A stretch of DNA of 64,000 nt from Raillietiella orientalis. Lineage: Eukaryota. The DNA is taken from the NCBI GenBank assembly GCA_036172245.1, contig JAYWIR010000001.1, positions 3,286,001 through 3,350,000 of the forward strand, in the 5' to 3' direction. Positions 1 through 64,000 of the stretch are shown here, one piece after another. The notes below the pieces were generated by a model that had not been told where the DNA came from, did no database searches, and saw only the letters and a program-made list of their open reading frames with translations. Made by a program: the position numbers and the translations under genes. The first letter of the stretch is position 1, and each line of letters opens with the position of its first letter.

Positions 1-3000
1 TCTGGTCAAGAAGAATAGGAAAAATCCATCGAGAAGCTGCGAGCAGCGTCCTGCCCAGCCCTCGGAAGCGCACAATCTAAGAAGCGACGGAAAGGACGCA
101 CGCAAAAAGCTCAAATCCAGAAGGGCCTGTCCCCCAAAACTCCGCAACCATCTTCTCATCGTCTCGTTTTCTAGATGGGACGCGCCCGCAGAGGAACACC
201 CTGATCGACCTCGAGTTGCACTAATCGGAAAGCAAGAATTCCGTTTTGCATGGTGTCAGAGTTGCGTCCATCCGAAACGCGAAAGGGCGACCTGGCAGCA
301 CATCAGACCCCTCTTCGCCACCTGCGAGACGAGGACGGGTTCGTGCGCTCTGGCTTCCGACCGACCGTTCCGATTCCTGCAGGTTTGCTGCACCCGGCTC
401 GCATGAAGTAAGGAAAGGACCGCTGGGTTCACCGGTCCCAGTGTCCACCATTCGCGGCCATCTTTCCGCCGAGCATCCCAGTGCGCGCACGCGGAAAGTG
501 CGGACCAGATGGCAATAGGGCCTTCGAAGCTGGCTCAGCTACGCGTCTGCATTCGAAAGACCGACCCAGCGGGTGACCACCTGAAAGCCTCCTTCTCTAC
601 CTTCTTCATTTCCGGCTACTGGGAGTGAGATGAGAGAATCTTCGCCCGGACCTGTGCTGGAGCTCTCAAGGAAGGAGAAACGTCAGTCGGGGTGAGCACG
701 ACAGCAGTTGAGGGCATCATTGTAACGAGGAGACGCCTCTCGCACGCCTTGGAAGGCGTCTCTGTCGAGGCATGGGGAGTCCCGGAATGAGGACGCTCGG
801 CGGCGCCTGCCTTCCTCGCCTGCAGATTGGCAAGCAGCCGCGCGCACTCAACGGGCACCGGCCAACTCACAGAGGTGATTGCGGGGCGCGGATCCCGCGG
901 CGACCGTGAGGGACACCGGAAGCCACTCTCCTGCAACGCTGCTCTGCAACCGGAAATGCGCAACCAGATCTCTTCGCACGCGCCGCTCCGCGAGTGCCTG
1001 TCTGGAACGAGAGAGCTCATCTCTCTCCCGGCACCACAGACGGGAGAATGCCGCTTGCTCCACAACCGTCACACTTTCGGGATGTCCGGTTGGGAACACG
1101 CAGGAAAGGAGGCGCGCGGGCCACGACGCGGGAGCGAATACGAGACGACAAGTCCCCGCCGCCACGCTCCCGCTCAACGTGGCGACGGTTGTCCGGAGCT
1201 CCCAGATTTGCGCGCCTCCTGGATGTCGCCCGGGAAGCAGCGTGGGACGGTCGGCACCGCTGGAATTTCTCCACTGAGATGCTGCAATTTGGGTAGGCGT
1301 CGGAAGTGTCGCCGGAGCAGCTGGATGCCGAGGCTTGGCGCGCTCCCCCTGGTCGAGCGTTTCAGACGGGACAGCGCGGAGGCTGTTACACGCGTCGCGC
1401 GCGTTCTCGCACGGTTCGAACATTCCCAATTGCGTGCGCCGGGAAGGTCTGGCTCTGCCCTATGGCCTGCGCCCTAGAGACGCAGCCGGCCGAGCGCACC
1501 GGTGCATCCCCGTCGACCTCCCGAAAGCCGCGTGCCCGAAACGCGACGCTGCGCCAGAGATTGCTAGGAGTGGGCGTCTTGTTGCCGCGCTGGAGGATCA
1601 GAGGGCACACGTGGACGTCAGCTCGCTTCAAGGACGTGAGCGACCACTCGGACAAGACGCTTCGCTCAGCAGCCTCTTCCCTGATGAATAGATGGACGGC
1701 GGCAGCAGCCACGAGAGAGGCGGTTGCCGCGGCGACCGCCTCCAGAAGCGTCTCGGTGCCATGCAAAGGGCATTCCATGGAGATGGGCTCTCAAGCATCG
1801 GGAGTGGCACCAAGCGGTGGCAAAGAGGACTCAGGAGCACGGCCCCCCTTCCGCGTCCGAAAGGAGTTTGTCTGCAGCTCCGGACCGGTGAGCTGAGTTG
1901 CTGCCACCGAGCGCGCGGCCCTCTCCGCCTGGAGCAGGGAGTCTGCAATGGGGTAGAGTCGCTTCCTCATTCCTTCATGGAACTCGGACTGCTGCGGATG
2001 GTATCGACTCTCTGGCGTAACTGATTGTCTTAACGTCCGTCTGACGATGTCTCGTATGTCTTTCGATGGTTCGGGAGAACCGTTTTCTTGCCGTTTTTCA
2101 TCGCCCTTCAGAACTTCGGTTAACCGTTTGAGTGCTTTGGGGACGCATCTATGCGTTTGGCAGATGTTTTTACCTTATACTCGCGACATAAGCTAACTAT
2201 CAGTGTTTGACTAACGTTTTTATCATTCCCTTAGCAACGACAGTCAACAAAATTCTATTGAATTCGGCTAACTATTATCGGTTTTTCAGAGAGTGACCTC
2301 TCTAAAAAAACAAGAATAGCATGATGTTATAGTTGTGTCGTATGTATTGTATTATATTGTACCACACCCAAATCAATTATTGATTTTATTGGAATTATAA
2401 TTTTTAAATGAATAATATATGTTTGGGAAAAATGAAAATATTTTTTTAATGTGGTATGAATAAGCAATTAGAGTAGTAAGTTCAAGTCAGCACTTTATAA
2501 AGTCAGTCGGTACCTCCATGCACGCGGTACGCGAAAAAGCGTTCTGTCCAACTGCGACTCGCATGCTCAACACGGAACGTGTGCTCCGCACCCGGCTGAA
2601 TCGATGGCCAACTGGCGGGTTCATGTTTCGCGTTTCTTTCTTTAAGAGACTTTTTCTTCCCCGATAAGTCGAAGGGATGACTCGAGACGAAGCATCCATC
2701 TTCTCTTTTCTCCCCCAAACGGCCAATTTTTGGTGCGTACCTCGGTCGGGAAGAGCGAGGAAGAAGAGCGGTGAAGAAAGGAAAGCACGAGGGAAATGAA
2801 GGCAGGGAGATGAGATGGAAGTGGTTTCAGAAGCAGTTCAATCTGATTTTTCCAAGGCTCCAAAGATTCCTCTTTTTCAGGTTTCCGTTAGGAAGGAAGC
2901 GCGGCCAATGGATGCACTTGGATTGGGAGCAGCGGGTGGAGAAGGAGGTGATTATCGGGGCTAGACGCTGCAACGGCCCTGTGGTCACCGCAGCATGACT

Positions 3001-3219
3001 GCGAACCGAGTGCGGCAGCAGCAACGGCATCCGCTGCCGCGCCTACGTGGTGAACTGCGGCCGGCTTCGGACCTTGGTGGGGGAGGGAAGGAGGAGTTCT
3101 GTCCGTGTAGGATGTGCCCGACGCTGCTGACGTCGTCTGCACTCCAGGAATTGACGTGGGAGTGGAATTATGCCTCTGCCTATCATGGAGTCTCTCCAAG
3201 GGAGGCAGCAGCATGGTTC

Positions 3220-3411
3220 TTAATTTTCAATTGTCCTTAGTATGCCGGACATAGCTAAAGCTCGACCTTCTGCAGTTGTTGTGTGATAGTAGTGCTCTTC
3301 ATTGCGGAGGTTGTAAAGTACTTCTCTGAACTTATTCCATTATCCCTTAGGAGCTGGTTCATTTAATTTTTTATCTTCTTTATCGCTTATACCATTAACA
3401 TCGTAACACAT
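3220..3411 (-). pseudogene. Bacterial-type hypothetical protein fragment with an internal stop
   Basis: Reads MCYDVNGISDKEDKKLNEPAPKG*WNKFREVLYNLRNEEHYYHTTTAEGRALAMSGILRTIEN*, preceded by AGGTGAGTAAAGAA. Probably truncated at the insert junction. Confidence 0.55.
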
Positions 3412-3537
3412 TTCTTTACTCACCTATTGTCAGTTAATAGATATCACTTATTTCATATTTATAGAGAAGTTAACAGAGATATTAGACTTATTGTATAACC
3501 TCAGCGGAAAAAGGCAAACTAGCTAACCCAACCCCAC

Positions 3538-3596
3538 GTCATACCGTCACGGTATCTTCTAGCATAGATCTCGCTAACAAGTAGCCGGGATGATGA
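3538..3596. repeat. Wolbachia/Rickettsia-type intergenic palindromic element
   Basis: GTCATACCGTCACGGTATCTTCTAGCATAGATCTCGCTAACAAGTAGCCGGGATGATGA forms two hairpins (ATACCG/CGGTAT; ATCTCGCTA/TAGCCGGGAT) inside GTCAT...ATGA ends. It resembles the GTCATACCG..CGGTATCT..AGATCCCGCTAACAAGTAGCGGGATGAC repeat I recall from Wolbachia (recollection, not a search result). Confidence 0.7.
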
Positions 3597-3608
3597 TTTT
3601 CCAAATCG

Positions 3609-4531
3609 TCAGGGTGTCATGAAAGTAGCCCCTGTGTGCGTCCATCTGCTTAAAATTTCTGAATGATCTGCATCTTCCCCTCTCTCCCCCCGTATTCCTT
3701 GTGGTTCACTTGGGCCTTTAGGATTTACAGGCCCGGCATCACCTTTAATTCCTTGCAGACCTATCTTCTGTCCAGGATTTTCTCTCAATCGTGCTGCCAC
3801 TCCTTCCTGTAAGGTTGGATCATTCACTAAAATTTTCCCATTCTGACGATCCTTTGCTTCCAGCACTGCCTACCCCAACTCAGCTGCTTTGGTGCTAAAG
3901 AAGTGATCAACAACATTTTTAACTGTCTGCTGTGCTGCACCTGTGCTATCCTTCAATCAAATGCTCAAGCAAATACTCAGTCAATTTTCCCTACTTATTT
4001 TTTCCTTTACCACCGGCAAAGCAGCGTCAGCATCACCTAAATTACGATGTAGCAGAAGGTGCTTTGCCAGGGCCCAATCGCTTGCTTTATTTCTCACAAG
4101 ATCATCAGCATTTACTTATCTATGGCGCTCTTATTAAAAAGCAGTTCGGCCAGCCTCTGTGAAAATTCACTGCGGAATTAGCTTCTGCTTTTGCCATTTC
4201 AGTCTGTGCCTTTGCATTTTCAACTTCCTCTTTACACTGTGTTAATCCACCTTTTGCTTCTTTAGCTTCATCCTGAGCCTGTTCTACTTTCTCTTCAAAT
4301 TCCGCCTTTATATTCTCTATTTTTTTTGGGGCCTGTATTTTTAGCTGCTAGGTTTCTGCTTTCACCTTTTGAACCTCCTCATCACATTCTACAAGTGACT
4401 TTTTCCGCTAGTTCATTATCCTCTTTCGTTCCTCCAATTTGACCTCCTAGATCCATGAGTTGATTCTCAGTTGTAGTCTCGTCCTCCTTAATAATCTTAT
4501 TATCAGTTACCTCAATTGTAGTTTTATTCTA
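3609..4531 (-). pseudogene. Coiled-coil plus collagen-like (Gly-X-Y) protein pseudogene, Wolbachia-like
   Basis: Stitching across ~4 frameshifts and 2 TAG stops gives ...EEVQKVKAET*QLK...EFEEKVEQAQDEAKEAK...AKAEANSAVNF/SQRLAELLFNK/VNADDLVRNKASDWALAKHLLLH.../STKAAELG*AVLEAKDRQNGKILVNDPTLQEGVAARLRENPGQKIGLQGIKGDAGPVNPKGPSEPQGIRGERGEDAD. No introns. Confidence 0.7.
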
Positions 4532-7500
4532 GTCTATACGTACTCGCAGGCTACGGTTCCTCCTCCGCGGAGATGGAGGAGGTGGGAAGACTTCGGTGTA
4601 CCAGCGGTCTCTGGTACGCTCTTGGTCTCTGGAGGCAGGAGCTCGAAGGCAGGACAGGATGGCCTATGAGGAGAAAAATCTTGGAGTTTCGGGGGCACAT
4701 TGCTGCCGAGGTGACTCGTCTCCTTCAAATTCCCTACGCGACTTTTCTGCTTCCGTGTCCTCCAGACGCGTCGGCCTCTCCGGCTTCGCAGCCGACGAGA
4801 TTTAGCGGGAGAAATGCCACTGGCTCATAGCGGTCACATCTCTCCATCCACGCCCAAAAATGTCTGCAGGCGGACTTCCCTTGAGTCCGTCAGTCGTTTC
4901 TCCTTTTGCTTCGTCCTGCGGAATTCCCGAAGTGGACCTCGCTGTTCAGCGAACCTCAGAGGTGAGACTGAGAAAAAGGACACGTCCTGACAAGGATCAT
5001 TACCGCAGAAATCGATCACATCCCGGGCGCAGCTAATACATCCGGTATGGTAAAAATGGCCTGCTTCCAGAAGGGACCAGCAAAGTAGCGTCGCCTCTTC
5101 CGGGTCGAGCGATCTGTGGGTGATGGGAACCCATGCATCATTCCCCGGCATCTCCGCAGTCTGTGCTCCATCGGATGATGCGCAGGCACACCTTTGGCTG
5201 AGAGTCAGAAGCGAGGAAGAGTCTCTTCTGGACATTGACGGTGGTTCTTTTCTCGCTCTGGGAGACACCACTGAGAAACTCCAGTGCTTCATATCTGGAG
5301 AAGAGGTGGTCCTCGGAAACGGATTCTCACGGCGCCATGCATGCATTCTCATGAACACCGGCTGCGGCCCGCGTGCTCGTGGCATGAGAATTCGGGGGCT
5401 GTCTGCAGCCTGATGTTCACAAGACCTGTCGGGTCCGGTTGATGATTCAGCCCAAAGAAAAACAAGACATGAGAAACAAGAAAAGAGAAGTCGGGTATCT
5501 CTAAGGACACTCGAAGAAGTTCTGAGATGTCTTTCTTTTTTTGAGAATCAAGGACTGGTCTTCCTTCCCCAGGTTAAGAGGAGTACTCGACCGTTCTCAG
5601 CGGGAACGGAACTCGAGGTCTCTATTAAGTACGTTGTGGACATGGATTCGGAAACATCAGTCAGTGACCATGGCGTGATCTTCGGCACCTGTGACTGTTG
5701 GACCTGGGCACCTGCAGATCAGCTGGAAGAAAACTTCTGAGTGCGGTTTGTGAGGATCGTCGCCTCAGACAACAGGCTGAAGGCAGTCCGCCTCTGCCTA
5801 AAAGAATCGTTCTCCTCTGAAGAAGGTGCCGTCAAAGGAACCGAAAACAGGCTGCTTGTGCTGCGGTACCAATCCTGAAGATCCTGGATCCGGCTGAATA
5901 GCTCGAGTTACCTCCCCCGTCCGATTCCTCCCTCCGCCCTCAAAGTTTCTGCGTGCAGAGATCACCGACATAGACCGACATAGGCGCAGATTGGTCAGGA
6001 GGCTGGCTAGTCGCCCGAACTCGTTCCAGATCTCGCGTCCGATGAAAGAAACTCTTGTTTGACGTAGCCAAACCCTCCTAGAGGTCGGCTGTACTTAAAT
6101 TCCAATGGCCCCATTGCAGGTTCTTTCTTTACCCTCCCACCCTCCCCATTTCAGTGCAGCTTCCCCCCCCTTCTGGTCCTTTTCTTCTGTAATCTTAAGA
6201 TCTGGCTTGGGAACAGAACGGATAAAACACGGGTGGGAGACTCGTGCTTTACCCCGGAGCAGTGTCTTAGCTGGCAATGGACTCGTCCTCTCGCGAAAGC
6301 AATCTGAGTTAATCCTCGATCGATCTTGCAAGAGCGATCCGACATCAGGATATGCGCAGATCCGCTCTTTCTTTGATTCAGCAGACGCGGCACTGGCCGA
6401 TTTGAAGGTTGAGAGATACCTGCCCGTCTGGACTGCCTCCAACGGATCAGAGCTGCTGCTTCGTATATCACTGGGAAGGAAGGAAAAAGGGGAAGTTCTT
6501 CCAGGAAAAGCTGCAGGAAAACCGTCCCTTCCTTGTGGAGTTTGTTTGTTGAGCTTCTAGAGTACTGGGCATTCCCTTTTTTCTTCAAATTCTTCAGTTC
6601 ATTGGGACAAAGAGCTTCTGAAGGAAGTCAATGATTTGAAAGGATCAGTTTGCCATGATCCTCGACGACTTGTAACCAACGCCATTTTTCAAGCTTCCAT
6701 TCTGTGGAAGACGCTTCTCTAACATTCACCAACCAATGGTGGTCCCTCACTTACCTCCTTATCTCCCATTCCCTCCTCCAAAGACGACGCAGTACCCAAC
6801 CTGCCAACCAACCAACCACATTCCTTGCTTTCTTTCCACTTGTTCTTCCAGCTTCTCGTGAGAAAGATGACCTCATGCTAAGATCAATGGATCACCTTCT
6901 CCCATGGCGACTACAATCCAGGTAGAGGTGATCTTGCACGCTCTCAACGATCAGCTAGGAAGCACTTCGACCTGTTGGCCACCTCGGAAAGTTTCTCCTT
7001 GAAGAGCTTCAAGAAAACGCCGAGAGTGGGTCTACTATGCATCCACAGCTCCCTTAGCCATATCTCTATCTTCCTTCGTAATTGTATGGAGTAGAGAGTC
7101 TTCCTGAACGTCGTCGCGAGAAGAATGAAACCCCTAGGCAGACGGACGGCAGGTCATACGTCCCACACGAACCCCAAGGTCTTTCCCCCTGGACGGATCT
7201 TCTGGGACTCCCCCAAAATGAGATAATAGTTCTTCCTTTTGTGCAAGAAAAGGACCGCGCTCCCCATCAGACTGCGGAAGATGTCGGTTCATGTCCTGCA
7301 TTGGATCGTTCCCGTCTTGATGAACAAATCAATGGCAGAGTATCCCCGGGCTGAGAAAGTTAGGGGTGGTGGAAGTTTTCAATCTTAGGTTTCTGGCATG
7401 CCCTTTCCTTCTTTCGAAATAGAAGAGGTCAGCTAGAGAATTCTAGCATCCGGAAGACGCCCCTGAAAATCTTCTGAGGCATTTTCTTACTCTTCTAGGG

Positions 7501-10500
7501 CTTTCTACGGCCGCGTTATTCGCTATCCCGCGCTGCTGCTCCGCGGCATGGCAAAAGAATACCTGTTTCGGAAAAAAGAACAAAAACATTGCCAGCAGCA
7601 TGGTGAGGCCATCCTTGTGGCCACTGCTATGGAGAAAATAGCCGACATCCAAGCGTGGCCCATGTAGGTGCATGGGATAGCAGTGGCGGGACCGGAGCCA
7701 TCGAAGTTCACCCTCGTCATAAGTGACTAAACGCAAGTAAATAAATCATTTTGATTGATGGATGGACTGCACAAAAAATCATTACTGTATCCATTTATTG
7801 TCTGTTTTCCTAATCCCAGCCCTACTCCTTGGTTAAAACTGTGCAAGGATGTTGCTCCCAACCATCGGAGTTGATCAATCAGGAAGCGTCCTAGCTGACT
7901 CTTTGCTTGCTGTCGAGCAGGAAACACCCAGGCCGCCCTCAGGTCACGAGCTGGTTCCTCTCCTCCTTTGGCGCACGGTTTCTTCCGCACGTCTTCTCCT
8001 ATCAGTGGTACCCCTCTTCCTCTCCCGCTGAATTCTGAAGCGCGGACGCGTTCCCTCGAGCAGTCAGTCCGGTGTGCACCATCTCCCGTTGAGCCGTCTG
8101 GAATTTCAGATGGCGAAGCTGCGCCCATTTGCAAAACATGATTCCCTCCTGCTTTTCCGCCCCAATCTGCTCCAAAAGATTGGCGTGCGTGCACGTGAGT
8201 CCTCAGTATTACGTCAATGGATCTTCCCACGCAGAGTGGAGCACCATTCTTTGAGGCTTTTGGTCCTTCTTGCGGCGATAGTGGGTAGCCTCTATGGGCC
8301 GACTCTCACGCGCTTCAGCGCAGATTCCAATCTTTACTAGACAGGAAGAGATTATCTTTCCCTCTTTTCGTTTTCTCGATAATTCTCTTGATGCTGATTC
8401 TCCTATGGCAGATGTAACGCCCACCAGTACAGGTGCTTTCGTGCTTGCCACACTATAAACGAAAGCTATGCGCCCCTGCTGTCTCCTTCATGGGCGCCAT
8501 GGTTTTGACTTTTTGCCTCTGGCTGCTTCGTTAGAATGGAGAAAAGAAGTCTGCAAGTAGCTTGCAGCTTTCTTTATCTATGTGGACTTCACGTGCAGCT
8601 CGCAAGATGCTAGACTTGCTAACCAGACGATAGCAAATGGGTCATTTTAGTCCTTCCTCTCCCTGGGTTGCTTGCAGCCGTGTTTAAGGTTAATCAGTCA
8701 GCAGTCTAAAATGAGATCCTACATTCGATACGCTAGGGATCTGAGAAGATGTTGTTGTTCTTCATTCCAAATTTCTGATTTTCTACTTTTCACATTGCAC
8801 TCGACTAACGAGGTAAAGGTCACTCACTCTTTCAAGGATAGGTGAATATGGCACTCTTTTGAAACCTTCTAGTTGTTTTCCTATTTATGCATTTCAGTAG
8901 ATTTCGTTTTTATTTTCTGGTGCTCATTGGGTGCTTATTTATTGATTTTCAGAAAGGAAAAACTCCTCGTCTCGTCTTATGAAGTTCCAGGAAACAAAAT
9001 GATTATGAAAACCTTCAAAAGACTTATTAAGAATCACGTTTTAAAGTCCTTTCAAAATAAATGATCCAGATTTGTCATCTTTATGTAAATTAGACATCCT
9101 AACTAGCAGTGGTCTAATCGATGTACCTTGTATCAAAATACTCGTTTATACTTCAGGTTTGAAAATTATCACAGAAGGAAGCTAGGCACAACATGTCCCC
9201 GAGAACCTTTACAAAGTAGTTTTCTAGTTCTTAAGGAGATCTGAAGGGAATAGTACTGTCTTTTGGTCATTGTATGATTCACTTGCGGCAGATTTTTGCT
9301 GCAAATTTTTCATAAAATGTTTCATTCCCACGGATAAGGCAGAATTACTTCCACTCAATTGTTTCGTCTCCTTAATATTTCCTTAATATTCTCTCGATTG
9401 TCTTCATCTATTTCTTTTCCCATTCCAAAGATGCAAGGAACTCTCCGAACGAAATTTCACGTTGGACAACATTAGTTGTTGCGTGGTACTGCAATCTTAG
9501 TTGCAGGACGAAAAAAACACAATTATAAAATCAAGCTACATTTTTGAAGTCATTCGACAGTTTCAAAAATATTCGCGTTAAATTAACATAAATCAATCGT
9601 TGAAAAATATGGCATTTAAACTCGTTTAAGAGCTCCAAGACTACCAGAAGTTACACTTGATAACTGGAGAAAAAATGAAAATACTTAAACGCAATAATCC
9701 TTAAACGGAGGATAGACACTAAAAGTAGAACTGACAATCTCTTGAACTGCTCTTAAAATTCACAGAATTTTGTAGAATGGCACTGATTACACCGAACGCT
9801 GCTACTTTGTCATTAACATACTGTTTTTAAATGTGCTGATTAAATAAGTAAACAGTCAGTAAATCTAACATATGTACTGCACATGGAAAACAAAAAGAGA
9901 CACTGAGATTAGATAGGGATCCGTAGAATGACAGAACTTTTGGATCATACTAAGACTATTCTGAATAGGAATTTTATGTTTTAAGTGTTATTTAGTGTTA
10001 GTAGTTTACCAAAGTAAAAAATCTGTTTATCCTATTAAAGTGCTAAAGTATTACTAATAACACATCCTAGTAAACTTATCAATTCTAGAAAAGGGTTTCT
10101 CATTTATGAATTTCAGAAAAGGTTTTCTTCGATATTTTGTTTAGCTATCAGATTAGTCTGGCAAAATTACAGTATTATTCTGAATTTCCTTTAAATTGAT
10201 CTAAATAGAATACTCACTCCTAAGCATAGGATCTTTCATTCGGTTTGTAATCCTACTAAAATGAAATTACGAAAAAAAAGCCATGCAGATTAAATCGTGA
10301 AAAATCGTGAGAACAGAAAAATATGCAGGGAATCAAGATATCGTAATACCATAGGTTATCCATTTCGATCTGTGATAACACTAATGAAGTGGAGATTGTA
10401 TTTTTCGGATTCCTATATCTTCTCACATTTTAAAAGTGAATGTGTGTATGTGTTTTTTTTGTGTTTTCAAAAAGCGCTGATTCTTTACTCTTTTTATTTT

Positions 10501-12048
10501 TGTCTTCAACATGAGCTAGTCTTTCAATGTATTTGAGAACTTATTTAAATCAAGGACTTTCGATTTTGTGTAGCTAGTTTACTATTATCAAAAAAATTAA
10601 AATAAATTTTGCAACTATAATATGATTAGGAGGAAACAAGATTTGGATTGATGCAATCAAAATTAGGTGTTTACTATTCATCAGCTTTCCTCAAGCTGTT
10701 TTACGTTTTTTTCTTTTCTCTATTCTTTATGATATAGATAAAACTACAATCTGAGTAGAAGGGAGATTACTTGCTGAATACGATTATTCAATAATATGAG
10801 TGAAGGAACCAATTTTGACCATAAGTGATGCCTCGATAAACTGGGGTATCTGGAGATGTGGAGGATAGAGGACTTTGGAGGCTCCATTTTGCAACTGCAT
10901 TGTTGAAAAAGAGGCATCATTTTCAGTTAAACATCTACATCACTTACACCTAATACGTCACGACGACTGTTTTCTTGCTCTACCGAATACACTATTCAAA
11001 ATGATTCTTCTTGTTTGGGGGGGACATCAAGAGCCAATTGAAGAGTACTAAGGAAAAAATTTCAGCCTTCCAAAATGTATCCTTCTACTTCTATACCTGG
11101 CAGTGATCAGTACGAAATTCGGAAAAGCATTACAAACTGCATTGCAAGTGTAGTTAATAGAGCATACCTTCTGGGAATTTGGCAGCGTCGTCACAAATGA
11201 TTTGTATTGCAAGTGTCTTTACTTTATTGTAATTACATCACAAAAAATCATGCGAGTAACATAAATAGTGTGTTGCCGTCACTGACTCGAGACACTGAGA
11301 TCAAAAACCCGAAGGGAAGATGTATGGGAAGATTAGCAATAAGCCATTATTTATCGTTATTCGATAGTACCCGCGTCAATAAAGCGGAAATTCCTCATAT
11401 TATTTAGATTTTCCTGTAAAGATGTGGGAAGTACTGAACGTTGATACATGCAGCTCTTTGAATTAAGCGTGCAGACCTTTCGTATGTTTTCATTGTCTTT
11501 GCTGAACAAGTGAGAATGCGAAATAAAATTCGATGCAATTTACACCTTGTGACTGTTGATATTCATCAGAAGACTGCAACACAAAGTATCGTAGTCATTA
11601 TTAATGCATTTCAAAAGATTCGAAAGTGATTCGTTAGAACATAAGACAATGGCCGTAAATGGTTATCCTGAAATTTTAATGTGCTTGAATGTTCTATTGA
11701 TAGGATTTTAACTATGGATACGCACCCTTTAAATAGGTAGGAAAAAGTTTGCATTTTCATGCAATTTGCATTTATCACAGAGTTACGTGTTGTGGTTCTG
11801 AGTTTTAAAAAGAAGAATGCTGTTATCATAACAAATCAGCAGACATGTTTCGATGGGTATGGGAAAATAAATATTGACATTTACGTGGAATCCTTTATGA
11901 AAATTCTGAGTATGTCCAATTCATTGTTGCCGTACAGAAATCCGGTTGATGCTATGATCCCTGACTTCAAGACAATAAGCAATATTGCCACCTGGAAAGG
12001 TGACTTATAGCTGATCAATTTTTCAAACAATCAATTGAAAAAATTATT

Positions 12049-13004
12049 ATGAGCCAAACGTGTAACAAGAAAGATACAGAAAGTCAAACTCAAAGAGTTA
12101 ACATTACCCAGGATCTTCTATCTTTATTTGAATGCCCTGTGTGCTTTGAATACATCTTGCCTCCTATTCATCAGTGCAGTCAAGGTCACCTTATATGCTC
12201 ATCATGTAAACCAAAGGTAAGTGGCGATTCATTATTAATTTTGTATTTAAGAACATACAGATGATTCAATGCCCTACATGCCGGGAAGAATTGGGAACCA
12301 TTCGTTGCCTAGTCATGGAAAAAGTAGCTGATACCTTGTTGTTTCCATGTAGATATGCTGCTCAAGGCTGCTCAAAAATGTTGCCTCGTGTCCATAAGCT
12401 GATTCATGAGAAAAGACATTGTGCTTATAAACTGTTTGAGTGCCCCTATCGTTTCATAGAGAACTGTGCAGATTGGGGAGGTAGCAGAGATACTGTTCGC
12501 TTTCATCTTCTGGCAGCCCATGCTGAAAATTTCTGCAAAGAGCATGGTGTTATGGAACCTTTGCAGGGTCCCAGAGTGTTTTTATTACCATTTGTAGATG
12601 TCTTGGATTATAATGCAGAGACTGGCACCACGGCTTGGATGTGGACATATTTGCAATTATGCTTTGAGCATACTTTTGTTCTGAATCTGTATTATATTCA
12701 CAATGGCAAGGGAAATGTGCATTTTGCTACTGTTCGTCTAGTGGATACTATCAACTCTGCCCGCCATTTTCGTTATAGAATTACTTTGGATGGTCCTCAA
12801 GGACAACTTGGGTATGCAGGAAATTGTCATTCACTTCATGAGGATATTTGGGAAATCTATGATAGTCGAGATTGTTTGTCCTTTGATGCAAGTACTGCAC
12901 ATCGATTCCGTTCTCAGATGCCTGGTGTGAGACGGCAAGTATTGCAATTAACGGTAGAATTAGAACAGAATGAAAAAGATGAAGAAGATGTTATACTTAA
13001 CTGA
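12049..13004 (+). CDS. Seven-in-absentia (Siah/SINA) family E3 ubiquitin ligase, divergent paralogue; exons 12049-12216 and 12261-13004 (303 aa)
   Basis: [39 protein letters not shown] is joined across a 44-nt phase-0 GTAAGT...ACAG intron (12217-12260). Then [10 protein letters not shown], two SIAH zinc fingers and a substrate-binding domain ending [19 protein letters not shown] at 13262-13267. Confidence 0.93.
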
Positions 13005-13817
13005 ATCATATGTTTGAGAAGATTTGGGATAAATATGAAGCTTTTGTTAAGAATTGATTCATAATTATGTAAACTTACCTTTGCTTTTCAGTTTCAGTAA
13101 TCGTCCAGAAATGCTTTATTTAATTGTGTACTTTTCTTGATCATTGTTTTCCAAATTGCCATTTAAGTTTTGCGTGAATCCTCCATATTTGCCGAAAATG
13201 ATTTTGGAAGCCCAAGTTTTCCCCGTGTTCCTTTCTTATATATAATTACTGGATTCCAGAAAATAAAAATTTGGCTCTCATTATGCAGTTGCCCAGTGGG
13301 GACATCATTTTGACATGATAATCCATTTGTGGTAAGTGTGACTTATCTAGGCATTAGTCTACCTTAATATATGATACCTACTGTTTTATCTTTTTGTGCT
13401 GGCATTGCATTTACTTTTTGGGGAATTTAATTTTTACATTAAAGCTCATAACGTATTTGCTCCGTGGGTATTTGATGGATTCTTATGTTAATAAAATGGT
13501 TTCCCCATTTTTGGTAGTGTGAATATATGAAAACTATACAGATGATACACAAAGTAGGAGGTGCTTCATTCTTGAGGTTAATTTTAGAAGCCAACAATCA
13601 ATTCTACAATAAGACAGTGAGCACGTGAAGAATTACAGTAAAACTTTTAAATTACTCTTAATATCTCGGTTTTCTTGTTTGAACTCTTTTATAGTTGTCT
13701 ATTCGGTGTTTATGTTTCTCAGGCGCTGGTAATTAGAAAATTTCAACTTATACTCAGGTGGAAGTTCACTTGTTGCATCACTGATGGAATTTAGTTCATC
13801 AAATAAACAGAACAAAA

Positions 13818-14117
13818 TCATTGTATTCTTATAATCGTTATATCTGCTTGTTTATTTTTTTTGACTGTTAAGTTTATTCTTTGTTCGTAATTCAGCCAGT
13901 TTTTCAATAACGTATGCTTATGCATAACTCCATCTGCTGATTCACGTGTCAGTTTTAATGAGATTGTCATCCGACCGATTCGATGTTTTCGTTCCAAATC
14001 TGTTGCTTCCATCTCTTGAAAATTTGAAGCCCACGAAGTTTCCACAAAAAGCAGCGGTGTCCCACCGAACCACCACGTAATGCAACAAAATATGCAAAAG
14101 GGAGCATTCGGTGGCAT
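13818..14117 (-). CDS. Possible small protein with a hydrophobic, signal-peptide-like N-terminus
   Basis: 99-aa ORF MPPNAPFCIFCCITWWFGGTPLLFVETSWA-SNFQ..., preceded by a plausible acceptor (TTTATGCAG, ~14190). No family recognised. Confidence 0.2.
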   Translation of the reverse strand: MPPNAPFCIFCCITWWFGGTPLLFVETSWASNFQEMEATDLERKHRIGRMTISLKLTRESADGVMHKHTLLKNWLNYEQRINLTVKKNKQADITIIRIQ

Positions 14118-17100
14118 CGTTCCCTGAGGGCGTCGGCCGAGAATGGACGTTCTTTCAGGCAGGAACTGGTTTAGTGCTTCGGCTCATACCTGCATAAATT
14201 TCCGAGGGAGTCACGACTTTCAACACACACACCTTCGGAAACAAACTGACAGATCCCAAATAAAAACACATCATAGACCAACCATTTGTGCCGAAGAGAC
14301 GAATCGCTGATTGTGAAAATTTTTGATCCATCAAAATGATCAAAAGTACACGAATTTCTGTGCGTTGTCGACCTAAAAGCAAGTAAGGTCATTGCGGTTT
14401 TGGTGATTAAAAAAGAAAAAAAGGGGTAATCTATGCCCTGAATTTCGAGTTCATGCATATTAATTTTGGTCTACGTAAACTCCGTGACGGTTGACCGAAC
14501 AGTTTTGAAAGAAAGAACTGCTTTGAGATTTCAGTGACGTGGTGCTACCACGTTTCTCTTTAAGTAACTCTGAGCCCTGTCACTATATAGAATCTCTCAC
14601 CTGTGTGACTATTCCTTACACATTATATTTTGTAAATTCCAACAGAATTTGCAAATCTGATTTTTCTACTATGGAGTACTCACGGTCTGGAAACATACCG
14701 CGTGACTTACATCGGAATGCACAGAAAATGGAAGGGCCTGCATGCTTGCGTATCTGGGAGCTGAAGAGTCTGCATCTTCAAAGTTTTCTCATGGACCACT
14801 CGTGATGACAAACCAGTGTCACGCTGCAGTTCATCCAACCCTAACGTTGATTCTTCCGAGTTGAGTAAGGTCGATTGTATTTGATCCGTATGGCGATGTG
14901 TTTAAGGAAAGCATCTCTGTGAAAGTGCCTCCATTAAAGATGCATCGGAAATCATTCACTTGCTCTTCAGGATCACTCTTTCACCATTTAACCGTTCCTC
15001 GGGATAATAATCCAAAAGCTTTCTCCCCCATCTGCGAATTCCCGCTTCATAATTTCCCGTTTGGGGTACCATTCTAAAATCTCTCAGCATCAGATAATGC
15101 TGTTTCTTATAATTCGAATTTGATCGTACAGTTTGGAACCTCAGTTTCCGCAGTTTCGAGTCCTCATTGATTTCCCCGGAAGGAGCGTACCATCCTACCA
15201 TTTTGCCATTTTTTGAATACGATTCCACTTGCCTATGGCAGAAGGCAATCGATGCCAATCCCACAAGTGCTTTCCCCGAAGAAAACAGAATACGAATTCG
15301 CTTACTTTCGAAGATCCTCAAGTAAACCCAAAAATGGAATTATTAGATACCATTCTCTTAGAAAGTATCGGAATTTTCGATTTCTATAGTAGTTTCGCAC
15401 ATTAAAAATAGGTTTATCTAATCGTGTTCAGATATTTCATGGGAAAACATCTGTCAAGAGTGACTGCCAGCTGCAACGTTAGTTAAAGTGTCCAATTTCA
15501 CTGTTATGCGTGGGAGATTTGTCTTGAGAAATGGCTGTAAGAAGGCCCTGCAATCCAATGGAATTTTTTTGTTTGAAAAACTTTTTATAGTACGTTAACT
15601 ATCGATTTTCAAGATGCTCTTGTGAAAAATTGAATTTTCCTCCTCCGAAAGCATGTGTACTCTAACTGCTCTAGTATACCATAATCCCCAAGAAAAATCG
15701 AATTGCTTAGCAGACATTGAATTCCGGTTATCCTTCGATAGCAAGTAGCACTCTTGAATCCGACGTCGCTGTCCGGCGAACGGCTGAAGTCGACTGATGC
15801 TAATGATGCTGCCCTCCAGATCTGAAGATTGTATTTGCCTGTATGCGGGGATGCAAAATAGTTTTAGAGCAATAGAGTTCAAGGCTGTTGCTCATGAATC
15901 TCCTTCGAGGCAGTATTCAGCTAGTGTCATTGCGTTCCATGGAGTTTTATACTTAAAGCTTAGCAACTTGTTTTCAGAAAGAAACCGAATCGCATGACGA
16001 ATGCAGAGCTACGTACAGTTCTGTACTGTTGGAAAAGCACATTATTCCCATCCCTAAGTTATCCCAGGAATGAGTCAAACAACGTATATTCAGGTAGCAT
16101 TTTGTCGTGGAGAATGTTTACATGGGATTCCAAGATTCGTTGAAACACTCATTCTAATAAACATATCCATGTTTTCTGGGAGGTATGTGCAAGTGAGCAC
16201 TTCAAAATACATAAAATACTCTTCGAATAATCTGAAATTCATATTTATGCAAACTTGATTTAGTACTACATATGTGTGTGAGGGGTGTGTGTAGCATCAG
16301 TAGTACGTTTCACCATTGATTTTTCATCGTGGCATTCATATCATGCAGCATGTTAAATGAATGGAAGAACTTCGTCTCTCGAATCAAGGATTACATGGTT
16401 TAAACTGGCAAATTCAAAAGAATGTTCTTCAGAATTGCTGTTTTTAAATGTGTTACACTAGTGGAGAGCAACACGCAACTCGTAATGGATGAAAAAGGAC
16501 CTCCATTAGGATGTAGAAGTGTTTAACCACCCAGAGGCTAATGCAAGTACTTGAACCATGCATTAGAAACTTTCGTCGGAAATCATGATTTTCAGTATTT
16601 ACATCCTTACTGCTTGTCTAAGAGTATGCAAGCGTATTTTGGCATGAATAAAAAAAAGTTTATGAATAAAAAAAAAGTAGTATGGTCAACAGTTTCCTTT
16701 TTTTGAAGCAAGCACTTTTCAAATTTTGCCCATTTGTTTTATGATTTATTAAAATATGAAAACTCGTGGTGTAATGTTGCAGTCGAAAACAGTAAGAGTA
16801 CACGGCAGGCAACATGAGATTCAAATTTTAACGAAATTTCGAACGAAAATCCCTTTAGGTGACTTTTCAAGTTTCGTTATGTCGAAGTCGAATGCTTGCT
16901 CGGGTCGGACGGAGTCCACTCGAGAGGCAACTCTTTGGGTGGTGCGAGGGGCTTCCCTGTGGCCCTCGACAGGGCTGCACCGAAAGCAACGCCGAAACGC
17001 GCGAACGGGGAAGTAACCGATGGAGCATCTGAACGGATTCCCATGAGCACCACTTTCACGGTGTAACCTCAAGCAAGCAAGTAAGGATTAAAAAAGGAAA

Positions 17101-18284
17101 AAAAAAGCAGTTCTCGACACTTCTGCTTTTACGTGGAATGATTTCGAAAACCTGTTATCGTGCGATGTCAATCAATAGTGTTCCGGGGGCTACAGAGTTT
17201 ATGCAGCAGCCCTGTAGAAAACGCTGAGTGCATCACAGCTGAACAGCCCAACATTTGACAAATGTGCAATGGCACAAAAAGGGGAAAAGGTTGTGAATCG
17301 AGAAGCAACTTGCGTGAGTGAAAAGCATTGTAGAAATTTTGGAGTAGTGTTTTTGCCATCCGAACAAACATGACTTGTTTCTTGGGAAAACCAAAAGCCA
17401 CTTCCGGCATAAGCTCCATGGTTCTATGGATAATGACTCCCTGCGACGCCAGGATTTCACAAAGCAGCTTCCATGAGGGTAGCATTCCCTCACAGGGTAG
17501 CATTCCTCAGCAAAGGTCAACCACCAGTTTCCGTTTCGGCGGAACGCACATACGCAAAACCTATACCGAACACAAGCCTCGCAAGCAAACCGTTCTCTAC
17601 ACTCGTTAAGTACACATCCTTCTGGAATCATCTTTGAAAGAAAACATTCACAAGCATTATCTTGATGTTCAGTAGCACTCAATAATCACCAGGTAACAGA
17701 ATATTTCACGTGCATATGTCCTACACCCAGCAAGCCACAACGCAAATGCGTGTGAACACTGTCGCAAAATGCTCGAAAATAGTTCTGAAGCAGACACTTT
17801 GTCGAAGTTACGTACGTTTCCAACACAAACGTACATGCAACGGTGATGAAGCACTTCACAATCACAAGTTTCCCTAGTAGCATTCACAAAGGCATGTGAC
17901 ATGCGTGCAATACCCACGTTTCCAAGATTTTGTGAGGTATTTACATTTGCAGCAATGCATTCGTGCACAACCTTCGACTGAAGGCGTATGTAAAAAATCG
18001 AAGAAAACTGCATGCACATGAATAATGACTTCCCTATCACTTGCCATTTTATGGTCTTGAGGGCTACTTAATGGTCTATCAATATCAAATTAGCCCTGGA
18101 GCAAACATCAGAAAATGTAATCGAAATAGGATGACTCAATTTTCCTGAATTCCACGCTCAACATATGATTCATTAAAAATGTGCATGTGTATGTCTACTT
18201 GTAAGTGCAGTTTTGAGGTAGCTTGTAAGATAGCTTCACCCTGAAAATATCCATTAACATATCAATGATACCGAACAGCAACAC

Positions 18285-18290
18285 TTTATT
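18285..18290 (-). promoter_or_regulatory. Polyadenylation signal of GAPDH
   Basis: AATAAA on the minus strand ~40 nt after the stop codon. Confidence 0.6.
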
Positions 18291-18328
18291 GTGCAACTAA
18301 CATAACTATGACATTGCTAAAGAATAAG

Positions 18329-19380
<1,052 letters not shown>

Positions 19381-19402
19381 TATCAGTGTTGGAGAAAGTC
19401 TT

Positions 19403-19695
19403 CTAGTATTATGAAATCAAGGTTTCAAATTGACCTATCGATTAATGAGATGGACATTAGCAAACATGAAAATAAACATACACATAAAAAGTACGTTTAA
19501 GAAATGGACCGAAAATAACTCAAAAGCATTGTTGTTGTAAGCATACGCGAATTCGGAAAATTTCACGTATTCACTCTAAAATCTCATGTATTTCAAACTA
19601 GGTGCAGGCACTGAAAGATTTCTAAGCTAACCATGGAGCTGCCATCATGCAAAGGGATGCACCAGACACTCGCATTCACACAACGCCGTACTCAC
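19403..19695 (-). other. Probable 5'-UTR intron of GAPDH, with a non-coding first exon and GC-rich promoter above 19696
   Basis: Strong donor GTGAGTAC starting at 19695; TAG acceptor ending at 19403, 22 nt upstream of the ATG. Confidence 0.5.
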
Positions 19696-22600
19696 CAGCA
19701 CCAGCAATCGATTGATACTCGAGGACGACGAAGGATGTTTCGCTATTAGTAGCTGCTGCCATCTGCCGCGTATCCTTAAAAGGAATGCGCGCTACGTCGG
19801 GCTGTGCGCGAATCCAGGGAGTCCCGCGGATGTTCGTTTAGAGACCGTGGAATCCGGCTGATAGGAGAATCAACCCCCCAGAGGTGATCCCTGATTCTGT
19901 TTGGACCACCTCGGCCACCGAAAATCGTAATCCAAGATCGCAAAATCGCGTTCAAACATTCCCACGGATTTGTTGTATGCCCAGGAAGAAAAAGATCTCG
20001 TGCCCGAGTTTGGGAAATCGCTGATTAGGCGTATGTGTGCTCAAAATTCATAACGCTGTTTTTTTTTTTTTTTTTTTTGCTTTTCCTTCTGAATTATCGC
20101 AGATTTATAAATCTGCGAAACGAAGGTACAATGGGTGAAAGTGTACAAACGCGTAGCATTTGAAATACATCGTTCCCAACAGTCGTAAAAGAAACATAAA
20201 GAGCCCTGGATACCAAGGAAGCTGTCAAAGAGGGAATAAATTTTCCGAGCCCATGGAGAATTCAAATGTTCTGAACTTTCTTCCAGCATCGGCATCTTGT
20301 TGCCGTGTATCCTTTGAACACCCTTACCTGAATCTATAATTTGAACACGATAGCAATCATATCTCAGTAGATGAAAATAAGAGCTCTCGACTTTCAGAGA
20401 TATTCACATAGGGATGATCGAGAATCGGTCTTCTTTTTTGATAACAGCCACTTTCTTATACTTTTACGTTTTCATTTTTCGTGAACTTTGCATAAACTGC
20501 TAAGCTTCGATAAACTTCCTGGTTTGTTAGTAAATCATGCCGCGAGGGAGGGAGGGGGGAGGGAAGGACACATGCATCTCAGTCTCTCTTGATCTTCTGC
20601 AATTGATTTTGCATGAGCTTCGAAAACTGTCAGTGTTTTGTTTTCTTCTTTCTTTCTTTCTCTCTCCTTGGTTCACGCAGTTATGAACGTTCAAAAATTC
20701 TCAGTTTGGGCAGATCTTTTGCATCAGAAACGCGAAATCCATAATCTGATGAATTTGCTTTCATCCTGATTCGATGAGCTGTCATTAACCTATGGAGTTT
20801 TCCATCGGGGCCGTTATCCACGTTAGGGCCATCGGGGCAGAGACGCTGACCGAGAACATCGGCCCGAATACACCCTCTTGAATATGTGCGTGTAAAATAC
20901 ATAAAATTCCCGGAAACGAATGTTCTCGTTTTTCCCTGAGAAAATTTTCCGCTCATCACTTAATTTACGTTCTACACAATGTTGATGGTTGCCGCTTCGT
21001 TTGACAGATTTATAAATTCATAATAATTCAGAATGCAGTTTATTGTTACTAATGGTAACGAATGCTCATTTGTTATACATATTTAAGTTTATGAAACGTT
21101 TTCGGTTCAGAGAGTTCTCCGACCCATACCAGGGCTCCAGATGAATCCACGTTCTCATCTAAGAGAGTCCTCCTGTTATTTTTAGCTTTGTTGGTCTCGG
21201 ATGCAAGACGTTGGCAAAGTCAACAAATGTGTGAACTGAGCTTCGGGACACCGAAGGCCCTTGGCACTTTTTAGTTTTGAGGAAACTGACACTGGAGTCA
21301 GTTTCCTCCTCCCTTTCACAGAAAACGAGTCAGGCAAAGGAATTGCAACACGTGTATTTTTCAAAATGTTCATTTTTTTTGTTGTTGTTGTTGCCGGAAG
21401 GACTTTTCCTGCCTCGGAATTGGGGCTAGAATTCGAAAAACGAGTATACACACCATAACAAACAACACGCCTATACCTTTCAAGGATGCGACACACACAC
21501 AAAAAAAATCATTCGAACGATTGGTTTACTGAGGAAGTGCATTCGAGCTGGGAACACTGTGCTGCACTTATGACCTAAATATCGGAAGCACCCTGAATCC
21601 TAATTAAAAAGAGAATCAATTTTTTTCCCCATCTCCCCGAAGTAGCCTTGCTCGATTTAGCTGCAATGAATTTTCTTAAAGAAGAAGAAGAAAAGAAAAG
21701 AAAAAAACTGCCAAAGGAAACGTTACAAAGTGTACACCACAAAGGTTTACACACCATTTGAAACGTTTTAATGTGAAAATGAGTCAAAAGCTCCACAGCA
21801 GTACTGCGACTCCTGGGAGTCTAAAAATAGACCATTAATTGTCAGTCCTGTTTGTTGCAAGATGTCGGATGACACGCAGAAACAGCATCCGACCTTTACT
21901 CGAACGACCCGCACTCCCGCCCAAACTCTCTCAATTCGATTTCCCCGTGCCTTCCTCTCCTTCCCTCTTCTTCCTTTCTTCCTTTCTCGTTTTTTCGCTG
22001 TTTTCTCGCGCGTTCTCGGATGCACAGCCCCCTCTGCCGCGCACGTGCGTATCCCGGGTTTCGTTGCGAAATGCTCCCCCCCCCCCCCCCCCCCATTTGA
22101 ATTCCGTTTTTCAGCAGGCTCTTTCGGTTTCACCGTGGCACTGGTGGTTCGTCTCATTTCCATCTCCCGGCGGGGGAGAGGCGCACGACCTTCCACCACC
22201 GTGAGCTGCAGCGCGTCCCGCGTGCTGACTGCGCTGCGCCCACGGCAACCGCGTTTCGTGGACGCGCCGGCGTCCACTGGTCAGCGAACCATCCAGCAGC
22301 AGCGCTCGCGGGTACCGCTGCGAGCGCGGCCGCATGTGCGGAAATACGGGCTGCCGCTGCTGCTCCCCTTCCTTTCACTCCTGCTCGCCACCCTGCTGGA
22401 AGATTGGCAAACGAAAGCGAATCGGGCGAACTTCCGCAGAACGAATGGGGCCGCCGTGCGTCATCGAATTTCCGAACGGAGCGCGCGCACGCGCGCCCGG
22501 CAGGGACGAGGGATGCCCGTCAAGCCTCTCGACACCGAAGGGCACCCCAAAAAGGGCGGTCTGTTGAGGAGCCGCTGACGGTGTGGTGGCGAACGCTGTT

Positions 22601-23029
22601 GGCTTGCAGTCGCTTTGAGCGCTTAGGAATTTTGTTCCTCCCTACACATTTGTGCGTTGTCCTCGATGATCCCTCCTGTTCTTTCTCAACGTCGCCTGAA
22701 GCGACGCGGAGAAAAGCTCACTTGCCTTTGCTCCTTCTTCTTCGATTGTCCAAGACATCCTTCCGTTTGAAGCGTCCCCGAGAAGCCTTCGGCGAAGATT
22801 TCGCGTGAATCGAGGTCAGGACGAGGATCGGAAGGTCGCCCTGTCTCGATCTGCCGTGTCCGTCCGGTTTCATCTACAGTCATGGCCTACGATGACCCTG
22901 TGTTTTGCTGATCCGAGGGTGAGGACCAGCTGCAACTCCGATCCTGCTTGCAGGACCGAACTCAAGGAAGGCGAGGAGAGCACTCTTTCGCGAGCCGAGA
23001 GCCCTCCCCGTCTCATTCTTCCTCTGTTC

Positions 23030-23630
23030 TTTTTTCTTGGTTCTCAAGGAGTGCTGTAGAACCGTTCGCCTCCTCAGGGGTCGCCCACGAAGCTCGTGAA
23101 GCTCGTCCACGCCACCTTAGGGTGTAAGTAACCTCTACAAGTCAGGGAGTAACCTTGGAGGGACCACCTATGAATTCGGGAAGGCTCCGGAGGAAGGAAT
23201 CCGTCCCTCATGCTTGGGAGGGAACCCCGAAGGAAACCCTCGCCATGGTTGTCGCCGGAGGGAGCGCTCAAGGGAACCGCTCCTTGTGGGTGCTCCTCTG
23301 AGAGAACCCCGAAGAGAGCAGCGAGCTTCTTACACTCTGGAGAGGAGCCCCCCGAGGGGATCATCAACCAGCTCCATGGTACGGCTCCCTTTTCACAGCC
23401 GGAGAGGATCCATGATTCCGGGGAGGACCCCGTAGGGACAATTTCCAATCCCGGCCAGTCAACGGAGGCTTCCACCAGTGCCGCACCTGAAGCCCGTAGG
23501 CCGACCAACAGCGGGGGAGAATCAACCCAAGATGCATCCATTTCTTTGACGTCCATGCTTCCTCGGGCGGGATTCGAACCCGCTACACTCTATATAATGT
23601 GTGGAGACCCAACGTGGCTCTTCGTATGCA
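23030..23630 (-). mobile_element. SINE-like family, copy A (tRNA-like head, internal repeats, conserved 3' block, A-rich tail)
   Basis: B-box GGTTCGAATCC at 23580-23570. The block TTGGTTCTCAAGGAGT...TCCACGCCACC...TATGAAT..GGAAGGCTC.GGAGGAAGGA.TCCG is shared with the copies at 25.3, 39.5 and 62.2-62.6 kb. Confidence 0.7.
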
Positions 23631-24781
23631 CGCACTCAGGGGAGTGAAGAAGTGAAGGATGGTGGAGATGCTGCTAACTCTTCTTACCGTTCGTTCTCCC
23701 GACCGAGTCTTCATGCTCGGAAGTCACCGGCGCGGAAGGAATCTTTCCAGGAGCTTAAGGACGATGGGTCCATTAGGACGTGCTGCACTGCCTCGGTCCC
23801 ACGTGGCTCTGTAAGCAATCGATGGTGAGCGGTAGCTGTAAAGCTGTAAGCGGATGCAATTGACGGAGCTCGAGTCCCCCCCTCCCCCCCGCGATGTCTT
23901 TCAACCAGCTGCTTCATCTCCTCTCCGACGTTTCTCGTTTCATTTCATCCGCACCTGAATTTCTTCAGGGGACTCCGCGTGGTGGTTGCAGCCAACTCCG
24001 TCGCTAGGAACTCCAACGCATTCGTTGCGGGAGCTTGGAGATTCCTTCGCCTGACAGTGAGGCGGTCCCTTTGTCCACTACTCCGTGGGAGGCGGCTGTC
24101 CCGACGCAGCTGGGAGGGAGCCCAGTGAATGAGGAAGGCAAGTTGGACCCAAAACGGCAAGACGCGTTTTTTTCCTTCCATCTGGAATTCACCTGAGGAG
24201 GGATTTGCGCGGACAGAGTGGAATGGCACTCGACTGATCTTCCTTTCCGTGGACCTTCCGTTCCTTGTGTTCCTGCGTGACCGGGGAGGGTTCGAGCCGT
24301 GCCCTGAGAGCTTCCGGGAGTTTCTAGGCACCAAGTGGGCCGGTTCCACGGAAAAGGGTTGGCCAACCGTGGAAGGGAATCCTGCAGCGTGTTACACGGA
24401 TGCGCAGCACACGCTTCGGCGCCATTCACCGGTCCGTCGACGCTTGTAACCATGGCGGTAATGCTGGTGACGGCGACAACAGACGACGTAAATGGGGAGG
24501 GGGAGAGGGGAAGTCGCTTCAAAAACTTTTCTGATGAGGAAATTTTGGAATTAGGGGACCGAGCAGCCATTTTGCGTCATCGGAGTGTAGCGAGATGAAG
24601 GAGGTTAAGAAACGCAGTTGGTCCAAGAGGAAGTGGTTCCCGTAGTTTAAGAAACGTTGTTTTGGTCTGTGGCACACGCAATTCTGGCTTGCTCTTGCGC
24701 GGCTCTGGTGGTGCTTGTTTGTTTGCTTTTTTCGGCGGAAGCAGAAGCAGCAGCGGGGTGTATTGGCCAGGAAGGTCGTTG

Positions 24782-25163
24782 GCTGGCCACCGGGTGGTCG
24801 CTGATCTTTGGCTGGTCAGCTGGTCTCCGTGCCGTCGTCTGATCTTCAAGAGATCGCCTGATCTTCAAGTGTTCGTCAGGTCTTCGTCATCTCAGACCCG
24901 AAGATCCTCATCTGGTCTCCGGGTGGCCTACTGATCTCCATGTCGTCGGCTCATCCACAGGTGGTCGACTGATCTCCAGGAGGTCTACTGCTCTTTGGAC
25001 GGTGGTTAATCTTCAAGTGGTAGTCTGATATCCGTGTCATCAACTGATCTCCGGGTGGTCAGCTGCTCTTTCGGTTATCGGCTTATCTACGGAGTGTCGT
25101 CTGATCTTCAAGTGGTCGGCTAATTTTCGGATGATGGACTAATCTTGTAGTGGTCGGCTGATG
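24782..25163. repeat. Degenerate 19-bp minisatellite, ~20 units, consensus CTGATCTTCAAGTGGTCGG
   Basis: In-register units such as ctgatctttggctggtcag (24801), ctggtctccgtgccgtcgt (24820), ctgatcttcaagagatcgc (24839), ctgatcttcaagtgttcgt (24858). Confidence 0.85.
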
Positions 25164-25284
25164 TTTGTTAGACAACGAGCAAATGCGGATTGCCAGAAGG
25201 CGGAGGAAGTGGTTTATCCGTATCAAGGGTCACTTCGGTCCATCATTTCCTCCCGTTAACTTGTCAAGGGTCACTTCGGTTCGC

Positions 25285-25545
25285 CACGTACTCAAGAACC
25301 GTTCGCCTAGGGATCCTCGAAACTCTTTCACACTCACCACGCCAGTCGAGGGTGAGTGATAGATGGTACCGCGGGAGGGGATCACCCTATGAATCCAGGA
25401 AGGCTCTGGAGGAAGGAGTCCGTTCCTGTTGGAGCTGGGAAAGAACTCTGAAGGGGACCTCTTTCCCATTCTCTCCTGAGGGGTCTCTCGAAGGGGGTCA
25501 CTCATTTTTTCTCCGATTTCCACCCGGACACGTCGGGCCTTTCAT
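25285..25545 (-). mobile_element. SINE-like family, truncated copy B (3' block plus internal repeats)
   Basis: AGAACCGTTCGCCT...CCACGCCA...CACCCTATGAATCCAGGAAGGCTCTGGAGGAAGGAGTCCGTTCC nearly matches the reverse complement of 62380-62425 and copy A. Confidence 0.7.
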
Positions 25546-25589
25546 TAAAATTTAAAATAACCTCATAAATTGTGATAGGACACGCGGTG

Positions 25590-26400
25590 TTCCTACCACA
25601 CTCAGTTTGTCCGTGGACCTGCCTGGTAGCCGGTGCGCAGACCGGCGGGGTTCACCTCGACAGCGGAGGGGGATGAGACAACAAAAATAAAAATACGGAG
25701 GAAATAAAAATAAATAAAAATCTTTGGGAGGGTCGCGAAGGGACCCCTGTCTTCTGGAGGGGTCTGCATCCTTTCCAGGATGTCAGCTAGGTCCGTTCGA
25801 ATAGGTCCCAGATGGTGTCATTTCGCCGCCATCCTCAGAAAGCGAACTGCGAACCGGGGAGCCTCCCTCCCGTTTCTTCCTCTGTCGGCTTCGTTCCAGG
25901 CCGCCACAATCCCCCGATGGCAGCAAAGCGCTGCTGGGGCTGTGGCTGGCTGCAGGGCATCCTGCACGAAGAGGAGGCGTGAAACGTCCCTGGAGGTGCC
26001 AACCGGGACCTGTTCCTAAACGTTCCCATAGGATCCGGAGGACAACACAGCCCACTAGCAGGTGCAGGAGGGACTCCTATTCCCCGCACCTGTGACGACA
26101 GTCTGGGCTCGCTCTCCCCAGTGTCCAGTGGTGTCGGCGTGCGTTGCAGGTAAGACCCCGGTGCGACAGCAGAAGTGCCGACTCCCGACACTTTAGGAGA
26201 ATGCTGCTGCTGTTCTTGAGCACTGGGGGGTCACTCCAGGTCTTCGCATGGAATACCGAGCAGCTCTCTCCAGAGCTATAGTCCTCGCGGAAGGGCACTC
26301 GGAGTCGCAGCATCCGCCAGCTGCCCCATGGTCCATCCACTCATCAGCTCCCGCCTGCCTGCAAGATCTCAGGAGACTTCCTAACTCGGTGTCTGGATGC
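25590..26400 (+). mobile_element. Related long copy E: degraded head on +, ORF remnant on -
   Basis: 25764-26110 is an inverted homologue of 26817-27158. The head-like TCCGTGGACCT...GACCGGCGGGGTTCA (25610-25655) matches 24246-24298, which keeps a GGTTCGAGCC B-box. Right boundary approximate. Confidence 0.5.
25764..26029 (-). pseudogene. Broken copy of the element-internal ORF (one frameshift, one TGG>TGA)
   Basis: ATG GGA ACG at 26029, then after a frameshift LFVQDALQPATAPAALCCHRGIVAAWNEADRGRNGREAPRFAVRFLRMAAK*HHLGPIRTDLADILERMQ; the stop is at 25820-25818. Confidence 0.55.
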
Positions 26401-26479
26401 TGCCAAGTGCCCTCTTAGGAAAATCGTAGTTAACGCGAGGGTCCGCTCTGCTCACGCGATCATGTTTGGACTATCATGG

Positions 26480-27485
26480 TTGTCTACGAAGGGAAGCCGG
26501 AAAGGATCCGCTCCTGGAATTCCTTCCCTGGAGGGCAGCACCCTCAAGGGAACCGCTTCTAGTTTCCTCCTATGAAGAGTAACTCCGGTGGGATGCTTCC
26601 CAATTTTCACCGAAGAGCCGCTCCGAAGGGAGCAGCGCACTTCACACTCTGGAGAGGTATCAGTCCGTCAGCTCCATGGCCCGCGATGGAGAGTCCCCCC
26701 CGGAAAGCGGTGGGAGAGGGAGAGTTCCATCTGCACAATCGGAGAGTAACCTCGAACCATCATTCGGCTCCTTGATTCTGATTCCTGGAAGGACCCCAGT
26801 CGTCCACTCCCAGTCCCAGCCACTAGGAGGTGAGGGAATCCTTCCCGCGCCTCCTAGTGGACTGTGTTGCCCTCCGACCCCTTTGGGGACGCTTGGCCAC
26901 GACCCTTGGAACCCCCGGAGGCAACGCCAGAGACGTTGGCACCTCTTCCTGCGCGACGCCCTCACGCCGGCCGTATGTGTAGCAACACTTTGTTGCCCAC
27001 GAGGCGGGACCGTGGCTGCATGGAGCAATGCCAGAGGTGGCCAGAACGACAGGGATGCCATCTATTCTGCTGTTCTCTTCATGAGGGGGATAGCGTCAAG
27101 ATGGCTCCATCTGGGAACCATAAAACATGAACCTGCCGGCATCCTTACAAGGATGCAGAAGATGCCCACCAGCACCAGCACACAATGATCCCTTCCCGAT
27201 CCCGGCAGGCTCCTTTTCGTATCCATAAGTAACGTGGCAGGATCAGACGTCCTGCCACGACATGTAGGTTTAGAAATAAACGTCCTGGCGTGACCGGGTG
27301 TCAACCAGCTTCCACCATTGCCGCATCCGAATATAGGCCAACCGGCGTCATCTTGAGGGAAGAAGTCGAACCAACGACGCACCGGTTTCTCTGGCGTCGA
27401 TCCTTCCCCCGGTTGGAGATTCGAACCCGCGACGCTGGGTGCAACGTGCGGAGGCCGCAGACACACGGCCTCCGACGCGTGTCGA
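26480..27485 (-). mobile_element. SINE-like family, long copy F with an internal antisense ORF
   Basis: Head GCGTCGGAGGCC...GCGTCGCGGGTTCGAATC (B-box 27427-27418) is homologous to the heads at 38.5 and 40.3 kb. Internal GGAAAGGATCCGCT / AAGGGAACCGCT repeats and TGATTCCTGGAAGGACCC are shared with copy D. Confidence 0.7.
26676..27188 (+). CDS. Element-internal ORF of unknown function; conserved part from ~26883 (~100 aa)
   Basis: Open frame, ~50% aa identity to the 25764-25973 remnant over 72 codons, with two codon-sized indels and an excess of third-position changes. Followed by a 10-bp hairpin (27233-27259) and AATAAA (27275-27280). Confidence 0.5.
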   Translation: MARDGESPPESGGRGRVPSAQSESNLEPSFGSLILIPGRTPVVHSQSQPLGGEGILPAPPSGLCCPPTPLGTLGHDPWNPRRQRQRRWHLFLRDALTPAVCVATLCCPRGGTVAAWSNARGGQNDRDAIYSAVLFMRGIASRWLHLGTIKHEPAGILTRMQKMPTSTSTQ

Positions 27486-29605
27486 TACGAACAGCTGTTG
27501 CAAACAAAGGAGCTTCCAGCTGGCGCAACCGTTTCGTAGGCTTTCCTTCCTTCCGTCCCTCTTTTCTTTGCGCGGGAATACATGCGCACGCTCGTACAAG
27601 CGCTGCACGTGTGCCTGAGGATGGTGCTCAACACGTACGCACGTCTGCACGTGTTCCTTGATTGATTAAAGAGGAACCTCTGCTGCCCAGGGAACACGGA
27701 AGTCACAAAGCCACCTCTGGTGAGCAACTCGTTCTTCCACTCCCAGTCGACCGCCGTATCGTGCAGCGTGTTTGTTTTGCTTGTCCTCAGTTTCTCTTCC
27801 TTTTTCTAATGTCCCCTTGCTGGATCTGCGTGAGAGCTAACGTCATTCACCCTTCTCATTCTTTGATCTTCAACATTTTTTGTGTGTGTGTTTTCGATAC
27901 AGGGAAATTTCTCTCAGTATTCGAAATGTCGAGTTTCAGTGCCAAAGATTTCTTCTGTGCTCGCCGGAACTATGCGTTTCGCAATTCCCTTTCAATAACT
28001 GCTATTTCGTAGGATACAACACACCCAAGCGTTCGTAAAAGACTGCCAGAAGCCTCAGCTTTGCTCGAATTCCTGACGTCCTCTTTGTTTGGTTCCTGCA
28101 ACCCGAGTTTGCTGCGCCCTTTTGCCCGATCTTGCACGTGCCATTGTGGGCCTCGTGAGCCAGCAGGCCTCTCGTTTGGATGACCTCCGCAAGATTTTAC
28201 ATCTTTCCTCCGATGGCCTTCCAGGATTTCGAATTTCACAACGTCTTCCTTCTTGAATGGAGGGATTTTCCCAGTGTGCGTCCCCCGCCCCCCTTTCCCG
28301 TACTTTACGCAGGAGTTGAGAACTCGAAAATCGCGAAACTCTCTTACGCCTCCCTCTTACTCTCTTACGGTTCCCTAGACACGCGTACCTCATCGCAAAG
28401 GTTTTCGTCTTAGAAGATCTGCAGGAAATTTTCAAACAAAACGCTGACTCCCATGCGAGCAGCTTCTTTGGCAAACCGGTTGCTAACACAGCTATTCGAA
28501 TATCTCGTCTAAGCTGCCGGAAAATAGATGATTGTAATCGCTCGCCCTCCACCTACGTCCGTTGCAAACTTTGATGAGATACACACCCGGGAAAGCACAT
28601 GCTGCTGATGGCAGGGTTACTACGTCCCAGATCAGTTTTCATGCAATGTTCGACCTTGGAGCCTCTCCGCGAAAGAAACAGCAATGTAGGTTTCACGTGC
28701 AGGGATGGGAAACTTGAAGGTGCAGGGGGTACGGCCTCACCCTCGTCTCTGTGTTCAACACAAAGTCTCAACAGCATCAAAAGTACGCACTCTTTTCTAT
28801 CGCCGTGTGAGATCATCGTCAGTAACATCTGCTGTCATCTGTTGATAATTGGCATTTGCGGAACAGAGTTGTCCCTGTGATGGTAGCGGTCACCACAGGC
28901 ATTCTTGAATTGCGGATGTCACTTGAGTGCCAGCAGGTTGCATTTCGAAAGCTGTCACTTCCCGATATCCTCCCCTGACGTGAACGTGTAGGCGGATACC
29001 AGTCGTGGGATAGCCCGCCGCACTCCAGGTTCAACAGAAGGATGAGGAAGGATGAAGTCCTGCACGAAAGTCAAGACTTAACGGAAATCTGCATCCCCCT
29101 CCATGTGCACAAGGACTTGTTAAGTGCAAAAGGAATCAAAGAACACACTGTCTTCTTCAATGTGGTAGGTTGCACTCTTAGAAACGGAAGGGGATCCAAA
29201 TTAATGCGATGGACCTTAAAGGAAAATCATCTACCAGGGGCAGTCAACAGGAAACGGAAAACCTATGCCCGGACCGTGTGTCACAAAATGGAACATCGGA
29301 TTTTGATTGCTGTGATCTGGCCATATGCAGCCATGTTTGATGGGGAATATCAAAAAGCCTTCTAGCAAAATTACCCACACGATTCGTTTCCTCAGTAACG
29401 AATGGATCATCGTCCGTGGTTCAGACTGGGATGTACAAACCTGGGAAAACAAAAGTAAGATGGGCTTTTGTGTCTTTTACCGTCGTTTGGTTAACTATTA
29501 ACTTGACCTGCCAATGTGTTTTTTTTTTAAGATAAAGTTTTTTCGCAAGATAAGTCTCTTTCTTTGTCTTTTCGCGAGTGGGAACACTGAGAAGATCTCA
29601 AATTG

Positions 29606-29858
29606 CAAATAAAATAAAATAGAATAAAATGAAATAAAATCAAATTAAATCTAAACAAAACAGAATTAAATTAAATTAAGTTAGAAGAAAAACAAAACAA
29701 AACAAAATGAAATGAAATCAAATGAAATAAAATAAAATTAAGTTAAAATCAAAACAAGACAAAATAAAAAAAATAAAATGAAATAAAATGAAAAATTAAA
29801 ATGAAATAAAATAAGAAATTAAAATGAAATAAAATAAGGAATTAGAATAAAATAAAAT
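29606..29858. repeat. Degenerate pentanucleotide microsatellite (AAAAT/AAATG/AAATT/AAAAC)n
   Basis: Directly visible 5-nt periodic A-rich tract. Confidence 0.9.
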
Positions 29859-30681
29859 GGCCGCGATAATCAGACCTGATTGTTGCCTCCAATGATTTGT
29901 GATGTGACCATTCCAGCAGTTTTATGGTCCTTCGCGCATTCGACTTCGGGGCGTACAATTCGTACCGAGTGTACAATCTCCGTTGAGTGCTGCATAACAA
30001 GTACCGTACCCATTCACTCAAACTGCTTTTTTTCCCTTGGCATGTAATTTACAGCTCACCAACATTTTGCCTTATTGCAGCCATTCCCAATTTCGAGTTG
30101 CTTCCAATCTTCCAATTTTCTTCCATTCTTCGTATTCATTCATTCATTCATGAAAAAGAAAAACACAAGAAAAAAAAAAAAACTTTTGAAACTTTACGTA
30201 AGAATGACCTTTAATGATGATCAAAGATCCATCGGTTTCATTTGGAGACCAGATTTAGATTTGCTGAGATAATTGCTCTTTGAAGACAACAGGGCATTTG
30301 AAATGAGATAGGGCATGCAAAGAACGGACGGAACGAACCCTCAGAAGCAATGATTCCAATGAGATGCTTGAAAATGTGTATTGTCTACTACACTACTTAC
30401 GAAACAGTGACATGTTTGAAAGCTGCTTGCTGCACCACGGAGTCCCAATGAAAATAATCACATCTAGAACGAATCATTGCAGAGTTCTGCAGCCAAGGTC
30501 TGCTAATCCTCCAATCGTTTCTTTATTTTGACCCTAGTCCGTGCTGCAAATTTCGGTCCTACATATTGTACTTCTGTTGTTAATGGAAAACATCCATAAA
30601 TCTTCGAGAGGTTTGTGTTATTTCGATGGTAAAACGTGAACTGCAACATTTGGAGGCATGGTTGCCAAGATAGGAATACTA

Positions 30682-30737
30682 ACAGAGAAGATTAGCATGG
30701 CCCCTGGGCAAGCATGGCACCCAAAATCGTGAAGCGT
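30682..30737 (+). ncRNA. U6: U6 snRNA core fragment, probably a pseudogene
   Basis: ACAGAGAAGATTAGCATGGCCCCTGGGCAAGCATGGCACCCAAAATCGTGAAGCGT matches the metazoan U6 core as I recall it at ~52/56. ACAGAGA box and AGC triad intact; no 3' T-tract and no canonical 5' stem-loop. Confidence 0.85.
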
Positions 30738-33700
30738 CATCAATCCGGGGTGCTGCTTTGCTTCTAATGGTTGAGGTAAACAAACACATTTGAAGCGGAC
30801 AAGATGGGAGAAAGCGGGAAAATCAACACGTGATCTGGACCAGCTACGAAACAGTGCCGGAAGGCTTTAGTGAGCGTCATGAACTGCAAGAGAAATCACA
30901 GTGAATCTTTCAAACGAAGCGCTGCAAGCAGAATTTGTAACAAGGACTGCATAAGAGGAAGGCAAGGTCGAATGCAAAATAATCTTTACCCAATCACAAA
31001 AGGATGGACACTTGCTTATCTTCATCTTTTGATGCAAGAGTATTCTCGTCATTAACAAATACACCTTTCGTTACAAGAAAACCGCAGGATTCTGCTTTCC
31101 TGCCTATCCTTATCAGCTGCTCTCAGACAGTATCTACGACATGAGACGATGAGTGCATGCCAAAAAAAATAACGGTGAATTTTTGCCAAACGAAATTTAT
31201 CGAAGAATGCGGTGCTTTTTTATGTACAATACGACTTGTTGTGTGAATACGAATACCGGAAGAGTTTAACACAAAAAAATGTTAAAGTGGGGAGGAGCCT
31301 CTGCTGAGATCTGGTTGGTGACTCACACTGAAGTGTTGGTTTCCACAACGTTATCAAACCGATGAGCAGGATGCAAAAAATCATCCTCAGCTGCTTTCCA
31401 GCGCGCAAAAACAAAAGTCCGTCAGCTGTTCAGTTGTTCTGTTCACCTTAAGGTGAATAAAATTTACCTTGCTATTTGTACTTGAAATAAACAGACTCGC
31501 GAAGGAGGCTGCAGGTTCCTGGAAACTCGAGAAATGCCACTTTGCAGGTTGGCGGACGCCTTTGGGTTGCGCACGCTGGTCGTGTTTGAAAAATACACTC
31601 AAACGAGGAGATAACCAAGCATTAGTTTAAAAGAGGCTTTAGGTTAAAGTCAGTATTGCATTCCAATCAAAGCGTAAAATTCTGCTAGGAAGGAGATTCG
31701 AGGGCGTTTCTTTCCTTCCGTGCTTCCAGAGCAGCATCCGCAACAGTTTGTCTATCGTCCTGGTTTCCAGACCATCAGACAAACGGATGAAGATCCCTAC
31801 GCATGTGTTTATCAGAAACGAATTGAAACATTTCTTGAAATTTTGCACCTGTTTTCCAAGTTTATTAAAACTTTCAGCGCAACCAAGCAACAGCTAAAAA
31901 AGATTCAAGAATTAAGATAGCCGTACGGAAGAAGTATGCAAGAAATTGGAGAAGTTGTCTATTGCTTTCGAGGATCCAGAGTCTTGTATACAGTGTTTCA
32001 TCACCATCGAGAGCAATAAAAAATGTCTCTTGAGGCGAAGGAAGCAATATCTAGGACCAGTTCCTGCTACGGTAAGCGGGACTTCCCTCTTTGCGTTAAA
32101 TCCTTCAATCCATTCATTTTTCTTTTCCTTTTCGTTTTTCTTTTATCGCTGCTTGAGGCATGGAATGAAATAGTCGGGTCACCTCGGGGAGGGTCGCCTC
32201 CGCGAATCCAGGCACGAAACTGTCATCGAAATTAAGCAATGGCAACTAAGGCGAATTCTCTGCATCGGAACAAAATGTTCTTGTGCATCCTTCGGAAGAA
32301 GGGCGTCCTTCCTGCCATGGCCGTCTTACGGAGTGCTCACACATATTACGAGGCGCATTACACGCTCGCAATTCACGACGCACGCTGTAATTTATTAACA
32401 GTAGCAGTCGTGCTATGATTTATTTGAAAACATCGGATGGGAACTCTTGCCGAACCAGGCACAGCAAGCTGTTCCTGCAACAAGCCAGTCCTGCGCCTTC
32501 GGCACTCAAGAGGGCAGAGAAAAGTACAGAGATTCAACAGCAGCAACAGCGAATCTTTTCTCGCTGAAGAATTTTCGAGAACAAGGGGAAAAACAACTAT
32601 TCTTGCGGTGGAGTGGAAAAAGGAAAGGCAAAAAGTAAATAAATAACCTGAATGTTGCGAGGTACACATTTACGGCCTGCAGCTTCTTAAATCTCCCATT
32701 AGCGGGTCCTCACAGAGTGGGGGGACAACGAAACCATGCGGCCCCACAAAGAGAAAAAGCCTGCGAGGTTTGGATGGAAGGAAAACCTCGGCTTGAAGAG
32801 CTTCTCGAGTCGCCTATTCAACCCGTCAGTAATGTGAAGCGTTCTTGCACCGATGGGGGATTCGTTGCCACGCCCATTGGGTATGTTTCTGTAGCTTGGC
32901 TGAGCACGTCGTTGCATCTTTGCATCTACCAACTCTTTCTGTGAAGTGGTTTTGCTGCCTCCGGTCACCGCGCATTCCAGAGGTACGTGATGACCATAGG
33001 CAAAGGAATAAGTGGCTTCTTGCACGGTGAACGCGCGGGAACGGAGAGGACAAGCTGGAGGAGGCGAGGGGCTCTCAGCCACCCTCGTCGGTGCTTCCAG
33101 CGTGTCCGGGAAGACGCTCGAAAGTTCGTCTGGAAGACTGTCCCATGCTATCGTATCCACGCGCACAAGATGGTGGAAACTTTTCTTTTTCCCTATTTGG
33201 GAACAAGGAAGAGGAAGTAGGGAGAGGGAGGAAGAAAGGGAGGCGCCGGCCTTTGGCTCCCGTCGCGGGAGAAGGTGGAAGCAGCAAAAGGGGAACAAAA
33301 CCCGAGCGGTTGCTGTCGAGGTTTGGGGAGGAAGAAGGGCGAGAGTTGCTCCCGGCGACCACGAGAGGAAGGAGTGCAGGAGGAAGGCGTCGGGGTGGCG
33401 CGGAATCAAGGAAACGTCCCTCGGGAGAGCGAGGTAGGAGACTCCGGGCTTCCTCAAGGGGGGTCAAGGAAGACCAGGAGAAGTCCGGATGCGCGCAGGG
33501 CATGCGGATGCCTCTGATAGGGAAGGCCGCTAAGCATTCTCGGTGGTAGGAACTGGGACATCTGACGGGGCGAGTGCCTCGCATCTCGGAGGATGGAGGC
33601 TGCAGAGCAGTGAGGATGAGCTGCCCCGCGCGACTGATCGTCCACCTTCCTCCCACGTCTCCCTTTTCCGCCCTGAAGTCTCTATCGTCCATCTTTTCCC

Positions 33701-34229
33701 CCTCCACACTCCGCGCCTCGGTAGGAAGGCACCGCAGACCTGGTTTTTTCCGGTGTGGGGGTCCGGGAGATCCTCCGGCATCACTGGAGTAGGAGGACGC
33801 TGCCGCCGCCTTCCGAGATTCTCCGCCTCGTGCAATCCTGGGAATTGTCGGGATGTGACGACTTCTCGGGTGCTGTGGTCCTGGTCTCAGGGCTACAAAC
33901 CTCAGCGCCCGTCGGAGCTAACTGCAGGAATGCTGCTCCCCCCCACCTGGCCATCGTCCTCCACTCCGCTCTTCGAGGAGTCCCTCCGGCTGCCGCAGCA
34001 AAGAAGGGAGAGTATCCTACTGCAGAGGTTCTTCCTTCTTCTTCCGCTCTCTCAAGAAGGGGAGGGATTTCCCTCTCTCCTTGCCCCTTCCTCGCCTGTC
34101 GCTTCCCTTCTTTTCCACCTCTCCCTCCCCCCTGGTCTTCTTCCAACTGAACGACATGATGTGGACCTGCGCCCTCTTCTTTCAGTCATCCCTTCCTCCG
34201 TCTCTTCGAGCTGTCGTTTCGTCGACGAG

Positions 34230-35909
34230 ATGGAGATGCAGTACCGGAAGGGCGAGGACAGCGTAAGTGTCTGGCGCGGGGCGAGGCAAGGACGGCGCGT
34301 GGTGGACACGCGCTTCACCTTACAGGTCCTGGAGCTCTCCCTGAAGGACGCCGAGAACGTGGTTTTCCGCAACCGGCGCTACGAGCTGGTGGTGAAGGAT
34401 GTCAGCGACGACCTCCTCCTCCCGCTGTCGGAGGCGGCAGCGGACGATGGAATGGGAGGAGGAAGAGGAAGAGCGGAGGACAAGGAGGATAAGGAGGAGG
34501 AGGAAGATGAGGGGGAGAAGAAGACCAAGGTGTGGAAAGGAGGCGGTCCATCCTTCCGGGTGCGGACGGGGCTGGAAGCGGAGAAGATCCGCATCCACGT
34601 GGAGAAGAGGCGCTCCCACGAGCGCTACCTGCGAGCCGCGGAGATGCGTCTGGACTCGCTGAGGAGATCCGGAGGCGGAAGCCGCGCAGGATCGGGAGGA
34701 GGAGGAGGGAAAGACTGCATCCAGGTCGACCTGACGTCCAGCGAGGTCCTGCCTCCGCTGCTGTTCAAGGAGGAGGAGGGGAAGGGGGAGGAGGAAGTCG
34801 CTGCTTGCAGCCCGGGCCCCGCGCACGAGACAGCGTCGGCTGCCACTGCGACCCCTGGCCTCCCCTCCGCCGCAGCCGCGCATCACCGCTGCCGGAGATC
34901 CCCAGGAGGAGAGTCCTCACCGTCCCAGGCAGCAGACGGAGGCGACGACCCTGCGGACCTGCCCTGCTCCCTTGAAGGTGGGAAGGGAGAGACGCCAGCA
35001 GAGGCGCTCGTCCTTCTCCTCCCTCGCCTCCAGAGCCCCCTCCTCCATCCCGTGCTCGCTGCCGCGCCCTTCGCCTCCCCGGAGGAGCGCAAGGCCGCAG
35101 GAGGGACTGCCAAGTGCTCCTCCAGCTCGGAGGACCGCTGGGGCAGCCGCTGCGGAAGCGAGGACCTCTGCTCGGAGCGCAAAGGGACGAAGAGTGGCGT
35201 TGTCGCCCCGGGGGGCGGCACGCCGCCGCCCGCGAGTCGCCTTCGCTCTATCCCGCCCCACCTCACCCTGAGGGAGCTCCTCTACCCGCGGAGGATGCGC
35301 AACCTCATGGACAGTGTCGACCTCATCCTGAGCGCCCTGGGGGCCGTGAAGACGCGAGGCCAGTTCCCGCTGAACGAGCGCTACCTCACGTGCTTTGCCG
35401 GCCTCGCGTGCCACCTGGAGAGGAATGTCCAGGACTACCTGTCGCAGATCATGGAATGGGGCGACCCCTCGTACGACTTCGGCGGCTACCTGAACATGGT
35501 GGCGTCCCTCGAGAGGCTGCAGTCGAAGATTTCGAGAGGGGAGCGCGGGTGGTTGTCGTCCCGGGAAGGGACTGACCGCCGCTGGCATCGTGCCGCCTCT
35601 GACCTGAGCGCCCTGATAGTGTCCCTGGGGCGCGAGCTCAGGGAAAACCTCGAGGTGTTGGTCTGCGAGTGCTTGCAGACTTCCCTCTTCGGCTACGCCG
35701 CGTTCCCAGGGTACACGAAGCTGCCCCTCACCTGGGACGTGGAGAGAAAGCTGCAGAGGAGGCTCCGGGACCTGCTCCAGGCCAGGGCGGACTCCTTCCC
35801 GGCCTTCCTCACGCAGCTCTACGCCGCCGAGTGGATCGAGGCGGCCCTGAGCGGGGCGCAGCTGTCCGAGGACAAGGCGACCCAGACGGACCCCGCAGCC
35901 ATCGCGTGA
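34230..35909 (+). CDS. Orphan protein: N-terminal beta-rich (PH-like?) segment, disordered linker, ~200-aa helical C-terminal domain; true 5' end uncertain
   Basis: 3' part of the 788-aa ORF, with very high GC3 from ~34211. A pyrimidine tract and TTTCAG acceptor at 34185 precede it. A probable in-frame 63-nt intron GTAAGT...CCTTACAG lies at 34263-34325. Confidence 0.7.
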   Translation: MEMQYRKGEDSVSVWRGARQGRRVVDTRFTLQVLELSLKDAENVVFRNRRYELVVKDVSDDLLLPLSEAAADDGMGGGRGRAEDKEDKEEEEDEGEKKTKVWKGGGPSFRVRTGLEAEKIRIHVEKRRSHERYLRAAEMRLDSLRRSGGGSRAGSGGGGGKDCIQVDLTSSEVLPPLLFKEEEGKGEEEVAACSPGPAHETASAATATPGLPSAAAAHHRCRRSPGGESSPSQAADGGDDPADLPCSLEGGKGETPAEALVLLLPRLQSPLLHPVLAAAPFASPEERKAAGGTAKCSSSSEDRWGSRCGSEDLCSERKGTKSGVVAPGGGTPPPASRLRSIPPHLTLRELLYPRRMRNLMDSVDLILSALGAVKTRGQFPLNERYLTCFAGLACHLERNVQDYLSQIMEWGDPSYDFGGYLNMVASLERLQSKISRGERGWLSSREGTDRRWHRAASDLSALIVSLGRELRENLEVLVCECLQTSLFGYAAFPGYTKLPLTWDVERKLQRRLRDLLQARADSFPAFLTQLYAAEWIEAALSGAQLSEDKATQTDPAAIA

Positions 35910-37040
35910 ATCCTCGCCCTCCCACCCACCCCGCTGGCAGGAAAGCGCTGGACTCCCCCTTTCCTTCCCTGCCCGCCTGCCGCGGGCGAGGACCATCACC
36001 AGCAATACAGTGCCTCTGGGCATATTCCTACCAGCAAGGGACGGGTAAGGGGGGGAGGTGCAGGCCGTGCTGTCTGGGGGAGGGAGGGGGGCATGCGCGC
36101 TCGAGAGCATCCACCCGCCCGCGCGGGCTCTCGTCGCTGGAGACGCGCACGCACCGTCCCCTTGACAACGCGGAGACCGCCGTGGCTCATGAGCAGCAAG
36201 CGTCTGTCTCCTTCCCCCTCTCAGTCGGAGGAGCAGCAGCAGGAGGGAAAGCGAAAATAAAAGGAAGGTAGGGCACGAGAAGGTTCTCGGCCGTGCTACC
36301 TCGGAAGGCGGGAGGAAGAGGAACGGGTTGCCAAGCACACACTCGGGCGTGGGCACGGAGATCCTTCCCATGCCTTGATGAGGCGTTTCACGAATTTTCA
36401 TTTTTTGTTCTCCGCCCTCCCTCCTCCTCCCCCCCCTTTACCCGTGCTGCGAGGTTGCGCGGGCTGGAAAATGGAAAACGAGGGGTATCCGAGAGCACCT
36501 TGGCAACCCACCCTGTGTCGACGACCTTCCTCCTAAAAACGACGGAAGGTCACCCGTGCGACCTGGGAAGAAGGTCAAGGGAGTGCGCCCGATTCGAGCC
36601 TGAAAACTTCGTCCTCAACTTCCTTATCGACCCGGATGAAGAATCGGTCCAATCGGGATCGTTGCCCTGACAACCGCGAAAGAAACAAAACAGGCGCTCC
36701 GTCAACCAAATCATTAGGAAGATAAGGGCGCTCGATGGAGATGAAGTTCCCAAGTATTATGGCATTCAAGCTTAGAGGAAGACGAAGAAAGAAAAAAAAA
36801 AATCCGTAGGTGCGGACGCCTGCGCGTGGTTAGCTGGAAAGTTCTTCCGCTCTGCGCAACGAGGTTCTCAAGGAAACCTGGTTACCGAACGACTGAGAGC
36901 GTGATATCGAGTTGTGCCGAGACAAGGATGTTCCCCACGCGCCCAGCAAGAACGCGCTTTCCATGGCAACAACGTTACTTTGAAAATGATTCCGAGAGAA
37001 TTCTGCCTTATCCTTACCATTGCATGACTTGCGAAAGCAG

Positions 37041-37045
37041 AAAAA
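37041..37045 (-). terminator. Pol III terminator (TTTTT) of tRNA-Lys
   Basis: T5 run 5 nt downstream of the tRNA 3' end on the minus strand. Confidence 0.75.
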
Positions 37046-37050
37046 GGATG

Positions 37051-37123
37051 CGCCCGGACGGGGGCTCGAACCCCGGACCGTTAGGTTAAAAGCCTAACGC
37101 TCTACCGACTGAGCTATCCGGGC
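37051..37123 (-). tRNA. trnK-UUU: tRNA-Lys (anticodon TTT)
   Basis: GCCCGGATAGCTCAGTCGGTAGAGCGTTAGGCTTTTAACCTAACGGTCCGGGGTTCGAGCCCCCGTCCGGGCG, 73 nt. All four stems pair; no encoded CCA. Confidence 0.96.
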
Positions 37124-38280
37124 CTGGAGGTACGGACTGTAAATCCTGTAGTCAATTTTAATTTCCAACAGCCCTCCTTGCACGCAACACGCCGCAACGC
37201 TGAGGAACTCCAGCAGCTACAGCAGCCCAAGAAGCTGATTTCCACAAACGGAAGCTACCGTTTCCAGGAGGAGGAGAGGCTCTCACGAACGCATTTTTCT
37301 AATGCATATATTTCAGGACCAGACATACAAGGTACACAGTTGTAGACTTCTATTTTTATTGGAGACTTTTCCATGTTGCGTCGATGACAAACTTCTCAGG
37401 ACATCTGTTGGAATCTGGACTTGGGACGATCTTTTCCAGTTCTGAATACGAAGCGTTGAGAAATGCGATACAGAAACATCAGCACCAGATCTGCTCATGG
37501 GCAACAGCAACAAAACAGCTCAAATCATACTAAAAGCTACTAATTTTTTTTTTTTTGTTGCTTATGAACATTCGAGACATCAGTTACTGTAATTGAAATC
37601 GCGGTTCGTCGAGAGTTAAAAAAATGCAACAAATGCGTTCCTTGTGAAAGAGTGCACTCGGAACAGGCACGTTCTGCAAGCAGCACTCGGGGAAACTTGA
37701 AGCTCCAGCCGCAGCATCGCAACCGGCCGGAGCACCAATCGAGTCATCATCATTTACGTGATGAACAGCCCGTAGGACCGCCTTACGGGAAGGACTTTTT
37801 GGCCATCGTCGTGCTCGTGAGATGAGCCATGCGATGATCACGGCCTTCAATCCACCAGGAACCACTCGTGTACACAGAATCCATCCATCTCCCTTTCCAT
37901 TCCTCTCCAGATGTGAGTTATCATCCCTGTGTTTACTTGCTATTTATTGTCGCTTAACCTTCCTTCGTCCTTAACATAGGTACTATGGTGCAAAGTCCCT
38001 TCCTTCATTGGGACTCTGTATCGTAATGAATAAAGGATGACGCCCCGGTCCGAGAGGATCCTGATACGCACAAATATCTAGGACAAGTCTATTGCAGTCG
38101 CATTCCTCAGCAGACCAGACGCTTACTCGATCGGTCCGCTCATCGGACTGAGGTCTTTCTCCTTCGCAAAAGCTAAGTGCCAAAAGCACACTCTTTGTCC
38201 TAGCCTCGTCCACTTTCAGAAGACACATCCTCCCTCTAACTTTTATTCTGAAAGTAAGGCTTTAAAATAACTTGTCTGCA

Positions 38281-38546
38281 TTTTTTTGTGCATCAGGATC
38301 CCTCCGGAATGGGAGGGTTCTCTCCTTCACAACCGGAGGGGAGCTTCCACCGCTTGATTACTGGAAGGAGCCGGAGATCGACTCCCATTTGTCCCGGTCC
38401 TCATAGGGGGCATCCGGTTTCAACGGCTCCCAGTGCCGCACTCGGATGAATGCAGGCCAACCAGCGTCATCTTGCGGGATGAACCCGCGACGCTTGGAGG
38501 TGCCACGCGCGGAGGCCACCGTAACCACACAGCCTCCGACGCGGGC
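38281..38546 (-). mobile_element. SINE-like family, short copy G
   Basis: Head shares GCCTCCGACGCGGGC exactly with copy D and GAACCCGCGACGCT and GCGTCATCTTG with copy F. Ends in an A-run on the minus strand (~38281-38287). Confidence 0.7.
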
Positions 38547-39328
38547 GATGACAAGCGAAGTTAAGATCATCATCGACGGACTTTTCCTGATTTTATCAAA
38601 AAACTTAATACAATGCTCGTCTCGAGAACAGAAACTTTAGCAGCATAGCAGCAAGCATTGCAGTTTCTCGTTTTCATCTAAATAGAAGCGAAAGTAAGGA
38701 CTACCTTATGGCCACTTTCTAAAGGAGCACATTCTCACATGAGTGCGGCAAAGACAACGTTATGTAAGACGTTCGTAAAACTTACAGTTGATGCAAGTGA
38801 AAAACGCATAGAAGAGACGTATTTGTCTGATTAGGAGAACCAATCCTAAGGAACCCCTTCTGAGAACGCGCATGAGAAATATACGAAGTTGGAAACGGAA
38901 GAAAGGAATAGACAAGACATGAAGAGAAATTCAAAGTGCACATAGAATCATGAGAAGAAGGGAAAAAATTAATGAGGTTGCGAATTTCCGCTTTAACTTG
39001 GGTTTTTCAATGTTCTCGCAGGAGGCAGGGACCCCATGTGAGCAGAGATCTGCGCACCCTTCTGTCGACATTTTTGTACAGAATTTCTGCCAGGGTTGTA
39101 ATCAGGAACGATTTATTCCTTCCCCATTTTCATATAGGGAGCACCACTGCTCAGTTCACTTCGACATGAGAAGAAAAGTGGACCAGGATCTTTGAACTTT
39201 ATGTATGCAGGCTTCCGCGTACTCCACAGTAGCAGGAAGCTCGAGTGGTGTGTTTCAATTGTGGAGTGTGGAAGACCACAGTCTTCAATAGTGTGACACA
39301 TAATCAAACCTGCACTATTATCCAGACA

Positions 39329-40395
39329 TTTTTTTTTTTTTTTTAAAGGCCAGTAACGACCTCACGAGGAGATCGTTTCTATTGGCCTAGGATGATGGAA
39401 ATCCTTGGGTCCTTCTTTTTTCTTCTGTCTTCGCTGTTTTTTCCTTCCAGATTATTTTTTTTTGTGGGCTTTTTTTTTTTTTTGGTCCGCTAAGTACCTC
39501 AGAGTCGGTCGCGTGCCTCGCGGCGCACGTGGCTCTTTAAACACACTGTTTAGTTTCCACGCCACTCCCCTGCGACAACCCGCAAGGGGGTGTGTAATTC
39601 TTCAGGACAGGGGGAACCCCGGGATGGGGATCCGCCCTGTGAATCCAAGAAGGACTCGGAGTCCGTTCCTCTCACGCTCGGGGAGGGATCACCTCCGGAC
39701 GGGGGGGGGATCGCACTTCCCACCCTGGTTGTCTCCGAAGGGGAACCGCGAAGGGAATCTCCTTCCTCATTCTCTCCGGAGGGACCACCCCCGAAGGGGG
39801 GGGTGCTCCTCTCCACTTCAACTTCTTCGAAGGGAACTCGGAAAGGATCCGCTAGTAGGGATTTCTTCTCCGGAGGGAACCCGCAAGGGAACCGCTCCTG
39901 TTCACTCCTCTGAAGAGAACCCCGAAGGGACGCTCCCGAAACTCAGAAGGGGCGCTGCAGCTTCCCGCAGGGAATCGCTCTCGCTTGCTTCCTTGCACTC
40001 TTTGAAGAGGCGACGACTCGGAGGGTCCCCCGCAATTGGGGGGTCCGCTCCTTTAAACAACTGGAGAGGTGCCCGTGAGGGCTCCTGCTCCATCTTGAAA
40101 CCGAAAGTGGTCCCCCGGTGAGGGGGGTCCGCTCTCCGTTGCACGACAGGAGGGGGAACTCCCCAGTCCTTGATTCCTGGAAGGACCCGAAGGTCGACTC
40201 CCATTGTTCCGGCCTTCATCGTGCCACGCCCGAATGTCTCTGCCAACCAACGCCATTGCAGGAGAAAATCGGAACCCAACGACACAGTGACGTCAGTTTC
40301 TGCAGAAGTATTCCATCCCGCGACGCATGGTGCCACGCACGGAAGCCTTAACCACAAAGCCTCCGACGCGGGCTTTAAAAAAAAAAAAAAAAAAA
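39329..40395 (-). mobile_element. SINE-like family, full-length copy D with target-site duplication
   Basis: Flanked by TATCCAGACATTTT at 39319-39332 and 40396-40409. tRNA-like head GCCCGCGTCGGAGGCTTTGTGGTTAAGGC, 5-6 internal ~45-bp repeats (~39730-39960), conserved 3' block, terminal hairpin (39347-39388) and A16 tail. Confidence 0.8.
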
Positions 40396-43300
40396 TATCC
40401 AGACATTTTGGATCCTGTGGACAGTAGAGCAGATGAATGGAACGCCAAGGCTGGCGATACTTTATTTTATCGTGGACTTTTCAGAACAGCCCAGGAGAAA
40501 TTCAGTTCGGTTAAGAGACTATGATAACTGAAGAATGTTTCCGGAATTGAATCTGCTATCTTTTCTTCAAACTGTTGTCTGCAAGCTGCAGGCACTTTTG
40601 GCATTTGCAGGGATATCTCAAGGGATGCCAGGTTAACGAAGTTTTGACATGCAGCTCAACAACACAGGCGCCGGATCCCATTACCTTAGTTTATCGGGAA
40701 AGGGGCAAAGGTCGAAAATTGGAGCGCATTTTCCCAAGTTTGTTTCCCCTTGAGTTATTATTTGTCTCTAAATTTATTTTATTTTTTTTTCAAATATGAA
40801 AGAAATGAATTCAGAAATGAATCGGGCCACGCTGAATGCAAAAATTTTAAATGGCTTGTGCCCACTTGTTGCAAATTCAGTTGGAGGGCTGCCAAGCTGC
40901 AGAGTTTCTGTCGTAAAAACTACGAATCATCAGCACGCATCTTCAAAAAGCATTATCTGAAGAACTTTTCGAGAACATCCAAAGACAATTTTCTTAAAGG
41001 AAACATCGTTCAGGAACAAAAACTAATCTCTGGATGTTGTGGTGACGTTGGAGAAGGCAATTATTTTTTTCCTCGTTGGACATCAGAATAACCTTATTTC
41101 CAATACTCTCGTAGTTATTATGCAAGGAAAGCCGTTTATTTTTATTTTTTTTGCAGTATATTCCCATTGCTGCAGTCTGTTCTCTACTTCTCTTTGAAAG
41201 TCGAATGCTATTCTTCTTTTCCAGCTTAGATTGAGTGAATTGTGTATTGAGAAGGAGGTATTGATAATAAATCTAACAAAAGCCGATGTTTGTTTGGTAA
41301 AGCTCCAATGATGGCCGTGTGCTACTTCAGAATAGATGGCTTATTTAAAGGCATAAGTAACTATGTAATAAATAATGTACATTCGAGGAGAAATAATAAA
41401 TAAAGAGAGATAATGAATAAAGTTAGTTGAAATAACGAAACACGTTGGGTAGGAAACGTACTTAGGATGATGTTTAAATGAAAGTTCTTATAAGTCATTC
41501 CCCCATTGCATAGGGGGGTGCATTTCAGGATTGTGTAGATAAAAGTAAAAATAACCGCAATGAGTGAATGCAAAAAAAAAAAAAAAAAAGGCAAGAAATA
41601 CTCAAAGAAGTGATACAGATTTCTTAAGTGTAAAACTAGGAATTCAAGCCATGTAGGTCGCACAAAATTGCTTTTCTAAATTGTCCAAATGTACTGCTTC
41701 CTAATTTAGTGAGAGCAGCGCTTCACCCGATATAATGGATTATTCAAAAGTCACTCCTTGTGGAAAAAAAAAAGAAGAGAAGAGAGGTTCTCAACTTCTC
41801 CGGTAAATGATGAACGCATGTGCACCGGTTTGAAAGTCGAAGATTTTGATGCCTTGAAAAACGTCCCAATTTCAATGGGCATGAGAATGCACGAAAAAGA
41901 CTCTAAAAGGGAACACTTATAATGATGAGTGCTCCTTCTTTGGGCAGATCCGCAACAGCAATCCTAAACAAGAACTTTGCAATGGAAGAATATTGGAGAC
42001 TGAAAGGAGTTTTCCTTTTGAGGATCCCTAGTGAAATTAATTATAGAAGTAAGATTCCGGGTAGAGAAATGTTTGTGGTATGAATATCTGACCGTTCAAG
42101 TGTAAACCAGTCTTTGGGATTCATGAAAAAACCTGCTCCCAGATAGAATTCCAAGTCTACCAATAGTCCCGAGAGTTTTGGAAAAAAATTGAATAGCTAT
42201 TTCCGAAATCGATTCCACGCAGCCTTTTGTAGAGGTCGAACCTTTTGGTCAATTACACTCTTTGATGAAAGGAAAAGATGCAAACAGTGGTTAAAGAACT
42301 ATTCCCACATTAGAATACCAGGTTGGTTATTTTGTGGGTCTCCTCTGGTCGAACATATTGTCTCCAAGATGTATCAGATTAGAGGGGATATTAAAGGGAA
42401 CACATTACAAATCAGAAATTCAGATATGACCTTTGACTCAGTGTTCTCCCTCTCGCTGAACTCTTTCTAAAGCTCGGGACTCAATCAATCACAGCAATGC
42501 AGACCACAACGCCTACAGCAAAAAGATGAGCAGAGTGTAGCCGCAAAATTAAACAGCAGAGCTTTAAGAACTAACGCACGCTCTGCTTCTCCTCAGACAT
42601 GAAAAAAAAAAAAAAAAAAAGTCTTTAAAACTCCTACCGAAAAGAGTTCCAGTTTCTTTCGGACACCGTTCAATCTACCTCAGTCCACATACCTGGGGAA
42701 TCGCGACTGTGCAAATGGGCATCGCTGACTCCAAATACACACATCCGGAGGGTGCATCGTATGATAGATCGGGACCACACGATCTTTTTCAGAAATACAG
42801 TCGATTCAAAGCCGTACATCATCAGACTAAGCATTCGAACTGCCTTTTGCACCATGAGATAGGTAGGGATGTAACTCAGCCTCCGCATCCAACATCGGTC
42901 CGTAAAAATGCGCCGATTTGTTCACACCAACCAACATATGCACTGAAAAATGCAATTTCCGGTTTATCGTTGGGACTGCAACCACCAACAGCTCGCCTGT
43001 TGCATGTGTGTAGCTTAAGATTTAAGAGACACCGTGGGCGGTGGACAATCGTGTTAACGGTTTTCGTGATCAATGCCGGACTGGCAAGCCATACTTGAAA
43101 GTTTTTCGATCTATGTCATTAGAGATCGGATACGGTTCTTGCAGCCAGCGGAGCCAAAAAAAAATCTTTCTCGGCTTGCCCTAGAAATCACATAAAAACA
43201 GCTACTCGAAACATATTTCCCGTTTTACAGCATTATTGGATTCCCTTCATATCGCTAAAGACAGGTTAGAAGCTCTAAGAAATTCAATACATTAAACATA

Positions 43301-44213
43301 GTAAGAGTCAAGAGTTTGCTCGAATCCGAGTACCTCCAAAGACACACTAACTCGTCCCCTAGTAATTCATGAAGATATTTTCCAAACTATTAAGTAAACG
43401 GTCGACAAAATATGGTGCATTTAATACTTTTAGAAGGAATGCACGTTTTATGCAATCTCTTCAAGTTGGTCCCACTTGAGACTTTCGAGATGGTGGAGGC
43501 TGCTTCCAGCAGCACCTGACGTTTATTTTGGGCACACGGAAAGAAAAAAGCTTAGAGCAATGCCAAGAGTTTGACCCGTTTTCAAGTATGCTTCCCAGTA
43601 AGCTGAAATGAGATCGCCAGCACTCAGGAACACAAATATCACTTCGAAGTGGATCGCAAACTTCTACTCGTTTGGAGACGAAAAAGTAAAAAATCACAAT
43701 GTAGCAACTCCTCAAGTGAATGATGAGTCACATCTAAAGGCAGAATTATCCAATGAAAACTTTATTTCCTATAATAAATATGAATTTTACACAGTATCCT
43801 CCACTGACGTATTTTTCTTGTTTAATACATTTAAAGTACAATTAACTGCCATTTCATAGTCTTAATCTTGAAAATACTTGGGAGAATTTTCATTTCTACA
43901 GTTACGCCATGCTTATTTTATTTAATGCAGAGTATTAACGAATACAAATCTGGGCAACCGGCATCAATCTGGATGATCATTCAAATTGTTGGTACTCCAT
44001 ATCTGCATCATCACATTGAGTCTCAAAGTACATGCTACCTCTTCAATTTCAGACTCATTATATAATTGGAACCATCAATAACCTTCAACTATTGCCCTCA
44101 TGCAATACAAATTAAGAATAAACAGATTATCATGGGCAATCATCTGCATGTGCTGCTCTTAGACAATTGGGTGTACATGTCATTTTTGATTATGTAGATG
44201 ACATTCAGCCATT

Positions 44214-47200
44214 CTACATTTGTGTATTTGATTTGTTCTCTTCTCGTGCCTGATTACTTTCAGGATTTTCAACATGAAGTGCTCTACATTTTGGATGACC
44301 CAACTTCCTTGCAGGAATAGCAGCAAGTAGAGCATCACCCCATGACATGCCTGCTGCTATGTTTAACATAATAGCAAATACTGCAAAATCTAAAATCTAA
44401 CTGTCATTGTGATTTGTGAACTTACCTTGATCAATTGTCAGGACTTTGTTACCTTTTAAGTGCATATGAGCACTAATAGGCAAATGAGCATGCTTAACTT
44501 CATATTCTTTGGCTATCTTGTGACACACACCACGATGCTGGTTATGATCCACAAGTCCACCTATAATATACGCGCTCCCTTCTTGAATATCATTCAAGGC
44601 ACAATCGGATTCACTACTCAAGTAAACTACTTGATGTTGCTCAAAAATTTTGCTCCAATGCTCTACATGAAGTTTGACCTACATAATTTCTCTTGAAATA
44701 GTTTAATGTTAACTCACATCCCAATGTTGGTAACCAATTATTTTCTGCATCACTTTTTCAGCATCTTGGTCGACACTGGTCAAATGAAATAAAAGCGGAG
44801 AAACAGCTCTCCTGTTAAGGCTGTAGCAACGTTGAACTTGTTTTACACACTTGTTACTATCCTTAATTAATAAATTGATATCAAAATTTAAATTTTTCGT
44901 CTTTACCTTTTCAGACATTATGGGAAAAAAAGACAAGTCAATTGCCAAGTGAGTTTTGCAATTTGTATTGGCCATTCTTCTAAGTTTCAAAAAATGGCGA
45001 CTAGGTGGAAGTTGAAGATTCATTTGCTTGGCCTGCTGAAGTTTTTCTTTTCTTTTCTGCTTTTCCCTTTTTCTGTACGTGAATACATCATTATTTCATG
45101 CTATTTTCCAACTTTTTCAATGAATTAAAATATGCATCATTTTTATACATTTTCTGTATGTAAAATAATGAAGTGCCAACTCATTTATTACATATGAAGA
45201 TGCATAGAATGGTGCACTATAAATGATACAAGTCTAAGTGAAGTTCAATGATATTAGTTATATATTGCTTCCTAGCCTTTTGAGAATGAGAAAATGAGTA
45301 ACACCTTTCAATACTAACACTGAAAACAACACTGTTAGAAAATAAGAAGCTAATGATTTTTTCACGCATATTTTTTTGAAAAACTTCGAAACTTGCAAAT
45401 ATATTATCTATTATTGCTTCCTCACACACATGGTTTGCATCACCTGTACTCCAAAACAGTTTCACATAAATTTTCCTAAATGAATTTTCATTTATTTTCA
45501 GTGGGCTCAGCTTTGTAGCTGCTTTTTGAGTGATAAAAGTTTCCATGTGAGATATCTTTCATCCACTATTTATGAAATCCATTGTTTCATAGCATTTATA
45601 CGTATTTATGTGCTTTCGTTGTTCATGAAAATGACATCAGTTTCCAGTGTTTATTTGCAAATCTATAGACATCTGATGTGGATGATTTATATTTTCCATA
45701 TGGAATTACATTGAACTTCTCCCTATCCCCTCCCAATGTCCACAAATTTACAATAATTCATGTTGACCACACTTTACACCACTAATTACAAATAATTCAC
45801 TCAATTGGCAGAAATGAAATTCACTAAGTACATGAAATCCAATGCTGATTCTTATAATTTAGAGAAAATAGCATGTTCCCAAAAATCCTACTCAAAATAA
45901 GATTCTCACAGAGACATCAAAAGTAAAGTGAATGCCAGTGCTCTACCTATGCTCAAACATAAACAATCAACCAAACATCAGAACATCCAACCATACAACC
46001 AACCAAACATCACACAATGGGACAAAAGCCCCATGTGCCATTCAAATGAGTTTTCTGCAAAACACCAGATGTAAAACTAATTACAGAACTTTCTGATTTG
46101 AATATTCTTTTTGGGGAGGGGGGTTTTCAAGTGGATATAATAACCACAATTACAACTATGGAAAAAAATTCCGACACTTTTTATATTCATATGCTAATTT
46201 ATTCCATGCTTTTATGATGCAAATTTACACTTTCACTTTACACTACTGAAATGGGAAATTGGTCAACTGCATTATTTTTGAACAATAAGGAACAACTTTT
46301 GGTTGTATAATAATGGTTAACCAACTTTTACCTTGAAATGTGTGCAAAGTTTTTTATTGTGCTTTCTGGAAAAATACACCAATTTTTCCCCAGTATTTGC
46401 TTAAAATATTGAATCTTTCAAATTATCTTTTCAGATGATTAGTATTTTTTTTTATATCTAATTTTGCAGCTATGCGCTTTGATTATTTCATCTGACCCAA
46501 TATCCATAAAAATAACAGCAACGTGAATACTCATTTCTTGCTATTCCCAATACATTAAAATCAACATCATTTACTGTTAAGTTATTACTAATAAACAGGC
46601 AATCTTTGAATGTTCTTTTGCATTGTAAAAAAATGAGAAAAAGCTATAAAAAAACATTTCAGGAATACAATGAGCTATTTTCTGAATCCTAAATTAATTA
46701 TTAGGCTTCATTCTTGTTAGAAAATGATCAAAGTTAAAAAAATTAAGAGGCTTTAAAAAAATCTTAAAAGCGTAGAACTGATGGTTTTTTTTGGGGGGGT
46801 CTCCATTGTCTCTTTGAAAGTTTAGTGTACAAACATTCTTAACCATTTGGACTTTTTACTTGAATTTCAAGCATGATATTAAGGAATTTCAGTTTTTGAG
46901 TCTGGCTGAGAAGTTTAGAGTGCTCACAGTTTTTCTCAAAAAATTGGTCTGTTTCATGTTCCACACTAAAATCTCTTGGCTAATTTGCTCCAAGGTGCTA
47001 GACTTTGACAGCGTATGATAAATGCAAAATTCCTGATATTCTTAAGCAAGTATCTGGTATTATTATATCAAAAAAAAAAACGATATAGAATTTCTAAAAA
47101 TTTTCTTATATCAATATTTCCATCTTTTCAACATTCTACTTATTTAAAGATTGCAATAATTCTTAGTTTTCTACACACTAGTGTAAACAAAAACGAAACT

Positions 47201-48435
47201 CACTTAGGCACAAATGGTTCAATTAAAAACGGTTCACATACTCCAGTGTAAGACAACCATTATGCAATAAGTTTAGCATAATATTCTTTCCTTATCACTT
47301 TAAAAACTGTATTATCTGCAAATCAAAATTCAAACTTCTATATGGCCACATGCGTACATTCACTATCCTTTGAAATGTTTTAAAACCAAATACAAAGTAC
47401 ATAAAATGCTCACAACTATACAATGATTATTGCATTCATTCCAATTTCATAGAAAATGCTACAATAATACACAAGGAAGTGCACAAATTAATCATGGAAT
47501 CAAATTCAAATCACTACCAATACGTCATGTCCTTTGAATGCACCTATGAGAAAAACACAAACCTGAGAATATTTGCTCAATGTGTACCCATGTCTGAAAG
47601 GAATCAGAAAATCAATCTACGGAAATGGCCAATTTGAGAATTTAAGTAGAATACATAAAAATCTGAAAACGCTAGAACAAAACTAAATCTAAATCTGTAA
47701 AAAATTTCTGGCACTGAGGGCTAAATTTAAAGTATTGGCTGCACTGCTCAATATAATTTATGAATATGAAAAAAAGAACTTTGAAGTTAGTTTGACTTCG
47801 TTGAAATCACATCAAATGAAGTAATAGTTAAGTAAGACAGTAGGTGATGCACAAAACCTGGTACACAGAGCTTACAATTGATTCCAATAACCTATACTGT
47901 TACCAGTTAGTATGATTATTATTGCAGAATGTTTAGAGTTCAACAGAACCAAATGTCACTGCAAACTGCAATTCCAACACGTGAGCAAAAAACCTCAAAC
48001 ATAAAATTAGTCAATCTGTTTTCTCTCAATCAAAACTTTATAATACAGCAGCTAACTGGTTACCCAATTAATGTCGTACATTAAAATTATAAACCAGCAG
48101 TTACAAGTTAAACAGATACCAAATATGCCTATTACATGACCTTATCACATAAATACACAGGACATATCTTATTAAGAATTTCCGGAAGGTTTAAAACCAA
48201 TCTCTAATCCCACCTTCTCATACACTTTGCAACAGATGCAAAACATTAGAATCTTTCTTAATACTTCACATGAAATCCACATGAATACCATTTTCTCATA
48301 CCTTCGCTCTAATTTTGTTTTCTGCCATAAAATATCTTTTTCCAGCCTTTTCTGTTGCCTTTTGGAAAGTTTATGTTCACTAGTGTTTATGTTTTGTTCG
48401 TTTACGTCTTCAACACAGTAATTACTGTTATCCAT
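44214..48435 (-). CDS. TRMT10A: tRNA (guanine-N1, m1G9) methyltransferase Trm10/TRMT10A-like; exons 48435-48302, 45072-44907, 44861-44718, 44678-44426, 44380-44214 (287 aa)
   Basis: Five exons splice in frame (864 nt) with GT-AG introns of 3229, 45, 39 and 45 nt. Motifs LSKRQQKR..W, IDLSF, KQVQRCYSLNRR, VYLSSES, YIIGGLVDHN, LPI, VLTIDQVF, W..ALL.AIPARK. Confidence 0.94.
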
Positions 48436-51318
48436 GCTGAATATTAAATAATTTCTGGTGAAAGAAAAAATGATTTCACAAACATCGATAAGGTTGCACC
48501 GCAAACTGACAACGCTGCTGCTTCTGCGAGTCACTCACATTCTAAAAATGCTCCAACTGTAAAAGTTGAGAAACTCAAGTTTATCAACGGAATTTTGAAT
48601 TCCTATTCCCTTATTCAGCTTATTCGTGGCACCAAATAAGTCAGACAATCATTTCTTTGAGAATCTCACAGCACCACGCAAGACGGTGGTCACCCAAGAA
48701 CTGTTTTATATGCATTTCACGTTGGAGGGGTAAATTATGCATACATCAAAATGACTAGAGTCACTTAATTTGTAGGATTTCCCAAGAAACAAAGAATCTC
48801 AATGAAAACCAAATGAACTCCATTGCTTCAGGCAAGAGATATTATTCAGTCATTTCACTGAATTCGAGAAAGCCCAATTGCATTTCCTCCTTGCCGTCCT
48901 GCAGGAGATGGCTCTCGAATAGCCTCACGAGTGTTCCCCCGACTCAGTGGTTTTAGATAGCCTTCCCCGAACCAGATCTTAACCTAACCAAACCTAATCA
49001 AATGATTAAAAAGAAAAAAAGGAAAAAAAAGAAAAGGAAAAAAAAACAATTAGGGTTGCTCATGATGTGTTTAACAGGTGCAGCCTATCTATCGGTCACC
49101 AAACTCCCACCATGTTTTATGCATGGTTTTGGTCATGAAAAATGTACAATTGGAAAACCTCTAAGAAAGCTCAGAATACATCTCGTGCATCTATGAATAC
49201 CAGAAAAGAACGACGAAAGCATGAAAAGACTGGGAAGCTTTTGGCGGGTGAAAGTTGGTAGTACTTCTCATCTACATCTACAATAGTTCTCCGAAACAGA
49301 AAAGGAAAAAAAAATTGTCATTAAAGCCTCCATGTAAGAATTGTTGGTCTTGAATAAAAGCATGCTCATTGAGAAATACTTTACATACTGGAAAAAAAAT
49401 CACGTTCCATACTTCTAAAATCTAAATCATTAAGAACGTTGAGAGAAATTACAATTTCAAGATGTAACGTTATATTCTTTTCTGTTATTCATGGCAACAC
49501 GGCAATAGTGACTTCAGCTGCAGGAGATAACACGAAGATTAAGAAAAAGTTTCACTGTTCGACAGGTGATAATCAGTGAAAAGGGTGAATGAATTTATTT
49601 GTAAAGTATGGCTTACTACATAATCGACTAATTCGTCGTTTAGAATACGGTGGGTTTATCATCCTCACCTGTATGAGCATGAGTTATTCTGAAAAATGGG
49701 TTGAACTACTAGTTAATAAATAAAGGTAAACACAATGTGCCTCCTGCCACCGCCCAGTTGCTCCTATTGGTAATGGTATTTGAGCTAGCAAAACCATAAA
49801 CACCTTTGATTCCCCCAAATGTTTTACCCTCTTATGAGATAGTAATTCTCATGATATCAAAACACGAATTGTTTTCGAATACCATCTAACACAGATTTCT
49901 GTTGCTGAATATGCTTCCTACTTTCAGAAAATCAAATACTACAAGAAATTTTATAAATGATAAACAGGTAAGCAGAACCACTCTTGGGTATGAAAAGAAA
50001 ATCGATTTGTTCAATAAACACTAAAAAAAAATGATCAATAAAAAGCGACTTACAAATCTAATAGATTTCAAGCTGAATTAAAGCAAGACAAAAATTGAAT
50101 CACAAATGAAGACCTTAAAAAAAGGATTAGAGGTTTACAACTAATTCGTCTGATATTCAGGAAAAAAAACACATATGTCAGATGATATATTGAAAGATCT
50201 GAGAGTGAAACTTATTCTGACCAGTAGGTTGAGTGCTTCTACACGAATCTCTACTGGCCTAGACAGAGAACAGTGGGAAAAAAATTAGCCTCATTTTAAA
50301 TTTTTATTGCATTATTTCCTTATCCTTTGGCACGATTCGGTGACACAGTTTTCCTTCTCTGAAGCATAAAAGCAACATTATGGGGATTCTTAAGACTACT
50401 TATTAGGATTTATGGAAGTTAAGAGATGATTAATTTTAAGACATGTGAAGACTTGCTGTGGGGAAATTCCCATGAAAGCACAAAATTCAACTCCAAACAA
50501 ACCATAATTTTTTCAGGCATCCTCACCGAGAACAGCACGATGAAAAGTATTCCATCGGTTAATTATAAGCAGACCTTTTGGAGGGAGGAACTAAAGGAGT
50601 TTCGTGACAAGTTTACAAGGAACCTTTCTTAATACTCAAAGCAAACAGAAACACAAAAATGAAAGAATTCATGATCTACATGAGGACCTCCTTCGAATGG
50701 CATGAACAGAGTACCAAAGTACAGAATGGAGGTGTATTTATTTTTTTTAATGCCATAACACTCTAGCATTAAAATGACCTTGAGTACATCTTGATTTCAA
50801 GCTATACAGTAAGGTACGCGCTACCTGTGATTCAGGAATAGAGGTGCACGTTGGAACATTCAGTTTACAGCCAAATTGGTTTGGGCACCGAAAATAGAAG
50901 TCAAAGAGTAAAACCTCGTAGGATATAGCAATCCTCATGCAGAAAAAATGAGAAAGTAATGAAGAGTGAATCGGAAGAAGCCTTCTCAGGGAACATGAGG
51001 TCAAAAAAAGAAAAAGGCAGTTCAAGTATACCAACAAGACTGTTCTGTTGTCATGAGTAAATCAATGATTGCTTGAACTTTCAAAGGAATAAATTCAGGT
51101 ATTTCGGAACGGTAATTCTCCTTAGCTTTTATATGATTGTTTCGTCCAGAGAAACGTTGGAGGATTTATGTGATGGCCTGTTTGGAGTCATATCTGCTCC
51201 ATCTTATGTAACTGTGTTAGGTAAGCAAGCATCAAACTTTCGCTTCCTGGAACAGTGGTAATCTGGCTAATTGAGTCTTTCCAAGTCATAGAAGTACGAA
51301 TAGCAAAGAGGATGCAGT

Positions 51319-51360
51319 GTTACTATTGAGGCTGATACATATATCAGCCTCAATAGTGAT
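51319..51360. repeat. Perfect 16-bp inverted repeat with a 4-nt loop
   Basis: ACTATTGAGGCTGATA-CATA-TATCAGCCTCAATAGT, extendable by G-T pairs. Confidence 0.85.
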
Positions 51361-54300
51361 ATGCTCCATAATTGCATTCTTGTTGTGGAGGATTATCTGG
51401 GGCTGGAAATTCAGAATCTGAAATGAAGTGAATTATTATCTCCCCTACGAAAATCTGTAGCAATAAGAATTCCAATCAGATGCATTGCTCTTAAAAATAC
51501 CAGTTGAAATTCAGGAATGTCACTCTGAAAGTTTAGAATCGTAAAAGTTGAATCATGAATTGAGATCCAGGGGAAAAGTTATATGTAATTTCTGAAGCAG
51601 CAATTGAAATTATAGGAATGATCCTTCACCAAAGAAAAATTCTTCAGAGTCTAACATCAATGGTAAAGTGATCATCGCCACCATTACTTCTCAATTCTAT
51701 TACCTATTCTCTTACCTCCTGTCCGCTTGCTATCGTACACGTGGTTGCTGTCCTTTCAAACTTTTTTGGAAAGGAACGCCTCCGTCAGCTCCAGGACTGA
51801 TATCGGATTGTTTATTCAGATATAAAGAATAGTTCGGGGTTCGACATGGGAGGGGAAACACCTAGGAGTAAGAGAAAAAAACATTTGGTTTTTGGGTACA
51901 AAGATGGGAACTGATATTGGATTTGTTGGCCTGTCGAGAGATTCTGGAGTTCTGGAACATATACTGGACCTGTGACGAGAGAAGGGAAAGTAGATTGATG
52001 GCTGAGATATCTATGAATTTATTCACTTGGTTTCGAAGCGATGGACATTTCTTTTTAGTGTGGGTTTGAATGCTGTACTGAGACTGGGCTGACCTCTGCG
52101 ATAACCTCACACGTGGATTACGGCGAAGTATAATATTGAACGTAGGATGCAAGGAAGAAATGATAGCGAGGCTCTGAAGTCTCCAAGGATCTCTTACCTT
52201 CTACCCTTTCTGCAATCGCTTTTTGTCGTATTACCAGCGTGTGGCTGTGCTCTAGAGAGTGACCGGATTTCTGTTCGTGTCTGTTTTGGATGTACGCTAA
52301 AGAGCTGCGAATCTCTGCAAGTTCGTGCATCTTTATTTCTACTTTCTTTTATTCAATTGCTTTTTTTGTATCTTTAATGAAAGCAGTTTACTTGGCGGTT
52401 GGACGCGTGAAACTCTTAGAAGACAAAAAGACGAGCAGCCTCCAAGAGTTTTGCTAGTCGACTCACTGAGAGAGACCTAAAAGAAACGGACACAAAGAAG
52501 GTAAAAAGAAATAAAGAAACTGCATGCCTTCTCTCGTAAAGGAGCTCCTTTCAAGTACTTTTTGCGAGGTTCTGTTTTGTTTAGCAGCGTGGGATCCTAG
52601 AAATACTTTCCTTATGCACCACTGTCTATCTTTGGGTCCATCTGATCGTTGTCGCACGGCAATCAGCACCCTTTTTTTCGGGGTTTCAAGTCGGATGGAA
52701 CGTTCGTAGAGTGCATTCCTTCCCTTTCAAAGACTCCAAGGTTTGGAAGATTCGAAGTCGAAAATGGAAGACCACGTGTATTTAGGTGAACAGAAAGATC
52801 TATGGAAAGTCCTCCGCATTCGAAGACGCCATGAGACGATGGCATAGCACTTTTGTAACAGGTCCAGTGATAGCTCTGATGTCAGTGAGGAAGACATCGG
52901 AACTACTTGGGCTGGGCGTGTCATAATGGATTTCGATCCATTGTGGCCTGACACTGGTGCGATTCTAAACATCCTATTTCACCCGGGAGGAATCCGGGTC
53001 CATGGACTTGGGGGGGGGGAGGGAGGAGAAGAAATTGGGGTGATGACAAAACAACGAGATGAAGGCGGTGGAGCTCCCAAGATTATCTTTAGGAGAAGGG
53101 AAAGAGTTCTCTCGACAGCTGCATCTGGAAACATTGTCTTCCGCACGTGCGTTCTCCTGGCCAGATGACGCTCACGGAGATTTGCATTTTCGAGTCGTCT
53201 CCATGCCACGTGCTGCAGAACTCAGAAAGCGACGAATGTGCTTACGGAGTTGATTTTTTTCCTGATGAGATGGGGATGCTGGAAAGTCTTATCTTCTAGA
53301 CGGGGGAGGCGCTTATCCTTGCCGACACCTGTAGGAGGATCCCGTCATCGAGTGAGTTTTATCACTCTCCTGGTCATTGGAGAGTTTCATCAGGAACGCC
53401 GAAAACGTGAAAACGGTTCAGTTCTGTTCCTCTCTCTCTCTTTGTTCCAGTGAGATGCACTCAAATGGGAAGTGGACTTCTCGAGCGCTCCCTGTAACAT
53501 GGCAACGCTGAGAAACGGTGAAGAGGGAATAGCCATGACAGTGTCAGCTGCGACAGAGTCAGCATTGCTTCAGAGAGCTGGATCAACATCGGTCGATCAG
53601 AGCTCTCCCCAAACGTTGGTGGACATGAGGATCCTCTTGTTTTCTCCAGGAAAGATTTCCAGAATCGGGAGGAACGACCTTCCCGTGTTCTGATCTCCCA
53701 AGGGTGACGTGAAGCCTCGCAAGCTCCACCCAGGAGTGATTTGTCTGAATTTCTAACGAGAGTGGTCCACTCGAAAAGCAGAGATTTTTGACTCTGTCGA
53801 TACTTCATCATCACTGCCAGCGATCTGAAGAGATCCGGTCATCCTTCGAAAGGAAGGAATTGCTCCTCAGCACCTTGGCGCTCTTCACCGAACGAATGCC
53901 TGTGACTTCAAATCAAAGACTTGGAACAAAACTCATCCTCAACTGAACGCCAGTAGGTCAATGTCCGTGCAAAGAAGGCAAAAAATAAAAAAAACAAACA
54001 ACAATAATAAAAAAACACACAGACACACAAGGACACTGAGGTGCAGAGCTTCTGCTGCTGGGGGCAGATGACTTCGCCAAAGGCAACTGAGGATCGTGAA
54101 TGTTTCGATGACAGCACCTGCCCCGAGGGCACGAATCTGCCGATTATCCAAAGAGAGAGAGGTAGGGACCATCAGATGCAGGGCTGGGTCCGCTGCGAGA
54201 GTCCAAGATGAAAAATCAACTGATGGCAGGAAGCCATCTCAGAGGAAGCTGAGAAGCAGGGAACCATGAAGGATGAATGCGAGGCAGGGAAGGGGGGAGG

Positions 54301-54381
54301 TATAGATTAGGTATAAGGTATAGAGGTTCTGCAGTAACTGTCTGGAGAATCGAACCGCCCATCGAGGATCATCTGAGGGCC

Positions 54382-57300
54382 TCAGTCCCTGATGTCCCTG
54401 GGTGCCTCCGTGCCAGGAGTCAGGGGTCTTCCTTCTTCCCCGAGGAACAGCTGTTCCAGGGGCAGAAGGTAGGACTCTGTGGTGGGAGCGGCAGCCAGTC
54501 TGAAGAGGAGGTCAAGTGAGGCTGTTTCGTCTTCTCGGAAGGAGGAAAAGGGGGTGGTGGCTGTCTTCGGAGGCCAGGTGGTGGACTCGTCTTCGTCGTC
54601 CGCTGCCTGCGATAAGGTCTGTTCCTTTCCGACCCGGCTTGCAGCCTCTGCATTCTTTGGCTCAACCGAAGACGGTAGTGGAGGCTGGGATGTCCCGGAA
54701 GGGGGAGAAGGGGAGGTTCCCCCTTTTCTCGGGTCTCCCGGGAGAACTGAGTTCTTTTTCTTGGGTAGCTTGTCGGAGCTCCTGTGGTCATTCATGTCAT
54801 GGGCGTGCGGACCACTGCTCTTCTCCGCCTTCTCCTCTTCCTGTGGGCTTACTGTCGACTCCTCCTCCTCCTCCTTCTCACCCCCTTCCCTCCCGTGGTG
54901 TAGGCCTGAGGGTCTGCCTAAGGGTGCGGCGGGGAGCTTCGGCGAGACCCCGCAGACCGGGACGTACCGCCTCGTGGTGGTGCGGATGGAGGTGGACCAG
55001 GGCGGCAGTAACGGTCGCAAGGGTGTGGGCGCGTTTCTCGTGGAACGCTGAGTCACCTGGACCTCGAGACGGGCTCTCGAATGCGCAGTCAGCGACGGCG
55101 GCGGTGATGACAAAGAGGAGGGCGGGAGGTTCGCTTGCTCCTTGGAGGCTGCGGCGGTGGAGCTTCTCGGGCGAAAGAAAAGATCCGGGACGTGGGCGTC
55201 GCTGCTTCGCGGCGCCAGAGGACCCTTGTCCTTCCCCGAGGAAGAAGGGAGGTTCCTGGCGCGGATCCTCTCGAAGAACTTCCTTTGGCGGGCCGCATGG
55301 GCGGACTCGGTAGTGGTCGCCTCTGCCACCTCCGGAGAGGAGGAAGAGGGAGAAGCGGAAGCAGCGGAAGCGGACGCCTCCGAATCGGAGAGCAGCTCAC
55401 CTATCCTCTTGCTCAGCATCTCCGGAGGAAGAGTATGGGTCTGAGACTCGGTCTGCCTTTCCTGGATGCCGGAGCGGGCACCCCTAAGTCCCGAAGGTCC
55501 CACCATCCGGTAGTAAAGGTCCAGAGTGTAGGGAGGGAGGTCGGCGGATCCCCTCTGGCGCTCCGAAGAAGGGAGGCTGCGGTGGTACAGATCCAGCTGC
55601 TCCAGGAGCTCCGGGTAGGAACTCTGGTAGGCGCGGTACAGATCGAGTCCCTCTTCCGGGTCCTTCCGGGGACGGCGCTCCTCCCCTTCGGGACCGGGAG
55701 GTCCAGGGGGAGGGAGAAGGTTGTCCTTGAACCAGGAGAGCGTGTCCTCCTCCGCGAGGGGTCCTCCTCCGGCCTTCTTTCTCTTCCTCCCTTCGTTCCC
55801 TGAGCCGCTGCCTGCGGAGGCGGCGACCGGGACGTTGGGGGAAGACCGGAGGCTCTCGACCAGGCTGCTGCTGCTCCCGTGGAGCCGCCTGCGTGCGGCT
55901 AGCTCCCCGGGATCCGCGGCCGCCGCAGCCAAGGCGGTCTCCCGCGCAAGCTCCCCGTCCCGGGTCGGCTCCGAGACCTCGGGTTCCCCGGGAGCGGTGG
56001 CAGCGGTCGGGTGATCGCCGACGACGAAGTGCGGGCGGAAGGTGGGAGGCTTCCTCGGGTGAACTGTGGGGGAGGAAAGGGGGGAGGACGGTTGCAGGGA
56101 GACACGGCGCCGCCCCCCGGGAGCGGGAGCCGTGGACATCCCTCGGAGGTAACGAGACCCGTTCCCGGAGGCGCGAAAGGAGTACGAGAACCTGGGACCG
56201 TCGTCCGGAGGCGGAGGGGCGGAGGTCGGCAGCCGCCGGTCACCGTCTGTCGTGTCCTCCGTTGTCTCCGGAGGACCACCACCGCGCCTCTGTTGCTGTT
56301 GCTGCTGCAGGCGCCGGTGGCCGGCGCCGCCTGGCCTCTTCAGGCGACGACGGCGGCCGCGCTTCCCGCTACCTCCCCCACGTGTCGCAACCGGCGGTTG
56401 GGACGCCCCTGGGAAGCCGTCCGTGGTCGTCGCGACCTCGGCGGCGTGCTTGAACGTGCGGACGGCCTCCCACTCTCGCAGTCCTCCTCCTCCTCCCCTG
56501 GGAGAGGCGGTCGATGAGGTGGAGGACCAGTCAGGGGGTGCACGAAGGTCGCCGGCCGGAAGGAGCCTTGAACCTGGGAGGCCCGAGAGGAGGGAAGCAG
56601 GGACACGGGGGCGCTCCCCTCGAGAGCTGCCGTCGTCTTCCGGCTTTCTCCCCAGCCGGAGGACTCCCTCGGAACTGGTGGAGGGACCAGGGTCTCGCGT
56701 GGCAGCAGCCGTGCGCTCCCCACTGCCAAAGGGGAGCGACTGGGGTGGGGATGACTCTTCGTTGTCATTCCGGTCCTCGGTCTCTTGCTGCTGCTGCCGT
56801 CTCTTCCCCTTCCTGGAGAGAAGCTCCCCTTCAGGATCATTGGGGCGATGGGTCCTCCAGACGAAACTGCCTCTCTGGGCACCCTCGAAGACGGTCGCTC
56901 TGTCGATGCGGAGGGAATTCTTGGAGACTGCTTCCGGGTTCTCCTTCCCGACCAGACCGCCAGCACTGCCTCGACTCCAGTTGCGCTCACGCTGTTGCCG
57001 CGAGAGCATTGCCAAGGGAACCGGGCCGGTGAGGTCTCTCCCTCGCGGTACATCTCCTCTGCTGTGCTGGTCGTGCATATCGATCTCGGGCTGCTGCTGC
57101 TGCTGCTGTTGCTGGCGATTGCCAGGATCTTCTTGAGGTCCTTTGGGAGGGTCGGGAGTTTCCTCCTTCTGCTGCTCCTTCTCAGAGACCAAGGAGGGAC
57201 CAGGAGTGGATCTGTCCTTCGACCCCTCCTCAAGAGCTTCTTCTTCAGGAAGGACAGTCTCTTCCGAGAGTTTCTCCAGAGATGGCGCCGCTGCGGGCTG

Positions 57301-58017
57301 GCCTCCCTTGCTCTGCTCCTCGAGTAAGAAAGGGAGGAGGAAGATTCGGTCGTCAAGGAGAAACTGCCGCAGTTCTTCTTCCGGGTCGAAGCTCGAAGGT
57401 GGAGCTTCCCTGGCCGGATGCCCTGAAGAGGAGCGGTCGTCTCCGTGGTACTGCTGCTGCTGCTGCTGGAGGATGCGATCCTCCGCTCTCCCCGTTGGGT
57501 CTCCCGCTGACTCGCCTCCTGCGAGAGGGCTCTGGATGACCGGCTCCAGGGAGGTCTGACCATCCCCCGGAGGCTTCTCCACGAAGGGGCGATCCTCAAG
57601 TTCGAAGGTCGGCGGCAGGCGGCCTCCGCCTGCTGTCCCTGCGCTGTCGGCAGAGGCGCCGTCGACCGCCATGCGGCCAAGAGAGAAGACATGGGAGATG
57701 GCGCGCTCCCTTTCGACCTTCCACTTCGGTCTCTCCTCGTCCCGTTCCGCGGCGCCTTCGATCCCGAAGGAGTCCAGAGAGCTCCCAAAGGATTTTCGGT
57801 TCTCGAGCTCGCCTCCAGAGATCCCGGACGGCCGGAAGTCGTCCCCGATCGAGTTCTCCGCCTCTCGGAAGCGTGTGACCTCCTTGACGCTTCTCGGAAA
57901 GGTGGGTCCCTTCTCTGACCCGAAGGACTCCCAGGACGAGATCGCTTCGTGGTCTTGGTCGTGCTGGAAGTCGGGCTGGTGATCCCGAGGAGACCGACGA
58001 AGACCCCATCCCTCCAC
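54382..58017 (-). CDS. Large exon of an orphan low-complexity, largely disordered protein (1211 codons); start exon not identified
   Basis: 3.6-kb stop-free frame with poly-Q, P/S/G/R-rich tracts and basic clusters. It starts right after CCGTTCCAG (acceptor-like) with an in-frame TGA just upstream, so it is probably an internal or terminal exon. Confidence 0.7.
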   Translation of the reverse strand: MEGWGLRRSPRDHQPDFQHDQDHEAISSWESFGSEKGPTFPRSVKEVTRFREAENSIGDDFRPSGISGGELENRKSFGSSLDSFGIEGAAERDEERPKWKVERERAISHVFSLGRMAVDGASADSAGTAGGGRLPPTFELEDRPFVEKPPGDGQTSLEPVIQSPLAGGESAGDPTGRAEDRILQQQQQQYHGDDRSSSGHPAREAPPSSFDPEEELRQFLLDDRIFLLPFLLEEQSKGGQPAAAPSLEKLSEETVLPEEEALEEGSKDRSTPGPSLVSEKEQQKEETPDPPKGPQEDPGNRQQQQQQQQPEIDMHDQHSRGDVPRGRDLTGPVPLAMLSRQQRERNWSRGSAGGLVGKENPEAVSKNSLRIDRATVFEGAQRGSFVWRTHRPNDPEGELLSRKGKRRQQQQETEDRNDNEESSPPQSLPFGSGERTAAATRDPGPSTSSEGVLRLGRKPEDDGSSRGERPRVPASLLSGLPGSRLLPAGDLRAPPDWSSTSSTASPRGGGGGLREWEAVRTFKHAAEVATTTDGFPGASQPPVATRGGGSGKRGRRRRLKRPGGAGHRRLQQQQQQRRGGGPPETTEDTTDGDRRLPTSAPPPPDDGPRFSYSFRASGNGSRYLRGMSTAPAPGGRRRVSLQPSSPLSSPTVHPRKPPTFRPHFVVGDHPTAATAPGEPEVSEPTRDGELARETALAAAAADPGELAARRRLHGSSSSLVESLRSSPNVPVAASAGSGSGNEGRKRKKAGGGPLAEEDTLSWFKDNLLPPPGPPGPEGEERRPRKDPEEGLDLYRAYQSSYPELLEQLDLYHRSLPSSERQRGSADLPPYTLDLYYRMVGPSGLRGARSGIQERQTESQTHTLPPEMLSKRIGELLSDSEASASAASASPSSSSPEVAEATTTESAHAARQRKFFERIRARNLPSSSGKDKGPLAPRSSDAHVPDLFFRPRSSTAAASKEQANLPPSSLSSPPPSLTAHSRARLEVQVTQRSTRNAPTPLRPLLPPWSTSIRTTTRRYVPVCGVSPKLPAAPLGRPSGLHHGREGGEKEEEEESTVSPQEEEKAEKSSGPHAHDMNDHRSSDKLPKKKNSVLPGDPRKGGTSPSPPSGTSQPPLPSSVEPKNAEAASRVGKEQTLSQAADDEDESTTWPPKTATTPFSSFREDETASLDLLFRLAAAPTTESYLLPLEQLFLGEEGRPLTPGTEAPRDIRD

Positions 58018-61000
58018 CTGGAACGGGTTCTTGCGTCAGACAAGCTCCGCGAAGAAACTATGTGCTGGAGGGAAGGTTGTGGTCAAGCAAATGGCCCTGG
58101 GAAAGGAGGAAATGATCCCCCGCTTCTCCGGCGGCTCTCTTTTTGTTATCTGTCATTTTCGCTGCGTTTTTGGGGAAGATGGGAATTTGCCGTGGATGAT
58201 GCGATGCGCGGAGGTGTTTCCTGAGTAGCGAGAGATGGCGACGTACCGCCTCTCCTTCGGGCTGTCTTTCTCCTCCTCCTCCTCCTCCCCCCTTACGAGG
58301 TTCCTATTGGCCCATCGTGAGCACTCTTCCTTTGAGAATTCTCCCGAATTTCCGCCTGCACCCAGTTTCCGGTAGGTAAGGCCGTGGGGTCCAGTGCTCG
58401 AACTTAGCAGTGAGTTCTTTCATCCGTCTGATTCCTCTTCCCTCCTGTTTGTGTGGCAGACATCTAGAAGTGTCTGCTCTCACTTCCTTCCATCTTCCGG
58501 CTATCCTGTCTTCGCAATCCGATCGGGACCATTCCATCCTCGCTTCCCTCGCATGAACTCGGTCCACTTCCCAGCTTCCTCCTCCTCCTCCAAGTTCCCC
58601 ATTGGTTTCCAGCCACCCAGCTGGCGAGCCACATACTAGAGTAGCGGTCCTGTTCTCCAGGGACCACTTACGACCTACCACTTTTTTTTCACTCCTGGTG
58701 ACAGACCCACACGAAGGTCATCTCTCTGTCCCTAGAAACGTCGCTCTCTTCGGTCTTCCAATAGGAGTCTTCTTTCTTCAGATTCCTTTTGTTTTTTTCT
58801 AGAGAGGAAGGGAAGGGTTGGGGGGGAGGGAATGGTGGAGAGAAGACGAGGTGGGATGGATTGCTTTCCTCCTTTCTGCCTACTTGTTATACCATAACGA
58901 AGTCAGTCTTGCTTCTCGTTTCCTCCCTTTTCTGCTTCATTTGTCTCTCCGATGACCTGCCAGCCTCCTTTCGGAGCTGCACTTCCGGCGGCGCTTCCCT
59001 CCATCCTAGTCTGGTCAGCCAATGAGGAGCCAAAGAGAGAGTCGTCGACATTCTGAGGGCTCCGCGTGGGGTCGACGGTGCCTTGCGGAGGCGGTCCCGC
59101 GGCCGGCTAGCCCTTCCAAGCAATTCGAGGACTGCCGACGCCCCTTTTGTGCGTTCAGGTCGGAGGTCGCATCCCCGAGGCACTTCAGTATCGCAGGAGG
59201 AAGAGGAGAGTCCCCCCGAAGGTACGCGACATCTCGGCAGGAAATCGAGCCCGAGTGCTGGGAGCACAAGACAATGTGCCTGGATCGGTTCGAGGGAAAT
59301 CACGTACAAGCCTTGCCTTCTCGAAAGAAGCACGCGTAGCACCGTCGGGATGCGCCGAATGGAGCGACTTCTCGTGAGGGTACACTTGAGAGCCGGAAAC
59401 GGGGGAATTCGGGAGGCGGCGTCACGCAGTCCTCCGACAGACGGAGACCACAACGATCCGGATTTTCACAGCGTCCCAGTTGCGAAGGGAAACGGGAGAG
59501 AGATTCCTGGCTATGGTCCTTTCCGAGAGAACGCAAACGGCAAGGTGCTCCCATTTTCTGGCGTTCACCGCTCTCCTGACGAGGTGGACAGCTACCTTCC
59601 CTGACTTTATTTTTATTTTTTTTTCCAGTTCTTAGAGTGGAGGATCTCGAGAGCGGCTTGTCTGCGCTCTTTTCTTAGAATGCCCATCTCGATGACGGCC
59701 TCCATCTTAGAAGCTGCGTCCAATGTAAACTTTATATAAATCCTCTACAAAGAGAAGAGAGATCGCACAGCTTTGTTGTTTCTGATTGCAGAGGTCTTTC
59801 TGGCCTTTCAGCACACTTAGTTTCTTGCTAGCAGGGCAACTGTTTCGTGCAGATCTGTATATGTTCATTAACAGTTCCAACAAAAGATTGAAAGAATACA
59901 AAGGAGGGGGAGAGGGGGAACGGAATAGGGAGTTGGATCGAATGAACTCTTTCTGGAACATCTTCAATTTCACGAAGCCGCTTTCCACGAAGTACTTTTA
60001 TCATTTAGAGAACGGGTTCCTCAACGTGTAAGCGCATCCTACAGTGCCATCTTCCGAATGGGTCACTCACTCTAGATACGTAACCCTTTGCGCATCATGC
60101 AAGCTGGAAGTGGTAATCCGGAATGGAAAAAGTTCCCCTCTCTGAAGGAATGTGGGATATGGAAGAAAAAAAAAAAAACATTGATAGCGCAAACATTGCT
60201 GTAGATGTGCTGAAGCGCAATATATGAGGGCTATTGGGTAGGCAGGGTATCAATATTTGCTTTCTCTGCTGGGCTCTGCATCGAATTCAAGAAGCATTTT
60301 GAAGTTCGTTTGTGCTCACCCCAACTCTTGCAGCATCCTCAGCTCTTCCCACATTCAGCAGCGACACACAGATCAAGAAGATACCTATAAAAAAAAGTTC
60401 CAATTTAGAATTAGAATTCTCGATGGAGTACAAGAGGCTTTATACTGTACAGAATGTTTGGATATTCGAAAACGCTAAAAGAGAAGGAAAAATTCCGCTG
60501 CTTACGTCGAGAGGGACCCGCGAAATCGCTCCTGCGCGCGGCATTTTCACTGAGTGTTAATGAGGAGAAACACGTGCAAGAAAGGGTTGGTGGAGTTGGA
60601 ACGAAACATTGCACGAGCTCGTTGGCTCCTTCTCGCATCTTCCTAAATGGAATTCAACTTTTCGCAAAAGAGCGGTCCATTCCTCGAAAATTTCACTCCC
60701 AGAGCAGAAGGGTAAATGCAAACGAATTAAAGGAAATTGAAAACGATGCGGATCAGCCTTCAGCTTCACCTTTTCTTGTGCATTTGTGGTAGTTTGAAAT
60801 GCATGAGAAAAGACAGAGCTCAAGGTTGAGTGTGTATTCTGATCGCGTTGCCTCGGTTAAGTGTGTTTGTGGTCCAGAAACAGCATCGATGAAAATGGCC
60901 TGATTGCTAGCAGTGAGGGATGGACCGTTCAGGAACCTCTAAGTGAATATCCCAACACTTTTGAGATAGTTTGCGGATATGAGGAAATATGTCATTGCAT

Positions 61001-62229
61001 TGTCATCATCATATTCACGACTAGCATTTTAGGATATTTAGAATGATATTTGAGAACATTGATAATTAACGTTGAATATTAAGTCGTTAAATATAAGACT
61101 ACAACGAAGCATCTATGGCAACTTAGAAGTTCATAGTAAAAACGGATTACCGAGATTAAGGTACTTCAACGGGTATCAAATGATTATGGGAAGCTACAGC
61201 TCTTCAGTCGCGGTTTGTACATTACATCAGTCTTTCATCCGTAAGCTGGATCCCATGGAAAGTATTCCATTCCATGGATTTTGGATCATACTGTTACAAC
61301 CCCGGTTCCCACACCCAGCATAGTAACCATACATGAAACATACGTGATTTCTCCATTCTTGAAGTTGAGGTGCGAATCATACAAGAACATGATCACGTCT
61401 AAAAAGTTTGGATTCCGGGCGGAGAGAAAACAGGGAAATAAGACTCGATGAAGTAACCTCAGGAAGATGTCCAGAACTCTTAGAGTGCACTAAGACAAAA
61501 AATATGAACTGGACGATACGCTTTGGGAAATGAACGCTTTTATCCTTTCTGACTAAGCCATCGCCTAGATAACACAAGCTGCTTTATGTCTGCCGTCGTT
61601 TTAATCGTTCAGACCACTAACGGCCAGCGAAAGAAACATTCAGGAGATGGGCCGCAGGAGACACGTAGCCTTTCCATCAGATCCCAAACATCTTCCCCAT
61701 AAAAACAAGAGAATAGGGAAATTCGAATTAAGGAAAACAGGATGCCAAAGCAGAACGCCGTGTTCCTTTCGAAGATGCATCCCACAGAGCAGAGACACCT
61801 CGTGGGATACTGCCGTGAGTTACGAAACTTGAGATATTTATCGGATGAGCTACATATTTTGACCGGGAGATGCACTTAAACGGTGCTCATTGACATCTGA
61901 AATTTCTTAACGAGAAGGCAGAGATTCCTTGAATGCAAACGGAACTATTCCCTATTCTAATTCTATTTTATCTTTTTTTTTTTGTTTTTAGTAGAAGGCG
62001 AAAGAATTATGCGTTATAATGGGGACCTTTATGTTTTTTCTTTTCTTTTTTGCGATCATGAATTGCAATGGCGTTGTCTTAGGGGACGGAATTTCACGTT
62101 CGGAGTAGGTAGAATGAAGAGGATGTGTTTTACACTAAACATATTGAAAGTTGGCACTCTCGCGGTGAAAACAGGAAAAAAAAAATTTCGTTTGGTACCA
62201 CCCACGGAGATCGTAGGCACAGAGAGAGA

Positions 62230-62560
62230 AGAGATTCCAGGAGCGGATCCTCTCCGGGTTTTGTTAGGAGAAGAAATGAGGATTGGCCCCCTCCAGAGTA
62301 TCCCTTCGGAGAGAATAAGGAAGAAGCTCACTTCGAGGTTCTCTTTCAAGCGTGATGGACCATCTTCCAAGCGTGATTGGAACGGACTCCTTCCTCCAGA
62401 GTCTTCCTGGATTCATAGGGTGGTCCCCTACCGCGGTACTGCTAACTTCAAGAGCTACACACACCCTCGGGTGGCGTGGACAGTGTTAAAGAGCCTCGTG
62501 AGCCCCCCTAAGGAGGCGGGAAGTTCTTCAGTACTCCTTGAGAACCAAAAAGAAAAGAAA
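62230..62560 (+). mobile_element. SINE-like family, 5'-truncated copy C (opposite orientation to A, B, D)
   Basis: Reverse complement TTTTTGGTTCTCAAGGAGTACTGAAGAAC...TCCACGCCACCCGAGGGTGT...CCCTATGAATCCAGGAAG aligns with 23031-23200 and 25288-25425. A-rich tail at 62547-62561. Confidence 0.75.
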
Positions 62561-63074
62561 ACCCTCCGCAAGAAAACAAAAAAAAAATCGCTTCTGGGAA
62601 GGTCATCTTTCCCGTGGTACAGACTCAACGAAGAAACAAACTGCATGCGCAAAAGTCTCAGCTGCCGGATGAGCTGCCCGCCGTGGTTCAGTATCGTCAG
62701 GCATCTTCTAGATAGCTGAAGGGTAAAATCACTCGCGAGGAGCTGCGTTCAGCAAGTCCAACCAGGATTCAACTCCCGGAAAAAAGTTCAAGGCAGATTA
62801 TTTGGGTATCGACAGTGACCGCCGGCTGAAGCAAGAAAACACGTCACCAGTTTCACTTCGCCTGTGCGATTTCAATGTTACTCTCAATGTGCTCGTCAGC
62901 TGTGGAGACTCCGTGACCTTTTTTCAGGCTCTCCGACGCACTTTCGACGCTGTCATCCAAGAGCGGGTCAAGTACTTTGGTACGCGTCTCGGAAAGTCCG
63001 TTTGGCTGCATTGGCTAGACCCTCTTGAAAGAGGTTAAATTCCGAGAGCCGAAATCCCGAAAGAGCTTAAAAAT

Positions 63075-63450
63075 AAATGCATATGCTTATGATACATATT
63101 TGTATTGAGATTAGTGTATATTATAAAGATTATAGAAAATAAATACATGTTTGTGTATGGATTAATATACGAATTTAACATACATATTGATCATATTTAT
63201 TAACGTACATATTATGAGTACTTATATTACCTTAACACAAGTATTTATTTTTTATATTCGTTGATATATATTAATACATATTGCTAATTATATTAATAAA
63301 TAAGTATGCTAAAATAAATTTGCGCATTAGTCTATATATACACATACACATTAATATACTTAATATGCATATATATATATATTCTAGAATCTTTATAATA
63401 TACATTGCTCTATATGTTAATCTATATATAAATAAAGATATGTATTTACT
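63075..63450. repeat. Very AT-rich low-complexity tract
   Basis: TA/ATAT-rich sequence with few G or C; the overlapping 80-aa ORF is compositional noise. Confidence 0.7.
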
Positions 63451-64000
63451 TTTATGATCTTTTGTGATTCTGATTTTCAGAATTTTGATCGGCACAGTCT
63501 GAATAGTCGCCATGTCAGTAACAAAGCAGAGCTGCCAGATAAATGCTTGGTGCTGCAGATCAGGAAAAGCAACAAAAGCAAAACGTACGCAAATTACGAG
63601 ATGAGAATACGGTATTTTGAAACTCGAAATGAAAATCAGATCTCAAGAAGGCTCCAAAAGGGAATTTTTTTTTTTTTCGTCAAACGGGAGCGGAATTAGA
63701 GGGAAAGTGCAGTTATGTCCCCGTTGCCAGCTGAAGAGCACACTTACATGCTGTATGGCGAACGAATCGGAAAAGAGCCATCTGGTCTCTCAACCGCCCC
63801 AGTGAGTAGCGCTTCCTGCTAGTAGGTTCGGGATGATGTCGACTTTCATCAATCTGCAAAAAAGAGCACCGTCACTTGGCAGCCATCGATGGTTACCGGA
63901 AGGTTTCCTTTTTCTAAGAAAAATTCGGAGTCGTCAACTGGATTGGTCACTTTCTTGCTTCATCGTCTTACACATTTAGCTAGATAAGATCTCCGGTCAG

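What the first reader, a model, noticed from the sequence alone, without database searches (positions are those of the whole stretch)
25764..27188. SINE-like element carrying a protein-coding ORF antisense to its Pol III head
Seen: 26943-27158 (+) and 25973-25764 (-) are homologous at ~65% nt. They translate as LFLRDALTPAVCVATLCCPRGGTVAAWSNARGGQNDRDAIYSAVLFMRGIASRWLHLGTIKHEPAGILTRMQ and LFVQDALQPATAPAALCCHRG-IVAAWNEADRGRNGREAPRFAVRFLR-MAAK*HHLGPIRTDLADILERMQ. My hand count over 70 aligned codons gives 18/22/34 mismatches at codon positions 1/2/3, 14 purely synonymous changes, and only whole-codon indels. In both copies the ORF runs opposite to the adjacent tRNA-like head. Copies A, D and G lack this segment at the same position. 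Known: classical SINEs are non-coding. Inference: the master element encoded a ~100-aa protein under purifying selection, which I cannot assign to any RT, gag or transposase family. This would be a possibly undescribed ambisense, tRNA-headed element.
Basis: partly seen in the sequence, partly recalled or inferred. Interest (0 to 1): 0.8.

Follow-up and report, generated by a model that had tools for sequence, protein, structure and literature searches.

The report
Separate repeat nested in a SINE
Two diverged, inverted copies of a multi-copy repeat in a eukaryotic repeat nest show a real protein-coding-like substitution pattern, but the repeat looks like a separate element that landed inside an old SINE, and both copies here are broken.

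Summary
R (26835-27202, +) and L (26077-25730, -) are 65% identical over 374 aligned positions. Over 70 codon pairs I count 18/22/35 mismatches, 15 synonymous changes and pN/pS 0.58.

A best-of-six-frames shuffle test gives P<=0.001. Nine control alignments from the window give P>=0.046. The coding-like imprint is therefore real. It is shared almost equally by the antisense frame with the same wobble positions, so the strand is open.

The "ambisense coding SINE" reading is not supported:
- Three other SINE copies lack the segment.
- In R it is a ~460-nt insert that splits an older SINE.
- The only verified SINE piece beside L is co-oriented with L's ORF.
- L's "tRNA head" fails the Rfam tRNA model.
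- In one public DNA run, contigs 97-98% identical to R's segment exist (two listed). Loose-end consensuses (five records upstream, three downstream) run into L-like, non-SINE sequence.

No start codon is conserved. L has a TGA at a conserved Trp codon, and R has a 4-nt deletion at the N-terminal edge. No Pfam family, PDB relative or confident fold was found. The only relative is one 87-aa ORF call.

Best reading: dead copies of an unclassified repeat whose masters once coded.

The parts
26821..27281 (+). R copy: a ~460-nt insert that splits a SINE. It holds the X core plus an R-specific 3' piece, Y. Boundaries are good to about +/-5 nt.
   Evidence: R(-) is colinear with SINE copies A, D and E on both sides of this stretch, and they lack it (junctions read by eye).
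26835..27202 (+). X core, R copy: the part homologous to L.
   Evidence: 242 of 374 identities to 26077-25730(-). Run X1 holds contigs 97-98% identical to parts of it (records 4 and 8).
26943..27158 (+). R's stop codon is at 27186-27188.
27203..27281 (+). Y: R-specific tail of the insert. It has an 11-bp hairpin at 27234-27258 and AATAAA at 27275-27280.
   Evidence: Read. Not shared with L or with the X1 loose-end consensus behind 27175 (compared by eye).
25730..26077 (-). X core, L copy. It continues 5'-ward (higher coordinates) into an extension that is also repeated in run X1, up to about 26350.
   Evidence: One search shows depth in the bins up to 26351, and the loose-end consensus before 26834 matches L 26078-26107(-) by eye.
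25764..25973 (-). The 70-codon homologue of the coding-like stretch in L. It has an in-frame TGA at 25818-25820 where R and P0002 have Trp, and an upstream in-frame TAG at 26016-26018.
25780..26019 (+). Rival frame: an ATG-started 79-codon ORF on the opposite strand of L that shares the wobble positions. R's homologue (27142 downwards) has a TAG at 27062-27064.
27282..27481 (-). R SINE, 5' part: tRNA-related head (B-box-like GGTTCGAATCT at 27417-27427) and proximal body.
26483..26820 (-). R SINE, 3' body after the insert. It is 3'-truncated relative to copy A.
   Evidence: matches to 39824-39956, 40171-40214, 23219-23345.
25288..25506 (-). SINE 3' fragment next to L, on the same strand as L's ORF.
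   Evidence: 65.7% over 242 positions to copy A, E 2.3e-15. Also.
25558..25725 (+). Identity is unverified.
   Evidence: No Rfam tRNA match at E<=10. ARAGORN calls it only at the 80% threshold. It aligns poorly with the SINE heads.
23027..23650 (-). SINE copy A: reference copy without the segment, with an exact B-box at 23570-23580 and an A-rich 3' end.

Best explanation
The shared segment (X) is a copy of a separate multi-copy interspersed repeat, not an intrinsic part of the tRNA-derived SINE.

One copy (R, 26821-27281) inserted into an older SINE and split it. Read on the ORF strand, R is cut short at its 5' side relative to other family members. A second copy (L, 25730 to about 26350) is longer and belongs to a lineage about 35% diverged. 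It lies 0.75 kb away in inverted orientation within the same repeat nest.

A core of about 70-85 codons carries the imprint of purifying selection on a protein. I infer that this imprint was acquired while the two lineages evolved as active master copies, or as a multi-copy gene or transposable-element ORF of which X is the 3'-terminal part.

Both copies here are dead. L has a TGA at a conserved Trp codon and a TAG 15 codons upstream. R has a 4-nt deletion at the N-terminal edge. No start codon is shared.

Shown: the homology, the coding-like pattern, the split SINE, and the different flanks in another data set. Inferred: insertion by retroposition, and that the master copy codes.
For: Coding-like pattern:
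- 37 of 70 identical residues and 15 synonymous codons, against 22-25 identical residues and 0-6 synonymous codons in the four non-wobble-sharing frames.
- The best-of-six-frames test gives P<=0.001. All 9 control alignments give P>=0.046.

Separate element:
- SINE copies A, D and E lack the segment, and R is colinear with them on both sides of it.
- L's continuation is unlike any SINE body.
- The ORF is antisense to the SINE in R but co-oriented with the adjacent SINE fragment in L.

Run X1:
- 112 contigs were laid at >=80% likeness.
- Record 4 is 116 of 118 identical to R 26835-26952, yet its 107 upstream letters do not lie on R.
- 5 records give a loose-end consensus before 26834 that matches L's extension (by eye, about 22 of 26 positions).
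- 3 records diverge from R after about 27203.

A third copy, P0002 (87 aa, one contig of 2870 nt), keeps the same frame open at 53% identity to R and 58% to L.
Against: - Only two copies could be read as DNA, and no genome is held.
- X1 may be another species, and only 8 of its 117 contig pieces and 6 of 121 loose ends were shown.
- No target-site duplication, poly(A) or other retroposon tail bounds R's insert (read by eye).
- The 99 columns just upstream of the coding-like stretch are more conserved at the nucleotide level (73% against 65% identity) yet show no coding signal and have 8- and 4-nt indels. An ORF running far upstream is therefore not supported.
- The peptide has no Pfam or PDB relative and only low-confidence folds.
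- The shown X1 variants do not repeat the position-3 bias. They fall 2/4/7 by codon position in R but 2/8/4 in L (27 of the 40 variants shown, out of 150).
- The pair also has a strong consensus RNA fold, which offers another source of constraint.
Confidence: 0.5

Rival explanations
1. X is a non-coding, structured RNA/DNA module, either a separate repeat or an optional SINE module. Base-pairing keeps it similar, and the period-3 pattern is a statistical accident.
For: - The consensus fold of the R/L pair on the SINE-sense strand is -87.95 kcal/mol, z -6.15 against 150 column shuffles (0 reach it). The ORF strand gives -63.3 kcal/mol, z -3.38.
- Single-sequence folds give z -4.15 and -3.29.
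- 15 of 90 predicted pairs change on both sides and stay paired. One example is GCAAC/GUUGC in R against GCAGC/GCUGC in L.
- The conserved 'ILxRMQ' motif coincides with a conserved palindromic hairpin (CATCC..GGATG).
- No start codon is conserved.
- AF2 mean pLDDT is 58.7 and 51.7.
Against: - Base-pairing does not produce a 3-nt periodicity. The six-frame test gives P<=0.001 while all 9 controls give P>=0.046.
- The number of compensatory pairs is not above the shuffles (15 against a mean of 10.9, z 1.5, 15 of 150 reach it).
- The structure was derived from the same two sequences, so one search's controls lean its way.
Confidence: 0.2
2. The constrained reading frame is the one on the opposite strand, which is SINE-sense in R. 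This is the ATG-started 79-codon ORF at 25780-26019 in L.
For:
- It has more identical residues (39 of 69) and more synonymous codons (20) and a lower pN/pS (0.47).
- Its ATG is conserved in both copies.
- L is intact from ATG to stop.
Against: - R has a TAG at codon 27.
- AF2 is worse (pLDDT 51.7, pTM 0.21, against 58.7 and 0.39).
- No homologue was found among the 7 candidates.
- The conserved ATG is part of a palindrome that reads AGGATG on both strands.
- P0002 was called on the other strand.
Confidence: 0.12
3. One reading: a tRNA-headed SINE whose master copy carries a ~100-aa ORF antisense to the Pol III head.
For: - The coding-like pattern is real.
- In R the ORF is antisense to a SINE with a B-box-like motif 215 nt away.
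- L has a weak head-like stretch on the matching strand.
Against: - 3 of 3 other SINE copies that cover the site lack the segment.
- L's flanks are not the SINE, and its head is unverified.
- Orientation relative to verified SINE sequence differs between L and R.
- The flanks of near-identical copies in X1 are unlike R's SINE.
- There is no conserved start, and the copies are broken.
Confidence: 0.08

Closest known systems
Nested transposable-element insertions and chimeric SINEs (general knowledge, recalled, not from a call)
   Same: One repeat interrupts another. The host SINE is colinear with uninterrupted copies on both sides of the insert.
   Different: No target-site duplication or tail was found at the insert's ends. 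The inserted family is unclassified.
5'-truncated 3' ends of non-LTR retrotransposons (LINEs), whose last ORF codons and 3' UTR are scattered as short repeats (recalled)
   Same: - Copies share a 3' region but have different 5' extents (R against L and X1).
- A coding-like imprint ends in a stop and is followed by about 90 nt with a hairpin and AATAAA in R.
- The lineages are deeply diverged.
   Different: - No RT or endonuclease domain or any Pfam match.
- No poly(A) or microsatellite tail.
- The coding signal does not continue upstream.
- phmmer against 1.84 billion representatives found no long protein carrying this peptide.
tRNA-derived SINEs (recalled definition: Pol III A/B-box head, non-coding body, LINE-dependent tail)
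   Same: The host element is present in at least six pieces in 64 kb. It has a conserved 5' start, a B-box (exact in copy A) and an A-rich 3' end.
   Different: The heads do not reach the Rfam tRNA model even at E<=10. The ORF-bearing segment is not a constant part of the element.

Membership tests
tRNA-derived SINE (the host element) | tRNA-related 5' head with internal Pol III A and B boxes | tested here: inconclusive
   The B-box GGTTCGAATCC (motif recalled) is exact at 23570-23580(-) and has one mismatch at 27417-27427(-). Matches with up to 2 mismatches are no more frequent than chance, 20 against 19.9 expected. There is no Rfam tRNA hit at E<=10 on the heads. The 5' start CGCGTCGGAGGC is shared by R, D and E.
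tRNA-derived SINE (the host element) | Dispersed multi-copy, short, with an A-rich or LINE-like 3' tail | tested here: met
   Pieces lie at 23027-23650, 25288-25506, 26483-27481, 38320-38549, 39726-40370 and 62225-62559. A-rich ends are seen in copy A and in the 62.5-kb copy (I3). Target-site duplications were not examined.
   It is absent from A, D and E. L's flanks are not SINE-like. The X1 contig flanks are unlike R's SINE. A genome-wide test was not possible.
Protein-coding gene | Period-3 substitution pattern and pN/pS below 1 | tested here: met
   pN/pS is 0.58. The six-frame shuffle test gives P<=0.001, against >=0.046 in the controls. The strand is ambiguous.
Protein-coding gene | Intact ORF with a conserved start and stop | tested here: not met
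   No shared ATG. L has a TGA at 25818-25820 and a TAG 15 codons upstream. R has a 4-nt deletion, so its upstream frame is not shared. Stops lie 9 codons (R) and 7 codons (P0002) after RMQ, and L has none for the next 71 codons.
Protein-coding gene | Recognisable family, relatives or fold | tested here: not met
   Pfam found no family for 15 translations; two sub-threshold hits fell on other frames. The PDB profile search found 0. The only relative is P0002. AF2 gave pLDDT 58.7. Foldseek found 0 matches at E<=0.001.
Non-LTR retrotransposon fragment | Reverse transcriptase or endonuclease domain, 3' tail, target-site duplication | tested here: not met
   No Pfam domain in any frame of L 25717-26572 or R 26586-27805. 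No tail or duplication is seen at 26821 or 27281 by eye. The fragments are too short to exclude a LINE origin.

The most novel reading that the evidence does not exclude
X is a new kind of small mobile element that keeps its own ~85-100-aa all-helical protein under selection. That protein has only one detectable relative among 1.84 billion representative proteins. X can become fused into tRNA-derived SINEs, so some SINE copies carry a coding cassette on the strand opposite the Pol III promoter.
Probability: 0.12. Interest if true: 0.6.

Novelty: new member of a known kind. Interest (0 to 1): 0.25.

Why it matters
The evidence here points to the ordinary case of one repeat nested in another, so that rule stands.

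What remains mildly interesting is an unclassified, GC-rich repeat family in an AT-rich eukaryotic genome. Its core shows a statistically solid coding imprint but has no known protein relatives. It also shows a strong conserved fold. A genome-wide census could tell whether it is the tail of an undescribed autonomous element.

Tried and rejected
Searches for more copies or relatives:
- Whole-genome search: no genome is held.
- Cluster members of P0002: the database is switched off.
- Peptide and profile scans found no locus in metagenome contigs, viral contigs or genome contigs.
- A conserved 23-nt DNA pattern found nothing in genome contigs or viral contigs.
- nhmmer and tblastn in the window found only L and R.
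- The 200-aa R ORF found no homologue among 236 candidates. The phmmer search's second hit, P0003, is a low-complexity repeat protein that matches ORF residues 14-40, which lie in antisense SINE body. I judge it spurious.
- The antisense frame found no homologue among 7 candidates.

Sequencing runs: 1 run was listed, and no RNA holder was listed.

Protein-likeness:
- Foldseek of the low-confidence model gave only generic helical bundles, best E 1.3.
- Atlas hits scored <=0.80 and were unnamed.

Other ideas:
- ARAGORN at lowered thresholds gave 44 and 237 calls, which is noise.
- Reading L and R as the terminal inverted repeats of one DNA transposon is rejected. The interior holds R's SINE body, and near-identical copies of one arm occur alone in X1.
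- An LTR plus primer-binding-site reading is rejected. No tRNA-complementary site abuts either copy (by eye).
- CpG decay as the cause of the phase bias is rejected. Non-CpG mismatches still fall 12/16/24.
- The shown X1 variants fall 2/4/7 by codon phase in R but 2/8/4 in L. This is inconsistent, and only 40 of 150 variants were shown.

Literature: one search (tRNA-derived SINE + open reading frame + antisense) found 23 papers. I saw the listing and abstract openings of 15. None describes a coding SINE.

Full report
**Setting.** The window is eukaryotic. It holds a U6 snRNA (30641-30748) and one tRNA-Lys (37050-37123). It also holds a GAPDH gene on the minus strand, whose best PDB relatives are animal enzymes and which has one ~55-nt intron. 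No whole genome is held, so everything rests on the window, public protein libraries and one public DNA run. The finding lies in a GC-rich nest of repeats between about 22.9 and 27.6 kb.

- Self-BLAST pairs 25763-26077 with 27159-26835. A more sensitive search gives 242 of 374 identities for R = 26835-27202(+) against L = 26077-25730(-).
- Over 70 codon pairs I count 18/22/35 mismatches, 22 identical codons, 15 synonymous-only codons and 37 identical residues. pN/pS is 0.58.
- MAFFT and Needleman-Wunsch alignments reproduce the two 3-nt indels and 18/22/34.

**Is it more than chance?** The simple chi-square on phases is marginal: p=0.04-0.06, or 0.24 with cheap gaps. A stricter and fairer test takes the best of all six frames and compares it with alignments whose columns are shuffled within windows of 6, 12, 24 or 210 nt. 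It gives:
- P 0-0.0007 for residue identity;
- P 0.0003-0.0007 for BLOSUM sum;
- P 0.001-0.003 for synonymous codons.

Applied to 8 other repeat pairs of the window and to the segment's own upstream 99 columns, the same test never fell below 0.046. The four frames that do not share the wobble position behave like the null, with 22-25 identical residues. The imprint of coding-type selection is therefore real, even after allowing for about ten pairs to choose from.

It does not fix the strand. The antisense frame that shares the wobble position scores 39 of 69 identical residues, 20 synonymous codons and pN/pS 0.47.

**The ORF itself is weak.**
- R's 201-codon frame (26583-27188) is unremarkable. 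The 7-kb neighbourhood has 60 stop-to-stop frames of 70 or more codons, among them 170, 171, 190, 235, 247 and 268.
- Its first ~80 codons are antisense SINE body. The next ~40 are in a frame that L and the third copy do not share, because R has a 4-nt deletion just before 'LFLRDAL'.
- L has a TGA where R and P0002 have Trp, and a TAG 15 codons upstream.
- No ATG is conserved, and the stops fall at different places.
- The 99 columns upstream are more conserved (73% identity) but show no coding signal and carry 8- and 4-nt indels.

**Relatives and fold.**
- Pfam finds nothing for 15 translations in several frames.
- A profile of the three peptides finds nothing in the PDB.
- phmmer against 1.84 billion representatives finds one true relative, P0002. 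It is an 87-aa ORF call, a singleton on a 2870-nt contig, 53% identical to R and 58% to L. It is a third copy with this frame open, but it could only be found because the frame was open.
- Foldseek gives no match at E<=0.001.

**Architecture.** The host element is a ~600-nt SINE-like family with a shared 5' start, a B-box and an A-rich end. It is present in at least six pieces in the window. Its heads do not reach the Rfam tRNA model at E<=10.

R's SINE is colinear with copies A, D and E except for about 460 nt (26821-27281) that they lack. The segment therefore interrupts the SINE.

L is different:
- What follows its segment (26060-26500) resembles no SINE body.
- The only verified SINE piece beside it (25288-25506) lies on the same strand as L's ORF, the opposite of the relation in R.

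**Evidence from another data set.** One public DNA run (X1, coded) holds many relatives: 112 contigs were laid at >=80% likeness.
- Record 4 is 116 of 118 identical to R 26835-26952, yet its 107 upstream letters do not lie on R.
- Five records give an upstream loose-end consensus that by eye matches L's extension (26078-26107, minus strand) and not R's SINE.
- Three records diverge from R after about 27203, in a C-rich way that resembles L.

So the closest relatives of R's segment do not sit in R's SINE. There are caveats. X1 may be another species. Only 8 of 117 pieces and 6 of 121 loose ends were shown. The shown variants give inconsistent codon-phase counts, 2/4/7 in R and 2/8/4 in L.

**Another constraint.** The R/L pair has a strong consensus fold. 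On the SINE-sense strand it is -87.95 kcal/mol, z -6.15 against column shuffles. On the ORF strand z is -3.38. Several hairpins are conserved, including a palindrome under the 'ILxRMQ' motif and one stem with a compensatory A-U to G-C change. The count of compensatory pairs is not above the shuffles (z 1.5). Structure cannot create 3-nt periodicity, but it may explain part of the conservation.

**Verdict.** The carrier is most likely a separate, unclassified repeat, possibly the 3' end of a longer coding element, nested in and beside SINE debris. It is not an ambisense coding SINE, and both copies here are broken. The strand and the nature of the master element stay open until the genome can be searched.

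Noticed in passing
window 12261-13004, 18332-19258 against 33537-35906, 54385-58035: There are two very different codon-usage classes within 64 kb. GAPDH and a SIAH-like ORF have GC3 0.32. Two long ORFs without any Pfam family (790 and 1217 aa, low-complexity, with polyQ) have GC3 0.77 and 0.72, with the coding-type order GC3>GC1>GC2.
   Followed up: partly
window 27488-27600: The stretch just outside R's SINE head has a summed contig depth of about 320 in run X1, against 52 or less in every other bin. It may be a high-copy repeat. Nothing recognisable was seen in the sequence, and Rfam found nothing.
   Followed up: partly
window 24790-25166: A degenerate 19-nt tandem array (consensus near CTGATCTCCAGGTGGTCGA) lies between SINE copies.
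   Followed up: no
window 30641-30748 and 37050-37123: A U6 snRNA gene (57 bits) and a tRNA-Lys(TTT) gene. This tRNA is the only one that passes default thresholds.
   Followed up: no
window 18329-19359 (-): A GAPDH gene with a first exon of 27 codons, one intron of about 55 nt and a 309-codon second exon. Its best PDB matches are animal GAPDHs, 525 bits against 450 for the Toxoplasma enzyme (organism labels recalled).
   Followed up: partly
window 27234-27258: A perfect 11-bp hairpin (GTGGCAGGATC/GTCCTGCCAC region) lies about 20 nt before an AATAAA at 27275-27280, at the edge of R's insert.
   Followed up: no
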